Virus record (IMG/VR): IMGVR_UViG_3300045988_182790 | Strand: one strand, 5' to 3' | Origin: a virus | Length of the DNA: 64,000 nt | Shown here: positions 1 to 64,000 of the stretch, piece after piece | Layout: every line of letters starts with the position of its first letter | Numbering within the stretch: position 1 is the first letter of the stretch | Notes under the pieces: generated by a model | What the model saw: the letters and a program-made list of their open reading frames with translations, nothing else | Database searches by the model: none | Told to the model about the DNA's origin: nothing | Made by a program: the position numbers and the translations under genes

Positions 1-65
1 ATGAAATTCAAAATCAAATTAAGGCACAAAAAATACAGACCATAAAAATGGCCTGTATGAAAAGT

Positions 66-656
66 TTACGAGATGAAACCCCAGTACTCCGCATCGTACT
101 CTGATAGCTTCATCCTCTGTTTTTTCTTTTTGTGAACCTTGACCGCTTCACTAAAGTCGTAATTTGCGATTTGGCGAAGAGCTTCGTTCACTTTGCTTGA
201 TGGAGTGTCGAGCATTAATTTATGCTCATGGAATCCCTTCATTGCATGGCCATCCTGCCTTTGTCTTGCAGTCTGACAATAGTTATTGTGAAATAATCTG
301 ACCTCTCCTATAGAAAAATCAATATAGAAAGTATCGCCTTTCTTTTTCACATATAACTTCTCCCCATGCAATTCCAACTTACACTTGTTCTCCACGAGCA
401 ATTTGTGGAGTGTGGCATTAGTGATTTCGTAATCGTGTACAAGTCTTTCATATGACTTATAATTTTTCACAATATCACTCGCACTCTCCGTAATGAAAAC
501 CATCGCTGCGCACATCGGACAGGTTTTCATCTTTTTGGGATTAAATTTGTCTATAACTTCAAGTCCCTCAATATCCCAATCTTGAATTTTAGGACAAGTA
601 GGCATATGGACAATCCTTGCTCCGCCTATTGTACGAAGAATTTTAATGTCAGCCAT
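66..656 (-). CDS. hypothetical Cys-rich protein (196 aa)
   Basis: Intact ORF, minus strand like neighbours. Several CxxC-like pairs (CPKIQ...CPMC). No recognisable catalytic motifs. Confidence 0.45.
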   Translation of the reverse strand: MADIKILRTIGGARIVHMPTCPKIQDWDIEGLEVIDKFNPKKMKTCPMCAAMVFITESASDIVKNYKSYERLVHDYEITNATLHKLLVENKCKLELHGEKLYVKKKGDTFYIDFSIGEVRLFHNNYCQTARQRQDGHAMKGFHEHKLMLDTPSSKVNEALRQIANYDFSEAVKVHKKKKQRMKLSEYDAEYWGFIS

Positions 657-657
657 A

Positions 658-963
658 TTATTGCACCCCCTCTTTTAATTCAACAGGAAGTAGCAACTTT
701 ATGCGCTCCGATTCTGTGTCAGATAACCATGCAATAAATCCATCCTTGTTAGCATGATTACATTTGCTTGACACAGGACAATTAGCGCAACCTCCGTTTA
801 CTGACTGCTCCTTACACATAGCAAGTCCTGTAGCTATCTCACCAGAGGACTCAAAAGGTCTTGTTGTTAAATTAGCTGACAATTCTTTAACAGCCCTATC
901 TAACAACACCATTCCTAACGGAAACTGTTTCAGCTCCATTAGTTTTTGATAGTTTGTACTCAT
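658..963 (-). CDS. hypothetical small Cys-rich protein (101 aa)
   Basis: ORF with CANCP...C..C cluster. Class-A upstream motif (AATATGAGATTTG on + strand at 1006-1018) about 45 nt before its start. Confidence 0.45.
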   Translation of the reverse strand: MSTNYQKLMELKQFPLGMVLLDRAVKELSANLTTRPFESSGEIATGLAMCKEQSVNGGCANCPVSSKCNHANKDGFIAWLSDTESERIKLLLPVELKEGVQ

Positions 964-1056
964 ATCTTAGTACCTCCCTTTCGTAATTTTATAAAGTTCA
1001 AGTAAAATATGAGATTTGTAAAACAAATAAGACCACTCGTTTGAGTGGCCTATTAA

Positions 1057-3159
1057 CTATTGAAGCATTTCAACAAGTCTTGTATTTCGTTTTATGTCAG
1101 AAGTATTTGAAATGCATCTTGTAATGGCATTTCCAGTAAACACAATTACTACTAAGCATTTTGCTCTTGTAACTGCAGTATAAAATAATCTTCTTGTCAT
1201 CATATGACTCATAGTCTCTGGCAGATAAATAATGATTATAGGATTTTCACTTCCCTGAGATTTGTGAATGGTATATGAATAGGCAAGTTCCATGTCAGAT
1301 AAAACACTTCTCTCATAAACTTTTATCCCATCGTCCATTTGAACACAAACTTCTTCTCTGTCAATATAAGTAATAACACCCATATCTCCATTAACATAAT
1401 CTGCATCCTTATTATTGCTTTTAAAAATTATTTTATCTTTTACCATTGGAGCTGGAGAAATTTCATTATTTAAAGAATTATGAATGATTTTCTTATGAAC
1501 AAATTGGTTCATTGCATAAGTTCCAGCTGAACCTTTTCTTGATGGCTCAATTAATTGAGTCTTAAAAGGATTATTAACGTCATAATATTTTTCCATTAAT
1601 GCACTGAGAGCTTTATATGCGTCATCATCATCTTTTGCTCTATACATTATGAAATCATCATGCAGTTCAGGTATCTCGCCTTTTAAAATTCTTTTGCTAT
1701 TTTCATAAATTGAGCCACCATTACCTTGACGAAAATTCTCTTCCAAACGATACACATTAAATTTTCCGCTTGTTATCAAGTCATGAAGAACATTGCCTGC
1801 ACCGATTGATGGCAACTGATTTTCATCACCCACAATGATGATTTGTGTTTTGTTAGAAGTTGCTTTGAAAAGGGTTCCAGCGAGAGCCGCGGAAACCATT
1901 GAAAATTCATCAATTATCATTAAGTCTGCATCAACTTCATCAAACTGATACGAAATGGAAAATTCATCATCTGCATTGTCTGGCTGAATTCCAATTGTTT
2001 TATGAATTGTCCGAGCTTTCATCCCTGTTGATTCAGACATTCGCTTTGCGGCTCGTCCAGTTGGGGCACACAAAACAATAGTCGCATCAGGGTATTCTTT
2101 CATGAATTTAATGATAATTCCATTAATTGTTGTAGTTTTTCCTGTACCTGGCCCTCCAGTAATGATACTTACTCCGTCTTTTAATGCTCCAAACGATTTT
2201 TTCTGGTCATTTCCATATTTGATTTGTAATTCATTTTCAATCTCTGTAATATCAGTATCAGTTATTTCAATATCATTTTTTTTATCATTTATCTCAGCTA
2301 ATCTCTTAGCGATAGTTTTTTCTGCAATAAACAGTGATTTTAAAGAGATTGTTTTGCCTATTGTGATAAAATCTTCTGAGTTTTCAAGTTCGTTTGCAAC
2401 AAGAACTCTTGATATTGGAGCTTTGTACAATGAATTTCTTGATGTCATATCAATATGTTTTATAAGCACTTTAGGTTTTACCCATGTATGTCCCTGTCTT
2501 GCTGCACAAATAAGTGCCCATTTGATAAGACCGTGAATTCTTATATTGTCGTAATAATCCATTTCGACATCATAGGCAATTGCATCTGCGGTTTTAAAAT
2601 CTAATCCAAAGGAATAACAAATATTGTATGGAGACTTTTTTATTATCTCGATGGCATCTTCTTTATATACTGAATATATGCTCATTATAGATTTTGAATC
2701 CATATATTGTTCTAAAAAAGACTTTACTTTGATAAGATTTTCGTCAATGCAGAAAATGGCATTAATTATTGTTATCACTTTCTTTTCAGTGAGTTTTGGA
2801 AAATCTGATTTTAATTGTTCTTCCAATCCTTGTTTTGTCATTGAAAAGAGATTTTCTTTGTACTTTCTTACGATTGGAGCAATCGTTGACTGTCCAATAC
2901 CTTTACAATTTGATGTCAAATATTTTATTGTTGCAGTTTCGTTCACCCAAGTGGGAATAACTGATGTACAAATAAAAGTTTTGCCTATATAATCGCCATG
3001 ACATTCTACAGTAAGGTTTTCAGATAGTCCTTCCAAATCGGACTGGCACCATACTCTTCCAGCCTTGTCTCTTTTTGCATATCTATCTGTGGTTCCGAGG
3101 AGGAACTTGTCTGGTTCATCATTTGGTTCTAATTTCTTAATAATTCCTTTTAAAATCAT
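1057..3159 (-). CDS. RecD/Dda-like SF1 DNA helicase
   Basis: Walker A GGPGTGKTT; motif Ia LCAPTGRAAKRM; motif II IIDEFSMV; motif III IVGDENQLPSIGAG; motif V HKSQGSE; motif VI YTAVTRAK. Confidence 0.85.
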   Translation of the reverse strand: MILKGIIKKLEPNDEPDKFLLGTTDRYAKRDKAGRVWCQSDLEGLSENLTVECHGDYIGKTFICTSVIPTWVNETATIKYLTSNCKGIGQSTIAPIVRKYKENLFSMTKQGLEEQLKSDFPKLTEKKVITIINAIFCIDENLIKVKSFLEQYMDSKSIMSIYSVYKEDAIEIIKKSPYNICYSFGLDFKTADAIAYDVEMDYYDNIRIHGLIKWALICAARQGHTWVKPKVLIKHIDMTSRNSLYKAPISRVLVANELENSEDFITIGKTISLKSLFIAEKTIAKRLAEINDKKNDIEITDTDITEIENELQIKYGNDQKKSFGALKDGVSIITGGPGTGKTTTINGIIIKFMKEYPDATIVLCAPTGRAAKRMSESTGMKARTIHKTIGIQPDNADDEFSISYQFDEVDADLMIIDEFSMVSAALAGTLFKATSNKTQIIIVGDENQLPSIGAGNVLHDLITSGKFNVYRLEENFRQGNGGSIYENSKRILKGEIPELHDDFIMYRAKDDDDAYKALSALMEKYYDVNNPFKTQLIEPSRKGSAGTYAMNQFVHKKIIHNSLNNEISPAPMVKDKIIFKSNNKDADYVNGDMGVITYIDREEVCVQMDDGIKVYERSVLSDMELAYSYTIHKSQGSENPIIIIYLPETMSHMMTRRLFYTAVTRAKCLVVIVFTGNAITRCISNTSDIKRNTRLVEMLQ

Positions 3160-3395
3160 AGTTACCGCCTCTTTTTATTAAAATGAGGGGCAAAATGCCC
3201 CTCGGCTTTGGTAATTGTGGGAGTTTAGTCTTTTTCGCCAATCACTCCCAACTGTTCCAACACAGCAAGTGCTGTAGGAACGATAATACAGAAAAAGGTA
3301 CAATAGCAAATTCCCCAAGTATTCATGGTTTTTGCTCCTTTCATTGTAAAAACTGTATTATTGGTTACAGTCATATAGTGGGTGGAAATAAAGAT

Positions 3396-3431
3396 TTGTT
3401 CAAAAAAAGAGGAAAATTATTTTCCTCTTTT
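3396..3431. terminator. bidirectional rho-independent terminator
   Basis: Hairpin AGAGGAAAATtATTTTCCTCT flanked by an A-run and a T-run, directly after the stop of the 3431-5083 gene. Confidence 0.55.
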
Positions 3432-5083
3432 TAGCAAGCATTTTTTCTCTTTTTAGCGATTTCGTATTTAAGTCTTTCAATGATAATAGATGCTTCCTGT
3501 TTGCTGATATTCAGCATACTGTCGTCAATTTCTCGGCCTGCCTGCTCTGCAAGATTTTTTATAAACTGAATCTGTTTAATTGATGCAAATTGATTGCTCC
3601 AGCTATTCTTTTTGCTCCATAATGGTCTTGCTGCAGCATGATATGTTTCAAGATATTCTTTCACATGGTTAATGTTTGTTTGAATATCTGCTGGCTGATG
3701 CTGGTGTAATACAGCGTTGCCTTTCTTAATTACTGCTGACGTTATTCCTCTGGCATCTGTTTGAGGAATGGTGATTGATATTCCATCTCCAATTGATAGC
3801 CTAAGAGATTGGTCTGGCATTAGGATGAAATTCAAATCGTTTAGGTCAAAATTTTCATCCTCGGCAAAAAGATTGACCTTTTTTGCACCACGAATCCAGC
3901 TAACAGGGGTATCTGTGAGAACCTCAATAAGTTCACCTATTTCTGTAAGTTTACCGCGCAACTTAGTCTTATCTTTTACAAGGTCAGTTCCAAGGCCAAA
4001 TAATGTTGGAGCTGTACATATATCCAATCGCCCTGTAACACCCACACAATCAATTAATGTAAGTGTTTCCTTGCCAGGATATAGTCTTAATCCTCGCCCC
4101 ACTGCCTGATTATAAAGAGACTGATTGTTTGTAGGTCTTGCCATAATAACTGTTTCAATGAGAGGAATATCTGTACCCTCAGTAAAAACCATACAATTAA
4201 CAAGGCAAGGTATCTCTCTGTTCGTAAATCTCTCGATAATTTCAGCCCTATTTGGAGTATCTCCTGTAACTACTATAGAATTAGGAATATGGTCTGCAAT
4301 ACTATTGGCATGAGCAACGTTTGCCGCAAAAATGAGTGTTTGTCCTTTTGCGTACTGATGATATGCGTCGGCAACAGCTTCTACAACTTCTGGACGGTTG
4401 ATTGCATCACACAATTCATTAACTTTGAAATCGCCCATTTGTTTATGAACCTTTCTGAGGTCAAAGCCAACATCTACCTGAATACAATCAATATCAGTTA
4501 AAAATCCGTTTTTAATTGCCCACTTTATGTCTTTGGTATAAATAATGTCATCAAAAATTTTGTTTAAGTCAGCTTTATCGGCTCTATCTGGTGTAGCCGT
4601 AAAGCCAAGATGAACCCTTGGTTTGAAATAATCGTAAATCTTCCTATATGAATTAGCTGTTGCATGATGAGCTTCATCCGTAATAATGGTATCAAAATCG
4701 TATGGGTCAAACTTATCCAGTCTTCTGACAAGTGTTTGCACTGACGCAGACACCACCTCTTCGCCATTTGAATGTTCTTTCCCCTGCTCTATTCCAAATG
4801 AGCAGTCAAAATATTTCTCTGGCTGATGAACAAGCTCTTCTCTATGAGAAAGAATTAAGACTCTGCCTCTTCTTGGTAAATGAGAAAAAATAAATGTCTT
4901 GCCCAGTCCAGTCGCTAATACACACAAATAACTTCCAGCACCAGCATTTTCAATCGCATCAATGCACTCTTTTTGATAAGGTCTTAGTGTACTCTGGTCT
5001 GGAATATGTGGTGGGTCAAATATGATAGTTGATTTTTCCTTTGCGGTTTTGTTTTCACTTCTATTTTTCTTATTCTTTGCCAT
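3431..5083 (-). CDS. SF2 DEAH-box helicase (type III Res/UvsW-like)
   Basis: Motif I ATGLGKTF; motif II ITDEAHHA; motif III FTATP; motif VI QAVGRGLR. Confidence 0.8.
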   Translation of the reverse strand: MAKNKKNRSENKTAKEKSTIIFDPPHIPDQSTLRPYQKECIDAIENAGAGSYLCVLATGLGKTFIFSHLPRRGRVLILSHREELVHQPEKYFDCSFGIEQGKEHSNGEEVVSASVQTLVRRLDKFDPYDFDTIITDEAHHATANSYRKIYDYFKPRVHLGFTATPDRADKADLNKIFDDIIYTKDIKWAIKNGFLTDIDCIQVDVGFDLRKVHKQMGDFKVNELCDAINRPEVVEAVADAYHQYAKGQTLIFAANVAHANSIADHIPNSIVVTGDTPNRAEIIERFTNREIPCLVNCMVFTEGTDIPLIETVIMARPTNNQSLYNQAVGRGLRLYPGKETLTLIDCVGVTGRLDICTAPTLFGLGTDLVKDKTKLRGKLTEIGELIEVLTDTPVSWIRGAKKVNLFAEDENFDLNDLNFILMPDQSLRLSIGDGISITIPQTDARGITSAVIKKGNAVLHQHQPADIQTNINHVKEYLETYHAAARPLWSKKNSWSNQFASIKQIQFIKNLAEQAGREIDDSMLNISKQEASIIIERLKYEIAKKRKNAC

Positions 5084-5400
5084 TATTTTTTCATCCTTTT
5101 TGCTTTATGTATACTGATGTATTTGTTAGCACTTTGAGATTTTAAGAAAGTGCATTTGTAATACACAGCATTCTTTTTTATTGTCATTTCCTGAGGTTCG
5201 CCTGCAATCATAAGCCTTGCTAATCCATCCACAAAAAACACATCTATAGCGTATAATTGCTCAGGATTAATTTTGTATCTTGATTTAACAATCATATTTT
5301 TGTCAGACAGTTCAGTAATAACAGCATCATAATCCTGTTTTACATTCTGCTTTTTGCTAACAAAAGTTGCCATACATTCTATATTTTTCTTTTCTTCCAT
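5083..5400 (-). CDS. hypothetical protein (105 aa)
   Basis: Intact ORF with a class-B-like upstream motif (CATAGTGGATATTTTT at 5433-5448 on the + strand). Confidence 0.45.
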   Translation of the reverse strand: MEEKKNIECMATFVSKKQNVKQDYDAVITELSDKNMIVKSRYKINPEQLYAIDVFFVDGLARLMIAGEPQEMTIKKNAVYYKCTFLKSQSANKYISIHKAKRMKK

Positions 5401-5550
5401 TTAAAAACCTCGATTTACATTCTTTATGCAGACATAGTGGATATTTTTGGAAATTTGTTTTATAAAAATTTGATTTTTCATAAAATATTTTCAAAAAAGT
5501 ACCTACTATGTGAATAGAACAATAATTATAAGAAAGGAAGATTATATTTT

Positions 5551-6405
5551 ATGACTAATCAGCGATGTTACAAAGCAATTAAAGATACATCTTTTATAAA
5601 TACTGTAAATAAAATGCGTTCAACTGGTTCGCCTGCTTATGTTTGTTCTATAGAAACGACAGGACTTAATTCATATGACAATGAAATAATCTGCATTGAT
5701 GTTATAAAATGTCATTTTGAAGGAGCTGACTTAATAAAAGATGGCGAAAAGCGTTTTTTATGTAAACCAGAAACTCCATTATCAGAAGAAATTGAAAATA
5801 TTTCTGGAATTACCAATGAAATGTTAAGTACAGCTTTAGATGTTGAGACAATGATGAGCGAATTTGTTTCTGCCATAGGAAGTTCTCCTAACATTGTTGG
5901 GTTTAATATCATTGATTTCTGTTCTCCATTCTTCAAAATGGCTGGATTTAACAGTGGATATATGCCTGATTTATCTTCTGCCATTGATTTAATGTCGATT
6001 GCAAAAGCAACTCTTCCACTAGGAAGTTATAAGCTTAAAACAATTTGTAAAGCGCTGGGAATTAACGAAGCTGATTGCTTATCATCTGTTGTTTCTAGCA
6101 AGGCAAATATGAAATTTGAAGTATTTAAACAAATTTGTTCTCTTGTTCCTGCAGGAACCGAAGTTGCAGAGATTTTGGATATGAAATACTGGAAGAAATC
6201 ATATAATTGCAGATTTATTTATGTGTATACCAATTTTGGCAAAGTTGCTTTTAATTGCAAAACATTATACTGGCAGGAATGTGATGACGGATTTTTTGAT
6301 GTTGTAGACCTTGATAAGTTGTCATTAACCATTTGCCAGACATATAATTGCGCAAATATGTTTGAATTTGTAAAAAAGTTTGAAGCTAAACAGGGGGTAA
6401 AATAA
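5551..6405 (+). CDS. DnaQ-like (DEDD) 3'-5' exonuclease-fold protein, possibly inactive
   Basis: Exo I-like VCSIETTGL, but the first Asp is replaced by Ser. Exo II-like GFNIIDF. Exo III region NEADCLSS has no His. RBS AAAGGAAG 8 nt before the ATG. One of the few plus-strand genes. Confidence 0.5.
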   Translation: MTNQRCYKAIKDTSFINTVNKMRSTGSPAYVCSIETTGLNSYDNEIICIDVIKCHFEGADLIKDGEKRFLCKPETPLSEEIENISGITNEMLSTALDVETMMSEFVSAIGSSPNIVGFNIIDFCSPFFKMAGFNSGYMPDLSSAIDLMSIAKATLPLGSYKLKTICKALGINEADCLSSVVSSKANMKFEVFKQICSLVPAGTEVAEILDMKYWKKSYNCRFIYVYTNFGKVAFNCKTLYWQECDDGFFDVVDLDKLSLTICQTYNCANMFEFVKKFEAKQGVK

Positions 6406-6440
6406 GAGAGGCTGTTAATTAGCCTCTCTCTTTTTTTTTG
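6406..6440. terminator. bidirectional terminator
   Basis: Hairpin GAGAGGCTgttaattAGCCTCTC followed by T9. Confidence 0.55.
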
Positions 6441-6761
6441 CTAGATGACCTTAATTATCAGCCAGCATATATCAATCATAATCAGCATAAATACAAACAT
6501 AAACGATATTGGGCCATCCGTCGCTGCAAGCTTATTTTCTTCACCCTGTTCATTAAAGCGATTGTTTATTTTCCGACTCTCTTTTTTCTGCTTTCTCCAT
6601 TTGACGATAGATGATAAAATTACTGCAATCGCAATAATATTTATTGCAATAAAAAGCTTATCGAGAGATTTAACTTTGGTAATGAAAGTTTGCATGAAGC
6701 TTATCATTTGTGGACTAAGATATGTAAGTGTTATCATAAAATTCATAGAGGGGAAACCCAC
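6441..6761 (-). CDS. small membrane protein (about 100 aa)
   Basis: Two hydrophobic helices. Preferred over the overlapping + ORF 6445-6900 because of strand context. Start may be the internal ATG (MNFMITL). Confidence 0.35.
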   Translation of the reverse strand: MGFPSMNFMITLTYLSPQMISFMQTFITKVKSLDKLFIAINIIAIAVILSSIVKWRKQKKESRKINNRFNEQGEENKLAATDGPISFMFVFMLIMIDICWLIIKVI

Positions 6762-6850
6762 AGGCTTGCCTATGGGAGGAACCGCCTTTAACCTACCTTT
6801 CTTTGTTCTGTTAAATAATTTTTATGCATCTCTATTTAGTAGTGGGTTGC

Positions 6851-8116
6851 TCACTTTTTCTCAATGCCTCTCTTTGCGTAGCAATGTGGACATTCAATAA
6901 AATGAACCCCTTCTGGCAGGAAAGTTATATCTTCATCACTTTCTTCGCCACAAATTGGGCACGTCATATGTTCTATCTGATGAACAACCGCTGTATGAAA
7001 CTCTTTTGTTTTTTCATCTACGTCATATAACTTGGCGTATAATTCGCTTGTAACATCATCCGAGATTTTAAGATACATTACGCACCATTGCTGATTAAAT
7101 TTGTTGGTTTTTAAGCAATCTCTCATCTTGTTGAGCATAACATTCCATCTTGCGTTCTTTAAACCAGCAATATAGTCTATAGTCTCTTTATAAAGAACTT
7201 TGATTTTATCAAGCTCCTTTTTATTGTTTTCCTTCTCTTCTTTTGACAATCCTCTTTTCTTCTTTTTATCAGAGGTCTTTTCTTCTGATACGTTAGAGGC
7301 TTTTTCTTTTGCAGGCTTTGGAACATCCTGAGGCTTTGGAATTTCTTTATCAGGTTTTATTTTTACTGGTTTATCCAATTTATTTTCCAATTCGACTGGT
7401 TCAACTGCTTTATCTCTAATAGATGAATGTTCTGCTGATTTATTGATAGCATCAGAAACCTTTTCTAATGCTTTTTCGGTTTCAATAACTACATCAGAGG
7501 TTAATTTGAACTCATCTTTTTCTTTGTTTTCGGTTTCTGGTATTGCATCTTTTACAATCTCTTTTGCTGTTACATTTTCTGCAACTGTGTCTTCTGTGAT
7601 ATTGTCTTCTGAGACTATATTTTCTGGCACAGTATCCTTTTCCACCCAAAGGAAATCTTTTTCTGTTAAGACATCATCATCACTGTTTGAGTAATGAGAA
7701 AGTAACACATTGTTAACAATTGTTTCATTATCAATATCCTGTAAATGATACTGTTTATAAATTTCATCTTTGTTAATTTTTGAACAGTCAAGACCTATAG
7801 CATCAAATAAAGTCTCGATTGCAGGATTTTTGAATCCTGAAACATCAAAAGAGTTAACTTTGTTATGACTGCATTCATTTGTATGAATATAAATTGTATT
7901 CGGCTCCTCTGCCATATTTTCTTTATCTGCAGTAAGAATACAGTTTATATCTTTGTCAGAAAATAATTCCATCTCATTTTCTATCACACATTCAATACTT
8001 TCAGGTTCGCCTATGAACTTTATGTGTGAAAAAAGACCTTTACCTTTACGGTTTATGTAAATTTTGTTAAATACTGCCAACTCTGGACAAAAATCTTTAC
8101 ACCAATCTGTTTGCAT
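6851..8116 (-). CDS. hypothetical acidic/K-E-rich protein with C-terminal zinc ribbon
   Basis: C-terminus CPICGEE...CPHC. Long low-complexity K/E/D central region. Class-A motif at 8148-8160. Confidence 0.5.
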   Translation of the reverse strand: MQTDWCKDFCPELAVFNKIYINRKGKGLFSHIKFIGEPESIECVIENEMELFSDKDINCILTADKENMAEEPNTIYIHTNECSHNKVNSFDVSGFKNPAIETLFDAIGLDCSKINKDEIYKQYHLQDIDNETIVNNVLLSHYSNSDDDVLTEKDFLWVEKDTVPENIVSEDNITEDTVAENVTAKEIVKDAIPETENKEKDEFKLTSDVVIETEKALEKVSDAINKSAEHSSIRDKAVEPVELENKLDKPVKIKPDKEIPKPQDVPKPAKEKASNVSEEKTSDKKKKRGLSKEEKENNKKELDKIKVLYKETIDYIAGLKNARWNVMLNKMRDCLKTNKFNQQWCVMYLKISDDVTSELYAKLYDVDEKTKEFHTAVVHQIEHMTCPICGEESDEDITFLPEGVHFIECPHCYAKRGIEKK

Positions 8117-8245
8117 TGAATTACTTCCTTTCTTTTGTATTTATACTAAATATGAAATGTCTAAAAATAAGTTAATTGCGTATAGACATATGAAGAAAAA
8201 TATCTACAATATAAGTAGAGATATTTTACGAAAGGAAGATGAAAA

Positions 8246-9061
8246 ATGGATTTTTGGGATATATTGGGAGAAATTCGAATGTATTTGTCACAAACTTATG
8301 CAAGAGGAATTTTCAGATTTAGGCGCTTTTCATCAAGTGATGAAGAAGCTACAAGAAAAAGATTTGAACATTCACGTGCAATGGAAGCTGGTTCGAGAAA
8401 TCTTATAGTTGGTGATGATATATTTGAACAGGACGAATCTGATAAATTAGATAATGCTTATCGAAATACAGTGATGGGACATTTGCTTAGAGAAAATACT
8501 GTTTTTGAGTTTGTATTCATGTTTTGGCTTACAATATTTATGTTTGTAACTTTTAAATATCCTTACAAAAACAATATTTTTGTTACCGCGAGCTCTCTTG
8601 AAAAATATGTTCTTGCTGGAATAATATCTTTTCTTGGAGCAATGTGTGCAGCAATTATTCTTGAATCTGACAGAGATACAGCAAGCAGAGTTGTTCTTAC
8701 AGATGTATATGTTTTAGCTCCTAGACAAAGAGGTTGGCATTCGCCTATTATGTTTTTATTACCTTCTATTGGGCCTGTTACAGCAATATTTGTTACAAAA
8801 GCGCTTGGTTTTACGACTGTATCTGGCTGGCTAAAACTATTTACTATTTCTTGGTTTATTGGAGCGTTTTTAGATTTACTTGCAAATACTTTTACTGTGT
8901 ATGGAGTTATGTGGCTGTTTCCGCTTACAAAAAAGCGTTTTCATTTCCCAAGAGTGATTTGTGTTAAAGATTTGGCAGAAGAATGGATTTTTAAAGTTAC
9001 ATTTTTCATTATAAACCTTGTTATAGAAATTGTTCTTGCGAGAATGATGTTTCGTTTTTAA
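8246..9061 (+). CDS. polytopic membrane protein (271 aa)
   Basis: At least five hydrophobic helices. Plus-strand gene ending at the shared terminator at 9066-9104. Confidence 0.5.
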   Translation: MDFWDILGEIRMYLSQTYARGIFRFRRFSSSDEEATRKRFEHSRAMEAGSRNLIVGDDIFEQDESDKLDNAYRNTVMGHLLRENTVFEFVFMFWLTIFMFVTFKYPYKNNIFVTASSLEKYVLAGIISFLGAMCAAIILESDRDTASRVVLTDVYVLAPRQRGWHSPIMFLLPSIGPVTAIFVTKALGFTTVSGWLKLFTISWFIGAFLDLLANTFTVYGVMWLFPLTKKRFHFPRVICVKDLAEEWIFKVTFFIINLVIEIVLARMMFRF

Positions 9062-9065
9062 TATA

Positions 9066-9104
9066 AAAAAAGACCTGTCCGAAAAATGGATAGGTCTTTT
9101 TTTT
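9066..9104. terminator. bidirectional terminator
   Basis: AGACCTGTCCgaaaaatGGATAGGTCT flanked by A- and T-runs, between convergent genes. Confidence 0.6.
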
Positions 9105-9108
9105 TAGA

Positions 9109-10401
9109 TTATGCTGAAAATTCAATCAAATATTCAATTGTTGCCTGCTCTTCCCTATAAACGATAACTTCATCATTTACAAGGCGGCTCATTGAAGCTT
9201 TTTTTGAACTCATCGCCCACAGACAATCATGGTCTGGAACATTCTGCTCAAAATCAACTACGGTATTTGGCACATAATTGTTGTACTCTGTATCATTATA
9301 TACATCATACACCTTTCCAGTAGCGACTTTGAAAACAGCGAGATACCCTTTCGAACAATCTCCATGTGCCCAGTAAGAGCCGTATGAAGATGTATAACCA
9401 ATGGATTTTCTTGAGTATGGAGCAAAGTAAAGTCCATATCCAAACATCTTACCATGGATAGTTACACCATCTGGATTAAGATATAATCCATTAGTGATGA
9501 TTGACCACCAGTTAGGTGTTCCTGAACCATGAAATAGTCTTGTAACTCCATCACCATTAAGGTCAATTTTCCTGTTTTTACAGTATTCATTAAACCTTTC
9601 TTCTGTGGCAATGTTTTTAACTTTCCATGCTCTTAAGAACCTGCTTCTCTGGTCAGTCATCATTTCTTTAAGCATAGCAACCTCTTCGTCTGAACAAGAG
9701 GTCATTTCAATGCCATTTGTTTCAAGAATTGTCTTACCAGCCTCCTGTTTGTCAGAAGAACGAAGCATTGATTTTAAGAAATCAAGCAAATCCTGTTCCG
9801 CCTGAATAGTGTCACTAAACTGTTCTTTCGACAAACATTTATGCTTGTTCATATTCCTCATAACACGAGGTATAACAGTCCACAGTTCAAGCAGGTATCT
9901 GTTAAACTCTGGAACAGAAAGTTTATCTTTCTTATCCTGCAAGAGCTTAATGATTTCCTGAGCCTTCTGCAAATCTGCATCAGGAATATCAGTGATTTTT
10001 ACCGACGAGTACTGTTCTTCAATTACCTTATTGCAGGCATCAAGAAGAATCTGCACTATATCAGCAACATCTGGGTCATCAATAGGCTTTGTATTAGACG
10101 TAACAACCTCTTTTTCCTCAGCCTCTTCCGTTGCTACGACTTTGTAACCATGGTCAATCTGGCACCAAAAGGTATCATCCCATGTTTCTATAGGACATTT
10201 TCTCGCCTTAGGCGCTTTCCTACCATATTTGCGGCCAATATCACCGCTTATGAGCTGAAAGGTCTTTCCGTCTGAATCAGCCTTCATGGTGACTGTTTTG
10301 TTAACACCGTTCGTGGCATTAAACTTAACCAGCCTCATCTGGATATAGGTCTGGTTTGGAACAGCAATGACTGTTCCGTTTTCATCTTCGTACTGTTTCA
10401 T
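9109..10401 (-). CDS. PARP-like ADP-ribosyltransferase (WGR-like + helical + ART catalytic domain)
   Basis: C-terminal domain aligns with PARP1 catalytic motifs: LFHGSG (H-G-S), GKMFGYGLYFA (GxGxYFA), YSRKSIGY, and C-terminal NDEVIVY...IEYLIEF (compare PARP1 YNEYIVY...LKYLLKL with the catalytic Glu). Confidence 0.75.
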   Translation of the reverse strand: MKQYEDENGTVIAVPNQTYIQMRLVKFNATNGVNKTVTMKADSDGKTFQLISGDIGRKYGRKAPKARKCPIETWDDTFWCQIDHGYKVVATEEAEEKEVVTSNTKPIDDPDVADIVQILLDACNKVIEEQYSSVKITDIPDADLQKAQEIIKLLQDKKDKLSVPEFNRYLLELWTVIPRVMRNMNKHKCLSKEQFSDTIQAEQDLLDFLKSMLRSSDKQEAGKTILETNGIEMTSCSDEEVAMLKEMMTDQRSRFLRAWKVKNIATEERFNEYCKNRKIDLNGDGVTRLFHGSGTPNWWSIITNGLYLNPDGVTIHGKMFGYGLYFAPYSRKSIGYTSSYGSYWAHGDCSKGYLAVFKVATGKVYDVYNDTEYNNYVPNTVVDFEQNVPDHDCLWAMSSKKASMSRLVNDEVIVYREEQATIEYLIEFSA

Positions 10402-10442
10402 ATTTCTTCTCTCCTTTTAATACAAAAATTTGTTGTATAAGG

Positions 10443-10455
10443 AATATGAGATTTG
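10443..10455 (-). promoter_or_regulatory. class-A conserved upstream motif (example)
   Basis: CAAATCTCATATT on the gene strand about 40 nt before the ATG of the 9109-10401 gene. The same 10-13-mer recurs before more than 20 genes. Confidence 0.5.
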
Positions 10456-10505
10456 AGTACAAAAAAAAAGAGACACCGCTTAATGCGGTGTCTTTTTTGG
10501 TGTTA

Positions 10506-11567
10506 CTACAGAATTGTGACAATATCTCCTCTGTCGTAAGTCTTCTTACGAAGAAGAGTTTTTGTCTCGTAGCTCTCATTTGCCATAACATATGTCTCCT
10601 GAGAATTACGAATGTCACAATCGACAAGGTATGGGTAGCCTGCCAGTTCTGTAACAGCTGGAGCCTTTACCATCCTGTAGTTGTGTCCTCTGTTCTGGAA
10701 ATACAATGTATCACCAGCAAGGGCTACAACACTTCCGTCCTTGTCGAAAGTGATGCTGTCGGCAGGTGCCTTTGTGACAAAGCTGTATACTTCGTATCCA
10801 TCAGCATCCAAAATTGCCGTTGTGACATCATCCTTTGAAACAAGGATTCTGTTGTCGTAATCATCATAGCCGATGTAGTTTGTAGCGGTTGCTACAAGGA
10901 ACGACCTTGTTCCATTCTTCACTTCCTTAAGACTCTCAGGGTCAAAATTCATCGAACGGAACTGGATGTCACCATTCTCATATAAAGCCAGAGTGATGTC
11001 TTTTACAACATTTGCTGTGACTTTATTTCCGTCACCGTCAACAACATCTTCGCCGTCCTCATCAACAACAACCTCAGGGTCGATTGTGCGAAGAACCATT
11101 GCAAGTCTGTCGTCGGATAATGAAGTAACAGATACTCTACCAACTTCTCTCACAAGCTTTGTAAACTTGTCTGTAAGAGGCTTATAAGCAAACACCTCAA
11201 TGCGGTCATCCTTTGCATCTCTTGTCTTTGCTGACAGAATAATTTCGCCAGGCAATGTTGCAAGAATGTCAATGAACGACAGCTGGCCCTGCTCTGTTGC
11301 TGGCTCGCCACCACAAAGAAGCTCTCCATTGTAAATAGAGTAGCCAATTGGCTTATCCTGCTTGCCGTACTCGATGACGTCAAAGCAAGATTCTACAGAC
11401 TTGAGTGGAAGAACTACTTCGCTCTCTAAGTCGATGACCTCTTTGCCGTCAATGACATCGATTTTCTGGAGAGTTACCTCATCCTTGTCACTAACGTCTG
11501 CGACAAGCATAACCTCCTTTGTTATTTTGTTCAAAACTTTACTAGAAACTACGACTGTATTCTTCAT
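10506..11567 (-). CDS. hypothetical protein (353 aa)
   Basis: Intact ORF with class-A motif at 11610-11622. No motifs recognised. Sliding-clamp-like size but unsupported. Confidence 0.45.
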   Translation of the reverse strand: MKNTVVVSSKVLNKITKEVMLVADVSDKDEVTLQKIDVIDGKEVIDLESEVVLPLKSVESCFDVIEYGKQDKPIGYSIYNGELLCGGEPATEQGQLSFIDILATLPGEIILSAKTRDAKDDRIEVFAYKPLTDKFTKLVREVGRVSVTSLSDDRLAMVLRTIDPEVVVDEDGEDVVDGDGNKVTANVVKDITLALYENGDIQFRSMNFDPESLKEVKNGTRSFLVATATNYIGYDDYDNRILVSKDDVTTAILDADGYEVYSFVTKAPADSITFDKDGSVVALAGDTLYFQNRGHNYRMVKAPAVTELAGYPYLVDCDIRNSQETYVMANESYETKTLLRKKTYDRGDIVTIL

Positions 11568-11695
11568 ACGTCTTTCCTCCTTTTAAAAAATGTTTTATAG
11601 ATACATTACTAATATGAAATACGAAAATGCATTAACAAGACAAAATAAAAAGCGCCCACAGCCAAGGATATACCTTAGACATGAACGCTTTTCTT

Positions 11696-11812
11696 TTTTA
11701 CTTCTGAGACTGAGTTTCAGCAATCTGTTGACACTGCTGACACACCTCTGCAAGTGTCATTCCAGCTGGAACACCTTCGATAATATACTCCCCATTCTCA
11801 ATTCTTACTGAC
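11696..11812 (-). CDS. small ORF (38 aa) not in ORF track
   Basis: ATG preceded by GGGAGGAAAAAAAT and a class-A motif at 11868-11880. Sequence MSVRIENGEYIIEGVPAGMTLAEVCQQCQQIAETQSQK. Confidence 0.3.
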
Positions 11813-11878
11813 ATATTTTTTTCCTCCCTTTAAAAATGATTTTATTAATACATTTTTAATATGAGATTTGAAGGTGAA

Positions 11879-13972
11879 TTAACGAACATTAAACAAATAC
11901 TCGCAGAAAATCCGCCTGCAATCTACATATGACGGACAATATTTTCTTTTGTGGATAAATCTGGCCACTTTATTAATGATTTTGCAAATAGCATATTCGT
12001 TTGCATGGAGTAGTTTATTGATAAACTCGTCTCTGCAAACAATATGTCCATTACAAGAAAAGTATTCCCAGCCTTTTGTTGTGCGAAGCTTGTCATACAT
12101 AGTACGAACATGGTCAATTGCTGTCAGCATCTCCTTATCGTATGAGCATAGTTCAAAGTCATTGGTTAACTCAGCATAAATTTCATCTATATTCTTGGTT
12201 GGTGTAAATGTGTCAGGGTATTCTGTATCATTTTTTTCTAAAGATGCTTTCATTCCGCGTATAATGAACGAAAAATGTCCATTTGTTACAGCTTTTGCAA
12301 TGTGCATGATATCGAAATATGCAGCATTAACAGACGTATCTATCTCATATGCTTTTGCAATCTGATTTAAGGCTTTACACACCTTTTCCTGCATATCTGC
12401 ATCAGCATAATCATATATATACGTCTTCATTTGTTTCATATTGTTAGCTCTGTTTTCTGGCAGCATTGTACGAAGATACTCAAGAAATGACAAACCATAG
12501 CCATATTTATCTTCATCTACTACTGGACTGTTAGAAAAATCTTCTTCTATAATGTCAAAGTCTATGCCATCTACATTGAATGTTGTAGGTTCACTTGCTG
12601 TTTTATTTGGCAAGTTAGTTTCATTTACATCCACATAGCTTTTTTTGGCACTTTTTTTATTTTTTAAAAACAGCTCACTTTCATAAGCTGCATTCCAGTC
12701 GATTTCTGAGAAATCTTTGATACTTCCCTTTGTATGTCCACAATCGTATTTCTTGGCAATTCTTTTTACGGTTCTAAGTGGAACTTTTGTAAGAAGAACT
12801 ACCTCATTATATGTATCACACTTTAAGATTGCCTGAACAACTACTTTGTCCCTATCAATTCTTTCACTGACAACCTTTTTGTGTTTTGCTTCCTTGCTTT
12901 CTTTTGATTCAAAGAAAAACGCGAATGTCTCATCCTTAGACAAATCAAGTCTGTCAATAATATACTGATTTGTCATCTTATAAGCATAGTTTCCGTTCTT
13001 TGCACTTGCAATAATGCCTCTTATCTCGTTATTGCTGATGCTGTAATCGGCAAATCCGTTATTAAATTCCTCAAGGGCGATAATTGCATCTTCCAATGGC
13101 ATAACAAGAATTGCTGTATGGAAGAAAATAAAACACAATGTATGATGTTTTGTAGACCAGTTTGTCCTACTATCACGCAAAGCAATAAGGTTCTCCAGTC
13201 TCTTTACAGCAAATTCTTCTATTGATTTTTTATTATGCTTTTTTGTCTTCTTTCCAGCATAAACAAACCCACAAATATCAGCTATTTCCGTGAGTGTGTA
13301 TTTTGCATCCTTGTTAAGCTCCAAGAGTCTACAGTATGTATGGGCTTCATAATTGTATGTACCAGGCAGTCTACAAAGTCTTGTTCCGTCCAGAACGCTT
13401 TTATCAACATCGAGAGTATCTTTGTCTCTTAAGATGTTTGCAATCTTGTTAGCAAGCTTTTTGTAAATAGCCTTGAAAAATCTTATCTGTTTTTCAGTAT
13501 CGCCAAATCCAGCAATAGATTTTGGCATGACAAAATACAGACCAAGGCCCCTGCCACTGTCTGTAAGCATTGTATAATTACATATTTCGTTGTTACTTAT
13601 AGCTTCTTTCAGCAAAGCTATTGTATTTTTCTTTCTCTTGGCAATCTCTTCGTCAGAGCTATTATGCGCATCCAAGTCAATGAAAAATCCATTGTAGCAG
13701 AATATCTTGTTCGATAATCTTCTATTTCCTGCAAATCTGTTAACAGTAATGTATGTATTTCCATTGTTTTCTGCAGAAATAAGTTTTTTAGGAACGCATG
13801 ATGCCAGAGGTTTTACTGACGGCTGTTTGTCCTTAAAACTGCACTTAATAATGGAACCCATATGATGAGTGCCATGCAATGTTTCTATGAAGTTTTTCTG
13901 CTCATTAAACAAAACATCTATTTCCATGCGTCTTGTCCTTTCGTATTTATTAGAAATATGAATTATGTACAA
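11879..13972 (-). CDS. primase-polymerase (AEP/PrimPol) domain protein with C-terminal extension
   Basis: Motif I FFIDLDAHN (hhhDhD); motif II TDSGRGLGLYFV; motif III RLCRLPGTYN. True start probably the internal MEIDVLF (ATG at 13929), which carries RBS AAAGGACAAGACGC and a class-A motif. Confidence 0.65.
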   Translation of the reverse strand: MYIIHISNKYERTRRMEIDVLFNEQKNFIETLHGTHHMGSIIKCSFKDKQPSVKPLASCVPKKLISAENNGNTYITVNRFAGNRRLSNKIFCYNGFFIDLDAHNSSDEEIAKRKKNTIALLKEAISNNEICNYTMLTDSGRGLGLYFVMPKSIAGFGDTEKQIRFFKAIYKKLANKIANILRDKDTLDVDKSVLDGTRLCRLPGTYNYEAHTYCRLLELNKDAKYTLTEIADICGFVYAGKKTKKHNKKSIEEFAVKRLENLIALRDSRTNWSTKHHTLCFIFFHTAILVMPLEDAIIALEEFNNGFADYSISNNEIRGIIASAKNGNYAYKMTNQYIIDRLDLSKDETFAFFFESKESKEAKHKKVVSERIDRDKVVVQAILKCDTYNEVVLLTKVPLRTVKRIAKKYDCGHTKGSIKDFSEIDWNAAYESELFLKNKKSAKKSYVDVNETNLPNKTASEPTTFNVDGIDFDIIEEDFSNSPVVDEDKYGYGLSFLEYLRTMLPENRANNMKQMKTYIYDYADADMQEKVCKALNQIAKAYEIDTSVNAAYFDIMHIAKAVTNGHFSFIIRGMKASLEKNDTEYPDTFTPTKNIDEIYAELTNDFELCSYDKEMLTAIDHVRTMYDKLRTTKGWEYFSCNGHIVCRDEFINKLLHANEYAICKIINKVARFIHKRKYCPSYVDCRRIFCEYLFNVR

Positions 13973-14187
13973 AAAGGTTAATAATCCTTTTCACAATCAA
14001 ATTTCCCTACTGATATGGTGGGCATTTTGCAGGATTTGTTTTATAAAAAAAGCCAGTCAGCTTTTGCTGGCTGGTTGCAAAAATTCATTTCAATTTTTTG
14101 TTTTTTATGATATACTCTTGCCAAGGTATTTGCCTTATTATCTACTGATGGGTGGCTGTTTGTTGCCGAACAGTCATCCACCTTCAC

Positions 14188-15468
14188 TTAGAAATTGACA
14201 GGAATTATTCTGTATGTGAACAGATTGTCTAAAAAGTCTCCCACCTCAGATGCAATTGTTACACAAATTGTTCTTCCGATAAGATTTCCATAACCATCTT
14301 TTGCAAAACAAGCATTATGATTTTTGGCATAGCCTGTTTGAGATGCATCTATTACTGTTTCTATTTGCCAACTTAAAACGGGTAATTCTTTAAATGAACT
14401 GCTCCACGCAGCTTTGTAAACCGTTTGTTTGTCAGAAATAAAATTCAATACCCCTTCTGAAAAAGGATGTGTGTCACACGTCATATACAAATATCCATCC
14501 GCGTAACCAAAATCGGCATTGCTTATAAAATCATATGGTGTTGTAATTTCCACTTGTCCTAGATTTTGAATATTATTCAAATCTCTGCAATCTAAATATT
14601 GTGCGTATGTTGTTGTTTTTGCGGCTGTTCCGCTTGTATAAAAAAGATATACCATTCCATCATTTTTCAAATTCATTAGTGCTGGTTGTCCAACTCCCCA
14701 AAATCCATCATTTACGCAGGAAACAATTTTGCCAACTTTTGTCCAATTATATAAATCGTTTGATACGGCAAAGCCAATTTCATTGTTTGTGCAATCATTT
14801 GTTGCGCACCCAAGATATGCCATTAAATATGTATAAGAACTACCATTGAAAGCGAAATTTCCACTGATGACTGATGGGTCACATACCTGCGCACTATCCC
14901 ATGCACCAGAAGTTGTTGCTAGTACTTGAGTTCCGTTTAGGTATATACCGTCTTTCACTTCGCCCTTATTATTTTCGTTTGAACAATAAAGGATTGCTCC
15001 GTTCACATTTGTTGGGCAATATTGGTAGATTTGTGATTGTTCTCCTACAGAATTAGCATCTTCTTGCTTTGTGTCAGGTTTAGTGTTATCAGGAATTTTA
15101 GTCAGTTTTTCTGTTGTTTTTGTCAGTTTTTCTGTTGTTTCTGTCAGTCCTTCTGTTGTTTCAGTCAGTTCATTAATGTCATTATTCTTTTGTGGTTCAA
15201 GGTTTGCTTCTTTATTTTCAATATCAATTGTTTCAGTATCAATTGTTTCGGTGTCAATTGTTTCAGTATCAGTTGTTTTCTTGGGTATTATCGTTTCACA
15301 AATATTATCAGATTTGTTAGTTTTGTCTGTTTGTGTTACTATTTGTTCACCTATATCAGGCGAAACAGATTTGTTTGTGGTTTCTATTTGCTGTGTGTTT
15401 GGTACCTCACAGTGCATTCCAACCAATAATGCTAGAATTAAAACACTTTGTATTATTCTTTTTCTCAA
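14188..15468 (-). CDS. secreted beta-rich protein (glycoside-hydrolase/propeller-like) with tandem repeats
   Basis: Signal peptide MRKRIIQSVLILALLVG. In-frame tandem repeats TETID x3 and LTETTEKLTK x3. C-terminal W/Y/G-rich region. Catalytic family not identifiable by eye. Confidence 0.5.
   Translation of the reverse strand: MRKRIIQSVLILALLVGMHCEVPNTQQIETTNKSVSPDIGEQIVTQTDKTNKSDNICETIIPKKTTDTETIDTETIDTETIDIENKEANLEPQKNNDINELTETTEGLTETTEKLTKTTEKLTKIPDNTKPDTKQEDANSVGEQSQIYQYCPTNVNGAILYCSNENNKGEVKDGIYLNGTQVLATTSGAWDSAQVCDPSVISGNFAFNGSSYTYLMAYLGCATNDCTNNEIGFAVSNDLYNWTKVGKIVSCVNDGFWGVGQPALMNLKNDGMVYLFYTSGTAAKTTTYAQYLDCRDLNNIQNLGQVEITTPYDFISNADFGYADGYLYMTCDTHPFSEGVLNFISDKQTVYKAAWSSSFKELPVLSWQIETVIDASQTGYAKNHNACFAKDGYGNLIGRTICVTIASEVGDFLDNLFTYRIIPVNF
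15095..15300. repeat. in-frame tandem nucleotide repeats (21-nt and 15-nt units)
   Basis: gtcagtttttctgttgttttt-like units x3-4 and caattgtttcagtat units x4 inside the CDS. Confidence 0.7.
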
Positions 15469-15564
15469 TTTTCTAAGCCCTTTCTTTTTGCTCTTAGAAA
15501 TATGAAATAAAGAAAAGTAGTGTAATAAAAAAGCCCATTTATAAAAATGGACTTTTCTTTGTGT

Positions 15565-17583
15565 TTAATCAAAGAGTGATGCCTGAACAGCGCCTCTTAC
15601 GAGTCTGTCATACTCTTCTCTTTCAGCCTTCGTCATCGGACGAGACTTTGCCGTCATGTCGATGTTTTCATCATCTATAGCGGCGGCTTTTGCAGCGGCT
15701 CTCTTTTCTCTCGCTTTTGCATTACGAGCTAAACGTCTTTCCTCCTTACGGATTGCTTCCATAGGGTCATTTGGCACATAACTCTTCATGCTTGGGTCGA
15801 AGATTTCATACAACTCTTTGATGAACTGGTTATAAACCTTTCCATCAAATTCGTTCTGATAAAGAACATACTGTCCTGTAACGAAGAGTTTCTCTTTTGC
15901 TCTTGTCATAGATACAAACAAAAGTCTTCTCTTCTCTTCAACCTCATCCTGATGACGAGAATTATGAAGAATTTTACTGTCGTAACCAGAAATGGAGTTA
16001 ATGATAACTTTCCACTCAAGCCCCTTTGAAGAGTGAGCGGTTGTTAATGCAACTCCCTTGTACTTCATATCCATCTTAAGTTCAGTGTTTGCACCAAATC
16101 TTCTGAATTTCTGGATGAAGTCAAGTTCTGATACCAAATCTCCATTCTCGTATACCTGCTCAAGCCACTTAACATACAGTTCATCCTCCATATTAAGTGC
16201 TTCGAGATATTCATGGAAAATTTTCTGTTGCATACCGAGATTTAAGGAATCCATGTTTGAGAACTGACTTCTCATCTTATTGATTTCCTCGTTAATTTCA
16301 TCATCGGTAAGCTCTTCCAGAAGCTTTCCATCATATTTTGCCACTAAGTAGTTGAAGTATGACTGAGTTGCGTCGGCATCATAGAATGCATCCGCAAGAG
16401 AGATTGCAGCAGAAATTCTTGAGTTATCGATAAGCTTTACAGGAGCCATCATAACCCAGTCAATGCCAGCCTTTGACAGTGCGGCGGAAATTTTACCAAG
16501 TTCCTTCTTGGTCATTGCTATTACAGCAATGTCTTCTGGTTCATAACCCTCTTCAAGGAGCTTCTTAATCGTATTAACGATATAAGTCTGCTCATCTTCT
16601 TCATTGTAAAAGCCTCGGACTGAAGCACTTCCGCCTTTGCCCTTTGCCGCAACAAGAGTTTTATCAACCTTGTTTACATTGAGGGAAACCAACGCATTTG
16701 CTGGCTCTATGATTTCTTCGTAAGAGCGGTAATTTTCTGTCATGTAAAGTGATGTGACAGGCAATCCCATTTTCTCCTCGAATTTAATCATATTGTCAGG
16801 GTTTGCGTCTCTAAATCCATAAATTGACTGGTTATCGTCTCCAATAACCATAATGTCTTTAGGATTTGTTGCTGCAAGCCTACGTAGGAATTCCATCTGC
16901 ATATTTGACGAATCCTGAAATTCATCAACGACGATATGTTCAAATCCGTAAGAGGCAAGCTCTGTTGGAATCATATCGAGAACCTTTAACATTAAAGGCT
17001 CCTGGTCTGCAAATGTAATTAATCCATTTGCTTGTAGCAAGTCATTGTACTCCTGATACAAGTCAATGAGCATATCAACAGACTGATTGCTCATGTGCTT
17101 GTACAATCCTGCTGGGCGAAGCTGTTCGTCAATCAATTTCTGAGCCGCACCTGGTTCTGACAAATCAATGCCAGACTTTTTGATGAGCTTAAACGTTTTG
17201 ATTGCAATAGTCAGTGCCCCATACTGAGACTCAACCGCAACATTGTAATTAAGTCCATCAACCTTATCACGAGTAACCAAAGGTAAAATACCCATAGCCT
17301 CACGAGTCTGATTCGTGTCAACGACTGTAGGGACTTTCTGATAGCCAAGTTCTTTTGCATATTTCTTGACTATCTCCATCGCGAAAGCATTAAAGGTTAC
17401 AATCGGCATTTTATCAATGTCTATCTCGTAACCCTCTGACAGAAATGCTCCAGCAAGACGAGTTCTCATCTCGTTTGCAGCCGCGTCTGTAAATGTGATG
17501 AGCAAGAATTTCGATAAAATCTGCTCCAACCATGCAGTCTTCATTGCCTTTGTTGCTTCTCTTTTTTTATTGTTCTTTGCCAT
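15565..17583 (-). CDS. UvrD/PcrA-family helicase, C-terminal portion (motifs Ia-VI) lacking the P-loop
   Basis: Motif Ia ITFTDAAANEM; II VVDEFQDSS; III VIGDDNQSIYGFRDA; IV ENYRSYEEI; V TAHSSKGLEW; VI LLFVSMTRAKEKL. No GxGKT anywhere. Strong RBS plus class-A motif directly before its ATG. Confidence 0.8.
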   Translation of the reverse strand: MAKNNKKREATKAMKTAWLEQILSKFLLITFTDAAANEMRTRLAGAFLSEGYEIDIDKMPIVTFNAFAMEIVKKYAKELGYQKVPTVVDTNQTREAMGILPLVTRDKVDGLNYNVAVESQYGALTIAIKTFKLIKKSGIDLSEPGAAQKLIDEQLRPAGLYKHMSNQSVDMLIDLYQEYNDLLQANGLITFADQEPLMLKVLDMIPTELASYGFEHIVVDEFQDSSNMQMEFLRRLAATNPKDIMVIGDDNQSIYGFRDANPDNMIKFEEKMGLPVTSLYMTENYRSYEEIIEPANALVSLNVNKVDKTLVAAKGKGGSASVRGFYNEEDEQTYIVNTIKKLLEEGYEPEDIAVIAMTKKELGKISAALSKAGIDWVMMAPVKLIDNSRISAAISLADAFYDADATQSYFNYLVAKYDGKLLEELTDDEINEEINKMRSQFSNMDSLNLGMQQKIFHEYLEALNMEDELYVKWLEQVYENGDLVSELDFIQKFRRFGANTELKMDMKYKGVALTTAHSSKGLEWKVIINSISGYDSKILHNSRHQDEVEEKRRLLFVSMTRAKEKLFVTGQYVLYQNEFDGKVYNQFIKELYEIFDPSMKSYVPNDPMEAIRKEERRLARNAKAREKRAAAKAAAIDDENIDMTAKSRPMTKAEREEYDRLVRGAVQASLFD

Positions 17584-17683
17584 ATTCTTTTCCTCCTTTA
17601 ATATGTTTTTGTTTATATGACGATATAAATATGAAATTCAGACATAAAAATAAGGAGAGCTTATTACCCTCCTTATCGTTGTT

Positions 17684-17875
17684 CTAATCAGCAAGCATTT
17701 CTGCAACTTCTTTGCTAACACAAAGTACGTTATCAGAGATTGCTAAATTTCCTGTTCTGATTTTTGATTTTACATCTGTTTCTGAGATTTTATTTTCATT
17801 AAACAGAATAATAATGTCATCTTCGGGCTTCTTTTTTACCGCTACGGCCCTAAGGCGAGAATATGTTTTTGCCAT
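17684..17875 (-). CDS. hypothetical protein (63 aa)
   Basis: Small ORF inside the inserted segment. Begins MAK like several neighbouring genes. Confidence 0.3.
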   Translation of the reverse strand: MAKTYSRLRAVAVKKKPEDDIIILFNENKISETDVKSKIRTGNLAISDNVLCVSKEVAEMLAD

Positions 17876-17889
17876 AATATTTTTCCTTT

Positions 17890-19479
17890 CTACTCGTCTT
17901 CACCTACTGGTTTGCTTGTCTTATTTCCGAATAACTGTCTTGATGTGCTTGATGAAGCGTCATCAGCGTCAACAGCTTCATCGGTTTCATCGACTTCACT
18001 TTCTGCAGTCTCGGTTGTTTCGTCTGTTGTTTCATTCGTTGTTTCGCCTGTGATTTCTTCTGTGTTTTCTTCTGTTGTTTCATCTGATATCTCAGTTTCA
18101 TCTGTAACTTCTGGCACAGATTTTTCAACAATTTCCGTTATCATCCATGGATAATCCTCAGAAATTTCAAAATACGAGCCATCATCTTTTGTATAAACAA
18201 CACTATAAATTCCACCTTCAACAGGAATAACATCATATGTCGAATTATCTGGCAAGTAATATCTGATGTTTAAGAATTTTGTTGTGTCTACAACATTTGC
18301 TTCCATTTCATAGTAAACACCACTTGTTGTCTCGCTTGCGTATGATTTGGCTTCATTAAGATGCATGATTTTAATATCTTTGCTAAAAATGGTTAAATCG
18401 TCATCTGTTACAATGCCTTCTTCTAATTCACTCATGGCGTTGCTGCTCTCATCTGTTTCAGAAGCATGAATTAAAAATCCGTTTTCGTCAAACACATATC
18501 CAATCTTAGTTCCTTCTAGCTGACCATCTTTGTTATATGTGTAAATTGTTTCATTATAATAATCTGCATCCAGTTTTTCAGCTTCTTTTTCGGTTTTTAC
18601 ATTTGGCAAATATCTGTAGAAACCACCACCATTCATATTGTAATATCCGGCCGTAACATATTCAGGAATATTTAATTCCGCAATATGTTCTGTGATGAAA
18701 GTAAATGTGCCAAACATATATGTTTCAGCAGATGAAAAACAATGAATATTTGATGTTAAAACTGCATCAACTTTTTCTGTACCAGTTCTGATATCACATT
18801 GGTATTGCGTTAAAGGTTTTAAGTCCATAACAGTTCCCGATGGAGAAACATTTGCCGTCTCAACTTTTGTCCAGCCATCAGAATTATTGTTTTCTGCATT
18901 TTCTGTACTCTCTACCTGCTCAGTTTCTTGATTGTTGGTTAACTCTCTGAATGAAACAAAATAAATAGAGTCTGCATCCAGTGTATCAAATCCAATTGCA
19001 TCACTCGACGGCATTACATATCCACCTGATTCAGGGTCATATTTGTAATTTTTTGATATATCCTGCATTAATCCTGACACACCAAAACTGTAGCCATCAT
19101 CATAAAATTTTTCCAATGCATATTTTGTTGGGATAACAGTAGATGATTTATAAATCATCTTGTCACCTTCATAAAATGTTGGGATATAACCTTCATCAAT
19201 ATTGTAATTAACCCACGTAATTCTGTTTGGAAGTTCGCCTTTCGCAGAATCGTTTGCGTCTTCAAAAGTGTGGGGCGCCTGATATAATGGGTAGTATCTT
19301 GTCTCATTCTTTGTCTGATGTACTATGTAATAAGCATCATCTGGTAATTCTTCTTCTGAGACATAATAAGGCAACTCAATATCGTTTGGTGCGGTTTCGG
19401 CTGTTTGTGTTGTTCCGCATCCAGCAAAAGTGACTATTGTTGAAACACTCAGTAATAGAGCTAAAAGTTTTTTCTTCAT
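17890..19479 (-). CDS. lipoprotein with acidic T/E-rich C-terminal tail
   Basis: Lipobox LLSVSTIVTFAGC. C-terminal ETTEENTEEITGETTNETTDETTE low-complexity tail. Confidence 0.6.
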   Translation of the reverse strand: MKKKLLALLLSVSTIVTFAGCGTTQTAETAPNDIELPYYVSEEELPDDAYYIVHQTKNETRYYPLYQAPHTFEDANDSAKGELPNRITWVNYNIDEGYIPTFYEGDKMIYKSSTVIPTKYALEKFYDDGYSFGVSGLMQDISKNYKYDPESGGYVMPSSDAIGFDTLDADSIYFVSFRELTNNQETEQVESTENAENNNSDGWTKVETANVSPSGTVMDLKPLTQYQCDIRTGTEKVDAVLTSNIHCFSSAETYMFGTFTFITEHIAELNIPEYVTAGYYNMNGGGFYRYLPNVKTEKEAEKLDADYYNETIYTYNKDGQLEGTKIGYVFDENGFLIHASETDESSNAMSELEEGIVTDDDLTIFSKDIKIMHLNEAKSYASETTSGVYYEMEANVVDTTKFLNIRYYLPDNSTYDVIPVEGGIYSVVYTKDDGSYFEISEDYPWMITEIVEKSVPEVTDETEISDETTEENTEEITGETTNETTDETTETAESEVDETDEAVDADDASSSTSRQLFGNKTSKPVGEDE

Positions 19480-19581
19480 AGAATTATCCTTTCCATTTTT
19501 ATTTACAAATAATATGAAATATACAGAAATAAGTCTTTTGCATAAAGAAAAGAGCCTTTATTGGCTCTTCTCTATCTCATT

Positions 19582-20739
19582 TTACTCTGCGTCAGAAACG
19601 TATTCTTCACCATCAGAATCATCTTCTTCTGGAATTGGAATATCTTCACCGCTTTCGTATCTTCGCACCATATCTTCAAGTTCGCCTAAGCAAATCTGAA
19701 CAGTACGTTCTTTGATAGCGGTTTCGGTCTTGCCACTGCCAGCACCAGCATTTACAATGAAGATTTTCATTTCTTCATCACTGCCTCTGGCGTTGATGAT
19801 TGCCTGCTGTTCATCTGTCGGAGTGAGCTTTTCACGTTTTTTTACAACCATTTCCTCTGATTTTGTAGGAACTGGCTTGTAATAGCAAATTGCTCTCTTC
19901 GGACAGTATTTGCAATCCTTTTCCTCATCCATCTCCGATTTTTCATAGCCTGTAGCAAACTTATCGAGCTGTTCAAGGAAAATCTGGTCAAGGTGACTTA
20001 ATGGCTGCGGTATTGGGTTGCCATCATTATCTACAAGATTTGTATAATCCTCAGACAATTCCCTGATTGGAGCATTGTTAAAGTAATCATCATTGATGAT
20101 TAAATCCGTGGACTTGTCTGATGGTTTTTTCATATAATAATATGAAGCAACCACTTTTCTTTTCTCGCCAGCTGGAACAAGCTCTCGAAGTGCCCTGAGC
20201 ATAAGATATAACGGAATTTCGTTTTCCGCATTTCTCTTAGCTCTTGTTGTTGTTCCAAGCTGAGGTAAGCCTTTCTTCGCAACTATGCCTTCGAGTGTTT
20301 TACCATCGTCAAAGATGGCAAGAAAACGCACGGAGATATCGTCTGCTCCCTCAAAGTCGGTTTTTACAAAGTCAGATATATCCAACTTAATTGGATTTTC
20401 TGCTTCCATAACGGCGACTTTTACACCTCTGTTATTACCGACAATTCGCTTCTCCGACTTCATGTAACGAAGAAGGCACTTTGCAAATGCTCTTTCATAG
20501 CTTTGCTGAGTTACATCAATATCATCAATTTCAACGTAACTTTCAGCGATGATTTTTTGCAAATCATCAAGGTCTTTTACCTGAAAGTCGCTCTTAAGAA
20601 AATCTCTTAAAATGCCATTCATTATAACAGCTTCATCGAGATGGCGATTTGCCCTTGTAGCTGTTTTCTGAATGCCTTCTCCTTTCTGATGTTCTACACA
20701 GGCAGCTTCTCTATCGAAGCTTGATAATGTCATCCCCAT
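19582..20739 (-). CDS. PD-(D/E)xK/Cas4-like nuclease domain fused to UvrD helicase N-terminal motifs (Q + Walker A)
   Basis: C-terminal FIVNAGAGSGKTETAI matches UvrD motif I, preceded by TDEQQAIIN (Q-motif-like). Upstream Cys cluster CKYCPKRAICYY resembles the RecB/Cas4 Fe-S motif. The ORF ends about 35 aa after the P-loop. Confidence 0.6.
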   Translation of the reverse strand: MGMTLSSFDREAACVEHQKGEGIQKTATRANRHLDEAVIMNGILRDFLKSDFQVKDLDDLQKIIAESYVEIDDIDVTQQSYERAFAKCLLRYMKSEKRIVGNNRGVKVAVMEAENPIKLDISDFVKTDFEGADDISVRFLAIFDDGKTLEGIVAKKGLPQLGTTTRAKRNAENEIPLYLMLRALRELVPAGEKRKVVASYYYMKKPSDKSTDLIINDDYFNNAPIRELSEDYTNLVDNDGNPIPQPLSHLDQIFLEQLDKFATGYEKSEMDEEKDCKYCPKRAICYYKPVPTKSEEMVVKKREKLTPTDEQQAIINARGSDEEMKIFIVNAGAGSGKTETAIKERTVQICLGELEDMVRRYESGEDIPIPEEDDSDGEEYVSDAE

Positions 20740-20936
20740 ATCTTTTTCCTGCTACTCAAAATGTGATTAAATATACTCATCACATCGAGAAATTGTAAGT
20801 TCTCACGAACATTACTTACTGCTTCATCGTGTATGTTCTCGATTGGATAAATCCATATCTACTAACAGGTTCTTGTACACTCCACAGTCGTTAATTCCTG
20901 CGATAGCCCGCAGTACATACTTACGTTTGCGTTTAA

Positions 20937-22115
20937 TTATGCAACTTCGTAAGTTATAGCGTCTCTCAAATTAAGACTTGCATTGAAATCCCTATCTTCA
21001 ACATAGCCACATTTACATCTGTAAACTCTATCTGAAAGCTTTAAATCTTTCTTGATACAGCCACAGCAATGACAAGTTTTTGAAGATGGATAAAATCTAT
21101 CTACAATTCTTAATTCAATACCATTATCATCGCATTTAGCTTTAAGCTTTGTTCTAAACTCATAGAATTTCTGCGATGCAACAGCTTTTGAAAGATGTCT
21201 GTTCTTCATCATTCCTGATACATTCAAATCTTCAATCGTTATGTAAGATGGCTTGGTTTTCACTATCTCAGCGATTGTTTTATTGATATAATCGGTACGG
21301 ATATTATCCATTTTATGATGAAGTTTCTGTACTTTGAGCTTTTGTTTCTGTATATTCGCTCTTTGAGTAGTCTCTCCTTTCTTTAAATTTTCATATTTAC
21401 GAGAAAGACTTCTCTGTTCTCGAATTAATTGTTTTTCCAGTTTCTTAACTTTGCCAGACTTGTTAATGTTCTTGTATTTTTTGCCATCAGAAATGATAGC
21501 AAAGTCCTTCAATCCAAGGTCAATTCCAATTCCTTCATTCGAATTATTGGCAATTTCAGGATTAGGTATTTCTACAAGAACAGATACATAATATCTACCA
21601 GCTTTTATTGAAACTGAACCGCTTTTTATCACATAACCATCTTTTGTCGTTGGGATGTATCCTTTTTCTTTGATACGCACCCAGCCAAGCGTTGGTATGT
21701 TAATTCTATGTCTTTCGCAATAACAATCTTTTGGATTATTTTTGACGAAATACATTTTCACATCGGACTTGTCTTTCTTTTTAAATTTTGGAAAGGCTGC
21801 TTGATGCTTAAAAAATTTTGTAAAAGCGGTACACCCATTTTCGATTGAGCGTTTTACAGACTTTGAGCTAACTTCTTTAATCCAAGAATATTCAGGATGA
21901 TTTGGAAGATATTCGTTGTTAAGCCAAACACTAAATGACTTACCACTCATAAACTTTTCACCTTTTGAGTAAAGCTCTTTGTTGTGAGCAAGATAGAAAT
22001 TGTAAACATATCTACAGGTTCCTATTGTCTTGTTAATTTTGACCTTTTGCTCTTCTGTTGGATTGATTTCTGTCTTGAAGCTCTTTAACTTTGTTGACTT
22101 GTTCATATTTTTCAC
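20937..22115 (-). CDS. tnpB: TnpB (OrfB_IS605, RuvC-like + zinc finger)
   Basis: C-terminal CHCCGC...CKCG zinc finger and DRDFNASLNL RuvC-III motif. Class-A motif at 22149-22161. Confidence 0.8.
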   Translation of the reverse strand: MKNMNKSTKLKSFKTEINPTEEQKVKINKTIGTCRYVYNFYLAHNKELYSKGEKFMSGKSFSVWLNNEYLPNHPEYSWIKEVSSKSVKRSIENGCTAFTKFFKHQAAFPKFKKKDKSDVKMYFVKNNPKDCYCERHRINIPTLGWVRIKEKGYIPTTKDGYVIKSGSVSIKAGRYYVSVLVEIPNPEIANNSNEGIGIDLGLKDFAIISDGKKYKNINKSGKVKKLEKQLIREQRSLSRKYENLKKGETTQRANIQKQKLKVQKLHHKMDNIRTDYINKTIAEIVKTKPSYITIEDLNVSGMMKNRHLSKAVASQKFYEFRTKLKAKCDDNGIELRIVDRFYPSSKTCHCCGCIKKDLKLSDRVYRCKCGYVEDRDFNASLNLRDAITYEVA

Positions 22116-22237
22116 CTCCTTTGATTATTTTTTTATCAACACATTTTTAATATGAGATTTGAAAATAAAATAAGGCTACTAAAAAACAATGTCATTAAGT
22201 ATTTTTTGGTAATCGACTGCCTGATATGTCTAAAATT

Positions 22238-22330
22238 ATTATAAATACTATGTTCTATATAATTTAGACATCCCGACGCTGTAATGTTTTGACGGAAACA
22301 CCTAGTAATTCAGCAAAATCTTTTGGTTTA
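22238..22330 (-). pseudogene. IS607-type tnpA (serine recombinase) 5' remnant, 30 codons
   Basis: MNTSNIINYKPKDFAELLGVSVKTLQRRDV* is a MerR-like HTH typical of IS607 TnpA N-termini and stops prematurely. Confidence 0.5.
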
Positions 22331-22560
22331 TAATTTATGATATTTGATGTATTCATATATATACCTCCATGAGTATGTGTGAACACATTTAGTCACATCT
22401 GACAATATTTTTAATTACTTAGCGTTTCCTCCTTTATTATTTTGTTCAATATGGTCTAAAAGAATATGAGATTTGCAAATAAAAATGGCTCAAAACGCTC
22501 TAGAAACGCTTTAAGCCACTTTTTTATTGTTTAGTCCTCCAAGCAAAACTAAACAATTGT

Positions 22561-22637
22561 GAGTACCAGTCGGACTCGAACCGACATCTGCAAAGGGAAT
22601 GAACCTTTATACCCTACCATTGGATGATGGATACTCT
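22561..22637 (-). tRNA. tRNA-like element (CAT anticodon, Met/Ile2-like), imperfect cloverleaf
   Basis: Acceptor GAGTATC/GGTACTC (7 bp). T-arm GTCGG-TTCGAGT-CCGAC. Anticodon arm AAAGG-TTCATTC-CCTTT. D-arm ATCC-AATGGTA-GGGT. There are 1-2 extra nt at several junctions and T at position 37, so it may be a pseudo-tRNA. Confidence 0.35.
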
Positions 22638-22639
22638 GA

Positions 22640-22795
22640 AAGTTATGAAAAGATTTGTTCGAGAGCTATCCGACCTTTAGCTCTCGAAAGGTGCTATTCG
22701 GGTGTGAGCCGATGTTGTGTAAGCCTTATGTCCATCTTAGCACCTAAAGTAAGGAAATTATTATGAAACTATAATATATATGAAATATGAAAAAT
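22640..22795 (-). ncRNA. putative structured leader/ncRNA upstream of the tRNA-like element
   Basis: Class-A-like motif TTTCATATTTCATATAT at about 22780 followed by two hairpins (AGGTGCTA...TAGCACCT and GAGAGCT...AGCTCTC). No ORF longer than 13 codons. Confidence 0.25.
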
Positions 22796-22799
22796 AAGA

Positions 22800-23615
22800 C
22801 TAATACATTGTGTGTTCGGCAAGCATTGCATTTGAAATCGTGCTATGTTCAAATCCAAATTCTTCTAACATATTTTGTACATATGTATTATTCGTCTCGA
22901 TAACATATTTGTTGTTTATCTTATGGTATCTACACGTTTTTTCAAAATCATCCATTGAGATTGCATCAAACCATTTATGAAATATGGTTTTTGATTTAGT
23001 TTCGTATAACTGAGGCAGATTTTTAGCGAGTTCATCTAACTCTTTAAAAGAATCAGTTATGATTTCATCTAAAGTTTCCCTATCAGTTTTTAATACATCA
23101 TTGGTAATTTCTTTGATTATATCGCTTAATTGAGTAGGTACTTCTAAGTTTTGTTCAGTAAAATAACTGAAACAAGCGAATAATTGCGCAGCAAGAATGC
23201 TCTTTGTAAAAGTGTCGTCACAATTTTCTCTGTAATCTTTTATTAAATACATAGAGTCACTCTTTACTGCGCCAGGACTTGTCTGTCCGTATGCAAAAGC
23301 GATATTAAGTGCCCATTGGTTTGATTCATTTTCATCATAGTCTTCTTCAAAGAAATTAAAGTCATCTTCAAAATCATCTTCAAAATAATCATTGAAATAC
23401 TTTGCGTCCTGAATAAAAGTGAACGTTTGGAGACTTGAATATAATTTGTCTGCCATTCTAAGCATTGGCGAACAATCATATATTGAATCAATAATTGCTC
23501 CAACAGGGAAGTTGTTAAATTGGTTAATATCAATTTGCCTAACTAATTCTTCTGGAAGTTCGTCTTGATTAATTATGCAGTTGTAATGTCTTACATCCAA
23601 TTTACAAACGTTCAT
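22800..23615 (-). CDS. hypothetical acidic protein (271 aa)
   Basis: Intact ORF with D/E/F-rich segment FEDDFEDDFNFFEEDYDE. Confidence 0.45.
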   Translation of the reverse strand: MNVCKLDVRHYNCIINQDELPEELVRQIDINQFNNFPVGAIIDSIYDCSPMLRMADKLYSSLQTFTFIQDAKYFNDYFEDDFEDDFNFFEEDYDENESNQWALNIAFAYGQTSPGAVKSDSMYLIKDYRENCDDTFTKSILAAQLFACFSYFTEQNLEVPTQLSDIIKEITNDVLKTDRETLDEIITDSFKELDELAKNLPQLYETKSKTIFHKWFDAISMDDFEKTCRYHKINNKYVIETNNTYVQNMLEEFGFEHSTISNAMLAEHTMY

Positions 23616-23632
23616 AGGCGTCCTTTCTGCTT

Positions 23633-24367
23633 CTAATAGATGATTTTATCAACCTTTTTGTTGTAGCCATCCTTTATAGAAGCCATTAATAGATTTGCAT
23701 TCTGTGCAATGCCATCTGCAACTTCTGTTCCATATATAGCCTTGATTTTCTTAAGACCTTCGTTTACATCATTGCTTTCTGCAAATATCTTTGCTGTCTT
23801 AGGAAGGATTTCGTCTCTATCCTCGCCCTTATACTTACACATAGTCATGTAAAAGCTTTCGCTACTATCATCCATCCAGATAACTGTTGGTTCAGGTTTC
23901 TTTTCTGGCATTTTTACAGCCTTTGATGGTTCCTTAGCTAATTTCTCAACTGGCTCATCAATTGGCTTTTTAATTGGTTCCTTAACCACCTTTTCAACCA
24001 CATTTTCTTTCTGTTTATCCATTTTTACTTTTGTCTGCTTAGTTGCAGTTACCCTTGGTGTACGTGGTTTCTTCGGTTTCTCCTGAGGAGATATAAGTTT
24101 CTTTACTGTTGCTGGAATACTGACTGCAGAAATGAATTCTACTTTTTCAGATACGTGCCTGCCTAAATAAAAACACATCTCTTCTGGAGAGTCAGCGATG
24201 ATAATATCCATATTTACTTTTTTATCTGAGATAGCTTTGCATAACTCAATTGAAACGTTCTCACCCTTCTTACAAAAGATTAGCACATTGTCCTCATCTC
24301 CAACTTTTGTTAGCGCATCTATATCTTTAACTGCAAGTTTTGATAATTCACCGATATATGTTTTCAC
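23633..24367 (-). CDS. hypothetical protein with K/P/E-rich linker (244 aa)
   Basis: Intact ORF, probably a GTG start. Class-B motif CATATAGTGGGCAAAA at 24385-24400 upstream. Confidence 0.45.
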   Translation of the reverse strand: MKTYIGELSKLAVKDIDALTKVGDEDNVLIFCKKGENVSIELCKAISDKKVNMDIIIADSPEEMCFYLGRHVSEKVEFISAVSIPATVKKLISPQEKPKKPRTPRVTATKQTKVKMDKQKENVVEKVVKEPIKKPIDEPVEKLAKEPSKAVKMPEKKPEPTVIWMDDSSESFYMTMCKYKGEDRDEILPKTAKIFAESNDVNEGLKKIKAIYGTEVADGIAQNANLLMASIKDGYNKKVDKIIY

Positions 24368-24502
24368 GTTTATCCCTCACTTTCTTCTTTTACTCATATA
24401 GTGGGCAAAAAGTGAGATTTATACAACGAAAATTGCTTATTTTTCTTCCAAATTTCATATTCCTTATATCTAAAAAATTTAATATTGAATGGAGGAAAAA
24501 TT

Positions 24503-24709
24503 ATGATATTTTATAACAAAATTGAGAACTCTACACCACTTATAAAAATGGCGTTAAAAGTTAATCTAGTAGATGAATACAACAAATTAAATGCGCCAAC
24601 GGATATTGTTAGTGGAAAAATAACAAAAGTACTTATAAGCCATGGTTTTGCTGACAATAATTATGGTATTACAAAAAGTGATTTAGAGCAAATTATTAAA
24701 ATTCTTTAA
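24503..24709 (+). CDS. small protein, paralog family S (68 aa)
   Basis: ATG at 24503 after GGAGGAAAAATT. C-terminus HGFADNNYGITKSDLEQIIKIL is paralogous to 37221-37439 (WGFADKNFAVTRKDLEQILKMIG). Confidence 0.5.
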   Translation: MIFYNKIENSTPLIKMALKVNLVDEYNKLNAPTDIVSGKITKVLISHGFADNNYGITKSDLEQIIKIL

Positions 24710-24738
24710 TCAAAAATGGGAGATGTTATTCTCCCATT
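24710..24738. terminator. bidirectional terminator between convergent paralog-module genes
   Basis: AATGGGAGAtgttaTTCTCCCATT followed by T6. Confidence 0.5.
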
Positions 24739-25334
24739 TTTTCATAAATAAAATCAATTGTATCAGCATTAACCATTATATTGCAAAAATAGCAAAGGCT
24801 AATAATGTACATCGAACAAACATCTTTTTGTTCAAACTTCTCCTTCATTAAAGTTAATACTGCAGCAAATGTTTTTACTAATTCCTCTTTGCACTCTATA
24901 ATGTCCGCATCTAATGAAAAGCTTAATAATGGTAGTATGGGAATTGTAGGGCCAGCTTTATTAATTCCATCCTCTGTTGCGCCAATTTTTCCCATATTAT
25001 CTGAAAAAATAAGAATTACTTCTGCGATTTCTTTTGATAAATAAGCAATTTTTTCTCTATCTGTTTCTTTGCTTAGTTGGGTGTTTAATTCTTCCAGTCT
25101 GTTTAAAGTATTTTCAATATCTTGAAATACATCACCTGTTGAAAATAATCCCTTTTTCCAACGTTCTATTCTAATATCTGTCTCTTCTACTGGCAAAGAT
25201 AAAACATCATGCAATGCATCTATAAAATCTGTGTCACCACTACCTTCTTTATTTAGGTCTTTTATTTCACTTTTTCTGAGCTTGTGTAAAATTTCTTTTC
25301 TCTTTTCGCGGACTTCTTTTTCACTATATTCCAT
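24726..25334 (-). CDS. paralog family L protein (about 200 aa; track ORF extends to 25547)
   Basis: Likely start MEYSEKEV (ATG at 25334) after GAGGTGGAGAT. Shares KSEIKDLNKEGSGDTDFIDALHD and RWKKGLFS blocks with the 37480-38049 and 57289-57867 proteins. Confidence 0.5.
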   Translation of the reverse strand: MEYSEKEVREKRKEILHKLRKSEIKDLNKEGSGDTDFIDALHDVLSLPVEETDIRIERWKKGLFSTGDVFQDIENTLNRLEELNTQLSKETDREKIAYLSKEIAEVILIFSDNMGKIGATEDGINKAGPTIPILPLLSFSLDADIIECKEELVKTFAAVLTLMKEKFEQKDVCSMYIISLCYFCNIMVNADTIDFIYEKMGE

Positions 25335-25463
25335 ATCTCCACCTCTTTTTGTGTTCCTATTAATATTGTGGGCATTTTTTCGCGATAATTCAATGCTTAT
25401 TTTTCTTCCAAATTTCATATTCCTTATATCTAAAAAATTTAATATTGAATGGAGGAAATTATT

Positions 25464-25985
25464 ATGAGAATTGACACAATTAAAGGTATTATTGATGGGT
25501 TTTGCTATGCATCTATCGAGATGGAAGGCGGACACATCTCTCGTCACATTAAGTGTGAGGATGGATTTCTTATTGACAGGATTTTGTCAGAAAGAAAAGA
25601 GTTGGCAACGACATTTGATTGCAGTTCTGATGAGGCGGTTGAGCTTATCAAAACAGCTTGTCTTGACGAAGAATGGCAAATGCCAGAATGCATTAAAGAA
25701 TGGTTGGATGATGAGTCTGACCGTGATGATTATGCTTTCGATTTTGATTTTGACCATGTAATAGGGCATGGCTTCTTCAAAAAGGGATGGCATGACTGGA
25801 ACTCAGGCGTCGCCTACTGTTCTCGACTCACCGTGGTGTTAAGAAAGGTTGAACTCCGCGACGGAAGTGACACTTTTCGTGTTTATTCTGCTTATCCGAC
25901 AGTTACAGAGGAAGATATAGAGCGAACAAAGGCTCAGTCTATTAATGCAATGAATGTCAGGGCTGTTAGATATGCAATAGCTTAA
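25464..25985 (+). CDS. hypothetical acidic protein (174 aa)
   Basis: ATG at 25464 after GGAGGAAATTATT. Its promoter/RBS region is a 65-nt copy of the one in front of 24503. Confidence 0.5.
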   Translation: MRIDTIKGIIDGFCYASIEMEGGHISRHIKCEDGFLIDRILSERKELATTFDCSSDEAVELIKTACLDEEWQMPECIKEWLDDESDRDDYAFDFDFDHVIGHGFFKKGWHDWNSGVAYCSRLTVVLRKVELRDGSDTFRVYSAYPTVTEEDIERTKAQSINAMNVRAVRYAIA

Positions 25986-26012
25986 TCACACTAGGAGGGG
26001 TTAATATCCCTC

Positions 26013-26297
26013 CTATTTTCTTGGGAAAAGCTGGAGCTTTGCAGGAATAATTTCCACATTATTTTTGTCAGCAACCTTTTTGTCAATCATCTCTTTTGGT
26101 GCACCATTTTCGAGGTCAAAGGATTTAATTGGTTTTGGGCTTCTATGAATTATCCAGCCATATCCATCTCTTGTTGTGTCTTTTTCTATAACAAGATTCC
26201 AGTTTGGATGAAGCTTTCTGTATTCCTCGATATTAATGCTTGGCTTTCTTGTTATTTTGAAATCGTTTTTACTCATTTTTCCATTTTCCTTTCTCAT
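26013..26297 (-). CDS. hypothetical protein (94 aa)
   Basis: Intact ORF in minus-strand array. Confidence 0.4.
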   Translation of the reverse strand: MRKENGKMSKNDFKITRKPSINIEEYRKLHPNWNLVIEKDTTRDGYGWIIHRSPKPIKSFDLENGAPKEMIDKKVADKNNVEIIPAKLQLFPRK

Positions 26298-26803
26298 AAT
26301 AAAGAATACGCTACAACAAATGCTCGTTCAAGCAAGTGTTATAGCGTGTCCTCTTGTTATGATATATATTTGTAAAGGAGGTTATGTCAGAAACAATTTA
26401 TTTGTTTCTATACCTATATAGTGGGCATGACGTGGAAAATATTCAACATTATTTATACCTTTAACTTCATTTGTCGAATTTAACAATTTATCACCATTAT
26501 TTGTTTTTACTAGATATATTATTTTATCTTCCGTTTCTTTGTAAAAAATATCTGTAGATATATTTTCTAAATGCTCTACGTTTGTTTGCTATTTAATTTT
26601 TATTTACAAAAGTTCAGTTTAACCCACAATGAACTTCTTCTATAATCGTATAATTCTTACTTGTTGTAGGAGTAAATTCGATTTTATAATCTTCCTTTTT
26701 ATTTGCTTTTGCTATCCATACACTACACTTTTTTTTATTTGCAAATTCTTGTGCATTGTGCTTTGCCAAAGAATAAAACTTCATTTTCTACCTCACTAAA
26801 AGC

Positions 26804-27061
26804 TTATTTTTTCCTTTCTGTTAAATCAGCTAAATCTTTATTTAGACTTTTCTTAATATATGTATCTGAATAATCTTTTCCAACTAATTTAACAACATAC
26901 TCTGATGTGTCAAATAATCTTTTTTGAACATCATCACATAACCATTGTCCTGGATATGCTGGGCAATTATTCCCTAAAATATCTTTTAATTTAAATGGCT
27001 TATCAGTTGCAATATTCTTGATATACTCACTCGCTGTTTTTTCAAAAGTTGATTTATCCAT
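26804..27061 (-). CDS. hypothetical protein (85 aa)
   Basis: Intact ORF. Confidence 0.4.
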   Translation of the reverse strand: MDKSTFEKTASEYIKNIATDKPFKLKDILGNNCPAYPGQWLCDDVQKRLFDTSEYVVKLVGKDYSDTYIKKSLNKDLADLTERKK

Positions 27062-27237
27062 AATAATCTCTCTTCCTGCTAGTCATAATCAAGCGTTACA
27101 TTTCCATACATATTTATAAATGGACATTCGATGTCTTTAACTTGATTATCAGGAACATCCACAAGAACTATTGCTTTCATTTCATTACCTTCACTTTCAC
27201 TATCTCACGTTTTTTATATGAAACCTATATTCAATGT

Positions 27238-27462
27238 CTATTTTACAAGTCTTACATCTTCCAATTCACTAAAGAAGAATCCAGCTTCACCAGTTCCATC
27301 CGTTAATGTACACGAAATACTATTTTCTGTCATGTCATAAATATCTCCAATATATCGTTCTCCGTTGTTTGCTATAAGTTCTACTCTATCACCGACAACG
27401 ACTGAAACTCCATTCGATAATACATAACAATGTTTTGCTTCTTTCATTTTTATTTCCTCCAA
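27238..27462 (-). CDS. hypothetical protein (74 aa)
   Basis: Intact ORF with RBS. Confidence 0.4.
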   Translation of the reverse strand: MEEIKMKEAKHCYVLSNGVSVVVGDRVELIANNGERYIGDIYDMTENSISCTLTDGTGEAGFFFSELEDVRLVK

Positions 27463-27476
27463 TTCATTCGTTGCTT

Positions 27477-27725
27477 CTATATTATAGTCATACTCACAAT
27501 TTTAGGATTTTTCATTGTTCTACAACTACCAATATTCATATCATAATATTCTTCATCCTCATTAAGAATTATGATTGCTCCGCTATCCCTACTATCGTTT
27601 TCCTGAACAATGATTTCATTAATATATTTATCAGTGGTCTTAATACCATCCTCTTCTTCAATTTGAATTTCCTTAATTGCATCCTCGTCAATTTCCACTT
27701 CTAAAACAATCTGTAATTTCTTCAT
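27477..27725 (-). CDS. hypothetical acidic protein (82 aa)
   Basis: Intact ORF, E/D-rich. Confidence 0.4.
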   Translation of the reverse strand: MKKLQIVLEVEIDEDAIKEIQIEEEDGIKTTDKYINEIIVQENDSRDSGAIIILNEDEEYYDMNIGSCRTMKNPKIVSMTII

Positions 27726-27756
27726 AATATCAATCTCCTTTTCTTATATAAAACTA

Positions 27757-28083
27757 TTACTTTATTGCCGTTAAATTATTATTGTAAATTTCTTTCCATC
27801 TATCGCCATCAGGAATATTGTTAAAATTGTCTGCATTTGCTTCAAATAATTTTTCTATAGTTCTGTATTCTGCACAATACATACATAAGATTGGTGCATA
27901 ATCATCTAATGTTTCAAAAGCATATGCATACGAATCTTCGTCATATACAATCATTCCTTTTAATTCTTCAACTTCCTCTTTCCTTTTAGGTCTTTGTAAC
28001 TTAATATCAAAGCTGCAAATATCACCGCACTGTAATTTATGCCCATATTTATCTGTTCCAATAATTAAATTAGGTATAATCAT
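27757..28083 (-). CDS. hypothetical protein (108 aa)
   Basis: Intact ORF. Class-B variant CCTACTATATTAA upstream (28153-28167 on the + strand). Confidence 0.45.
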   Translation of the reverse strand: MIIPNLIIGTDKYGHKLQCGDICSFDIKLQRPKRKEEVEELKGMIVYDEDSYAYAFETLDDYAPILCMYCAEYRTIEKLFEANADNFNNIPDGDRWKEIYNNNLTAIK

Positions 28084-28186
28084 AATATCAATCTCCTTTC
28101 AAAAAGCCCATAAATCAATCAATCAATAACTTTTTCCTTTTGTTTTTCTATTAATATAGTAGGCATATCATTACAAATATTCAATA

Positions 28187-28705
28187 TTATTTTGCCAATT
28201 TCTCTAAGCCATCAATATTGCAGAAAATATGTGCATTATCTTGAAGATATAAGCAAAATCTTCTATCTAATAATTCATAATCTTTATTTTTATCTGCATC
28301 ACGTAGCGCTTCAAGCTGAGTTTGCAAATAAGTAATGACAATATTCAATCGTGAAATCAAATCGGACATATTACAGACATCTTTATTGAGTGGTTCCAAC
28401 TCACAATGACCGATTGAGAAATTTCTATAACCTTTTCCTGTTGTGGCTAATATGTTAGCTATAACCATAGAAAAAGCCGACTGCCAGGCTAATATATTGG
28501 CCGCAATATCAAAGAATGTATTTATATCAACAGTATTGTTTTTGATGCAGTTCTTTAAGGAATAGATGATTTGTTCAAATTCATCTATTTCCTTTGTGAC
28601 CTTTTCTTCAATGGATAAATTGTTGTTGAGTAATTTGTTTTTCCATTCGTTTTCTTTGTCTGATGTTGCAACCATTTTTACCTCTTTATAAGCAAATAGT
28701 ATCAT
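28187..28705 (-). CDS. hypothetical protein (172 aa)
   Basis: Intact ORF. Confidence 0.45.
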   Translation of the reverse strand: MILFAYKEVKMVATSDKENEWKNKLLNNNLSIEEKVTKEIDEFEQIIYSLKNCIKNNTVDINTFFDIAANILAWQSAFSMVIANILATTGKGYRNFSIGHCELEPLNKDVCNMSDLISRLNIVITYLQTQLEALRDADKNKDYELLDRRFCLYLQDNAHIFCNIDGLEKLAK

Positions 28706-28820
28706 CTTTATGATACTACATTTTGTATCATCTTGGCGATACTATTTTGGAAAAGTGTTAATGAATAACGATAGCGAAAAAAAATAAGGCCCACAAGCAG
28801 ATACTTGCAGGCCTTTGAGT

Positions 28821-29519
28821 TTACTTCACGTCAATGTCTACTGGATTTTCAAGTTTCAATAAATCATCTCTGTGTTCGACGAGTGCAGCGCTCGCGATGG
28901 AATTTACTTTATTTTGGCAGAAAGCTTCAATTTCGCCTTTTGCTTCCATAACTGTTTTATCCATCTGCTCATTGAACTGGTCAGCAATAAAATCCATATT
29001 GCATCCAATATCCATACTCAGTTTTGATAATTTACTAAGTATTTCTTGTCTATCTGCTTTTGTTAAATTCTTTTTCTGTTCAAACATTTCAGATACAGAA
29101 TTAATAAGTTCCTGAGACTGCTCGGTGATTTTCTTACGTTTTTGCTTAAATTCATCAGTAAACTGTTCTCTCTTGCTCACAAAATCACAAGGAGGAATTT
29201 TACCATCCTTTTCTGTCCAGCGAATAGTAACAGGAACTCCACTTCCCATATTCATAGAAGTAATTGCTTCTGCGAACTGTGAATAACTCATTTCTACTTC
29301 TGCAATTACTTTGTTTCCACAAACATGGTCTTCATGCAACCCCCTTGTAACATTTGCATGATACAATGTCATTGCAATTGTATCTCTGTGTTCAATGCTA
29401 CTTCCAAATAAAGGTGTCGCTCCACCTGTCCTTCTACTAAAAGCCAATGTTCCATAACTCGGATGGCTTGTCTTTGTACCAAACTGTGTTTCTTCTGTTT
29501 TATAATTATTGTCTGCCAT
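28821..29519 (-). CDS. hypothetical protein (232 aa)
   Basis: Intact ORF. Its promoter/leader (29520-29585) and first codons (MADNN) are duplicated at 17584-17645 in front of the UvrD C-terminal part (MAKNN). Confidence 0.5.
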   Translation of the reverse strand: MADNNYKTEETQFGTKTSHPSYGTLAFSRRTGGATPLFGSSIEHRDTIAMTLYHANVTRGLHEDHVCGNKVIAEVEMSYSQFAEAITSMNMGSGVPVTIRWTEKDGKIPPCDFVSKREQFTDEFKQKRKKITEQSQELINSVSEMFEQKKNLTKADRQEILSKLSKLSMDIGCNMDFIADQFNEQMDKTVMEAKGEIEAFCQNKVNSIASAALVEHRDDLLKLENPVDIDVK

Positions 29520-29590
29520 ATTCTTTTCCTCCTTTAATGTATTTTTTATTTATATGACGATATAAATATGAAATTTGAATGTATGTGAAC

Positions 29591-30199
29591 TTATTTAACT
29601 AACATATCGCTAATATTTTTGGCATTTTCTAAACCAAGTTCAGATAATTTATTCATTTGCTCTTTAGTTAAAACATAATTACCACCAACATATACTGCAT
29701 ATTTATTATCTTTATTATAAGGACTATATATCTTGCACCAACCATGTTCTTCGAGATATTTTTCTGGATTATTAGTTTCAAATTGTCCAAAACAAATATC
29801 ATATGCTAATGAATGATGTCCTTGATAATCACAATGAAAATATCTGCCATCTGGAGAAATAAAACCAAATAGAGAATTATGCTTAAAATCTTCTTCCTTT
29901 TCAATTTTATGTGCAAGTTCAGTAGCTTCTTCGTGTTTTGGAAGTTCTGTTTGAGGTCTATTATATTCTTCAAAAAATTCCCAAATACTTTGACTAGCAT
30001 CATTATGAGCTTCTTGCCATATCCATATAACACCAAACATAAGACCTTCTGCTGGAATAGCAAATATGGATGCTTTGTCTACATTTTTATTCATAAGAAT
30101 ATTTAATAATACTTCTTTGTCATTATCTCTATCAGACATTATCCATTTTTGAATATCATTTTCTTTATAACAATAAAGTGTTTTTGGTCGTCTTTTCAT
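29591..30199 (-). CDS. hypothetical protein (202 aa)
   Basis: Intact ORF, preceded by the boundary motif TAAACTGAACTTTAA. Confidence 0.45.
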   Translation of the reverse strand: MKRRPKTLYCYKENDIQKWIMSDRDNDKEVLLNILMNKNVDKASIFAIPAEGLMFGVIWIWQEAHNDASQSIWEFFEEYNRPQTELPKHEEATELAHKIEKEEDFKHNSLFGFISPDGRYFHCDYQGHHSLAYDICFGQFETNNPEKYLEEHGWCKIYSPYNKDNKYAVYVGGNYVLTKEQMNKLSELGLENAKNISDMLVK

Positions 30200-30229
30200 A
30201 TTTTTTTACCTTTTTCATTAAAGTTCAGT

Positions 30230-30421
30230 TTACCTATGTAATTCTTTTGCTCTTTCTTCGATATCTTTTCTTATTCCTAAATCGCCTATATCGTAAAGCA
30301 ATTTTTCTTCAAAATCATCAATAGCTTGATTGTATGCCTGTATTCTCGCATTACATTCATCACTAGCATAATCACATATGCATTTATTATTCATAGTACA
30401 CTGTTTGCATATAACTAGCAT
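30230..30421 (-). CDS. small Cys-rich protein (63 aa)
   Basis: CKQC...CICDYASDEC cluster. Confidence 0.4.
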   Translation of the reverse strand: MLVICKQCTMNNKCICDYASDECNARIQAYNQAIDDFEEKLLYDIGDLGIRKDIEERAKELHR

Positions 30422-30464
30422 TTATATACACCACCTTTTATCTATCATCTAATTTACTAAATCC

Positions 30465-30848
30465 TTAGTTTACCTGCTTTGCACAAATCTGCTCTGTCTG
30501 TTCTCGTGTGAGGAATACTGTTTTTCCGAAATCTGCAATATCAGGCTCAATTTCATCTAAACATTCACTCGGACAATCTCCAATAGGTACAGAATATGCA
30601 CTGCATTGATATGTGATATGTTCGTCTATGACAATACTATCTACTGTATATGACAAAATACCGAACTCACTACAATATGCATATACCGTATCTCCAACCT
30701 TACACGGAAGCTTAAGTAATAAACCCTGCTCTTCTGCATCCTCGTATTCAGCTAATTTTTTTGCTATATCATTCATTCCAAGTGTCTGTATTTTTTCGTT
30801 TGGAATAAACGGTGTTCCATCAGAATAATTTTGAGTTATTCTATTCAT
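30465..30848 (-). CDS. hypothetical protein (127 aa)
   Basis: Intact ORF whose stop lies inside GTAAACTAAGGATTTA. Confidence 0.45.
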   Translation of the reverse strand: MNRITQNYSDGTPFIPNEKIQTLGMNDIAKKLAEYEDAEEQGLLLKLPCKVGDTVYAYCSEFGILSYTVDSIVIDEHITYQCSAYSVPIGDCPSECLDEIEPDIADFGKTVFLTREQTEQICAKQVN

Positions 30849-31205
30849 GTTTTGTCTCCTAACGTCTAATTTAGCATTTATAAGTTTATATATTTTTATC
30901 CATCAATGTATCGTATTCAGATGGACTCATTTCTGATAGAATACTTTTTAAAAAATTGCATTTTTCGGTAAAAGGGCAAACTTCGCAATCCTTTTGGTTG
31001 GTCTATTTTTACACTCTTCAACTAAATTCTTTACTTTCATGTAATTCCTTTCTGCCCAAGTGGGCTAAATCCTAATTTTAGAGTTATTTTAATTTTCTGC
31101 TACTTTTATAATTTCAATTTATTTATACATTAATATAGTAGATATATATAAAAATTTATCCAATAAAAAACAGAGATAGTTTTATCTACCTCTGCTTTTT
31201 TGTTC

Positions 31206-32786
31206 TTAGGAGAAATCTTCTTTATTATCGGTATTCTTTTTTGATACTGCTGGCTGTTTTGCTTCTGGCAGTTCAACCTTTACTTCATCAGGAATGCCAT
31301 TTACAGTGATGTTTTTGTTTACCTTGGCATCATATGTATTGGCTTTCATAATCTCTGTAAAATCAACACCTGTCGCCTCGGACATTGTATCGAAAATCTG
31401 TTTCATTACAACTGGAACGTTGTTTGAGATACCAGTAACCCCGCCGTCTCCAGTTCCACCACCATAAATTGATACATTATCAATAGATGCAAGTGGTTTT
31501 GCAATTTCTGCCGCCATTTGTGGCATGATGTTTACAATCATTTCTACCATAGCCGCGCCTGTATACTTCTTGTAAGCTTCGGCCTTCTTTTCCATCGCCT
31601 CTGCCTCAGCAAGTCCCTTCGCCTCGATAGCTTTAGCTTCTGCTTCACCGACTGCAGCAATACCTTCTGCCTCGGCACGTTTTACAGCAAGGATTCCTTC
31701 GGCTTCTTTTTTCTTTGCCTCTTTTTCAGCATCAGCCTTGATTTTTCTCACTTCGGCATCTTTTTGCTGTTCGTACTTATCGGCATCTGCCTGTCTCTGC
31801 TTCTCGATAAGTTCAGCTTCGGCTTCCTGCTGACGACGATATTTTTCAGCATCAGCTTTCTTTTTAATCTCCGCATTAAGAGTCTGCTCCATAACTTCTG
31901 CCTCTTTCTGGCGAAGCTCTACGGTACGTTCCTGCTGAGCAATATCAGCATTTACTCTTGTTGCTTCGATAGTTTTTCTCTGTTCCTCTTCCTGAATCTG
32001 ATAAGCCGCATCTGCAATAGCTTTCTTTGTATCAGATTCCTGCTTTAATTCTGCCTGTTTTATAGCGAGTTCATTCTGTTTTGCAGCAATCTCTGTTTCA
32101 GCCGCAACTCTCGCATCATTTGCCTCTTTTTCAGCCTGTGCTCTTGCAATAGCGACGTCTCTGTCAGCATTTGCTTTTGCGATGGAAGCATTTTTGCTAA
32201 TCTGAGCAACATTATCAATACCCATATTAACAATGACATCATCATTGTCTGAGAAATTCTGAACATTGAAAGATTTTATACTAAGACCCATTCGTTTTAA
32301 ATCTGGTTCTGCATTCTGAGTGACCAATTCACCGAATTTCTGACGGTCAGTAACCATTTCCTGTAGGTGCATTCTACCGACAATCTCTCTCATGTTGCCT
32401 TCAAGCACTTCTCTTGCAATGTTTCCAATTGCCTGAGGTGGTAAATTAAGGAAATTTCGTGCAGCGGTTTCAAGCATTGCTGGGTCATCAGCTTCTACTT
32501 GTACATTGACGTTTGCATCAACCATAATATTAATATAATCAGCTGTTGGTACTGGTGAAGATGTTGTAACTTCAACTGGAATAAGTTTCAATGACAGCTT
32601 GTCTTTCTTTTCCAGAAATGGAATTTTAACTCCAGCTCTTCCGATTAACACCTTGGGCTTTTTTCTTAATCCAGTAATAATAAATGCTTCATCTGTTGAA
32701 GCTTTTACATACCCACTTGCAAGAATAATTGCTAATAAAATTACCGCGACGGCGATAATAAAAACTACAGGACTAATAAAATTCAT
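31206..32786 (-). CDS. flotillin-like SPFH/band-7 membrane protein
   Basis: N-terminal TM helix, SPFH-like core, and a long A/E/K-rich coiled-coil (AEKEA...KAIEAKGLAEAEA) typical of YqiK/FloT flotillins. Confidence 0.75.
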   Translation of the reverse strand: MNFISPVVFIIAVAVILLAIILASGYVKASTDEAFIITGLRKKPKVLIGRAGVKIPFLEKKDKLSLKLIPVEVTTSSPVPTADYINIMVDANVNVQVEADDPAMLETAARNFLNLPPQAIGNIAREVLEGNMREIVGRMHLQEMVTDRQKFGELVTQNAEPDLKRMGLSIKSFNVQNFSDNDDVIVNMGIDNVAQISKNASIAKANADRDVAIARAQAEKEANDARVAAETEIAAKQNELAIKQAELKQESDTKKAIADAAYQIQEEEQRKTIEATRVNADIAQQERTVELRQKEAEVMEQTLNAEIKKKADAEKYRRQQEAEAELIEKQRQADADKYEQQKDAEVRKIKADAEKEAKKKEAEGILAVKRAEAEGIAAVGEAEAKAIEAKGLAEAEAMEKKAEAYKKYTGAAMVEMIVNIMPQMAAEIAKPLASIDNVSIYGGGTGDGGVTGISNNVPVVMKQIFDTMSEATGVDFTEIMKANTYDAKVNKNITVNGIPDEVKVELPEAKQPAVSKKNTDNKEDFS

Positions 32787-33016
32787 GTTTTTTTATTCCT
32801 CTCTTTTTTACTTTAATCGGTGTTATTTATTTTTTATTTTTATTTTTTGCTCAGCTCTTGGGCGACTTGCAGACAGCCATTCAAGGCTAGAATATATGTT
32901 TTTACCCATATAAAATCCTTTCATTTTGTTTGTTATGTTATGATAGTGGGCAAAAATTGGATTTTGTTTTAAAAAAAATAGCAAGAAATGTAAAAACATC
33001 TCTTGCTATTTTCGTT

Positions 33017-34372
33017 TTACACTAATCTATTGATGCCCTCTTTTGCAAGCGGACTTCTTACCGACTCAGAATTATCAAATGTAATCTGAGCACACAATTT
33101 GGAACCCTTCATCTTTTCTGCCGCAAAAACTAATCCATTATTCCATTTATCCAGTACTGGATTATCTATCTGATTAGGGTCTCCGCAGATAACAACTTTT
33201 GTTCCCTGTCCAGCTCTTGTAATAATATCTCTTATCTGAGAGCGTGTTGCATTCTGAGTTTCATCTACTATCAAATAACTGTTTGTAATAGAACGTCCCC
33301 TCATGTATGCTAAAGGACAGATTTCGATAATGCCAGTTTCAAACATATCCTCTATTTGCATCTGTATTTCTCGATTGTCTATATCCTTATTTTTACTACG
33401 AATAATTGATTGTAAATTATCGTAGAACGGAGCCATTAATGGGTTCATCTTCTCTTCCAAATCGCCTGGCAAATAACCAAAATCTGCATCGGCCATAACA
33501 TTATTTCGAGAAATAAGTATTCTGTCGTAAGAACGTTCCTTTTTACTGTTGTATACTTGGTCTAGTCCGCCAACCAATGAGAGGAAAGTTTTTGAAGTAC
33601 CTGCATTTCCCCTTAAAATAACAAAAGGTATTTCATCAACTGGAGCTAATAATGCGTGTAATGCAAAGTGTTGTGCAACATTTTTAGGTGTAATTCCGAA
33701 GGAATGAGTTTTCTTTGAGTCGATTAAGTTGATATTTCCGTTTTGATATATTCCTAAAAGCGACTGGTTGCCACATTTTATAGTAAGAAATTCATTCTCA
33801 ATGAAAGGTGGCTTCACATCATCAAACTCTCTAAGCTCAAGTGTTTTTTCTTTTACCAATTTTTCCATTGCAGCATAATTGTTTGTCTCAACAATTCTTC
33901 TGCCAAGATATGTTTCTTTATCAGAGGCTATTCTGTCATTTTTGTATGCCTGAACATTTTGATTTAATCCGCAGGCAGAAGCGTTTATTCGCATTGAAAT
34001 ATCGTTTGTTACTAAGATAACATTTTCGTCAGGATTATTTGCTTTTGCAAAAAGTGTTGTTCCAATAATTTGATTATCTGGCTTTTCTTTGCTATAGCTT
34101 GCTGGGAGAATTGATGTATCAGACTGTAAAATCATAAACTTTCCACCATTATCAAGCTCAACACCAGTGGTTAAATCTCCCTTTTCTCTTATTGCCTCAA
34201 GTAGTCTACAAGTCTCTCTTGCATTAAAACCAATATCATTGTGCAAATTCTTTTTTGAATCAAGTTCCTGCAGAGTTGTTGTTGTGATTGCAACGGTATT
34301 GTCTGCAAAACCAAAGATTGCATTTGGTGACTCTAGCAAAATGTTTGTGTCAAGAATGTAAGTTTTCTTCAT
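33017..34372 (-). CDS. PhoH2-type protein (N-terminal PIN domain + PhoH-like ATPase)
   Basis: PIN-like N-terminus (YILDTNILLE). Walker A RGNAGTSKT, Walker B LIVDETQN, and C-terminal KH-like region. Confidence 0.8.
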   Translation of the reverse strand: MKKTYILDTNILLESPNAIFGFADNTVAITTTTLQELDSKKNLHNDIGFNARETCRLLEAIREKGDLTTGVELDNGGKFMILQSDTSILPASYSKEKPDNQIIGTTLFAKANNPDENVILVTNDISMRINASACGLNQNVQAYKNDRIASDKETYLGRRIVETNNYAAMEKLVKEKTLELREFDDVKPPFIENEFLTIKCGNQSLLGIYQNGNINLIDSKKTHSFGITPKNVAQHFALHALLAPVDEIPFVILRGNAGTSKTFLSLVGGLDQVYNSKKERSYDRILISRNNVMADADFGYLPGDLEEKMNPLMAPFYDNLQSIIRSKNKDIDNREIQMQIEDMFETGIIEICPLAYMRGRSITNSYLIVDETQNATRSQIRDIITRAGQGTKVVICGDPNQIDNPVLDKWNNGLVFAAEKMKGSKLCAQITFDNSESVRSPLAKEGINRLV

Positions 34373-34388
34373 AAAGTGTGTCCTTTCT

Positions 34389-34595
34389 TTAGTCTATATC
34401 TTCCACGTCTTTATCGTAGTAAGGGTTCCAATCGCTTTCGTCTTCTGACTGCGAAAAAATATCATCGAGCGTGGCTTCGATTATCTTTTTGTGGATTTTG
34501 TATGCTAAAACTCCGACAACAGTTCCGCCGATTAAGGAACCAGTTAACAATGCGACAGATTTCTTCATAAAATGTCTCCTTTCTTTTTGTCCCAA
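34389..34595 (-). CDS. small membrane protein (68 aa)
   Basis: Single TM helix LLTGSLIGGTVVGVLAY with an acidic tail. Confidence 0.35.
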   Translation of the reverse strand: MGQKERRHFMKKSVALLTGSLIGGTVVGVLAYKIHKKIIEATLDDIFSQSEDESDWNPYYDKDVEDID

Positions 34596-34852
34596 TAATC
34601 TTTCATCCTTTTTGCGGCATCTTCTCTTTGTTCATCTGTCATCTCATGTGAATTTGTAAAGAGATGTAAATACTTGAGAGGCATATGTGCAACAATACAT
34701 TTGCCGCCATTGTCAGCAAGAATATCAATATCCTCTGGATGTTCTTTTTGTAGATTAATAACTTTATTTCTCCATTTTTCCTGAGAAAAGGTTACTGTTA
34801 TAGTTTGAGTGCCTGTAATCCACTCGATGACATTCTCTTTTATATCTGTCAT
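34565..34852 (-). CDS. hypothetical protein (95 aa)
   Basis: Intact ORF overlapping its neighbours by a few codons. Confidence 0.4.
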   Translation of the reverse strand: MTDIKENVIEWITGTQTITVTFSQEKWRNKVINLQKEHPEDIDILADNGGKCIVAHMPLKYLHLFTNSHEMTDEQREDAAKRMKDYWDKKKGDIL

Positions 34853-35091
34853 GTACCAAACTCCTTTCGTAATTTTTCTATTAGTTCTTCTGCTTCATCT
34901 CCGTAGGCAACAATCTTTACAGGGTTCATAAGGTTTAGACTATATATCCCAAGAATGGAATGGCCATCTACAACATACTTGCCCTGAGATGCGTCTATGG
35001 AGCAGGTAAATTTGTTTACTATGTTTATGAACTCAGCTACTTTTTCAAATTGGTTGATGTAAATAACTGTTTCTGTATTTTTGTGTGTCAT
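34849..35091 (-). CDS. HPr/Crh-like phosphocarrier-fold protein lacking the His15 equivalent
   Basis: KYVVDGHSILGIYSL compares to HPr KSVNLKSIMGVMSLG (Ser46 region). VKIVAYGDEAEELIEKL compares to VTITVDGADEAEGMAAI. No His in the N-terminal loop. Class-B motif CTATAGTGGGTAAA 17 nt upstream. Confidence 0.4.
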   Translation of the reverse strand: MTHKNTETVIYINQFEKVAEFINIVNKFTCSIDASQGKYVVDGHSILGIYSLNLMNPVKIVAYGDEAEELIEKLRKEFGT

Positions 35092-35129
35092 AAAAGTTCC
35101 TTTCTACTATAGTGGGTAAATTGGTTGTT

Positions 35130-36341
35130 CTATCTAACAGAAATTGACGGTATATCGCAAGAACAAATACAATACCGCTTATCTTCTGAAATAGTTCCAT
35201 TTGCAACATTCACTGCGTGTTTATCTATTGTTTTTTCATAAATGTTTCTTACTGTTCTTGCGTTGCCAAAATTTCTTTGCCTTTGTTCGTATTTCATTCT
35301 CTCAACAAATTCTTTTAGGTAATCCGTTGACACCTTATATCCGTTTGTATGAGCCAGCTTCAAAAACATTTCTTGGAAGTTTTTCATCGAATAATTTCCA
35401 AACCACAAATAATGTTTAATTCGAGAGGCGATGCCTGGATTGGAATTAATGAAATTTTTCATTTCCGTCTCATAGCCAGCAAAAATGAATACAATATCAT
35501 CTCTATGGTCTTCCATTTCTTTGATAAGTGTTGCTATTGCTTCATCTCCGCCACTTCCTGTAAGCAATGCGTAGGCCTCGTCAATAAACAAAACGCCCCC
35601 CATACTCTTTTGAATGAGCATAGATGTTTTCTTTGCGCTTTCGCCTACATACCTCCCCTTAAGAAAGTTTCCATCGACTTCAACACACTGATTTTTCCTA
35701 ATATATCCATTCTGATACAAAAATCCTGCCATAATACGAGCAACAGTTGTTTTTCCTGTGCCTGCTGGCCCCATAAAAATCATGCTCATCGAATCTGTTG
35801 GATGAAATTGTCCTTTACCGCCGTCATCTTTCCATTTTTGTTTTTCAAACTGCATCTTTGCAATCAGCTCATTCATCATTGTTTTGGTTTCTTCCAAACC
35901 GATTAATTTATCCAATTCTTCCTGCGGATTTTTAACACCTTCATGGGTGATTTTTCGCATTGTTGCAGAGTCTAATGTTTTTTCTGACTCCATCATGCGT
36001 TGACGCTCTATTACATCCCTATCTTTACCAGACATTTTTTTTAAGCTGTTGTACTTTTTACTGTTTCCATTTTCGTCATATTCAACTTCATCTCTAAGGC
36101 TTTGTCTTGACTTGGTTAATATTGGGTATAAAACTATTCCAGCAATGGCAAGCATTGAGAATAAGACAATATACAGTGTTGAAAAATCTCTTTGAATTTC
36201 TCCACTTGATGTAGTAAATCCGCCTAGTGTTCTTTCAGTTAGCAAAAAATACAGTGCTCCAACAATGCCGCCGATAATTGCAAGAATATCAAGAACTGAG
36301 CCAAGAATTACTGCGTAGTATTTAAGTTCTTTATTTGTCAT
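35130..36341 (-). CDS. membrane-anchored AAA+ ATPase of the SpoVK/CbbX family
   Basis: Two N-terminal TM helices. Walker A GPAGTGKTT, Walker B VLFIDEAYAL, and the SpoVK/CbbX-type C-terminal helical lid. Confidence 0.8.
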   Translation of the reverse strand: MTNKELKYYAVILGSVLDILAIIGGIVGALYFLLTERTLGGFTTSSGEIQRDFSTLYIVLFSMLAIAGIVLYPILTKSRQSLRDEVEYDENGNSKKYNSLKKMSGKDRDVIERQRMMESEKTLDSATMRKITHEGVKNPQEELDKLIGLEETKTMMNELIAKMQFEKQKWKDDGGKGQFHPTDSMSMIFMGPAGTGKTTVARIMAGFLYQNGYIRKNQCVEVDGNFLKGRYVGESAKKTSMLIQKSMGGVLFIDEAYALLTGSGGDEAIATLIKEMEDHRDDIVFIFAGYETEMKNFINSNPGIASRIKHYLWFGNYSMKNFQEMFLKLAHTNGYKVSTDYLKEFVERMKYEQRQRNFGNARTVRNIYEKTIDKHAVNVANGTISEDKRYCICSCDIPSISVR

Positions 36342-36356
36342 AAAAATATTCCTTTC

Positions 36357-36998
36357 TTAGAATGACAAACCGTCATATTCCTTTTGCATGGCAATAAATG
36401 ATTTTTCATCTCCGCAACCCATATCTGGATGAAAAGCTTTTGCAAGGGCTTTATATCTCCTATCAGCCTCTTCCTTTGTTTTGCATCCAGAAAAATAAGC
36501 GGAAGTAGGATTTGATTTAGAGGAATAGTTTTCAGTAAAGGTTTTTCTTTCTTCGTTTCCTTCATTTCTTTGGTATTCTGGAAAGATTTCATCCAGACTT
36601 TTTGTAAGATTTTTCATGGAAGACAACGCAACGGAAAGACTTTTCAGAGAATCCATGCAGTAAAAGTTATGTTCTATTTCAGATTTTGCATTGATGATTG
36701 TGTTTTCAGCGATTACTCTAAGGCGTTCATATTCTTCTTCTATATCTCCCAGCATTGACAAGGAATTAGAGTCACACATTCGTATACACTCATTTTTCTT
36801 GTTATTAAATTTGATTTCAAAAGTTTGAATAATATTGTTGTATTTATCTATGCAGTGATTTAGTTCATCAATATTTCTTTTTGCGTTCATATACTCTTCG
36901 TTTGAAGAGATATTTTTCTTTTGTTTTGGTTTTGTTGCAGTTAACAAAAATAATGCAGACATGACACAAATGACAATAAAAATATAAATTCCAACCAA
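36357..36998 (-). CDS. membrane-anchored J-domain (DnaJ-like) protein
   Basis: N-terminal TM helix (TTG start). C-terminal J-domain YKALAKAFHPDMG containing the HPD tripeptide. Confidence 0.65.
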   Translation of the reverse strand: MVGIYIFIVICVMSALFLLTATKPKQKKNISSNEEYMNAKRNIDELNHCIDKYNNIIQTFEIKFNNKKNECIRMCDSNSLSMLGDIEEEYERLRVIAENTIINAKSEIEHNFYCMDSLKSLSVALSSMKNLTKSLDEIFPEYQRNEGNEERKTFTENYSSKSNPTSAYFSGCKTKEEADRRYKALAKAFHPDMGCGDEKSFIAMQKEYDGLSF

Positions 36999-37074
36999 AA
37001 TAAATTCCTCACTTTTTTTATTTACAAAAAATATGAGATACAGAAAAACAGGATAAGAAATTTGCTATTTATTA

Positions 37075-37112
37075 CACAACATAATACAGTGCAATTTTCG
37101 TGCACTTTTTTG
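37075..37112. repeat. copy 1 (diverged) of 36-bp promoter-region repeat
   Basis: CACAACATAATACAGTGCA + hairpin AGTGCAattttcgTGCACT + T-run. Shares 19 nt with the copies at 38118 and 55791. Confidence 0.6.
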
Positions 37113-37220
37113 TTTGGTTTACATCCACATAGCATTTTTTGGCACTTTTTGTACTTAATTTGTTCTTAAATTTCATATTCCTTATACTGAACAATTTAAT
37201 ATTAAAAGGAGGAATTTATT

Positions 37221-37439
37221 ATGGTATTTTTCAAAAAGATTGAACAGGAAATTTCAAAGCCGCACATAAGGGCTGGGCTAAAACCTACAATTGAGCACGA
37301 ACTTCGCAAGATGACGGACACGAAAACTGATGCCGCCAGTGAACAATTCAAGAATCTTCTTATCACTTGGGGTTTTGCTGACAAGAATTTTGCTGTTACA
37401 AGGAAAGATTTGGAGCAAATACTCAAAATGATTGGATAA
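37221..37439 (+). CDS. small protein, paralog family S (72 aa)
   Basis: Paralog of 24503-24709. Promoter region AAATTTCATATTCCTTATA is shared. Confidence 0.5.
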   Translation: MVFFKKIEQEISKPHIRAGLKPTIEHELRKMTDTKTDAASEQFKNLLITWGFADKNFAVTRKDLEQILKMIG

Positions 37440-37440
37440 A

Positions 37441-37478
37441 CAAAAAGCGGAGGAGCATCGCCCTTCCGCTTTCTTTTT
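37441..37478. terminator. bidirectional terminator
   Basis: GCGGAGGagcatcgCCCTTCCGC followed by a T-run, between convergent genes. Confidence 0.5.
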
Positions 37479-37479
37479 G

Positions 37480-38049
37480 CTATTTATCACACATTTCTTT
37501 TATTGTTCCAGCATTTACAGATATATTTGTATAATATACAAGAGAATAAACAAGTATATTGTCATAATTTTCATTTTTTATTGCTTGCTTAGTTACCTCA
37601 AGAACATTTTTTGTAAATGCTATAAATTCTGCTATTGCATCCAACAAAGGAGTATTGTCCATTATATCAATAGGCACTAAGGTTAAATTTGTTTCTTCGT
37701 CTGTGTAACACTCAATTGTTGTTAATGTGTTTGCCAGAATAAGAATTGTATCAATAATGTTTTGCATTATTGTCACAATAATATTTTTATCTTGCACGTT
37801 TGACAAATCATTGTTAAGGCACTCTATTTTGCTTACAATAGAAGCTATATCTTCTAGCTTATCTTCTTTTTCTGGCAATCCTTGTTGCCAACGAAGCTTT
37901 TTCTCAGATGGTATATTTTCTGTATCTGTATCAGAAATCATTAATTTGATTCCATCAATAAAGTCTTCACCTGCTCCAGAAATATTGTTTATATCTTTTA
38001 GTTCGCTTTTGTGAAACTTTCTTTTAATTTCTTTTATCTTATCAGTCAT
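37480..38049 (-). CDS. paralog family L protein (189 aa)
   Basis: Shares KSELKDINNISGAGEDFIDGIKL and RWQQGLPE blocks with the 24726 and 57289 proteins. Confidence 0.5.
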   Translation of the reverse strand: MTDKIKEIKRKFHKSELKDINNISGAGEDFIDGIKLMISDTDTENIPSEKKLRWQQGLPEKEDKLEDIASIVSKIECLNNDLSNVQDKNIIVTIMQNIIDTILILANTLTTIECYTDEETNLTLVPIDIMDNTPLLDAIAEFIAFTKNVLEVTKQAIKNENYDNILVYSLVYYTNISVNAGTIKEMCDK

Positions 38050-38117
38050 ATTTTTGACACTCCTTTTATCATATCGTAGATAAAATTTGAAAAATATTCA
38101 AGAATTTTCATTTATAC

Positions 38118-38153
38118 ACACAACATAATACAGTGCAGATTTTTTGCGCTTTC
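38118..38153. repeat. copy 2 of 36-bp promoter-region repeat
   Basis: CACAACATAATACAGTGCAGATTTTTTGCGCTTTCT, identical over 36 nt to 55791-55826. Confidence 0.7.
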
Positions 38154-38164
38154 TTTTGTAAAAA

Positions 38165-38202
38165 AAATGGAGCTGTCTAAATGACAACTCCACTCCTTTT
38201 TG
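38165..38202. terminator. terminator after dnaE
   Basis: GGAGCTGTCtaaatGACAACTCC with T-runs on both strands. Confidence 0.5.
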
Positions 38203-40479
38203 TTACATGGCTACGATTTTTACGTCGTACCCATTCTCTGTTAATCTACCAACGACATCTGTAGATACTGTGAACTCTGTCTGACTTATATCAGACATTT
38301 CCTGCGTGTAAATTCTAAAGAAAAGTCCTGTTGTAAGGTCTGTTTCTTTATATCCCTGCGCAAAATTATAGATATTACACATATCTTCAATAGTTGGCGC
38401 AACAGCAAGAATTATTTTTGCCTGCTTATCAAGGACATTAAAGCTGTCAATAACAATCTGGTCTTCACCATTATTATCTGTGTCTTTATGTCCAATGATT
38501 TTTGTGATTGTTCCTGACTGAATGAGATTTTGATATTTCTCATAGGTTTTAGGAAAGCAAACGCCACTGATACTCTCTCCATCTTTGTCAGTGATTGTTA
38601 CAAATGCCATTTTGTCACCTTTTTTGGTTTTAATAACCTTTGCATCAGTGATGATTGCTGCCATTTTGACATTCGCTTTTTCATCTGCATTAACAATATC
38701 ATTGATAATCATGAGATTTGCGGTATCATAATCCTCTAAAGGATTTCCAGTAACCCACATTCCAAGAGCATCTACTTCTAAAAGAAGTCTTTTTTCTGTA
38801 GATAATGGGGCAACGTGTTTCTTTATAATACCTTTCATCTCATCACGAAGAATACTAAGTTCTCCCTGATATTTTCTAAGGTCAAGAACACGTTTGTTTT
38901 CCGCTTTCTCGTTTGTATATGACTGGTTTTCAAGCAAAGATATTTTTTCAATCTTCGTTTTAGCTTTTTTCCATACATCATCATAAGCCACAACATCAGT
39001 TGCACTTATTTCTCTGTTGATTGTGAAATCATCGCAAGCTCCAGAGTTAATAAGTTTTGCCACACAAGAAGCTCCGATTGTTGTTTTTTCAACAATCTCT
39101 TCGATTGAACGGAAATTGCCAGCTTTTTCTCTGTCTGCAACCAATACTTCTGCCGCACTCTTTAACCCTTTGATTGCTTTAAATCCTATTATGATGCCAT
39201 CTTTATATGGGTAATAATCTGCTTTGGATTCATTAATGTCTGGTCTATAAAGAGTGATGTTTGAAGCTTTACAATCAGCAACAAGCTGAGCTGTTTTGTC
39301 TGGTTGCCAGCCTATTATTGCGCACAAATATTCGCGCTTATAATGATATTTAAGCCATGCTGTAATATAAGATACAAGCGCATATGCTGCAGCGTGGGAT
39401 TTATTGAAACCATATTTAGCGAAAGGCATTAACTGGTCAAATAACCAATTTGCATCCTCTTCTGAAATATTTTGAGTTTCTTTACATCCTGTTACGAAAT
39501 CTGGTCTGACAGCGGCCAACTCTTCCTCATGTTTTTTGCTCATATGTCTTCTAACATTATCAGCATCACCCATGTCAAAGCCTGCCGCAGTTGTCATAAT
39601 GCTCATTACCTGCTCCTGATATACTGGGAACCCATATGTTTCAGACAAAATTGGTTCAAGAAAAGGGAATTTCTCCACAAATGGAGATTTTCTTCCAGTA
39701 TTCTTACAGTCAATAATGTCATCAATAAAATCCATTGGGCCAGGTCTGTATACAGAGATAGCAAGGATAATATCTTCGAAACAAGTAGGGTTAAGTCTTG
39801 TTAGCATCCCCTTCATTCCATCAGATTCTACCTGAAATACAAAGTTTGTATCTCCTTTAGCGTAAATATTCTGGAACACTTCTGTTTCAAAAGGAAGATT
39901 ATATGGCTCAATCTTTATGCCCTTTGTTTCGGTGATAATATGCATTGCATCAGTAATAGCATTAAGGTTTTTAAGCCCTAAGAAGTCCATTTTGATAAAT
40001 CCTAACTGGCCTTCGCACTGAACCATATCTGCTTGAACAGCAAATACTTCATTTCCATCATCATCGTTTGATTTCATAAGAGGTATATAATTCTCTACGT
40101 CAGTTCCATCAGAAATAATAATTCCTGCGGCGTGTGTTCCGTATGATGTTATATAGTTCTCAATCATCATTGCATAATCAATGATTGTCAGCGCTGTTTC
40201 ATTGCCGCTAAATTCAGCTTTCAACTCGTTTTCGTAATTAACGAGTTTTGCATTTGGTTCATCACCGATTAATTTACGCATTGACTTGTAAATGGAAATA
40301 TATTTCTTTTTATCTCCGCTCTCTTCAAGTCCAAGAAGCTTTGGTGCGTACTCAAGCGCGCTTTTTGCAGCAAGACGATTTTTTGTCATAATGTTTGCCA
40401 CAGAACGTTCACCGTATTTTTCCTTGACATATTTGATAGTGATTTCTCTTGCATGAGCTGAGAAATCTGTGTCAATATC
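38203..40479 (-). CDS. dnaE: DNA polymerase III alpha (DnaE-type) exon 2
   Basis: Begins DIDTDF (DnaE consensus DIDIDF). Contains GFNKSHAAAYALVSY (DnaE FNKSHSAAYA motif), fingers/thumb regions, and a C-terminal OB-like region. Confidence 0.85.
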   Translation of the reverse strand, partial: DIDTDFSAHAREITIKYVKEKYGERSVANIMTKNRLAAKSALEYAPKLLGLEESGDKKKYISIYKSMRKLIGDEPNAKLVNYENELKAEFSGNETALTIIDYAMMIENYITSYGTHAAGIIISDGTDVENYIPLMKSNDDDGNEVFAVQADMVQCEGQLGFIKMDFLGLKNLNAITDAMHIITETKGIKIEPYNLPFETEVFQNIYAKGDTNFVFQVESDGMKGMLTRLNPTCFEDIILAISVYRPGPMDFIDDIIDCKNTGRKSPFVEKFPFLEPILSETYGFPVYQEQVMSIMTTAAGFDMGDADNVRRHMSKKHEEELAAVRPDFVTGCKETQNISEEDANWLFDQLMPFAKYGFNKSHAAAYALVSYITAWLKYHYKREYLCAIIGWQPDKTAQLVADCKASNITLYRPDINESKADYYPYKDGIIIGFKAIKGLKSAAEVLVADREKAGNFRSIEEIVEKTTIGASCVAKLINSGACDDFTINREISATDVVAYDDVWKKAKTKIEKISLLENQSYTNEKAENKRVLDLRKYQGELSILRDEMKGIIKKHVAPLSTEKRLLLEVDALGMWVTGNPLEDYDTANLMIINDIVNADEKANVKMAAIITDAKVIKTKKGDKMAFVTITDKDGESISGVCFPKTYEKYQNLIQSGTITKIIGHKDTDNNGEDQIVIDSFNVLDKQAKIILAVAPTIEDMCNIYNFAQGYKETDLTTGLFFRIYTQEMSDISQTEFTVSTDVVGRLTENGYDVKIVAM

Positions 40480-40886
40480 CATTCATACCCTCGGTTTCCC
40501 GATATTTTGACTTTTAGGGGACTAGACTATATCTCGCTATTTAAAATAGCATGATGCACTTCGGTTAAGTATTCATCTCTTAACCTACTCTACTCGATTC
40601 GTCCTTAATAGGCTTATTCTCTTATTACTAAGAGTTACATTTATTAGTTCTTTCGATAGTCGTTACACTTTTGTTTATAATGTAATAAACACTTAGCACG
40701 GTATCACCTGCTATCTGTTTCCAGACCGTAGGCTCTCTTACGAAGCGGATTCGTCTATGGATTAAGCTGTATATCTCGTTGTGACGCTTCATACAGCAGT
40801 CTTATCTAGCTTCTACCGTTAGCACGTAACTCTTAGGCTACGCACACCCTTGAAAAAAGGTTCACATCATACGCCCAATATAGTTT
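40480..40886 (-). other. group I self-splicing intron (ORF-less, about 407 nt) in dnaE
   Basis: Exon 1 ends ...RVSMP (cct) and exon 2 starts DIDTDF, restoring the conserved RVSMPDIDxDF. Intron GGGCGT 11 nt in can pair with exon AUGCCU to form P1 with a U·G at the splice site. The last intron nt is G. AGATATAGTC is present (group I S-element-like). Confidence 0.65.
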
Positions 40887-42533
40887 AGGCATACTAACAC
40901 GATGAGGATTAAGAAATCGCTCAAACAAAAGATTGTATTTCATTGGGTCTATTTCTGAAATATCACTTAAATAACAAGCAAGCGAACCTCCCGCACTGCC
41001 TCGGCCTGGCCCGATTTCAGTTGAATTATCTCCATGACTTTTTGCATACTGAATGAAGTCAGCAACCTCGCAGAAATAATCATTAAAGCCCATCTGGTCA
41101 ATGATACTTAACTCGTATTCAAGTCTTTCCCTGTATTCCTTTGAAAATCCGTTTGGATAACGTTTAGGAATACCATCCTCACAAAGCTTACGAAGTCTTT
41201 CCTTTGCATTTTCAAACTTCGGATAATGTTTTGCGTCAGAAAGTTCTGGATTACACATTTTGGCGATAACTTCAATGTTTCCCATCGCTTCATCAACAAC
41301 ATCTTCTGGATAAAGCTGTAATAACATTTCAGCTAATTCATCGCCTGTTTTGAAATACAATTCATCATCGCCTGTAATAGCTTCTCGCCAAGGTCTATCC
41401 TGAGAAATTGACGCCAGATTTTCAAGAAGAAGTCTCTTCTTTGCATCTGTCTTATTTGCCATGTGGACATCATTTGTGGCCACAAGCGGAATATTCATTT
41501 CTCTTGCAAGTTTGACTATTACTGGATATATCATGGCTTCTGTATCTATGCCATGGTACTGAATTTCACAATAAAAGTCTGACTCAAAAACATCTACGAA
41601 AAACTTTGCGTACTTTTTACCCACAATGTAAAGTTCATCATCGTTTTTCTTTCTGGCCTCTAACAATGCAATTGCATCTTTATTCTTCTGAATAGTTTCC
41701 AATTTGGTCTTGTTCTTCGAAATAAGATTTTTGTTTGCTTTGTTATTGTTTTTTATTTCTTGTATTTGAGCCTTAAGAGATGAAATCTCATCCTTTGCTT
41801 CTTGTGCCTGAGCTTTTTCAATCTCAAGCGCTGCAAGCTTGAATTCTCTTTCTTCACTATCTTTGATTTTCTTGATTGCATTTTGTGTGGCACCAAATTT
41901 CTTTGATGCAATCGGAGTTAATTCTGCAATCTTTTCATTGATAGCTAGGATTTGCTTTTCTGCGACAGCATTGGATTCAAGAGCCTGTTGCAATCCGTCT
42001 GACAAATTGGATTTCGAAGATTCAATTCGATTTTGGATTTTTCTAATCTCTTTATCAATAAACAGATTGTAAGATAATGGTGTTGCTAATACTCCGCCAA
42101 CGCAGGCACTTGTTGCAACAACGTGTCCATACCCTAACGAGCCTTTACCGAAAAATTTCTTCAAATCCTTTAATTCGCCTACTGGTCTGCCAGAAATAAA
42201 ATTTCGATTTGTTTCTGATACAAACCTTGAGATTGCCTGAATACCTTCATAATCTTTTGCTAAAAGAACTAGATGTGCTCTCTTTTTTATTATGAAAGTT
42301 TCAGTTACAGGGATTTCAGTGTTGATATAAGCTTCAACACCAAGAATTGGTTTAATGTCATTCTCTTTGGCTGCATTATAAAAATCAAGCCAATTCCAAC
42401 AGCCTCCATGGTCTGTTATGGCTATAGCAGGCATTTTTAATTCTTTAGCCTTGCTGATACATTCTGATACAGTCATAGCTCCGTCATTGAGCGACGCATC
42501 AGTATGTACGTGTAGATTGATATTTGTTTTCAT
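40887..42533 (-). CDS. dnaE: DNA polymerase III alpha (DnaE-type) exon 1 (PHP domain with coiled-coil insertion)
   Basis: PHP motifs HVHTDASLNDGA and ITDHGG. Ends GGSLACYLSDISEIDPMKYNLLFERFLNPHRVSMP. K/E-rich insertion of about 130 aa inside the PHP domain. The track ORF continues into the intron to 40833. Confidence 0.85.
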
Positions 42534-42574
42534 ATTTTCCCTCCTTGATTATTCTTTTTATAAAGTTCACAAAG

Positions 42575-42587
42575 AATATGAGATTTG
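42575..42587 (-). promoter_or_regulatory. class-A conserved upstream motif (example)
   Basis: CAAATCTCATATT about 40 nt before the dnaE exon-1 ATG. Confidence 0.5.
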
Positions 42588-42686
42588 AAAAGTGAAGTAA
42601 GCGATGTGATATATACAAATAGAGGGCATATTTGAGAAAATATTCAAAAAAAAGAACCACAATTTCTTGCGGTTCTAATTTTTTGT

Positions 42687-43412
42687 TTACCAATTTGCAA
42701 AAGCTATGATTTCACGTTCCTTTTTTATGTTTGCTATCGCATTTTCATAGAAAACTCGGTCAACCATTGTTTTTGCAATTTTTTCTTGCTCGTCCAAAGC
42801 TTCCTTTGCTTCCTGCATTTTGCTAGAAACTAAGTAATTATAAGCTTCTGGGTCTTCCGCTTTCAGCTGGAGCGGAGTTATTTTGATACGTTCCATTTTT
42901 TGATAATTCGGTTCATCAGCCTCATCAATAGAACGCTTGATGTACGTGCCAACAGGAGGGTTTGTTGGAATATCGCATTCATATCCATATTCCTGCGTGA
43001 CAAATTCTGTTGGTAAGTGGGTTCCTAGTCCAATAACCTCGAAAAACGGTTTAAGGTAACTAGCTTCTTTTACTACCTCACTTCTTTCTTCGGACATTGC
43101 AATGCTTTCTTTGTCAATACCGAACGAGTCAATTATCCAGTTGAGAGCATCCACAAAAGATAATGACAAATAATTCATTACCATTGTGAAAATATCTCCG
43201 CCAGACCGACAACCAAAGCAATAATAACTTTTGTTGTCCTGCGAAACAACGCAGTTGGTGAGGTTTTTATCAACCTTACCAAGGTTTTTCATGTGATTTG
43301 GACACTCCAACCACATTTTTCCGCTTTTGTACTTGGTTCTAAGACCAAGTTGATTTGCGACCTCTTCTACGGAAACCATCTCTTTCAGTAGGTCTTTGTC
43401 TATCATACTCAT
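42687..43412 (-). CDS. DnaG-like primase zinc-binding (CHC2) domain protein
   Basis: CPNHMKNLGKVDKNLTNC...CFGCRSGGDIFT matches the primase CHC2 zinc-finger pattern. No TOPRIM region seen. Confidence 0.65.
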   Translation of the reverse strand: MSMIDKDLLKEMVSVEEVANQLGLRTKYKSGKMWLECPNHMKNLGKVDKNLTNCVVSQDNKSYYCFGCRSGGDIFTMVMNYLSLSFVDALNWIIDSFGIDKESIAMSEERSEVVKEASYLKPFFEVIGLGTHLPTEFVTQEYGYECDIPTNPPVGTYIKRSIDEADEPNYQKMERIKITPLQLKAEDPEAYNYLVSSKMQEAKEALDEQEKIAKTMVDRVFYENAIANIKKEREIIAFANW

Positions 43413-43502
43413 AGTTTTTACTCCCTTACATGAAGATTTTTTATAGTATGAATATGAGTTTTAGACATAAAAAAACCACTCTCTTTTGAGAGTGGTGATA
43501 AA

Positions 43503-43691
43503 CTACAATGTGAAAATATAATAAAAGCAGAGGATTATTATGCCAATGTCTACTAAATAGCCAACGCCATAAGCAAATATTTCTGCTCTCGAATTATAAA
43601 TGCTTCTTACTTGCTCTGCTAATGGTTTTGTCATTCTGATACCAAAAACAATAATTGCAAGTAGTATTAATTTTATAACTGGTGTGGTCAT
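43503..43691 (-). CDS. small membrane protein (62 aa)
   Basis: Two hydrophobic helices. Confidence 0.35.
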   Translation of the reverse strand: MTTPVIKLILLAIIVFGIRMTKPLAEQVRSIYNSRAEIFAYGVGYLVDIGIIILCFYYIFTL

Positions 43692-43911
43692 TTTTATCCC
43701 CCCTTCTTTTATTATGAATATCTTATCATTCCTTATTTCTTTTTACAAGACTGACTTATGATATCATTGTTACCAAATGCTTGCTTAATCATCTAATTTA
43801 ATAGGACACTTTTCTAATATCTCATACCCATTGGCTTCTAAGCACTCTTTTACGCTTTCATCCATTACATAACAAATTTCCTGCACTGTCTGAACATCTT
43901 CAATAAATCTG

Positions 43912-44094
43912 TCAGCTTTGCACCATCCTTGTGTGTTGTTTTTCATCTGGATTAACATAATCCCATCCGCAAACTAATACAAGATTTAGTCTCAGCGAAT
44001 CATACCCATCATAAATTTCCATTGAATCTACCTTATATACAAGGTTATCTTCGTTTTTTACAAAAATTGCTTTGTTTTCTAATAGCGCTTTCAT
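43912..44094 (-). CDS. hypothetical small protein; possibly 5' part of a frameshifted gene
   Basis: A 48-codon open frame continues downstream (43768-43913) in another frame. Confidence 0.3.
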   Translation of the reverse strand: MKALLENKAIFVKNEDNLVYKVDSMEIYDGYDSLRLNLVLVCGWDYVNPDEKQHTRMVQS

Positions 44095-44115
44095 TTTTTT
44101 ACTCCTTTTGTGAAA

Positions 44116-44307
44116 CTATTTCAATTGTCTTAATGCTTCATTTGCCTTTTCCTCTGATGAGTAGTAATAACCTTTACTATCTATTCCTTCTATGTCTGAA
44201 ATTGTCAAATCTCTTATTGACTTAGACATTATCATTGCATATTTACTGTTTTTGTCAACTATTGTCCAAACATAATCGTTTGGATATTCAATTTTAATCC
44301 CTGCCAT
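44116..44307 (-). CDS. hypothetical protein (63 aa)
   Basis: Intact small ORF. Confidence 0.35.
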   Translation of the reverse strand: MAGIKIEYPNDYVWTIVDKNSKYAMIMSKSIRDLTISDIEGIDSKGYYYSSEEKANEALRQLK

Positions 44308-44535
44308 TATTTATTTTTAGTAGCAGACTGTATCGTATGTATGAAAGTATTGTAAAATAAACATTTATCACTTCCTTTGCATAAAATACTGTCCACTACG
44401 TTCTCCTTTCCTAAAATTATCCTTAATCCTTCGTTTAGGATATTGATAGCAGCATTTTTGTCACGGCTAATTATAAGACCACAATTTTATTCTTCTACTA
44501 CTTCGAAACTATTTGCCTGAGTTTCTTACATTGTT

Positions 44536-44829
44536 CTAAAACATCAATACTGCTTCTTTATTACGAAGTTTAATACAGATTGTTCTATCACTATTATTAA
44601 TCTCATAATCAACTAAGTCATATTCGTAAACATCAACTTCTGTATTCGATGATTTTGATTTCAGATATAACATTTCTGTTCCAATGGTTTCTGCAAATTT
44701 CTCGATGTTTATAAGGTCTGAAAATCCATATGTGGAAATTGGGCCATATACAATTCCTATAAGATTTTTGCTTGTTTTTGATATTTTATATGTGTCAACT
44801 ATTAGTTGTTTGAATTTTTCGTTTTTCAT
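44536..44829 (-). CDS. hypothetical protein (97 aa)
   Basis: Intact ORF with RBS. Confidence 0.4.
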   Translation of the reverse strand: MKNEKFKQLIVDTYKISKTSKNLIGIVYGPISTYGFSDLINIEKFAETIGTEMLYLKSKSSNTEVDVYEYDLVDYEINNSDRTICIKLRNKEAVLMF

Positions 44830-45140
44830 AATGACTCCTCTTTAATTTATTGCATTCAAAAGCAGTTCTTCTATATCATAATTATGCGCTTTTGCCATTC
44901 TTTTTGCAACGGCTTTGTCGTTACCATCTCCACTTTTATATATCCTACCAATAGCAAATCGTGTCCAGATTTGTTATTACCTCATCCAAAGTTCAGTTTA
45001 AATATCCATTGGGTCACATTCTGAATTAGGACATTCGCCATAATCTTCATAGCACTTACTGCAACAAAACTGGCATTCCATCCATCACCTATTTTGCAAT
45101 CATCACACACTGATGGTTCTCTGCAATCGTCTTCTATGGT

Positions 45141-45458
45141 TCATTCTCCTTCTAAATCCATAATCGCTCCACAATTAGGACAATATTTTGACTTTATTTT
45201 CTGGTTAGCATAATCAGTTTTATATACTTTCTTGCTACAAACAGAACAATATACACCTTCATTTGCACATTCATCTAATAGAAGCCAACTGCCATGTTTT
45301 CTAACTTCTGAATTTTTTATTAGATAATCATACATATTTTCAAGTCCAAGATTATAGATTCCCATAAACCCTTTCATTTGTCCTGTTTCTATGAGTTCTT
45401 CTTTGCTTATATTGCAAGCTTTAATCATTGCATCATATTTCTTACCATCTTCTGTCAT
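45141..45458 (-). CDS. zinc-ribbon protein (105 aa)
   Basis: CSVCSKK...CPNCG four-Cys ribbon. Confidence 0.45.
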   Translation of the reverse strand: MTEDGKKYDAMIKACNISKEELIETGQMKGFMGIYNLGLENMYDYLIKNSEVRKHGSWLLLDECANEGVYCSVCSKKVYKTDYANQKIKSKYCPNCGAIMDLEGE

Positions 45459-45504
45459 ATCTATTCTCCAATATAAAATGTTAGTTCAATGGTGGTTTTA
45501 CTTT

Positions 45505-45729
45505 CTATAATTTGCACCAATCATCTGTATGGTATTTATTCCAATCATCTATCGCCACTTGTGTCCCATGAGTAATATGTGATATACTGTTTCTACCGCA
45601 AATAGGACAAATTAGCTGAATCCATTCCAAATTACATTTCACTTGCGGAAGAACATTACATTTACGACATGGCTTTGCTTGTGTCCAATTTGTGCCTCTT
45701 TGAGAACGTGATTTCAATACCCCATACAT
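45505..45729 (-). CDS. zinc-finger small protein (74 aa)
   Basis: CRKCN...CPICG. Its start overlaps a 17-nt tandem duplication (GTATGGGGTATTGAAAT x2). Confidence 0.4.
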   Translation of the reverse strand: MYGVLKSRSQRGTNWTQAKPCRKCNVLPQVKCNLEWIQLICPICGRNSISHITHGTQVAIDDWNKYHTDDWCKL

Positions 45730-46081
45730 ATTTCAATACCCCATACTTCAATAGTATCAATAGGATAACCTAATTCAGTTGCCAAATTCTTTTTAGCTTC
45801 ATATTCAGACACGGCTTTTCTGTAATATGTTTCCTTAGTAACTGTACAAAATAACATAAACGTTAACATATTCTATCTCCTCCCTAAATCCTTATTTATT
45901 TCAATTTTATACGATTATATATCCTATCATTTTGAATTAAATTTTCGTGTTCACTTCGTAAAGTTTTTCTAAATTCAGAATATGACGTTACACGACCACA
46001 AATTGCTTCGCATTGCCATTCATAATTGAGTTTTTTCTTTACTTGTCTTTTGTTCATATTATTCTTTACCTCTCGAAATGC

Positions 46082-46450
46082 TTAAAAGTCTTTGCCCCAT
46101 TCGTTTTTTTTAATAGCTTCTTCGATTGAATGAGCTAATTTGTTTGAACCGTTTTCTATGTACGAAAATTGCCACTTTCCATCAAAGAATTTTACAACAT
46201 CGAAATATTCTTTTTTTTCTTCATTTCCAAAACAAAATACTTTCGGGTGCGGAATCTCTAATAACTCAAAACCAGATACATCATAACCATCATTAGCAAT
46301 TAACTCTGCAATTGTATCAAAATCGGTTTTTGGAATATCTTCATTCCAACTTATTAAGTGAATATAATCTTCTCCTATTTCTCCTACGTCGCACATAGGA
46401 AACCATCTGTCGAACTCCATAATATCTTTAACATCGCTGATATTGCTCAT
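46082..46450 (-). CDS. hypothetical protein (122 aa)
   Basis: Intact ORF preceded by CTAAGGATTTAAGAAAGAGAGG. Confidence 0.45.
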   Translation of the reverse strand: MSNISDVKDIMEFDRWFPMCDVGEIGEDYIHLISWNEDIPKTDFDTIAELIANDGYDVSGFELLEIPHPKVFCFGNEEKKEYFDVVKFFDGKWQFSYIENGSNKLAHSIEEAIKKNEWGKDF

Positions 46451-46478
46451 ATTATCCTCTCTTTCTTAAATCCTTAGT

Positions 46479-46832
46479 TTATGAATTATCTTTAACCCAT
46501 ATAACAGCACCTCTCGGATGTGAATATGGTATAGGAATTTGATATTTTTCTACCGAACCATATTCAAAAATCCATGCATAAGGTGTCTTATATCTTTCTA
46601 TCAACTCTTCCCATGAAATATCTACTTGATGATTTTTCTTATTGGTTTCCCATAATTGCTTTGTGAGAGGTATAGAGTCTGTAATATTTGCTGTTCCAAA
46701 TACACAACCTGTTCCACTTTTTGCAATTGCAATTTTCCCTCTTTTTGTAGTATTACTTCCACGGATTTCCCAAAGTTTGTTATAATCAAAAATTCTGTCA
46801 GCCCAATAAGGTTTTACAATTAAGATATCCAC
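46479..46832 (-). CDS. ASCH/PUA-like domain protein
   Basis: MDILIVKPYWADRIFDYNKLWEIRGSNTTKRGKIAIAKSG resembles the ASCH N-terminal beta-barrel pattern. Confidence 0.45.
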   Translation of the reverse strand: MDILIVKPYWADRIFDYNKLWEIRGSNTTKRGKIAIAKSGTGCVFGTANITDSIPLTKQLWETNKKNHQVDISWEELIERYKTPYAWIFEYGSVEKYQIPIPYSHPRGAVIWVKDNS

Positions 46833-46859
46833 AATTATTCCTTTCGACTAAAGTCTAAT

Positions 46860-47084
46860 CTACTTAAGTTTCTCTGCTATTTTTCTAATGTTATCAAGGA
46901 CAGTATCACAGTTTCTCCAAACTACCCAACTGCAATCTCCATCTTTTTCAGCACTCATTACTTGAGTTATTATATCCATACTTGCGTCAGACAATTTTTC
47001 AGCAATGTCATCCCATTTTTGAGATTCAATCCACCTTGAAAATCTTGGTTGATAGTATTTAACTTCCTCATTTTCAACTTTCAT
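46860..47084 (-). CDS. hypothetical protein (74 aa)
   Basis: Intact ORF preceded by TAAGGATTTACGGAGG. Confidence 0.4.
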   Translation of the reverse strand: MKVENEEVKYYQPRFSRWIESQKWDDIAEKLSDASMDIITQVMSAEKDGDCSWVVWRNCDTVLDNIRKIAEKLK

Positions 47085-47087
47085 TTG

Positions 47088-47315
47088 TCAACCTCCGTAA
47101 ATCCTTATAAAACTTGCATTTAAAGTTTCGTTGCAAATATCTATCCAACTAAAATCTGATTCTCCGCTCACAAGATATAGTCTTACATCCGACTCTCCAA
47201 TTTCATCTGAGACTTTCCATATCGAATCTTTCTTTGCAACCCCAAATTTATCAGTTATGCTACCATCATCATCTTCAAAAGGAATTGTAAGATTTTCTTT
47301 GCAAACATATTTATC
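47088..47315 (-). CDS. hypothetical protein (about 75 aa; track ORF extends to 47408)
   Basis: Likely start MDKYVCK with ATAAGGATTTAGCGGAGG immediately upstream. Confidence 0.35.
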   Translation of the reverse strand, partial: DKYVCKENLTIPFEDDDGSITDKFGVAKKDSIWKVSDEIGESDVRLYLVSGESDFSWIDICNETLNASFIRIYGG

Positions 47316-47352
47316 CATAGCTTCTACCTCCGCTAAATCCTTATTTATCATG

Positions 47353-47553
47353 CTAAAAAATAATCTTGTTTTTTTTGCTGCATCCCAGCTTCCAAAAACG
47401 TTGTTCACATCTTTTCACAATTCCATAACAATCATATGTCATATCTATCTCTAAATATGGTTCTTCTGGAATATATCCACAATGTTTTATAAATTCATTT
47501 GTTATGTCATTAACACTATGAACTTCGATAATATAATGCTCTAATAAATTCAT
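47353..47553 (-). CDS. hypothetical protein (66 aa)
   Basis: Class-B motif at 47592-47608 and RBS GGGAGGGGGA. Confidence 0.4.
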   Translation of the reverse strand: MNLLEHYIIEVHSVNDITNEFIKHCGYIPEEPYLEIDMTYDCYGIVKRCEQRFWKLGCSKKNKIIF

Positions 47554-47591
47554 TCCCCCTCCCAGTAATCACCCTAATCTTGTTTTATATT

Positions 47592-47608
47592 TATATAGTG
47601 GGTAAAAA
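47592..47608 (-). promoter_or_regulatory. class-B conserved upstream motif (example)
   Basis: TTTTTACCCACTATATA on the gene strand, preceded by TTTTTGTTAGATAAAAT. About 10 similar copies in the window. Confidence 0.5.
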
Positions 47609-47661
47609 GTATATTTTATCTAACAAAAATAGCAGAGAATTTCTTCCCTGCTATCGTGTTG

Positions 47662-47883
47662 TTAAGGTCTTATTCTTATAATTTCTTTACCACATTCTCT
47701 TGCATATTGTACGCAATTACACGTTCCGCCTTTGGAACCATCCCACACAGCAATAATTTTGTCAGCTATATCTATCATTTTCCTGCGGTTTCTTAATGAA
47801 AAAACTCTGTATTCAGCCTGTAAAACATTGTCTGAGTGCCAGTTATCTTCAACAATATGCCAGATAAAACCCTGAAAAAACAT
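47662..47883 (-). pseudogene. possible remnant of a YpsA/SLOG-like gene
   Basis: IIAVWDGSKGGTCNCVQYARECGKEII resembles the C-terminal core of SLOG/YpsA-type Rossmann proteins. Only about 40 codons are free of overlap with the upstream gene. Confidence 0.25.
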
Positions 47884-48821
47884 GATGCAATAAATATTAA
47901 GAGCATATCATCCAAAGATATGTTTCTGTGGCTGTATAATGTTAAAATTATAGTAGCCAATGCTGCAACAATAATGATACACATTTTGCATTTATCATAT
48001 TTTGAATAAGCGGAACAAATATAATCGAATATTGCAAATGTAAGATATACAGTACAGGTTATTATAATTGTTCCACTTTTTAAGTCCACACTATCCTCTC
48101 CACTGACTATCTGTTGCAAAGAAACAGTCCAGCTCTTATCCACTTTCCAGAGAAAATGAGAAACTTTTGACTCTGGATAGATACCGCAAAGATACAAAAC
48201 GCCTATCAACAATACATAATATGACAGAATGGTGGCTTGTGTTCTAAGTACATTTGCAGCATATTCTGAAATTATGCCAATATTTTTTACAATCTGAGTT
48301 TTATGCTTGCATTCTTTATCTAAAGTTTCTGTCTGTGAATTTATGAGTTGTTCTTCTTTTGATTTTTCAAGTTGTTCTTCTTTTGATTCTTCACAGCAGC
48401 TATAAAAACCATATGCATCACATACAATATTTATTGCGTGACAAATCATATTGTATGGTTCTTTAACACAATATAAAGAACTAAATTCATCCTTACACTC
48501 TTTATTTTTTTCAAATGTTTCTTGAAAAAATTCTGGTTCTGAAATTGCAAGAGTATTCGCCTCTTTAAGTCCTAATAATTTAAAATATTCCTTTAAAACT
48601 ACAGTATATAATGGGTCGTAGTATAATGCGCGCACACACTTTCTGGAATCATTGTATTTGTCTACAAGTTCAATATCGCTTAATTTAAGTGTCAAGCCAT
48701 ATCTCACTCGTTCCATATTGTTCACAGTAAATATATTTTCCTGCCCTTCCATAGTTTTTGTTTCTGTTATATCCCTATTATTTTTAATCTCATTTACAAT
48801 CTGAGTTTTATTTGTGTTCAT
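47793..48821 (-). CDS. membrane protein (342 aa)
   Basis: Soluble Cys-rich N-terminal half and 4-5 C-terminal TM helices. Confidence 0.5.
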   Translation of the reverse strand: MNTNKTQIVNEIKNNRDITETKTMEGQENIFTVNNMERVRYGLTLKLSDIELVDKYNDSRKCVRALYYDPLYTVVLKEYFKLLGLKEANTLAISEPEFFQETFEKNKECKDEFSSLYCVKEPYNMICHAINIVCDAYGFYSCCEESKEEQLEKSKEEQLINSQTETLDKECKHKTQIVKNIGIISEYAANVLRTQATILSYYVLLIGVLYLCGIYPESKVSHFLWKVDKSWTVSLQQIVSGEDSVDLKSGTIIITCTVYLTFAIFDYICSAYSKYDKCKMCIIIVAALATIILTLYSHRNISLDDMLLIFIASCFFRVLSGILLKITGTQTMFYRLNTEFFH

Positions 48822-48866
48822 GAAATAGTTCCTCCATTTTTTCTATGGTTTCTAGTCCGTATGTAA

Positions 48867-49358
48867 TTACTTCTGCTTTGCAGCTTCTTTATCCGCGTCT
48901 GTAAAATCGCTTTCTCCAAATACTGAAAATCTATATTCATGTATGCTTTTAGTTGCAATTTCTTCATTCTTATTACAATCTATATCACTTATAATCCCTT
49001 TTGCTCCTAAAATATTCAAATCAGTAATCATCTTTGATTTTTTATATTTTAGAATTGGCACTTCTGCATCCATTTTATAGACGGTTGTTGTGAAAGCATT
49101 ATTACCCTCACCAAAAAACTTATCGTAATCTGTTTTGGATAATTCAAAGCTCTCGCTGCAGTCATGGAAAAATTCATTTATTTGCCCATCATCCGTTGTG
49201 AAATGCAATTCATAATAAGTTTCGTTGTTGAGTGTGTATGTGTCCTCTATGACAATATGAGCTATAATGTTATATGCGCATGTGTTGATTGTAGCATCTG
49301 GGGATTTGTCGTTTGCTATATTATATGTCTGTTTATTGCATCCATTGAGTAACAGCAA
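48867..49358 (-). CDS. lipoprotein (163 aa)
   Basis: Lipobox MLLLNGC. Confidence 0.5.
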   Translation of the reverse strand: MLLLNGCNKQTYNIANDKSPDATINTCAYNIIAHIVIEDTYTLNNETYYELHFTTDDGQINEFFHDCSESFELSKTDYDKFFGEGNNAFTTTVYKMDAEVPILKYKKSKMITDLNILGAKGIISDIDCNKNEEIATKSIHEYRFSVFGESDFTDADKEAAKQK

Positions 49359-49453
49359 TATTACTACTGTTATAGCTATTGTTAAGAAAAATTCGTATTA
49401 CTTTTTCATCCACTATCTTTCCTTTTCCTGCGTTAAAACTGGTTCCCACCATT

Positions 49454-49813
49454 TCAAATCTTTTCGGCATCATTGTTGGCATCATTTTCTTTGCTGACAA
49501 CCAACGTGCGAACAAGTTTTTTCTTTGCCTCTTGTGGCTGTTCGGGTGTGAGTTCGGTCTTAATCTCTTTGTGAGAAGTAGTATTTTTTACAGCTTTTCC
49601 CTTTGACAGCTTGTTTACTGAGAGGCTTTTGTTAATGAGCATAGTTGTAAGCAAAAATGTTGTAAGCAAAGTTTTCTTGCAGGCTTCTCCTTCCTGTAGT
49701 TCGTTGTCTTTTGTTTTTAAAATATTTGCGTGTTTGAAGAGATGTTTGTATACATATTCTTCGTCTTCCGTAAAGTCTATATTTACCGACATTGCTTGAC
49801 TTATGTCCAGCAA
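49454..49813 (-). CDS. hypothetical protein (119 aa)
   Basis: Intact ORF. Confidence 0.35.
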   Translation of the reverse strand: MLDISQAMSVNIDFTEDEEYVYKHLFKHANILKTKDNELQEGEACKKTLLTTFLLTTMLINKSLSVNKLSKGKAVKNTTSHKEIKTELTPEQPQEAKKKLVRTLVVSKENDANNDAEKI

Positions 49814-50127
49814 CTAAATCTTCCTGCCTGCCATAATTCACAAATGATTGCAATTGGAACAAATACATATATATATCCAAAAGTTATCATATGTGTCTTA
49901 GTGTCTGTGACAGCTGAAATATGAAGAAATGTCATTGCTGCAGTAAGGAATATTGCTGTTTGCAATGATACAACTAATAGTAATAATGATGATGTTATAT
50001 ATGCCATCATAAGAGACAGGATTTCATTTGACGTTAATGAAATCCTATACTCTTTATCATGTTTGATATCATACACACCATAACAAAGCAATCCTGCGTA
50101 TACTGGGAGTAAAATACTGTTAATCAT
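49801..50127 (-). CDS. small polytopic membrane protein, possible TadV/CpaA-type prepilin peptidase
   Basis: Three TM helices with conserved-position Asp (YDIKHD, VTDTK). Sits in the Tad operon, but GGGD-type motif not seen. Confidence 0.35.
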   Translation of the reverse strand: MINSILLPVYAGLLCYGVYDIKHDKEYRISLTSNEILSLMMAYITSSLLLLVVSLQTAIFLTAAMTFLHISAVTDTKTHMITFGYIYVFVPIAIICELWQAGRFSCWT

Positions 50128-50815
50128 TTTTTACCCTTACCATTGTTACGTCATTATCTCCAGCCGCATCATAGAATTTAGCTACATCATCTCGTTCCAT
50201 TTCAATTACGAAATACAATGCTGTCGAAGTAGTATCATTGCTCTGAATTTCTAGGTATGAAGAGTCATAAGATGCAACAATATACACGTTTGAAAGTAAC
50301 AGTTTGTTTGTTTTATGAATTGTATCTTCTTCTGTACCTTCCGCAATATACAAATCTACAACATCTCCAGCTCTGATATAACCGTTTACAGCACTATCTG
50401 CTCTTGAGACTGCGAATGATACCTCTACAGGGTCTTTAATGTTGCTATTGATTGTTGAGGAATCTTTTACTTTTGTAGATGAAAGAATTTCTCCTTTTGA
50501 TACTGGAGTAATAAGTCTTCCTGTGATGTCATCAAGCGATGTATATGTGGTTGTTGTTATAAGAGCGGAATTGACTGACTCAATGCCAAAATAGTCTTTT
50601 ACATTTTTTGAGGAGATAATCGTTCCTTCCTCAATATCTTTTAGTGCATACACGGCTGGAGAAATGTCTTTATCCGTGAGGACATATGCTTGAGCGGCGG
50701 TTAAACCTACCCAAACAACAAGTCCAACCACAAGTGTTACAGCCCATTTTGTCAATGACTTGCTGACGGTATGTTCTTTCTTCTCTTTAGTTCTACTTTT
50801 GCCTTTTTTGAACAT
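50120..50815 (-). CDS. CpaB/RcpC-like pilus assembly protein
   Basis: N-terminal TM anchor plus SAF-like domain (ALKDIEEGTIIS). Confidence 0.5.
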   Translation of the reverse strand: MFKKGKSRTKEKKEHTVSKSLTKWAVTLVVGLVVWVGLTAAQAYVLTDKDISPAVYALKDIEEGTIISSKNVKDYFGIESVNSALITTTTYTSLDDITGRLITPVSKGEILSSTKVKDSSTINSNIKDPVEVSFAVSRADSAVNGYIRAGDVVDLYIAEGTEEDTIHKTNKLLLSNVYIVASYDSSYLEIQSNDTTSTALYFVIEMERDDVAKFYDAAGDNDVTMVRVKND

Positions 50816-50832
50816 ATCTTACACCTCTTTAT

Positions 50833-51105
50833 TTAGTTGAAAATTCCAAGAATTTTGCTACTAAGCTTTCCCATAAATGAATCGGCTCCTGGTGCGCCAC
50901 TCTCATAATCGCTGTTTCCAAAAATAATGTAGGTTAAAGCTTTTCCAAGTGCTAGGATTACGAGAATGATTACGAAGATAATTACAATTTTCCCAATCAA
51001 ATCAGACTCGCCAGCCTTTTTTGTTTTGATACTTTCAATGGCATCATCGACCATCATATTAGCTTTTGTTTTTGTTGAAATAATAAGGTTGTCCAGTTTC
51101 TTCAT
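50833..51105 (-). CDS. Flp-family pilin-like protein (90 aa)
   Basis: Short protein with central hydrophobic stretch GKIVIIFVIILVILALG after a Gly. Sits in a Tad operon. Atypical leader. Confidence 0.3.
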   Translation of the reverse strand: MKKLDNLIISTKTKANMMVDDAIESIKTKKAGESDLIGKIVIIFVIILVILALGKALTYIIFGNSDYESGAPGADSFMGKLSSKILGIFN

Positions 51106-51181
51106 GGTTGTTATAAAGTCCTTTCTATTATTGTTTTAAAATTGTTACATAATATATATGAAATATAAAAAATAGGGTTAA

Positions 51182-51901
51182 TCACGACGCAGGCTCGATT
51201 TGTGAAAAGCTTTCTATCTGTATTCGCCTTGAGAATACCTCATCACTTAAGGATATGAATGCTTTTGGCAAATCCAAGTCAAAAGAAAATACTGCGTATA
51301 CTGTAGGAAGATGCAAGTCACTTCTTCTATGTGTACTAAACGGTGAACCTGATAATGTTCCTGATGTGGAGGTTCTTTTCTGGATTGATACTGAACTGAA
51401 ATCTTTATGTTCAGAACCATTAACAATTTGCATCATATTGATATTGCTAACTCTGTATTCAACTAAAGTAGTACCTACATAATCATATATATAAAAATCA
51501 TCAACAGTAAAATCTCTTACATTCAACTGATTAGCGGCCCAGCCAACGTTTCCACCGCTAAAACCAGTTGGTGTAATTCCCATTGTTGTTGTGAGGGATG
51601 ACAAATATTTATGTAATCTGTCATACACCTCAGCTCGTTCTTCGTCTGAAACCGTTATGCTGGATGCGTCTGCGGAGCCTATTATTTGAAATTTTCTATT
51701 TGACCTATATTCATCCGCATTGATTACTGCAGCGGACATTGTTGCAGAATCAGCATCATTTCGTATATTCTCACTTAAAATTTCAGCCGCGCGAAGATAC
51801 AAGCCTAAACAAAGAAACATTATCATAAAAAAGACAAAGAACATGGATATTAACATGACTGCAAAGCCTTTTTTCTTCTGTTTTACAATTCTTTTTATCA
51901 T
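51182..51901 (-). CDS. TadE/TadF-like pseudopilin
   Basis: Basic N-terminus plus hydrophobic helix FAVMLISMFFVFFMIMFL, as in TadE-like proteins. Confidence 0.45.
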   Translation of the reverse strand: MIKRIVKQKKKGFAVMLISMFFVFFMIMFLCLGLYLRAAEILSENIRNDADSATMSAAVINADEYRSNRKFQIIGSADASSITVSDEERAEVYDRLHKYLSSLTTTMGITPTGFSGGNVGWAANQLNVRDFTVDDFYIYDYVGTTLVEYRVSNINMMQIVNGSEHKDFSSVSIQKRTSTSGTLSGSPFSTHRRSDLHLPTVYAVFSFDLDLPKAFISLSDEVFSRRIQIESFSQIEPAS

Positions 51902-51906
51902 AATTT

Positions 51907-52416
51907 TTACTCCTTTGAAGTCGTAGACAAATGAATTGTCATTACAGCATTTGATTTCTTAAACATTGGTATAAAGTCTGATGCGCCTTTGCCCATCTCA
52001 AAAAACGTCTCACAGCACACTGTTATATCCAGCTGAATTTCTTCTCCATAGCCAAGGTCTGATGTTGTGGTATTGTTTGTATATGAATTTCCTAATGCTG
52101 TAACTGTTCCTTTGATACAGCTGGAATCTACTGGCGCTGTACCGTCCTTTGTATAACCTGCATCATTCAACGCATCAATGAGATTTTGCATCTCATTTGC
52201 GCCACCAACAGTATTAGTCAAATATCCATCACTTTCCATTTTAAGAAGATACTCTCGCGCAATGGAATTTAATTTGTTTTTATTATTGATTGCAACATTC
52301 AAATTGAGATACAAAACAATTATGACTGAGGCTACTGCCATAAAAATCATCATAATCAGTAAATCTTCAAGGGAGCCTTTCTTCTTTTGTCTGTAAAAAA
52401 AATGTAGTTTTTTCAT
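51907..52416 (-). CDS. TadE-like pseudopilin
   Basis: Same architecture as 51182-51901. Confidence 0.45.
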   Translation of the reverse strand: MKKLHFFYRQKKKGSLEDLLIMMIFMAVASVIIVLYLNLNVAINNKNKLNSIAREYLLKMESDGYLTNTVGGANEMQNLIDALNDAGYTKDGTAPVDSSCIKGTVTALGNSYTNNTTTSDLGYGEEIQLDITVCCETFFEMGKGASDFIPMFKKSNAVMTIHLSTTSKE

Positions 52417-52438
52417 TTTCGTATGAAGCTCCTTTCTG

Positions 52439-53308
52439 TTACCATAGTGACATCAAACTTTCACCAAGTTGAAGACCTACTGTATAAAGCGCAAGAACGA
52501 TAATTCCAGAGAAAAATGCAATACTTAGCATTGTTGCCGACTTTTTGGCTTTTATCTTCTCATTTTCAAAACGAATTTTATTATTATCTTCTATCTGTCC
52601 ACTTATATCTTTAGTCATCTCAATAATTCTTCCTGTTCTGAATGACTGTTTGATTATGTCAGCCAGGTCATCTATCTGAGGATTATCAAAACGCATTTTG
52701 AAAACGGAAATGGCCTCTTCCATTGTCATTTTTCGAGACAGGATATTGTTATTAAGTTCTGTAAGCGCTTTTTTCAATCGTTTGTTAGTTACGGAACGCT
52801 GACAGTCAATCAATGAGTCGCCGATAAAAAGTCCAGCTCTCGCCTCTGTTTTTAATGTGCTGTAAATGGTGACAATATCGTCTTCCATCTCAAGATTATC
52901 TTTTCTGTTCTTCGATTTAGCATTAACATCTGGTAACATAAATCCTACGAAAAACATCAGTATTGCGCCAAGAATTTTTATAGTGAATGTTGGTGCTACA
53001 ATAAGTGTTGCAATAGATGTCAATGCGCCATAAATTATTTTTTCGAAGATGAATGTTACAGGGTCAAGTTCATAATCATTACGCCTGTACATAATTCCTG
53101 TCTGGGAAAGAAAAGCTTCTAATGAACTTTTGTTAAAATAAGATTTCTTCCCCTCGACTGAATCCATTTTGCTTTTTATTGCTTCTTTTGACAGTGCAAC
53201 AAATGTATCCGTTTTCCCTATTAATGTAAAAACTATCAATGCAGCACTTATGCAAGCAATAAGAGTTACTAAAATTTTTGCTATTGTAATAAGATTGAGT
53301 GCATCCAT
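52439..53308 (-). CDS. TadC-like (T2SS-F family) inner-membrane platform protein
   Basis: About 290 aa with 3 TM segments and a cytoplasmic helical domain. Paired with a second GspF-like gene. Confidence 0.55.
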   Translation of the reverse strand: MDALNLITIAKILVTLIACISAALIVFTLIGKTDTFVALSKEAIKSKMDSVEGKKSYFNKSSLEAFLSQTGIMYRRNDYELDPVTFIFEKIIYGALTSIATLIVAPTFTIKILGAILMFFVGFMLPDVNAKSKNRKDNLEMEDDIVTIYSTLKTEARAGLFIGDSLIDCQRSVTNKRLKKALTELNNNILSRKMTMEEAISVFKMRFDNPQIDDLADIIKQSFRTGRIIEMTKDISGQIEDNNKIRFENEKIKAKKSATMLSIAFFSGIIVLALYTVGLQLGESLMSLW

Positions 53309-53311
53309 ACG

Positions 53312-54313
53312 CTACTTCCTATCCTTTCTTATAGTGCTGATGATACCGACAAGAATAACTACTCCGAGATATACCAATATTGCTCGTCCCACAATCGTTC
53401 CGAAGATGGAATTCCAAATATCTTCTACAATCATTGATAAAACATACATAATTCCGCATCCAGCGACAGCAAGTATGCCAATCTCTCCGAGGAAATTTTT
53501 TCTGATGTTTCGCATTTGTCTTTTAAAGCTTACATATTCTTTTACATCAGTTTTGTTTTCCTCAATAACTTCTGCATAATTCTCATTGTGCATAGCACAT
53601 ATTCGTAAAGAATTGATGATTGCTCTGAATTTTTTATGATTCACTTTTGTTGACAATCGTTTTAGCGACTCATCTACTGGGACACCTGATTTTATTTCGT
53701 AATAGCACTGTTCTACTGGAACCCTGAGAGGTTCTGAAAGATAAGGTACTGTTCGTCCAAGCATTTCGCCAATTGTATTTTCAAGCGAACTCATGTTATC
53801 AAGGGCATTCATAAACTTAAGTAACTGATTTTCGATATTAATGTAGTTTTTAATAGCTTTTACTTCGAGGTAAATGAATGTAAAAGCGAGGATAACACAA
53901 AAGTTTACAAATCCAATTAATGAATTATGCATCCAAAATCCAATGATTGTGCTGAGAATAACGGTTATACCTACAATCAGAAATATAAAGTTTTCAGCAT
54001 TAAGCTCTGGGTATCTGTCTTTTAATCCTGCATCCAGAATAAGACTATCCACTTTGGACAAAACACCCTCTTGTTCAGTTTCTCCTTCTAGTAGATATCT
54101 TTGTTTGTATTCCTCTTCTCTTATTTTTCTCTGTTTATCAATGTTTGCTTGTAATTTTGCAAACTTCATTGAAAACCAATGATGGTTGAATAAATATGAT
54201 ACAAAGAAAAATGCAGAAATAATAAACACAATCGCTAAGGCAATCTGCAAATAAGCAAGTATGGGATTTGCAAGCCAAATTGATTCAAAGTACTGAATAA
54301 TTTTTTCTTTCAT
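53312..54313 (-). CDS. TadB-like (T2SS-F family) inner-membrane platform protein
   Basis: Same family architecture as 52439-53308. Confidence 0.55.
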   Translation of the reverse strand: MKEKIIQYFESIWLANPILAYLQIALAIVFIISAFFFVSYLFNHHWFSMKFAKLQANIDKQRKIREEEYKQRYLLEGETEQEGVLSKVDSLILDAGLKDRYPELNAENFIFLIVGITVILSTIIGFWMHNSLIGFVNFCVILAFTFIYLEVKAIKNYINIENQLLKFMNALDNMSSLENTIGEMLGRTVPYLSEPLRVPVEQCYYEIKSGVPVDESLKRLSTKVNHKKFRAIINSLRICAMHNENYAEVIEENKTDVKEYVSFKRQMRNIRKNFLGEIGILAVAGCGIMYVLSMIVEDIWNSIFGTIVGRAILVYLGVVILVGIISTIRKDRK

Positions 54314-54318
54314 AGTTC

Positions 54319-55710
54319 CTACTCCTTATCTGTATCTTCTACAATATCGCTTTCCTGAACTGGTTCTGATTTATCTTCTGGAACATTTTCGAGTTCTTCA
54401 AGTTCATGTTCTTTTGAGAGCTTGTATTCAATTTCAGCCAGTTCCTCTTTTTCAGCATCATTTGGTTTATAATTTAGGATTGTAGACTCCTCTGGATGGC
54501 GTCTATCATACACTGTGTCATAAATTATGGAGTAGGTATCACCTGATGTATCAAGGCCTCTAATTTCAGAAATTTCTTCTATTTTATAATTCTTCATAAA
54601 GATAACCACTTCCATAGCAGAAAGCATTGTGAGAACTTCATTCATTGTGTACCCTGTTGCCTGCATAATATAGTCAGCAAGCTTATACATAGCATCCTTT
54701 GAACTTTTACCGTGTACAGATGTCCAACATTTATGTCCTGTATATGCAGCCATGGCAAAGCTTTTTGCTTCCATACCCTTAATCTCACCAATCATGTAAT
54801 AATCGTTATCTGTGAGAAGACCATTTCTTGCAATATCTGCAAGTTCATAGCTGACTTTTCCCTCAGTACTTGCATTGACAGGTGATTGATACATAAAGTC
54901 TGGATGGTCACTAAATAACTCGGCACTTTCCTGAGCAATAAGTCCAGAATAAATAGTTGGAATATTATCAATCTCTGCATTCATTAAAGTAGATTTTCCT
55001 GATGCACCCTTTCCAGTGTAAATAATTCCACTTGAACACTTTGCTTTTATTTCCAAATATGGAACAAGCTCAGGTGGGAACATTTTTGCTTCTATCAGAT
55101 TATTCATATCCTTTTTGCGCTTAAGGATTTTTCTAATCTGGATTACTGGTAATTTACTTTCGTTGATGATACCGCCAGTAATATTAAAACGAAGTCTTGC
55201 GTGTTCATTATTATCAACGTCAGTAAATACACGAATAGCATTGGCATCAGTTAGTGATACTCCATTCTTCGAACAGACATTATCAATAAAACTGATATAA
55301 TCTGCTCTATCAATAAACTTAACGTTTGTAGCCTTTCGTTCGCCCTTTCGTTTAAGTCTGATATGCCCCTCGTCATAAATCTTGATATCAGAAATATCAT
55401 CATCGGCCAAAAAGTCTTCCAAAATGTAATAACCCCAAATTCGCTTGTCTAATCGCTTGAGGGTATCTTCAATTTGAGCTTCATCGCAAGTTACTGTTTG
55501 CAAATGTTTTCTCATCATTTTGAAGAATTCGTCTTTTGAGATGATATTCCTCTGAATGTTTGCGAGGTAATTACGGTCTGGCGCACTGGCATAATCAATT
55601 GCATACTTGAACAAGTCCCCTTCGTATCGTTCTACTGGTTCATTTTCAATTGTTACCTCTTTTTTCTGTTTCTTGAAAAAATTAAACATAAAACTTTTTT
55701 GTCCTTTCAT
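54319..55710 (-). CDS. CpaF/TadA-type secretion ATPase (VirB11/GspE superfamily)
   Basis: Walker A TGKGASGKST, Walker B-Asp box DNDYYMIGEIKGMEA, His box GHKCWTSVHG. Confidence 0.85.
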   Translation of the reverse strand: MKGQKSFMFNFFKKQKKEVTIENEPVERYEGDLFKYAIDYASAPDRNYLANIQRNIISKDEFFKMMRKHLQTVTCDEAQIEDTLKRLDKRIWGYYILEDFLADDDISDIKIYDEGHIRLKRKGERKATNVKFIDRADYISFIDNVCSKNGVSLTDANAIRVFTDVDNNEHARLRFNITGGIINESKLPVIQIRKILKRKKDMNNLIEAKMFPPELVPYLEIKAKCSSGIIYTGKGASGKSTLMNAEIDNIPTIYSGLIAQESAELFSDHPDFMYQSPVNASTEGKVSYELADIARNGLLTDNDYYMIGEIKGMEAKSFAMAAYTGHKCWTSVHGKSSKDAMYKLADYIMQATGYTMNEVLTMLSAMEVVIFMKNYKIEEISEIRGLDTSGDTYSIIYDTVYDRRHPEESTILNYKPNDAEKEELAEIEYKLSKEHELEELENVPEDKSEPVQESDIVEDTDKE

Positions 55711-55760
55711 TTTGTTTACGTTTAAAATGTGAAATACGGAAAAAGAGGTTAAAAAAAAGA

Positions 55761-55788
55761 ACTACCGTTGTCGGTAGTCCTTTTTATA
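55761..55788 (-). terminator. terminator between the 36-bp repeat and the Tad operon promoter
   Basis: GGACTACCGacaaCGGTAGTTC followed by T8 on the gene strand. Confidence 0.45.
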
Positions 55789-55790
55789 TC

Positions 55791-55826
55791 ACAACATAAT
55801 ACAGTGCAGATTTTTTGCGCTTTCTA
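55791..55826. repeat. copy 3 of 36-bp promoter-region repeat
   Basis: Identical to 38118-38153. Lies between the TnpB 3' region and the Tad operon start. Confidence 0.7.
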
Positions 55827-55974
55827 TATTATTATTCTTTTGCCTTATTTGTTTTGTTTGCGAATTCGCTTGTAATTATATCTGCATTTTGAAGAATATT
55901 TCCGTAAAATACTAGACTACTGTTGACACTCCCACGATGCTAAAGCATCGGGGATTCTTACCAAGTTTGTTGCC

Positions 55975-57246
55975 TTATGACAACCTTATTCGTAACGGAC
56001 TTGCCAATAGCCCACTAGACAGTTTTTCACAAGTGAAGCCCTGCTTACCTTTCCTTAATATGTTATATGCACCATTTACATCTGCATTGAGAATTATGCC
56101 ATTTTTGCTTTGATACAAACCTCTCTTGATTCGTTTACCACTAAATTCCTTTGTATATGGTTGTTCGAATTTGTACTCAGGTAATTCATCATTATCCAAG
56201 AAGCTGCTCTTACTTGTGTAGCTTTCCTCTACTTCTTTGTATTCAACCCCATACTTCCAACATAAGAATTGCAGCTGTTCTCTCAAAATACCAAATGGTA
56301 CCTGTGTAAAGTTTTGATTATTCTGCTTTCCTATGTTTACAAAACGTTTGAAGTCCTTATTATATCCTACAATTAAAGTTCCTATATCATTGGCTAAACA
56401 CTGGTTTATAATGTATCTAGCAGTCTTTTTAATACAGTCATTAACCTGATTATTTCTCTTAGTAGTAAGTCTTTGAATACGATTTGTAGTAACTTTAGAA
56501 GTCTTTTGTTGTTTCATAGCAATAGAGTTATATTTCGCTATCTGCTTATTCCAATACTGGTTGATTGATTTAATCCTACGACCATCCATAATGAATGGTG
56601 TCATTATATTAGAAACACAGGTAGCAAGATTTTCTACTCCTATATCTATAGCCATAACCTTATTAGTATCTAAAGTTCTGATTTCTTGTTCTACAACATA
56701 GATATACTGCACTTTAAAATACTTTCCATTACCACAAGGAAGTATTCTAACTTCTTTAATTGTCTTATTTTGTAATCTTTCAGGGAACGGTATCTTTATA
56801 TCATCTTTGTAATTCTTTAATTTTCGATACTCTCTGCTCATTGGTATTTTGAAATATCCATCTTTAATAGATATGGCATTAGTAGACAGCACAAGGTTAA
56901 AAAGTCCACCTTTCTTGCGATAATTTGGAATTTTAACATCATTGTAACGATATTCACCTTGCTTACACTTTTTAAGTAAGTTGAAGAATGACTTAAAAGA
57001 CCTATCTACTACTTTCATAGTCTGTTGCGCAACACCAGCTTGCAACAATCCGTAGTTTTCATTATCCTTACATTCGTGATAGTTGCTTTCATAAGTTAAA
57101 AACTTATTTTGAGCAAAGAAATATTGTCTAATGTTGTAAAGTGCTACATTGTAAAGGTTATTAGAATACTGGCATAATTCTGTAAGTATTTGATGTTGCT
57201 CTTTTGTTAGACCACGAATTACATTACTTTGTACTGCATATTCCAT
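55975..57246 (-). CDS. tnpB: TnpB-like RuvC-fold protein lacking zinc-finger cysteines
   Basis: OrfB_IS605-like N-terminus, RuvC-III-like ADVNGAYNILRKG. The usual CxxC...CxxC region is absent. Downstream hairpin CCCGATGCTTTAGCATCGTGGG. Confidence 0.65.
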   Translation of the reverse strand: MEYAVQSNVIRGLTKEQHQILTELCQYSNNLYNVALYNIRQYFFAQNKFLTYESNYHECKDNENYGLLQAGVAQQTMKVVDRSFKSFFNLLKKCKQGEYRYNDVKIPNYRKKGGLFNLVLSTNAISIKDGYFKIPMSREYRKLKNYKDDIKIPFPERLQNKTIKEVRILPCGNGKYFKVQYIYVVEQEIRTLDTNKVMAIDIGVENLATCVSNIMTPFIMDGRRIKSINQYWNKQIAKYNSIAMKQQKTSKVTTNRIQRLTTKRNNQVNDCIKKTARYIINQCLANDIGTLIVGYNKDFKRFVNIGKQNNQNFTQVPFGILREQLQFLCWKYGVEYKEVEESYTSKSSFLDNDELPEYKFEQPYTKEFSGKRIKRGLYQSKNGIILNADVNGAYNILRKGKQGFTCEKLSSGLLASPLRIRLS

Positions 57247-57288
57247 AAGATTTAAACCTCCTTTCTTTAATGTTTACTATACCCTAAT

Positions 57289-57867
57289 CTAAAGATTAGG
57301 GGTTTTCTGGCTTTGCCTTACAAAACGGTCAATAAGTGACAAAATAACCATTGTTTTGATAGTTATTTCTTCTGGAATTATTTTCTGATTTGAAGAGATT
57401 TTTTCCATCATTTCATCGGCAAATAAATTGCATATTTCACAAACAAAATCTTTATTTTCTTCTATGTTTTTACCAGCGTCGTATTCCTGCAAATACCGTT
57501 CGTCTATATCTTCTTCTATTATTGCATTTTCTTCAAAGAAATTTTCTGCGTCGGTATTTATTTCTACAATAATATTGCTTATTGTATCTGCTAACTGTTC
57601 GTAATTATCCTTTTTTGCAGCAAATAATTCGTCAACAAAATCTTTTAATCTGTTCAAGTCATGACCCATATCTGGCTTGTCAATTGAGCTTAAACCATTC
57701 TGCCAACGAAAGGCGCGTACATTTTTCTTTTCTGGTTCTGGCGCAATTGATATAGCTAAATCCAAGGCATTTAATAAATTTTCCATTCCATCTATGCCAT
57801 TAGCCTCTTTAATTTCACTTTTATGCAATTCTTTTTCTATTTGTTTAATTGTTTTATCTGAACTCAT
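57289..57867 (-). CDS. paralog family L protein (192 aa)
   Basis: Shares KSEIKEANGIDGMENLLNALDL and RWQNGLSS blocks with the 24726 and 37480 proteins. No small partner gene. Confidence 0.5.
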   Translation of the reverse strand: MSSDKTIKQIEKELHKSEIKEANGIDGMENLLNALDLAISIAPEPEKKNVRAFRWQNGLSSIDKPDMGHDLNRLKDFVDELFAAKKDNYEQLADTISNIIVEINTDAENFFEENAIIEEDIDERYLQEYDAGKNIEENKDFVCEICNLFADEMMEKISSNQKIIPEEITIKTMVILSLIDRFVRQSQKTPNL

Positions 57868-58009
57868 GAATTTACCTCTTAATATTATTCTTTTTATTTA
57901 TTGTAGGTATTTTTTGGTATTTATTCAACGCAATTAGTGTCCTTAATTTATTTACAGAACTCATATTTATTATATCTAAACAATTTCATATATTTAAAGG
58001 AGGGAATAC

Positions 58010-58170
58010 TAAGTAATTCAAAATATTGTCAAATGTGATTAAACGTGTCTAAATGTACTCATGGAGGTATACTTATGAATACATCAAATATCACAAATTA
58101 TAAACCAAAAGATTTTGCTGAATTACTAGGTGTTTCCGTCAAAACATTACAAATAATATCATTTATCTGA
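58010..58170 (+). mobile_element. IS607-family left-end fragment with a 31-codon tnpA remnant
   Basis: About 85% identical to 22238-22400 in reverse orientation. Encodes MNTSNITNYKPKDFAELLGVSVKTLQ... Overlaps and supplies the last codons of the collagen-like gene. Confidence 0.5.
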
Positions 58171-59561
58171 GTTTCAATATCTGAAATAATACCATCATAT
58201 GAAGTTGAAACGGCTGATAAAATATTAGTCTTTAATGTGTTTATTTCTTCATCAGTAAAATAATCAGTACCCTTTACTGGTGTATATCCATTTGCACCAT
58301 CCGTACCATGCAAAGAATTAAGCCATTCAGCTCTTGTGCCTGAAAATCCTTCTTCTACTGCGATTTCATATGCATCAAGTCCATCACTGCCATCTGCACC
58401 GTTTACTCCGTCTGTTCCATTAACAACTCTTGACTGTACAGTGCTTACGATTGATGCAATCTCATCATCGGTGAAATAATCCACACCTTTAACTGGTGTA
58501 TAACCGTCTGCCCCATCTGCACCATTTTGTACTGTTGCGGAAATTTGGTCAATGATTGCATTGATTTCGTCTGTAGTAAAGTAATCCACACCCTTTACTG
58601 GTGTATAACCATCCGCACCATTAGTACCGTCTACACCACTTTGTACTTGTGATGCGATTTCATCAATCATTGCATTAATTTCATCTGGCGTAAAGTAATC
58701 TACACCCTTTACTGGTGTATAACCGTCTGCACCTTTAACGATACTGTTTATCTGGTCTGATAGTGTAGCTGTTACGTTAGCCGCAATTTCTGTTTTGAGT
58801 GTTTCTGTATCAACAGTTGTTCCAGTATCAGTTGATGTGAAATACTTTGCAACTTCCTCTGAAATGTTAAGATTATTTTTCACATAATCATTTATTCTTA
58901 CCATTTCTTCATCAGATAATGTATAAGTTGTATCTGGTGTAGTTGTTGATGTCTCAGCACTGCTTAAAATAGTGGCAATCTGGCTTTCCAAAGATGATAC
59001 TCTGGTATTAAGGTCGGAAGTTACACTAGCTTTTTCTTCCTCGGATAATGTACAAGAGAAATTTGCCTCTGTAAGCTGAGCCTGCACAGCTGTTGCAACT
59101 TCATTTGTGATGTATGCTTTTGTATCTTCGGTAAGCGATGCAGTTGATGTAGATTGATAATTAGTAAAATCAATCTGAGCAATAGTGTCCGCAATCATAG
59201 CTTCAAATTCAGCTTTTGTTGAAGAGTCACCATCATCTGAAATAATAGTATTTGTCACTGATTGAGTAATATTATTAATTGTTTCCTCTGTAAAGTAATT
59301 TGATATATCATTCTGTTCAACGTACTGAACTATATAATCATCTACTTCATCTTTGATTTCAGATTTTACAGATGCAAGTGCTCCCTGCACATACTCTTCC
59401 TGTAGCTTCTGCTGTTCTTCTGGAGTGTTAACATATGCTATTGTGCCTGTAGAATTAGTTTTTAAATTGTCATATGCGATATATCCAGTTAAGACGCATG
59501 ATAATGTAATTATAGCAATCCATTGTTTAACAACTCTATTTTTCATTATTTTTCCTTCCAT
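58098..59561 (-). CDS. membrane-anchored collagen-like repeat protein (fibre/adhesin-like)
   Basis: N-terminal TM helix. Four tandem repeats GADGYTPVKGVDYFT(D/P)EI with GxDG collagen-like triplets. Class-A motif at 59587. Confidence 0.55.
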   Translation of the reverse strand: MEGKIMKNRVVKQWIAIITLSCVLTGYIAYDNLKTNSTGTIAYVNTPEEQQKLQEEYVQGALASVKSEIKDEVDDYIVQYVEQNDISNYFTEETINNITQSVTNTIISDDGDSSTKAEFEAMIADTIAQIDFTNYQSTSTASLTEDTKAYITNEVATAVQAQLTEANFSCTLSEEEKASVTSDLNTRVSSLESQIATILSSAETSTTTPDTTYTLSDEEMVRINDYVKNNLNISEEVAKYFTSTDTGTTVDTETLKTEIAANVTATLSDQINSIVKGADGYTPVKGVDYFTPDEINAMIDEIASQVQSGVDGTNGADGYTPVKGVDYFTTDEINAIIDQISATVQNGADGADGYTPVKGVDYFTDDEIASIVSTVQSRVVNGTDGVNGADGSDGLDAYEIAVEEGFSGTRAEWLNSLHGTDGANGYTPVKGTDYFTDEEINTLKTNILSAVSTSYDGIISDIETQINDIICNVLTETPSNSAKSFGL

Positions 59562-59651
59562 TTCTGTTTAACTTTTGCCTACAAAAAGAATATGAAATAC
59601 ACAAAAACAAATAAAAAAGAGAAGCTACAAAACTGCAGCCTCTCCTCTTTT

Positions 59652-62600
59652 TTAGTCTGGAGCAATGATGTGTGTATGGAACTTATCTGTTAACTTGGTT
59701 TCTCCGTTATCATTTGTTCCAACATAACATTTTGCTTTTGCCTGAGCTGTTGCTGTTGCAGTTCCAGACATAGTGTTTGTGTGTTTATAGCCTGTTTCAA
59801 AGGTAAGAAGTTCTGTCAAATCACAAACAGGATTTTCAGCTGTCCATGTAGACGCTTTTGTTAAAAATCCTATTGATTCATCACCTAAATACAATGGAAC
59901 CACAAATGGGTAATCATAATTTCGTTGACAATCGCCTGTAAGAGTGATTGTTGGGTCAAGTATTGCACCCTCAACATATTCTGTATTATCCTTTTGTGTC
60001 GTACCAAGTGGGTGTTCTCCCTGTGCTCTTTCTGCATCCAACAAAGATGCCTTAAGGAGTTTGCTTGGAAAATCAATATCAAGCTCATCTACATAACCAT
60101 AAGTTACAATATGAAGTGTTCCACCGTCTCCGCAAAGGAAATTATCAGAACCATCATCAAGGTCTTTAGCATCTCTTGTGATGTAAGCAAATATAGAAAT
60201 ATTTGAAATTGCTTCATCTTCTGCACTATAAACCTTATTCTCATTTCCTGCATTATCAACAGCAACAATGAAGTATTTCAAGCTTGCACTTGTTTTAAAA
60301 TCTTCATATAAATTGGTTGTTACAGCATACACAGCTTCATATATGGCCCCTGCGCTATTCTTCTCAATAGAATCGACTTCTGCTGTCATATCGTACTCTT
60401 TGTATTTAAGAGCTGATACTAACGCATCTTTCCCTGTGCCAGCTTTATAAATATTTGTGTACACATCTGAATCAGTTACATAATCACTATCGTATACAAC
60501 GAGTGTAACCTTTTTAATGCCTGATGTATCTGTACTGTCAGCAAGAGTTGAATTTTCATCAGACACCTCAACAGTTATTTTTGAGCTTAGCTCACTGATA
60601 TTAACATCACCTGTTTCAGTATCTACTACAACTCCGCCTGTCGTCATACCATGTGGTAAACTTCCATGCTTGATGCCTGTTGTTAACAGCTCTTCTTTGT
60701 ACACAGGTGCAGTCTTATCAATATGCACTGTAAGTTCAGCTGTACTGGTAATTTTGTTTGCAGGTGAACCATAAGTTGCGGATGCATTATCAGTTGCTTT
60801 ACCATAGTAAGTATACGAGCCTTCTTTTGAGTCTGTATAGGTAATTGACTGAGCTGTTGTTGCACCACTAAGTGTTTTTGAGCTTACTGCTTTCCAACCA
60901 CTTGTAATCTTCTCATATATGCCTAAACCACTTAAGCCACTTTCATTATCCTTTGATGTAAAGGTGAGAAGTACATTGTTATTTACCCACGGTGTATCAG
61001 CCTTTGATGTGCTTGCTGTCACACTTGCATATGTTGTTGTCTTTGTTGGATTTGTTGCTTTAAGAATGGTGTCGTTTCCAGCTGGTGCTGATGAATCCTG
61101 CCAGTTAGCAATAATCTTGACAGTAGGTACTGCCACATAGCTTTGATATTTATATGAGTTGTTATAACCCATTGTAAATGTATTACTTGACAACGATGAA
61201 TTTGTAGAATTGTTTGTTATTATTTGCCAGCCTTTAAAAGTCCAGCCGATTCTTGATGGTGTGCCTAAATTAATGGAAGTTCCATATTCCATATCATAGT
61301 TTCCATTAGTACCAGTTCCACCAGCCACATCCACATAAAGTCTGTATTTGTTTGGATAGTAGAATGAGTTTGTTGAAGCATTGCCTGTTACTGTCCAGCT
61401 ATTTTTGTCTATACTGCTCCAATGATAACCCGTCACATTTCCCCATGCAGCCTTATAGCCTAAAGCATTAAAGGTTGTTCCATACAACTGACTCCAAGTT
61501 TTGCTTCCTAAAGATGTTTTGGTGTGTGTTGGACTGTTGTATAAACCACTGGCTTTGTTGTAATAGTAGTTTATCGTTTGTTTGTAGCTGTTTCTATACA
61601 CGCTTACATACTTTGTATTTGCGCTAGTGACCGTGTACGATATTGATGCTACTTTGTAAGCACTATCTGCCGCTCTTGACCAACTAACTGTTGAACCATA
61701 GTCATAATTCTTATTTATAACTGGAGAATAACTTCCCCATGAACCATCAGCATTCTGATACCTTACATAAACTTTTTGCAAGTAAGTGTTTGGCTCCCAC
61801 TGCGCACAGAATGTAAATGTATCATTCAAAACATCACTTGAAGTATTAGCCCAAGCTTCGTCCATTGTCCATGTACTTCCTGCACTGTAAATTGTCCATT
61901 TTTCAGGATGTGCCCAGCCATATTCGCTTTGCCATCCTTTAGAGCCACAAAATATAGCATTATCTGAAGCACGAACAACTGCATAGCCCTTTAAATGATA
62001 CCCTGTTTTTGTAAATCCATCCCGCAGCGTCCAGTTGTTTCCGAAATCCACTGTCTGTGATGCTACTGAACCACCTGTCGCTCCATTGCCATTGTAATTG
62101 ATAGTGTAAGTATTTGGTGTTAAACCAAAAACAAATTCTGGAATATCACTCCATACACATAAGCTTCCATTTAATTCTTCATACCAATAAGTACCAAATG
62201 AATGCATAGGACTTACCTGTAGAGTAAAAGTCCCTGAATTACTATTTAAAGTTGATTCATTTATTGGAAAATATAAATCTGGTATTCTTTTATACTTATA
62301 AGTACTTTTATCATTACTATATTTCACACTGGTGTTATACCAAACATCCGCATAACCAAATACTAATTTATTAAAGTTAACGGAACTACGTTCTTCCCAA
62401 ACACGACCAAGATAATCGGCAACGTATGCATTTTCATTGGAAGTACCACCACCACCATTGGCATTAAGTGCTGTTACACCATTATCTTCGGAATGATAAC
62501 CAACTCTACGATTAATGTAGTTATTAAAGTTTATATGATACCCTATATAATATCCAGCATCGCCCCCAAAGTGCTTATCATAATCATAATTAGTTTCAGA

Positions 62601-64000
62601 GCGTACAAATGTTCCATCTTGAAGATAGTAGTCCTGATATCTAGCTCTAATGGTTGGTATATTAGCATAAAGACTTACAGGTATAGGGTGAGTAAATTCT
62701 CCTGAATAAGATAACCCATTATCTCTATAGGTAGAAACTGTTATGCCCATCCCAGTTCCGCAATTTGGTCCTGCCCCTGCTATTGAGTATTTTCCATACA
62801 TACCTGAAACTACATATTTGTATATTTTATTTCTATCTGGTGATGACATATAAAAAACACCGTTAGAAGTTTGACTATACCATTCAGATATAAACATCTG
62901 ATTATCTCGCTTTTTAAATTCACTTATACAATAATCAACATAAGAAGTAGTAGTTTCACTGCTAAGAACATATAAATTATCCTTATCTGAATAAGAATAA
63001 TCTCCGTGCCAAGCTTCGGTATTTAAAATCTCTACTTTACTTTTAATTTTTTCTAATTCTTCGGGGGATAATGAATTTAACAAAGCACCTACATATTCTA
63101 TATCTGTGTCTAATAGATAATGATTAAGTTCATCATTTTCCATATTCTCCCAATCTAAATCAAATATATTTGACTTAAGGTTGTAATCAGACTTAACAAC
63201 GCCTCCAAGATATTGGCTATTTTCTTTACCATTATCTTCTCCATGTTGCATATCTGCAATATCCAAATATTTACCATAATCACTTTTAGACATTGCATTT
63301 GAAAATTTATTTAACACGAGTTCTACATTCTTAGTTTCAGCACTCTCCAAATCAGCAATAATACTTGATACATAAGCGCAAGAGAATGATGTACCTATTG
63401 TATTATTGTAAGTACCAAAACAAGAATAATCTACTGTCTTACCATAGTTAGAATACTTGTAAGCTTCATTACTAGATACAGCTGCACCTACAACATAAGC
63501 AGACTTGAAATTTGCTGGGTATAAGTACTTAACATCGCTAGATGTATTACCTGCAGAAACTACTACCTTAATACCTTTTTCTTCTGCTTCTTTTACTAAT
63601 GTTTCTAGGTCACCTACATTAGAAGAATATACGTTAGTATTCATAGATAAGTTAATTATATCAACCCCCTGGTCTATAGCATAACGTAAACCCTTACAAA
63701 CATTTTCAATAGAAGTGTTTTCCTCTTCTCCTACAACCTTTATAGGTACAATTGATACTAAATCATTAGTATTGTTGCAAATAAGTTCTGCAATAATACT
63801 ACCGTGACCATTAATATCTTCTACATTTGTAGAGTCATCCAATACATTATAAGGATTTAAAACTCTATCTGAGTTTACTTTTTCAAGATTTAAACCCGTG
63901 TCAATAATCGCCACTGACACAGGTTTAACTTTCTCCAATGTACTTATGTATTCCTTAATTGTACCCTTGGGTGTATAGATGAAAGAATATACTACTAAAA
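59652..64000 (-). CDS. giant protein (more than 1,440 aa) with N-terminal subtilisin (S8) domain; 5' end outside window
   Basis: Catalytic triad motifs AIIDTG (Asp), HGSIIAELI (His), and GTSFSCAYVSS (Ser), followed by about 1,000 aa of Y/N/G/T-rich beta-type sequence. The frame stays open to the window edge. Confidence 0.75.
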   Translation of the reverse strand, partial: LVVYSFIYTPKGTIKEYISTLEKVKPVSVAIIDTGLNLEKVNSDRVLNPYNVLDDSTNVEDINGHGSIIAELICNNTNDLVSIVPIKVVGEEENTSIENVCKGLRYAIDQGVDIINLSMNTNVYSSNVGDLETLVKEAEEKGIKVVVSAGNTSSDVKYLYPANFKSAYVVGAAVSSNEAYKYSNYGKTVDYSCFGTYNNTIGTSFSCAYVSSIIADLESAETKNVELVLNKFSNAMSKSDYGKYLDIADMQHGEDNGKENSQYLGGVVKSDYNLKSNIFDLDWENMENDELNHYLLDTDIEYVGALLNSLSPEELEKIKSKVEILNTEAWHGDYSYSDKDNLYVLSSETTTSYVDYCISEFKKRDNQMFISEWYSQTSNGVFYMSSPDRNKIYKYVVSGMYGKYSIAGAGPNCGTGMGITVSTYRDNGLSYSGEFTHPIPVSLYANIPTIRARYQDYYLQDGTFVRSETNYDYDKHFGGDAGYYIGYHINFNNYINRRVGYHSEDNGVTALNANGGGGTSNENAYVADYLGRVWEERSSVNFNKLVFGYADVWYNTSVKYSNDKSTYKYKRIPDLYFPINESTLNSNSGTFTLQVSPMHSFGTYWYEELNGSLCVWSDIPEFVFGLTPNTYTINYNGNGATGGSVASQTVDFGNNWTLRDGFTKTGYHLKGYAVVRASDNAIFCGSKGWQSEYGWAHPEKWTIYSAGSTWTMDEAWANTSSDVLNDTFTFCAQWEPNTYLQKVYVRYQNADGSWGSYSPVINKNYDYGSTVSWSRAADSAYKVASISYTVTSANTKYVSVYRNSYKQTINYYYNKASGLYNSPTHTKTSLGSKTWSQLYGTTFNALGYKAAWGNVTGYHWSSIDKNSWTVTGNASTNSFYYPNKYRLYVDVAGGTGTNGNYDMEYGTSINLGTPSRIGWTFKGWQIITNNSTNSSLSSNTFTMGYNNSYKYQSYVAVPTVKIIANWQDSSAPAGNDTILKATNPTKTTTYASVTASTSKADTPWVNNNVLLTFTSKDNESGLSGLGIYEKITSGWKAVSSKTLSGATTAQSITYTDSKEGSYTYYGKATDNASATYGSPANKITSTAELTVHIDKTAPVYKEELLTTGIKHGSLPHGMTTGGVVVDTETGDVNISELSSKITVEVSDENSTLADSTDTSGIKKVTLVVYDSDYVTDSDVYTNIYKAGTGKDALVSALKYKEYDMTAEVDSIEKNSAGAIYEAVYAVTTNLYEDFKTSASLKYFIVAVDNAGNENKVYSAEDEAISNISIFAYITRDAKDLDDGSDNFLCGDGGTLHIVTYGYVDELDIDFPSKLLKASLLDAERAQGEHPLGTTQKDNTEYVEGAILDPTITLTGDCQRNYDYPFVVPLYLGDESIGFLTKASTWTAENPVCDLTELLTFETGYKHTNTMSGTATATAQAKAKCYVGTNDNGETKLTDKFHTHIIAPD

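What the first reader, a model, noticed from the sequence alone, without database searches (positions are those of the whole stretch)
40480..40886. ORF-less group I intron splitting a DnaE-type polymerase III alpha gene
The two adjacent minus-strand ORFs are the N-terminal PHP/exon-1 part and the catalytic/exon-2 part of DnaE. Exon 1 ends at ...FLNPHRVSMP and exon 2 begins DIDTDF. Joining them recreates the universally conserved RVSMPDIDxDF junction. The 407-nt intervening sequence has no ORF. It starts after a U, and an internal guide GGGCGU 11 nt into the intron can pair with the exon end AUGCCU to give the U·G wobble. It ends in G and carries an AGATATAGTC S-like element. Introns in replicative polymerase genes are a hallmark of phage genomes, and a DnaE-borne intron without a homing endonuclease is uncommon.
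Basis: partly seen in the sequence, partly recalled or inferred. Interest (0 to 1): 0.7.

Follow-up and report, generated by a model that had tools for sequence, protein, structure and literature searches.

The report
ORF-less group I intron in DnaE
A 407-base self-splicing-type (group I) intron with no gene of its own interrupts a DNA polymerase III alpha gene exactly at its catalytic motif; it is real, but it is one more member of a widespread phage intron family.

Summary
Window 40887-42533(-) and 38203-40479(-) are two halves of one DnaE gene. Pfam PF07733 stops at profile position 102 in the first half and resumes at 103 in the second. The 407 nt between them (40480-40886, minus strand) has no credible ORF.

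Rfam's group I model finds nothing here, even at E<=10. The interpretation still holds, for four reasons:
- The spacer is homologous to annotated phage introns. One is an HNH-carrying intron at the same DnaE site in Enterococcus phage EF1.
- A hand-drawn P1-P9 structure is 91.6% paired across 17 relatives, against 33-41% for slid controls. 46 of 69 pairs show changes on both sides.
- The U.G 5' splice site, the terminal G and a short P10 are all present.
- 39 related genes run uninterrupted through ...MPDIDTDF....

The J6/7-P7-P7.1-P7.2-P3'-P8 half is collinear with the self-splicing Twort introns. The 5' half is atypical: P3 follows P1 directly and two hairpins sit before J3/4. This probably explains the Rfam miss.

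ORF-less copies at this site are not rare: 3 of about 10 lineages.

Verdict: new member of a known kind, modest interest.

The parts
40887..42533 (-). DnaE exon 1. Contains the PHP domain and the first 102 profile positions of the Pol III alpha catalytic domain. Ends ...FLNPHRVSMP.
   Evidence: PF02811; PF07733 positions 2-102
40480..40886 (-). ORF-less group I intron, 407 nt, inserted between codons (phase 0: CCU|GAU).
38203..40479 (-). DnaE exon 2. Starts DIDTDF. Covers PF07733 positions 103-260, plus the finger, HHH_6 and OB domains, and the stop codon.
40871..40892 (-). P1. Exon AUGCCU (40887-40892) pairs with the internal guide GGGCGU (40871-40876). The U.G wobble sits at the 5' splice site. 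The loop between the two strands carries the P10 guide.
   Evidence: Three of 6 pairs change on both sides across relatives (GCCU/GGGC, GGGU/GCUC, GGCU/GGUC).
40877..40881 (-). P10 guide AUAUU. Pairs with the first five bases of exon 2, GAUAU (40475-40479).
   Evidence: Read from the sequence. 3-5 bp are possible in the other introns at this DnaE site.
40865..40870 (-). P3 5' strand, AUGAUG. Follows P1 directly, with no P2 in between.
   Evidence: helix 2: 6 of 6 pairs change on both sides; 96% of cells paired.
40551..40556 (-). P3 3' strand, CAUCAU. Lies between the conserved GAAGUG and P8.
   Evidence: Same position as Twort P3' (GAAAUG-GGGGAU).
40824..40860 (-). Two peripheral hairpins between the P3 5' strand and J3/4. 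Ha is CCUU/AAGG; Hb is GCGUAGC/GUUACGU. This placement is non-canonical.
   Evidence: helices 3 and 4: 3 of 4 and 6 of 7 pairs change on both sides.
40814..40819 (-). P4 5' strand, ACGGUA. Its partner UACCGU is at 40698-40703.
   Evidence: helix 5: 100% paired, with one double change (L115, UA). L007 has ACAGUA/UACUGU.
40704..40813 (-). Extended P5 domain.
- P5: GAAGC (40809-40813) with GCUUC (40742-40746).
- P5a/P5b hairpin: 40766-40797.
- P5c hairpin UCUG-GAAA-CAGA: 40714-40725.
   Evidence: helices 6-10: P5 3 of 5, P5b 3 of 3, P5c 2 of 4 pairs change on both sides.
40667..40697 (-). P6 (GC/GU) with a short P6a hairpin. Relatives carry their HNH endonuclease ORF in this loop.
   Evidence: The P6 pairs never vary.
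40657..40666 (-). J6/7 plus the P7 5' strand (GUAACGACUA; the 'R' element).
   Evidence: Invariant in all 17 relatives. Twort I2 has GCAACGACUA at the same place.
40563..40656 (-). P7.1 and P7.2, the peripheral elements typical of subgroup IA.
- P7.1 (40594-40656) is expanded here and includes a GUAA-capped hairpin.
- P7.2 is at 40563-40585.
   Evidence: helix 13 (P7.2): 7 of 7 pairs change on both sides. P7.1 was read by eye.
40536..40550 (-). P8 hairpin.
   Evidence: helix 14: 6 of 6 pairs change on both sides.
40524..40535 (-). J8/7 plus the P7 3' strand (GAGAUAUAGUCU; the 'S' element).
   Evidence: Invariant. Forms the P3/P7 pseudoknot.
40488..40520 (-). P9. The outer stem is CCC/GGG. The inner hairpin is UCGG-GAAA-CCGA.
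   Evidence: A GAAA-capped hairpin is present in all 9 introns at this DnaE site, and the outer stem varies compensatorily.
40480..40480 (-). Terminal G (omega-G) at the 3' splice site.
   Evidence: 9 of 9 introns at this site end in G.

Best explanation
The 407-nt spacer is a group I intron with a subgroup-IA-like core of the Twort type. It sits in phase 0 between the Pro and Asp codons of the DnaE catalytic motif ...SMP|DIDTDF.

Inferred mechanism:
1. The gene is transcribed as one pre-mRNA.
2. The intron folds, and its guide GGGCGU pairs with the exon end AUGCCU to form P1 with a U.G wobble.
3. A free guanosine bound in P7 attacks after that U.
4. The adjacent guide AUAUU aligns exon 2 (P10).
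5. The terminal G replaces the cofactor, and the exons are ligated into a 1307-codon DnaE reading frame.

The intron has no homing endonuclease. Relatives carry an HNH gene in the P6 loop. This copy is therefore a streamlined, non-autonomous version. It can spread only vertically, by recombination, or with a nuclease supplied in trans.

Shown here: exon continuity, homology to phage introns, and all core helices with covariation. Inferred only: actual splicing, and whether it needs helper proteins.
For: - Exon junction. It is exact: PF07733 positions 102|103. 39 related loci are uninterrupted through ...MPDIDTDF....
- Homology. blastn of the spacer hits 183 phage records. These include Enterococcus phage EF1/EF5, where 'DNA polymerase III alpha' is split at the same residue pair (RPELP|DVDIDS) by an intron annotated 'HNH homing endonuclease # Phage intron'. 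They also include endonuclease-carrying introns in Clostridium, Enterocloster, Fusobacterium, Staphylococcus and Bacillus phages.
- Distribution. 19 IMG/VR contigs have the same splice-site/guide pattern. 40 fetched loci share the 5' half.
- Covariation. On 17 relatives, 91.6% of cells are paired, against 33-41% with slid partners. 46 of 69 pairs change on both sides. The covariation score is 0.593 against 0.08-0.11, and 0 of 500 shuffles reach it. P3, P7.2 and P8 covary at every pair.
- Splice-site signatures. The terminal G is present in 9 of 9 introns at this site. P9 carries a GAAA loop and a covarying outer stem.
- Link to proven ribozymes. The segment from P4' to P7' is collinear with the experimentally self-splicing Twort orf142 intron 2.
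- Stability. The fold z-score is -2.67.
Against: - Rfam RF00028 gives no hit at the gathering score or at E<=10. The same model scores the Twort introns at 64-101 bits.
- P6 and P7 are invariant, so they carry no covariation evidence.
- The order of 5' elements departs from the canonical P1-P2-P3.
- The alignment used ORF-deleted constructs, and the structure was drawn by hand on these same sequences. This inflates agreement somewhat.
- There is no RNA-level evidence.
- A GAGGG motif followed by AUG lies just before exon 2, so separate translation is formally possible.
Confidence: 0.9

Rival explanations
1. Gene fission. The two DnaE halves are translated as separate polypeptides that assemble. 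The 407 nt would be a structured intergenic spacer that is not spliced.
For: - Gene callers report two genes on the source contig.
- Exon 2 is preceded by AUG, with GAGGG 6 nt upstream.
- A different set of gut-phage DnaE genes really is broken into two ORFs 3 residues upstream of the same motif.
Against: - The AUG and the GGG are the terminal G and the P9 3' strand. Both are conserved for RNA reasons.
- Relatives L136 and L125 end UAG|GAU, with no start codon.
- The break falls inside a strand-level catalytic motif and adds no interaction domains. The truly split genes carry about 50 + 17 extra residues.
- The full group I core with covariation has no purpose in a plain spacer.
Confidence: 0.04
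2. Decayed intron. The sequence descends from a group I intron but no longer splices, so the DnaE gene is a pseudogene on this element.
For: - The endonuclease ORF has been lost.
- P7.1 carries a 50-nt expansion not seen in relatives.
- Rfam does not recognise it.
Against: - Every position that is invariant in the 17-sequence alignment is kept, and every helix is intact in the window copy.
- Both exons are long open frames with full domain sets.
- Other ORF-less copies (L088, L136, L091 group) show the same conservation.
Confidence: 0.05
3. Another kind of intervening element: a group II intron, an intein, or an inserted transposon/IStron.
For: TnpB elements occur elsewhere in the window.
Against: - There is no RF00029 or other Rfam hit in the region.
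- At 407 nt with no ORF, it is too short for a group II intron with an RT gene.
- The exon-1 reading frame hits a stop 17 codons into the spacer (the exon-1 ORF runs on as ...KLYWAYDVNLFSRVCVA*), so it is not an intein.
- There is no IS or TnpB homology in the spacer.
Confidence: 0.01

Closest known systems
HNH-containing intron in the 'DNA polymerase III alpha subunit' gene of Enterococcus phages EF1/EF5 (MF001358, MF001361)
   Same: - Same insertion point, between P and D of the xxP|D(I/V)D catalytic motif.
- Same P1 guide type (UGCCU/GGGCA).
- Same core sequence in the 5' domain (73.5% identity over 210 nt).
- Same P7, P7.2, P8 and P9 layout.
   Different: - EF1 carries an HNH endonuclease gene (CDS 4242-4733, 492 nt) in the P6 loop; the window copy has a 20-nt hairpin there.
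- The window copy has an expanded P7.1.
- The host DnaE-like proteins are highly divergent.
ORF-less and HNH-bearing introns at the same DnaE site in IMG/VR gut-phage contigs (L088, L136; L087, L219, L221, L115, L125 groups)
   Same: - Same site and same family.
- L088 is the nearest relative: identical guide GGGCGU, the same P5a sequence, and also ORF-less.
   Different: - Host DnaE proteins are at most 38% identical to the window's.
- L088 has an extra insertion in P5c and lacks the P7.1 expansion.
Staphylococcus phage Twort orf142 introns (Landthaler & Shub 1999; AF132670; intron 2 ribozyme crystal structure, recalled from memory as PDB 1Y0Q)
   Same: - Collinear P4'-GCUAAG-P6-AAAGUG(C/U)AACGACUAU-P7.1-GUAG-P7.2-GAA(A/G)UG-P3'-P8-GAUAUAGUCU.
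- Subgroup-IA signature: P7.1 and P7.2.
   Different: - Twort has P2 between P1 and P3, and a short P5.
- The window intron has P3 directly after P1, two hairpins before J3/4, and a 110-nt P5 domain.
- RF00028 scores Twort at 64-101 bits and the window intron not at all.
Phage group I introns in DNA polymerase, ribonucleotide reductase and terminase genes generally (T4 td/nrdB/nrdD, SPO1, Bastillevirinae)
   Same: - Insertion at the most conserved catalytic motifs of replication genes.
- A mixture of endonuclease-bearing and ORF-less copies (PMC3984707, PMC11878797).
   Different: The host gene here is a C-family (DnaE) polymerase, not an A- or B-family polymerase.

Membership tests
Group I intron | P1 helix between the 5' exon end and an internal guide, with a U.G wobble at the splice site | tested here: met
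   AUGCCU/GGGCGU in the window. The helix covaries with the exon sequence in relatives inserted at other sites (helix 1).
Group I intron | Conserved core P3-P4-P6-P7-P8, with a P3/P7 pseudoknot, in canonical 5'-3' order | tested here: met
   P3 changes on both sides at 6 of 6 pairs and P8 at 6 of 6. P4 has 1 double change. P6 and P7 are invariant but pairable. P7 encloses the P3 3' strand, which gives the pseudoknot.
Group I intron | Terminal guanosine (omega-G) at the 3' splice site, and a P10 pairing with the 3' exon | tested here: met
   The intron ends in G in all 9 introns at this DnaE site. AUAUU/GAUAU gives a 5-bp P10 adjacent to the P1 guide.
Group I intron | Guanosine-binding P7 (a G-C pair next to a bulged nucleotide) | tested here: inconclusive
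   The P7 sequence A-C(bulge)-GACUA / UAGUC-U is identical to that of the Twort ribozymes. Binding itself cannot be tested in silico.
Group I intron | Match to the curated covariance model Rfam RF00028 at its gathering score | tested here: not met
   No hit at gathering or at E<=10. Control: the Twort introns score 64-101 bits. None of 12 loci holding family members or related annotated phage introns scores at the intron. This is an operational test, not a defining property.
Group I intron | Excision restores an intact host reading frame | tested here: met
   PF07733 profile positions 102|103. Intron-less homologues read ...MPDIDTDF....
Group I intron | GTP-dependent self-splicing | not testable with these tools
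   Needs an in-vitro transcript or RT-PCR.
Subgroup IA (IA2-like, phage type) | P7.1/P7.2 inserted between the P7 5' strand and the P3 3' strand | tested here: met
   P7.2 changes on both sides at 7 of 7 pairs. A P7.1 hairpin is present in most relatives. The segment is collinear with Twort.
Subgroup IA (IA2-like, phage type) | P2 located between P1 and P3 | tested here: not met
   The P3 5' strand (nt 17-22) abuts P1. The two covarying hairpins lie between P3 and J3/4. A possible 4-bp inner P3 (UGCU/AGUG) that would restore the canonical order is compatible in 15 of 17 sequences but shows no double changes.
Mobile (homing) group I intron | Intron-encoded homing endonuclease | tested here: not met
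   No ORF with a family match lies inside the intron. No homologue of the family's HNH proteins occurs anywhere in the 64-kb window (best E 0.59). The small neighbouring ORFs contain no HNH or GIY-YIG domain.
Intein | In-frame insertion translated with the host protein | tested here: not met
   The exon-1 frame reaches a stop 17 codons after the junction.

The most novel reading that the evidence does not exclude
This intron and its 40 or more relatives may form a structurally distinct and undescribed sub-class of phage group I introns.

Their features:
- The P3 5' strand follows P1 directly.
- Two P2-like hairpins are inserted before J3/4.
- P5 is a large three-way domain.
- The curated models (RF00028) miss them entirely.
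- They have specialised on the catalytic-aspartate motif of C-family (DnaE) polymerases in gut phages.
Probability: 0.3. Interest if true: 0.45.

Novelty: new member of a known kind. Interest (0 to 1): 0.3.

Why it matters
- Annotation. The two 'genes' should be joined into one 1307-residue DnaE. Gene callers split it, and Rfam-based pipelines will not flag the intron.
- Detection gap. The case documents a sizeable phage intron family. Two pattern scans found 19 viral contigs with the DnaE-site pattern, and 40 fetched loci share the 5' half. The standard group I model is blind to all of them, which supports published concerns that current models under-detect phage introns (PMC11878797).
- Biology. 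It adds C-family polymerases to the list of replication enzymes whose catalytic motifs serve as homing sites. The same gene family also hosts a second intron site, an HNH intein and a natural split. It is therefore a convenient system for studying competition among selfish elements.

Tried and rejected
- Rfam. A gathering scan of the whole window and an E<=10 scan of 40300-41050 gave no group I or group II hit. This was rejected as evidence against the intron after the controls.
- Close relatives. Megablast of 30-50 kb of the window against phages found none. tblastn of exon 2 against phages and plasmids gave at most 35% identity, so the replicon could not be identified.
- Replicon type. PHROGs on ten large ORFs gave almost nothing.
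- Other introns in the window. The family HMM finds only this one. Other ATATAGTC matches, such as the one at 34945, lie in small coding ORFs.
- A free-standing endonuclease ('collaborative homing'). None was found.
- Alternative P3. A pairing of GUGC next to J3/4 with GAAGUG is compatible but lacks compensatory changes, so it stays undecided.
- Literature. Searches for introns in phage dnaE and for 'P3.1/P3.2' nomenclature returned nothing specific.
- Cellular genomes. The DnaE-site pattern gave 0 hits in species-representative genomes. The family pattern gave 2 MAG contigs.
- The 54-aa ORF inside the intron. It was rejected as a gene: no family match, and it overlaps conserved helices.

Full report
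**What is in the sequence**

On the minus strand, an ORF ending ...FLNPHRVSMP runs to base 40887. Its last codon is CCU, after which the frame reads on for 17 codons to a stop. A second ORF begins at 40482 with AUG followed by GAU AUU GAC ACA GAU UUC.

Pfam assigns the upstream part to PHP plus positions 2-102 of the 260-position Pol III alpha catalytic profile PF07733. The downstream part covers positions 103-260, then the finger, HHH_6 and OB-fold domains. The two ORFs are therefore one DnaE gene, cut between adjacent profile positions inside the ...SMP|DIDTDF catalytic motif.

The 407 nt between them (40886 to 40480) hold only a 54-aa frame with no family match.

**The standard test fails, and why that is not decisive**

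Rfam 15 finds no group I or group II match in the window at gathering scores. It also finds none at E<=10 in 40300-41050.

Two controls show the test is uninformative here:
- The same model scores the three experimentally self-splicing Twort orf142 introns at 63.6, 97.4 and 100.9 bits.
- It misses every relative of the window intron in 12 loci. These include introns annotated as such in Enterococcus phage EF1, Fusobacterium phage Fnu1, Bacillus phage Jayan and a Staphylococcus phage. The single hit is an unrelated intron elsewhere on contig L095.

A recent survey of phage introns also notes that Rfam and GISSD models can fail on phage variants, and sometimes recognise only one side of an intron (PMC11878797).

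**Homology**

blastn of the spacer with short exon flanks hits 183 phage records.

The most telling are Enterococcus phages EF1 and EF5. There, two CDSs annotated 'DNA polymerase III alpha subunit' flank a CDS annotated 'HNH homing endonuclease # Phage intron'. The first exon ends RPELP and the second starts DVDIDS, the same residue pair as in the window. The intron starts AAACUUAUUGGGCA..., against AAACUAUAUUGGGCG... here.

Other hits are endonuclease-bearing interruptions of genes in Clostridium, Enterocloster, Fusobacterium, Staphylococcus and Bacillus phages.

Pattern scans of IMG/VR gave the following:
- 13 contigs with the P4-P5 core.
- More than 120 contigs with the P7...P7' core.
- 19 contigs with the DnaE splice-site/guide pattern.

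The window's first 200 intron nucleotides match 40 of the fetched loci at E 1e-24 to 1e-4.

About ten lineages have an intron at the MP|DID or LP|DxD site. The window, L088 and L136 lack an ORF. The others carry an HNH gene in the P6 loop.

39 related DnaE loci are uninterrupted through ...MPDIDTDF....

**Structure**

I removed the P6 loop (ORF or hairpin) from 17 non-identical relatives and aligned them. I then scored a hand-drawn structure on that alignment.

| Measure | Structure as drawn | Controls |
|---|---|---|
| Cells forming a standard pair | 91.6% | 33-41% (3' partner slid 1-3 columns) |
| Covariation score | 0.593 | 0.08-0.11 |

Of 69 pairs, 46 show changes on both sides. No shuffle out of 500 reaches any measure.

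Support by helix (pairs changed on both sides):
- P1: 3 of 6. The guide tracks the exon: GCCU/GGGC, GGGU/GCUC, GGCU/GGUC.
- P3: 6 of 6.
- P4: one double change in the alignment, plus ACAGUA/UACUGU in Fnu1.
- P5: 3 of 5.
- P5b: 3 of 3.
- P5c: 2 of 4.
- P7.2: 7 of 7.
- P8: 6 of 6.
- P6 and P7: invariant, so they are neither supported nor contradicted.

At the 3' end, all nine introns at this DnaE site end in G. All have a GAAA-capped P9 hairpin inside an outer stem that varies compensatorily: CCC/GGG, CCUU/AAGG, CUUUAA/UUAAAG. The bases just 5' of the P1 guide (AUAUU) can pair with the start of exon 2 (GAUAU) as P10.

The minimum-free-energy fold is more stable than shuffles (z = -2.67).

Caveats: the structure was derived from these same sequences, and the alignment is MAFFT on edited constructs. 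The absolute numbers are therefore somewhat flattering. The slid-partner control and the number of distinct pair types still make chance very unlikely.

**Relation to known ribozymes**

From the P4 3' strand onward the window intron is collinear with Twort intron 2.

- Window: UACCGU-GCUAAG-[P6a]-AAAGUGUAACGACUAU-[P7.1]-GUAG-[P7.2]-GAAGUG-CAUCAU(P3')-[P8]-GAGAUAUAGUCU
- Twort: UCCUGA-GCUAAG-[P6a]-AAAGUGCAACGACUAU-[P7.1]-GUAG-[P7.2]-GAAAUG-GGGGAU(P3')-[P8]-GUGAUAUAGUCU

The family HMM aligns across this whole stretch. This places the intron with the subgroup-IA phage introns that carry P7.1 and P7.2.

The 5' half differs:
- The strand that pairs with P3' is the six bases immediately after P1.
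- The two well-supported hairpins Ha and Hb lie between that strand and the J3/4-like UAA in front of P4.
- P5 is a 110-nt domain with three helices.

A short additional pairing (UGCU/AGUG) could extend P3 across the hairpin junction and restore a canonical order. It is compatible in 15 of 17 sequences but has no compensatory changes. I regard this rearranged periphery as the probable reason for the Rfam miss, but I did not test that directly.

**Rivals**

Separate translation of exon 2 is suggested by the AUG and an upstream GAGGG. However, these bases are the terminal G and the 3' strand of P9. Relatives L136 and L125 end UAG|GAU, with no start codon.

A group of gut-phage DnaE genes is genuinely broken three residues upstream of the same motif. 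Those carry about 50 and 17 extra residues at the break; the window gene has none.

A splicing-dead remnant is unlikely. The window copy keeps every invariant position and every helix, and both exons are intact.

Inteins, group II introns and transposon insertions are excluded by the stop codons, the size, and the lack of any matching signature.

**Context**

The window comes from a 100.3-kb metagenomic contig (ENA ERZ27229639). It has no close relative in the phage or plasmid collections. Nearby genes are a DnaG-type zinc-ribbon protein, helicases, PhoH, an AAA ATPase, two TnpB genes, a PARP-domain protein and Tad-pilus-like genes. No virion gene was recognised, so 'phage' is plausible but unproven.

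No homing endonuclease related to those of the intron family is present in the 64 kb. The DnaE-site pattern is absent from 185,579 species-representative cellular genomes. The family core pattern occurs in only two MAG contigs. This is consistent with a virus-borne or mobile-element-borne family.

**Verdict**

It is a new member of a known kind: a streamlined, ORF-less copy of a phage group I intron family that targets the catalytic motif of DnaE. The endonuclease-bearing form is already annotated in GenBank.

The modest points of interest are the family's invisibility to RF00028 and its non-canonical 5' architecture.

Noticed in passing
window 20816-20888 (-) and 20937-22115 (-); also 55975-57246 (-): The only Rfam hit in the window is RAGATH-18 (72.8 bits). 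It lies immediately 3' of a TnpB gene (OrfB_IS605 plus Cas12f1-like TNB domains). It is probably the guide (omega/reRNA) scaffold of an IS605-family element. A second TnpB gene lies at 55975-57246.
   Followed up: partly
L050 1762-3357 and 3362-6262 (and about 45 similar IMG/VR loci, L041-L066 and L074-L086): DnaE is split into two ORFs 3 residues upstream of the same MPDIDTDF motif. About 50 extra C-terminal residues (...VVMINGEKEISGNAF...AKELKEGDELINE) and 17 extra N-terminal residues flank the break. This resembles a Hint-like or split-intein arrangement. The second ORF also carries a full HNH-containing intein in the FNK|SH motif.
   Followed up: partly
L091, L093, L094, L096 (ORF-less); L090, L151, L153 (HNH-bearing): The same intron family also occupies a second DnaE site (...YMFG|...GYLCAYLRYYYP...). 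Its P1 guide is changed to match (UGGGU/GCUCA). This shows retargeting of one ribozyme scaffold within the same host gene.
   Followed up: partly
window 40619-40634 (-): The 16-nt GUAA-capped hairpin CUCUUAGUAAUAAGAG, inside the expanded P7.1, is identical to the P6a hairpin of Twort orf142 intron 2 (L227, about 1164-1179). It looks like a shared modular hairpin placed at a different position.
   Followed up: no
L095 10591-10883 (-): A different group I intron, just above the Rfam gathering score (50.2 against 50), lies about 1 kb from the family intron on the same viral contig.
   Followed up: no
window 50120-50815, 54319-55710, 9109-10401 (all -): The same element encodes an RcpC/CpaB-like protein, a T2SSE (CpaF/TadA-like) ATPase and a PARP catalytic-domain protein. 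No virion genes were recognised, so whether the contig is a phage, a plasmid or a phage-plasmid is open.
   Followed up: partly
window 41200-42050 (-), DnaE exon 1 residues about 170-445: About 270 residues lie between the PHP match (7-171) and the catalytic-domain match (from 446). They include a long Lys/Glu/Gln-rich segment that looks coiled-coil-like, with no Pfam assignment.
   Followed up: no

What the first reader, a model, noticed from the sequence alone, without database searches (positions are those of the whole stretch)
47793..55710. Complete Tad/Flp-type pilus operon embedded among replication and structural genes
The run reads CpaF/TadA ATPase, two T2SS-F platform proteins (TadB, TadC), two TadE-like pseudopilins, a Flp-like small pilin, CpaB, and a small TadV-like membrane protein, followed by a lipoprotein and a membrane protein. 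The strand and promoter motifs are the same as the surrounding phage-like genes. A tight-adherence pilus cluster inside what otherwise looks like a phage or plasmid replication/structural region is unexpected. It could be a pilus used for host adhesion, DNA transfer or exclusion. The operon promoter shares a 36-bp element with two other loci, suggesting coordinated control.
Basis: partly seen in the sequence, partly recalled or inferred. Interest (0 to 1): 0.75.

Follow-up and report, generated by a model that had tools for sequence, protein, structure and literature searches.

The report
Tad-type pilus genes on giant plasmid-like element
A real set of genes for building a thin adhesive (Tad/Flp-type) pilus sits on a large, mostly uncharacterised mobile DNA element of gut Lachnospiraceae that looks more like a plasmid than a phage, which makes it a new example of a known arrangement.

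Summary
The gene run is real. Eight tightly packed minus-strand genes (49801-55710) encode a CpaF/TadA-like ATPase, two TadB/TadC-like platform proteins, two pilin-like proteins, a small Flp-like prepilin, a CpaB-like SAF protein and a prepilin-peptidase homolog. The same order recurs in at least six related contigs (ATPase identity 48-73%) and in chromosomal Lachnospiraceae loci (44-48%).

The cluster is not complete. The peptidase gene stops at codon 108 of about 210 and lacks the second catalytic Asp. A full-length version that is over 90% identical exists in another sample. No TadZ was found. The two genes at 47793-49358 are not conserved, and one has a stop at codon 4.

The "phage structural" context is not supported. 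About 94 kb of the 100.3-kb contig, and about 90 kb of a related element, show no capsid, terminase, portal or tail families. Two VirD4-like coupling proteins and a membrane-anchored cell-wall hydrolase are present instead.

The shared 36-nt element is confirmed at three sites. At the ATPase copy, however, a strong terminator hairpin separates it from the operon, and the closest relative lacks it.

Plasmid-borne Tad loci in Gram-positive bacteria are already known, so this is a new member of a known kind.

The parts
54319..55710 (-). TadA/CpaF-type secretion ATPase (463 aa), intact Walker A GKGASGKST
   Evidence: Pfam T2SSE 5.6e-17. NCBIfam best hit is the TadA family, 1e-22, far below its curated cut-off. 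PDB best hit is CpaF, 7e-21, over about 300 residues. All columns that are invariant across 26 homologs are kept.
53312..54313 (-). TadB-like inner-membrane platform protein (333 aa)
   Evidence: Weak T2SSF hit, 3e-3, below the gathering score. Position and length are conserved in all relatives, at 26-64% identity.
52439..53308 (-). TadC-like inner-membrane platform protein (289 aa)
   Evidence: T2SSF 4.5e-4, below the gathering score. Orthologs in L001, L003 and L015 carry weak T2SSF hits, and the L006 ortholog carries an unmarked one.
51907..52416 (-). Minor pilin-like protein 1 (169 aa), DUF4320-like
   Evidence: The N-terminus reads KKKG|SLEDLL followed by a hydrophobic helix. The AREYLLKMESDGYLT block is shared with chromosomal Lachnospiraceae orthologs. 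The DUF4320 hit is only E 0.11.
51182..51901 (-). Minor pilin-like protein 2 (239 aa)
50833..51105 (-). Flp-like prepilin (90 aa; predicted mature peptide 58 aa after G32)
   Evidence: The alignment with 8 orthologs has invariant K29, G32 and I37 followed by a hydrophobic helix. Orthologs give weak Flp1_like hits, best 5e-7, below the gathering score. The window protein itself has no Pfam hit.
50120..50815 (-). CpaB/RcpC-like protein with N-terminal membrane anchor (231 aa)
   Evidence: SAF 9.5e-7 (29.7 bits, above the cut-off of 21). RcpC 2.4e-6 (27.9 bits against a cut-off of 28.8). TIGR03177 pilus_cpaB 1.4e-7, below its cut-off.
49801..50127 (-). Truncated A24-type prepilin peptidase gene (108 of about 210 codons); keeps the first Asp and lacks the GD motif
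   Evidence: tblastn covers residues 1-108 only. Alignment A3 shows two invariant Asp residues. 7 of 11 orthologs hit Peptidase_A24, best 5.8e-7. No remnant of the C-terminal half was found. The full-length 208-aa P0148 is at least 90% identical, and DNA homology breaks exactly at 49803.
55721..55755 (-). Promoter-like motif TTTTTCCGTATTTCACATTTT just upstream of the ATPase ribosome-binding site
   Evidence: It belongs to a motif family found 30-45 nt upstream of many start codons in the window. It is retained in relative L008.
55754..55785 (-). Intrinsic-terminator-like hairpin (14-bp stem, then T8) between the 36-nt element and the operon
   Evidence: RNA fold dG -17.7 kcal/mol, z -4.9, with 0 of 200 shuffles as stable. 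It is absent from the other two copies of the 36-nt element.
55790..55826 (-). 36-nt element shared with 38119-38155 and 37075-37111
   Evidence: Repeat family D13, alignment, exact 18-mer at three sites with 0 expected. It lies inside a segment (55762-59644) that is absent from relative L008.
51150..51184 (-). Second copy of the TTTCATATT-type promoter-like motif, in front of the Flp-like gene
   Evidence: Repeat families D8 and D14; motif listing.

Best explanation
The cluster at 49801-55710 encodes a Tad/Flp-type (type IVc) pilus assembly machine of the kind found on Lachnospiraceae chromosomes. It is carried here by a large extrachromosomal element that looks plasmid-like. The contig is 100.3 kb, and contigs of relatives reach 254 kb.

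Inferred mechanism, based on established Tad biology:
- A hexameric CpaF/TadA-like ATPase drives a TadB/TadC-like membrane platform.
- The platform polymerises a Flp-like pilin of about 58 aa, once a prepilin peptidase has cut the prepilin after G32.
- Two larger pilin-like proteins probably prime or tip the filament.
- A membrane-anchored CpaB-like SAF protein is part of the envelope complex.

The filament most likely changes how the host cell sticks to surfaces or to other cells. That would help the element by improving host colonisation or by bringing cells into contact for transfer.

In this copy the element's own peptidase gene is cut in half. Pilin processing would therefore depend on a host Tad peptidase, or the system is inactive in this strain.

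Shown here: gene content, order, conservation, the truncation and the context. Inferred: assembly, pilin cleavage site, function and host.
For: Synteny is conserved at decreasing protein identity:
- L008: 73/64/63/72/58/51/72% across the seven full-length genes.
- L001 and L017: 56-58% for the ATPase, 30-48% for the other genes.
- L003 and L013: 52-53% for the ATPase, 26-38% for the rest.
- L015: 48% ATPase identity, with a weak A24 peptidase hit.
- Chromosomal loci L006, L020 and L023 have the same gene order and sit among polysaccharide-synthesis and metH genes.

The ATPases of the element type form one clade of about 40 clusters, separate from the chromosomal clade.

The pilin-like N-termini and the invariant K-x-x-G site are shown. 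The two-Asp peptidase family is shown.

Evidence for a plasmid-like carrier:
- No virion or packaging family appears in about 94 kb of the contig, nor in about 90 kb upstream of the cluster in a relative.
- Two VirD4-like proteins lie on the same contig, with PF02534 and PF12696 hits. JGI names a member of the same 90% cluster VirD4.
- A 1512-aa protein carries a membrane helix, NlpC/P60-like motifs (read from the sequence) and a weak Glucosaminidase hit.
- Published precedent: the C. acnes plasmid pIMPLE-HL096PA1 carries RcpC-TadZ-TadA-TadB-TadC-Flp-TadE behind a sigma-70 gene, with Clostridium leptum homologs (PMC3666418). Relatives of this element also have a sigma-70 gene upstream of the cluster.
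Against: - Most component hits are below curated cut-offs: T2SSF twice, RcpC marginally, Flp1_like only in orthologs, and no TadE hit.
- No TadZ/CpaE is present.
- The peptidase is truncated and a neighbouring gene has a nonsense codon. This copy may be decaying.
- IMG/VR lists related contigs as viral.
- The elements carry gene types common in large phages: several sigma factors, NrdD/NrdG with an HNH insert, PhoH, a RuvC-like resolvase and a tRNA.
- About 6 kb of this contig, and probably more than 100 kb of the full element, were not seen.
- No replication initiator or partition system typical of plasmids was identified.
- Nothing here tests function.
Confidence: 0.6

Rival explanations
1. 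The carrier is a huge (jumbo) phage, and the Tad cluster is a phage-encoded pilus made during infection or lysogeny. It could serve host adhesion, superinfection exclusion or spread. The virion genes lie in the unseen part of the genome or are too divergent to recognise.
For: - Relatives are in IMG/VR as viral contigs.
- Transcription is unidirectional over 64 kb, with several families of element-specific promoter-like motifs.
- Relatives carry sigma factors, a RuvC-like resolvase and a cold-shock protein next to the cluster.
- Other phage-typical genes are present: PhoH-PIN, DnaE, RecD2, UvrD, tRNA-Met, and NrdD split by an HNH gene.
- Several PHROG families of unknown function match, the best at 2.9e-39.
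Against: - No terminase, portal, capsid, sheath or baseplate family appears in about 94 kb here or about 90 kb of a relative. There are no unassigned ORFs of the expected size either.
- The only 'tail' hits come from a repeat motif in a protein with an N-terminal membrane anchor, plus marginal hits at E about 1e-4.
- Two VirD4-like proteins are present.
- No verified phage among 50,697 records has a comparable cluster. The best hits are UNVERIFIED scaffolds and a record that carries rpmA, ispD and a secretin gene.
- Giant gut megaplasmids have been misfiled as huge phages before (PMC12934698).
Confidence: 0.2
2. The Tad-like machine is part of the element's own DNA-transfer apparatus. It would act as a mating pilus or channel, together with the two soluble VirD4-like coupling ATPases and the membrane-anchored cell-wall hydrolase. 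It would replace, or add to, a VirB4-type secretion system.
For: - Two VirD4-like genes and a large TM + NlpC/P60 + glucosaminidase protein lie on the same contig, while no VirB4 was seen in 94 kb.
- A related element also has two VirD4-like genes.
- The best NCBIfam hit is the 'TadA family conjugal transfer-associated ATPase' model.
- A more distant relative (L015) has a Mob_Pre relaxase-like domain fused to a paralogous ATPase right beside its Tad cluster (28.9 bits against a cut-off of 25.5).
- The Butyrivibrio megaplasmid pCY360 places a SAF protein and T2SSE ATPases next to VirB4, VirD4 and PrgI genes.
- From general knowledge: IncI plasmid R64 and the island PAPI-1 use their own type IVb pili in conjugation.
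Against: - The chromosomal Lachnospiraceae loci have the same gene order and sit in non-mobile contexts. The ancestral role is therefore a cell-surface pilus.
- A VirB4 system may lie in the unseen part of the element.
- The VirD4-like genes are 30-45 kb from the cluster and are not co-transcribed with it.
- The TIGR03819 score is far below its cut-off.
- No relaxase was found on this contig.
Confidence: 0.12
3. In this particular contig the cluster is a decaying, non-functional remnant.
For: - The peptidase is truncated at codon 108 by a replacement event.
- The adjacent lipoprotein gene has a TAA at codon 4.
- A 3.9-kb segment including a TnpB insertion sequence sits directly upstream of the operon, relative to L008.
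- Homing-endonuclease genes interrupt the cluster in relatives.
Against: - The other seven genes are full length with conserved motifs, including every invariant ATPase column.
- Host Lachnospiraceae commonly encode their own A24 peptidase, and their pilins have the same type of cleavage site.
- According to Denise et al., another type IV filament class (MSH) always lacks its own peptidase (PMC6668835).
Confidence: 0.15

Closest known systems
Chromosomal Tad-like loci of Lachnospiraceae (for example loci in Diplocloster and Lachnospiraceae bacterium V9D3004)
   Same: The gene order is the same: ATPase, TadB-like, TadC-like, small Flp1_like pilin, DUF4320-like protein, second pilin-like protein, CpaB-like protein, A24 peptidase. 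ATPase identity is 44-48%. The K-x-x-G prepilin site is the same, and TadZ is also absent from the locus.
   Different: In the element version:
- the pilin gene has moved behind the minor pilins;
- the ATPase is longer (413-488 aa against 375 aa);
- the 650-1000-aa surface protein found inside the chromosomal loci is missing;
- the cluster sits beside giant S8-protease and LRR surface-protein genes and element sigma factors;
- the ATPases form a separate clade.
Tad locus of Cutibacterium acnes plasmid pIMPLE-HL096PA1 (PMC3666418)
   Same: It is a Gram-positive plasmid carrying RcpC(SAF), TadA, TadB, TadC, Flp and TadE, with a sigma-70 gene immediately upstream and homologs in a Clostridium species. 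Relatives of this element also have a sigma-70 gene upstream of the cluster.
   Different: That plasmid is 56 kb with 62% GC, and it includes TadZ. The element here is at least 100 kb with about 34% GC, lacks TadZ, and is otherwise almost entirely made of unassigned genes.
Caulobacter and Aggregatibacter Tad/Cpa system (CpaF motor; PDB 8rkd, 9e24)
   Same: CpaF is the best solved relative of the ATPase. Both have a split TadB/TadC platform, a small Flp pilin, a CpaB/RcpC protein and a peptidase without a methyltransferase domain.
   Different: The host here is monoderm, so there is no secretin, TadD or TadG. There is no TadZ/CpaE. The pilins lack the G/XXXXEY motif and instead have acidic residues at +1 to +3 and a Lys at +7.
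Plasmid- or island-encoded type IVb pili used in conjugation (IncI R64 thin pilus, PAPI-1); recalled from general knowledge, not tested here
   Same: In both cases a mobile element encodes its own type IV filament alongside DNA-transfer proteins. This is the functional analogue for the DNA-transfer reading.
   Different: Those are a different filament class (IVb, not Tad), in diderm hosts, and they work with a full VirB4-type system. No such system was seen here.
Butyrivibrio proteoclasticus megaplasmid pCY360
   Same: It is a Lachnospiraceae megaplasmid with a related T2SSE ATPase (39% identity), a SAF protein, a cold-shock gene, a separate PHP protein plus DnaE, and a related lipoprotein.
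   Different: Its ATPases are 620-650 aa and lie next to ParM or a VirB4/VirD4/PrgI system. They are not in a TadB-TadC-Flp operon. Overall gene sharing with the window is low.

Membership tests
Tad/Flp (type IVc) pilus system | TadA/CpaF-type ATPase | tested here: met
   T2SSE 5.6e-17, above the cut-off. CpaF is the best PDB match, 7e-21, ahead of archaeal GspE/FlaI and VirB11. The TadA-family model is the best NCBIfam hit but scores far below its curated cut-off. No reference phylogeny was made.
Tad/Flp (type IVc) pilus system | Platform split into two proteins, TadB and TadC, each with one T2SSF domain | tested here: met
   Two adjacent polytopic proteins each have one T2SSF-like stretch, E 3e-3 and 4.5e-4, both below the gathering score. 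Orthologs carry T2SSF hits. The split is stated as a Tad trait in PMC6668835.
Tad/Flp (type IVc) pilus system | Small Flp-type prepilin with a Gly cleavage site and hydrophobic mature N-terminus | tested here: inconclusive
   The 90-aa protein has invariant K29, G32 and I37 plus a hydrophobic helix across 9 orthologs. Orthologs hit Flp1_like only below the cut-off. The window protein has no Pfam hit. The canonical G/XXXXEY motif is absent.
Tad/Flp (type IVc) pilus system | TadE/TadF pseudopilins (Pfam TadE) | tested here: inconclusive
Tad/Flp (type IVc) pilus system | Dedicated A24 prepilin peptidase (TadV/CpaA type) with two catalytic Asp | tested here: not met
   The window gene encodes only residues 1-108 and lacks the GD motif. 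Orthologs meet the feature: 7 of 11 hit Peptidase_A24.
Tad/Flp (type IVc) pilus system | CpaB/RcpC protein | tested here: met
   SAF 29.7 bits (cut-off 21). RcpC 27.9 bits (cut-off 28.8).
Tad/Flp (type IVc) pilus system | TadZ/CpaE ParA-like localisation ATPase | tested here: not met
   No ParA/MinD-type family turned up in any ORF of the cluster or the window. It is also absent from the related loci.
Conjugative type IV secretion system (VirB11-based) | VirB4 ATPase and channel proteins, with the VirB11 family as the best match of the ATPase | tested here: not met
   No VirB4 family appears in about 94 kb of the contig. VirB11 models score below the TadA, FlaI and CpaF matches. Two VirD4-like proteins are present outside the window.
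Competence (ComG) pseudopilus | ComGA ATPase with a single two-domain ComGB platform and ComGC-type pilins | tested here: not met
   ComGA scores 4.7e-12, weaker than TadA. The platform is split in two. The pilins are small and Flp-like.
Tailed phage (Caudoviricetes) genome | Terminase large subunit, portal and HK97-fold capsid protein | tested here: not met
   None was found by Pfam or PHROGs in the window, in the rest of the contig down to record position 5958, or in the flanks of relatives. About 6 kb of this contig and the rest of the element were not seen, and very divergent proteins could be missed.
Conjugative or mobilisable plasmid | Replication initiator, partition system, relaxase, coupling protein | tested here: inconclusive
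   Coupling-protein homologs are present. No recognised Rep, ParA/ParB or relaxase family was found on this contig. A 697-aa protein reads like a primase-polymerase by its motifs, but it has no family hit.

The most novel reading that the evidence does not exclude
A family of giant (100 to over 250 kb), almost entirely unannotated Lachnospiraceae elements moves between cells without a VirB4-type secretion system. In this reading, a conserved Tad-type filament works together with soluble VirD4-like coupling ATPases and a membrane-anchored cell-wall hydrolase as the transfer machine.
Probability: 0.1. Interest if true: 0.8.

Novelty: new member of a known kind. Interest (0 to 1): 0.4.

Why it matters
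Tad pili are colonisation factors in gut and pathogenic bacteria. A mobile copy carried by very large elements of abundant butyrate-producing Lachnospiraceae could change how these bacteria adhere in the gut, and it could spread between strains.

The carrier elements are the more interesting part. They are widespread in metagenomes and mostly made of genes with no known family. They are filed as viral in one public database, yet they show coupling-protein genes and no virion genes. Sorting out whether they are plasmids or phages affects how gut virome and plasmidome catalogues should be read.

Tried and rejected
- **Nucleotide searches.** Megablast of the 40-64 kb stretch against phage and plasmid collections found only a 150-nt IS607-related match.
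- **Close relatives in IMG/VR.** Single-protein scans with the ATPase and with DnaE found nothing. An alignment query was needed.
- **Concatenated query.** A concatenation of six unassigned or weakly assigned window proteins against plasmids hit only a SpoVK-like AAA ATPase.
- **DnaE against phages and plasmids.** Identity was 31-35% to both, so it did not discriminate.
- **Profile searches against PDB.** Profiles of the peptidase and the Flp family gave nothing, or only designed helical repeats. The VirD4-like proteins also gave no PDB hit.
- **pCY360 as a close relative.** Rejected. Only DnaE/PHP, one ATPase and one lipoprotein are shared.
- **Phage precedents.** The Microcystis phage MaAM05 record carries a ribosomal protein gene, ispD and a secretin gene next to its ATPase, so it was not used. 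MT835757 is UNVERIFIED and lacks a Tad cluster.
- **Stop-codon recoding.** Considered as an explanation for the in-frame stop in the lipoprotein gene. Rejected because the codon is TAA and the other genes read through in code 11.
- **Hodor megaplasmids (PMC12934698).** Considered as the carrier family and rejected. They have 44-47% GC, Rep_3/ParAB and sortases. They are cited only as a precedent for misfiled megaplasmids.
- **AlphaFold database fold search.** Unavailable.

Full report
**What is at the coordinates.** All long ORFs of the window lie on the minus strand. From 55710 down to 49801, eight genes follow each other with gaps of -8 to 76 nt.
- The first gene (54319-55710, 463 aa) matches Pfam T2SSE at 5.6e-17.
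  - Among NCBIfam models it scores best against the TadA family (1e-22). FlaI (3e-20), VirB11 (1.5e-16) and ComGA (4.7e-12) follow. All are far below the curated cut-offs.
  - Among solved structures the Tad motor CpaF is clearly the best match, at 7e-21 over about 300 residues. Archaeal GspE gives 1.7e-13, FlaI 3.5e-10 and VirB11 2.4e-6.
- Two polytopic proteins follow (333 and 289 aa). Each has one weak T2SSF-like stretch.
- Next come a 169-aa protein, a 239-aa protein and a 90-aa protein. Their N-termini read KKKG|SLEDLL, KKKG|FAVML and KKAG|ESDLIGK, each followed by a hydrophobic helix.
- Then comes a 231-aa protein with a membrane anchor. It hits SAF above the cut-off and RcpC just below it.
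- The last gene encodes a 108-aa membrane protein.

**Is it more than chance?** The same gene order recurs in independent metagenome contigs at falling identity.
- L008: 73, 64, 63, 72, 58, 51 and 72% for the seven full-length proteins.
- L001 and L017: 56-58% for the ATPase and 30-48% for the other genes.
- L003, L013 and L014: 52-53% for the ATPase and 26-38% for the rest. These include a 254-kb ENA contig and two IMG/VR contigs of about 99 kb.
- L015 and L016: 48% for the ATPase, on contigs up to 258 kb.
- A scan of one genome per species returned 129 related stretches. The 80 kept were mostly Lachnospiraceae.

Chromosomal loci have the same order: ATPase, TadB-like, TadC-like, 72-aa Flp1_like pilin, DUF4320-like protein, second pilin-like protein, CpaB-like protein, a large surface protein, and a peptidase. 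They sit between polysaccharide-synthesis and metH genes. A neighbour-joining tree of 120 homologs puts the window with P0001-P0041 in one clade of longer ATPases. This clade is separate from the 375-aa chromosomal clade. The tree has no support values and no reference families. The cluster is therefore an old, maintained part of this family of elements, derived from the Lachnospiraceae type of Tad locus.

**The individual parts.**
- **Small pilin.** It aligns with eight orthologs. K29, G32 and I37 are invariant and the hydrophobic helix begins just after. This predicts cleavage after G32 and a 58-aa mature pilin. Orthologs give Flp1_like hits below the cut-off. The classical G/XXXXEY motif is missing.
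- **169-aa protein.** It shares the block AREYLLKMESDGYLT with the chromosomal orthologs and gives a faint DUF4320 hit.

**The peptidase is broken in this copy.** Relatives encode a 198-237-aa membrane protein at the end of the cluster. Seven of eleven of these hit Peptidase_A24, the best at 5.8e-7. The alignment shows two invariant Asp residues, the second in a GD motif. The window protein matches residues 1-108 only. It keeps the first Asp and ends before the GD motif. No trace of the missing half exists anywhere in the window.

A 208-aa full-length protein, at least 90% identical and carrying TGD, is on a contig from another sample. Its DNA is 95% identical to window 50127-49803, and the similarity stops exactly there. 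The downstream genes of relatives have no counterpart in the window. These are a protein of about 110 aa, a RuvC-like resolvase, a cold-shock protein and a sigma factor.

The lipoprotein gene has a good ribosome-binding site, then ATG AAA AAG, then an in-frame TAA before its signal peptide. The C-terminal half of the 342-aa membrane protein occurs elsewhere as a separate 171-aa protein. The downstream end of the cluster has therefore been replaced in this strain.

**Upstream region and the 36-nt element.** The shared element exists at 55790-55826, 38119-38155 and 37075-37111. Two observations weaken the idea that it drives the operon.
- Only at the ATPase copy is it followed by a 14-bp hairpin with flanking A and T runs (dG -17.7 kcal/mol, z -4.9). 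This looks like an intrinsic terminator.
- In the closest relative, L008, the giant S8-protease gene ends 300 bp before the ATPase. Nucleotide similarity with the window resumes only at 55761. Window 55762-59644 is therefore extra. It holds the 36-nt element, a TnpB insertion sequence, a 192-aa gene and a 487-aa repeat protein.

Both sequences keep a hairpin followed by the motif (C/T)ATTTCA(T/C)ATTTT about 25-40 nt before the start codon. This motif precedes many genes in the window, including the Flp-like gene. It is the better promoter candidate. Nothing here tests that.

**What carries the cluster?** The window is part of ENA contig k119_147736, 100,300 bp. I read it down to record position 5958. 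Across this ~94 kb the recognisable genes fall into a few groups.
- **Replication and repair.**
  - Split PHP + DnaE, a primase zinc-ribbon protein, RecD2-like and UvrD-like helicases, and a PD-(D/E)XK nuclease.
  - A 5'-3' exonuclease, RNase T and MYG1.
- **Other assigned genes.** PhoH-PIN, a PARP-like protein, a flotillin, HD and HipA-like proteins.
- **Mobile genes.** Three TnpB genes.
- **Surface proteins.** A 1428-aa S8 protease and lipoproteins.
- **Possible transfer-related genes.**
  - A 1512-aa protein with a membrane helix, NlpC/P60-like motifs and a weak glucosaminidase hit.
  - Two VirD4-like proteins of about 400 aa (PF02534, and for one also PF12696). JGI names a member of the same 90% cluster VirD4.

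Thirty smaller window ORFs gave only three Pfam hits. No capsid, portal, terminase, sheath or baseplate family was found with Pfam or PHROGs. The "tail" hits of the 487-aa protein come from its GYTPVKGVDYFT repeat, and that protein starts with a membrane anchor.

I also walked about 90 kb upstream of the cluster in related IMG/VR contigs. This region holds giant glycine-rich, LRR and S8 surface proteins, TnpB genes and two more VirD4-like genes (tblastn to CD1115-family coupling proteins, about 1e-4). It also holds a family of pentapeptide-repeat paralogs, a C5 methyltransferase, HipAB-like genes and NrdD/NrdG with an HNH insert. Again there were no ORFs that could be portal or terminase.

Features that fit a large phage remain: sigma factors, a resolvase, ribonucleotide reductase, unidirectional transcription and IMG/VR membership. 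No plasmid Rep/Par system or relaxase was found. I put plasmid-like against phage at roughly 2:1. The Hodor study shows that giant gut megaplasmids have been filed as huge phages before (PMC12934698).

**Comparison with what is known.** CpaF-like ATPases occur on 1145 plasmid records but on only 8 of 50,697 phage records, and none of those is a verified phage with a Tad cluster. Denise et al. report that Tad systems are almost always encoded in one locus and show a high frequency of horizontal transfer. They also describe the TadB/TadC split and the loss of the secretin in monoderms (PMC6668835). The C. acnes plasmid pIMPLE-HL096PA1 carries RcpC, TadZ, TadA, TadB, TadC, Flp and TadE behind a sigma-70 gene, with Clostridium leptum homologs (PMC3666418). 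That closely parallels the sigma-70 gene upstream of the cluster in relatives L001, L003 and L017. The finding is therefore a new member of a known kind: a mobile Tad locus of the Lachnospiraceae type.

The differences are:
- no TadZ;
- an unusual pilin cleavage context;
- very fast-evolving minor pilins;
- a carrier element that is itself almost unknown.

**Most likely mechanism and rivals.** I commit to a surface Tad-type filament made by the element's genes, acting in adhesion or cell-cell contact. In this strain it would depend on a host peptidase, or it is inactive. Assembly and function are inferred from the families and are not shown.

The most interesting alternative is a DNA-transfer role for the filament. 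The support is the two VirD4-like genes, the hydrolase, the missing VirB4 and a Mob_Pre-ATPase fusion beside the Tad cluster in L015. The chromosomal loci of the same type argue that transfer is not the ancestral role, and a VirB4 system may simply lie in unseen sequence. The phage reading keeps about 0.2.

**Verdict.** The word "complete" and the "structural genes" context are wrong. The surprise is modest if the carrier is a plasmid. Interest is moderate (0.4), mainly because of the uncharacterised giant elements.

Noticed in passing
window 38203-42533 (-): DNA polymerase III alpha is encoded in two genes 350 bp apart. One is a 566-aa PHP + N-terminal part (40833-42533). The other is a 759-aa remainder (38203-40482). 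The Butyrivibrio megaplasmid pCY360 also has a separate PHP protein next to dnaE, and that protein is the best local match of the window's N-terminal part.
   Followed up: partly
window 55975-57246 (-), 20937-22115 (-), 20816-20888 (-); L188 10360-11622: The contig carries three TnpB (OrfB_IS605) genes. The copy at 20937-22115 is followed by a RAGATH-18 RNA (72.8 bits). The copy at 55975-57246 lies directly upstream of the Tad operon, within a 3.9-kb segment that is absent from the closest relative.
   Followed up: partly
window 57997-58153: A 150-nt stretch is 82-84% identical to the start of IS607-family transposase genes in an Agathobacter rectalis plasmid and a faecal phage contig. It looks like a fragment, on the opposite strand to the nearby TnpB.
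   Followed up: no
window, many intergenic sites, e.g. 24381-24427, 26401-26447, 28139-28185, 47578-47624, 42610-47623: At least three families of promoter-like motifs recur upstream of minus-strand genes. On the coding strand these are TGCCCACTATA-type, TTTCATATT-type and the 36-nt element. This suggests several transcription classes, perhaps read by element-encoded sigma factors seen in relatives.
   Followed up: partly
window 24434-24498 and 25394-25458: Two 65-nt intergenic copies are 100% identical and 960 nt apart. Weaker copies lie at 37152 and 57940.
   Followed up: no
window 48867-49410 (-): The lipoprotein gene has a good ribosome-binding site and then ATG AAA AAG TAA before a classical lipobox signal peptide (LLNGC). 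This is either a pseudogene or an assembly error.
   Followed up: yes
window 58098-59561 (-): This 487-aa protein has an N-terminal membrane anchor and four repeats of about 105-111 nt encoding DG..GYTPVKGVDYFT. The repeats cause PHROG 'tail fibre' hits, but the protein is probably a cell-surface protein.
   Followed up: partly
L188 15716-16936 and L189 17803-18990 (same contig, outside the window); L111 4626-5819 and L160 5201-6433 in a relative: Each element has two soluble VirD4-like coupling-protein homologs of about 400 aa without an N-terminal membrane domain. No VirB4 was seen.
   Followed up: partly
L010 15483-20021 (same contig, 15 kb beyond the window's left end): A 1512-aa protein has a lysine-rich N-terminal region, a membrane helix, NlpC/P60-like Cys/His motifs and a weak glucosaminidase hit. 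This architecture recalls the cell-wall hydrolases of Gram-positive conjugative elements.
   Followed up: no
L001 14637-16166; L187 1-516: RRXRR/HNH-type homing-endonuclease genes are inserted inside the Tad cluster in relatives. One lies between the second minor pilin and Flp. The other lies just upstream of the peptidase.
   Followed up: no
L015 6138-8009; L005 11284-13146; L098 1552-3486: A paralogous 620-644-aa ATPase has a long N-terminal extension. In L015 that extension hits the Mob_Pre relaxase family (28.9 bits against a cut-off of 25.5). It lies beside the Tad cluster in L015, beside ParM in pCY360, and in an UNVERIFIED faecal 'phage' scaffold.
   Followed up: partly
L099 (Microcystis phage MaAM05, MW495066.1 14639-33709): This 274-kb 'phage' record has a Tad-like run (secretin, CheB-like receiver protein, ATPase, two ~320-aa proteins) next to thiL, ispD, ruvA and rpmA. 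The region looks like bacterial chromosome.
   Followed up: no
L125 and L160 (IMG/VR UViG_3300045988_182473, about 50-70 kb): A family of at least six tandem paralogs (284-488 aa) has a conserved N-terminal domain followed by NTGNxN pentapeptide-like repeats. Local clustering found 275 copies across the fetched loci.
   Followed up: no
window 9109-10401, 31206-32786, 33017-34372, 22559-22636: The element encodes a PARP-catalytic-domain protein, a flotillin/SPFH protein, a PIN-PhoH fusion and a tRNA-Met. One of the small ORFs also gives a PTS-HPr hit (2e-6). Which ORF it was could not be told from the batch scan.
   Followed up: no
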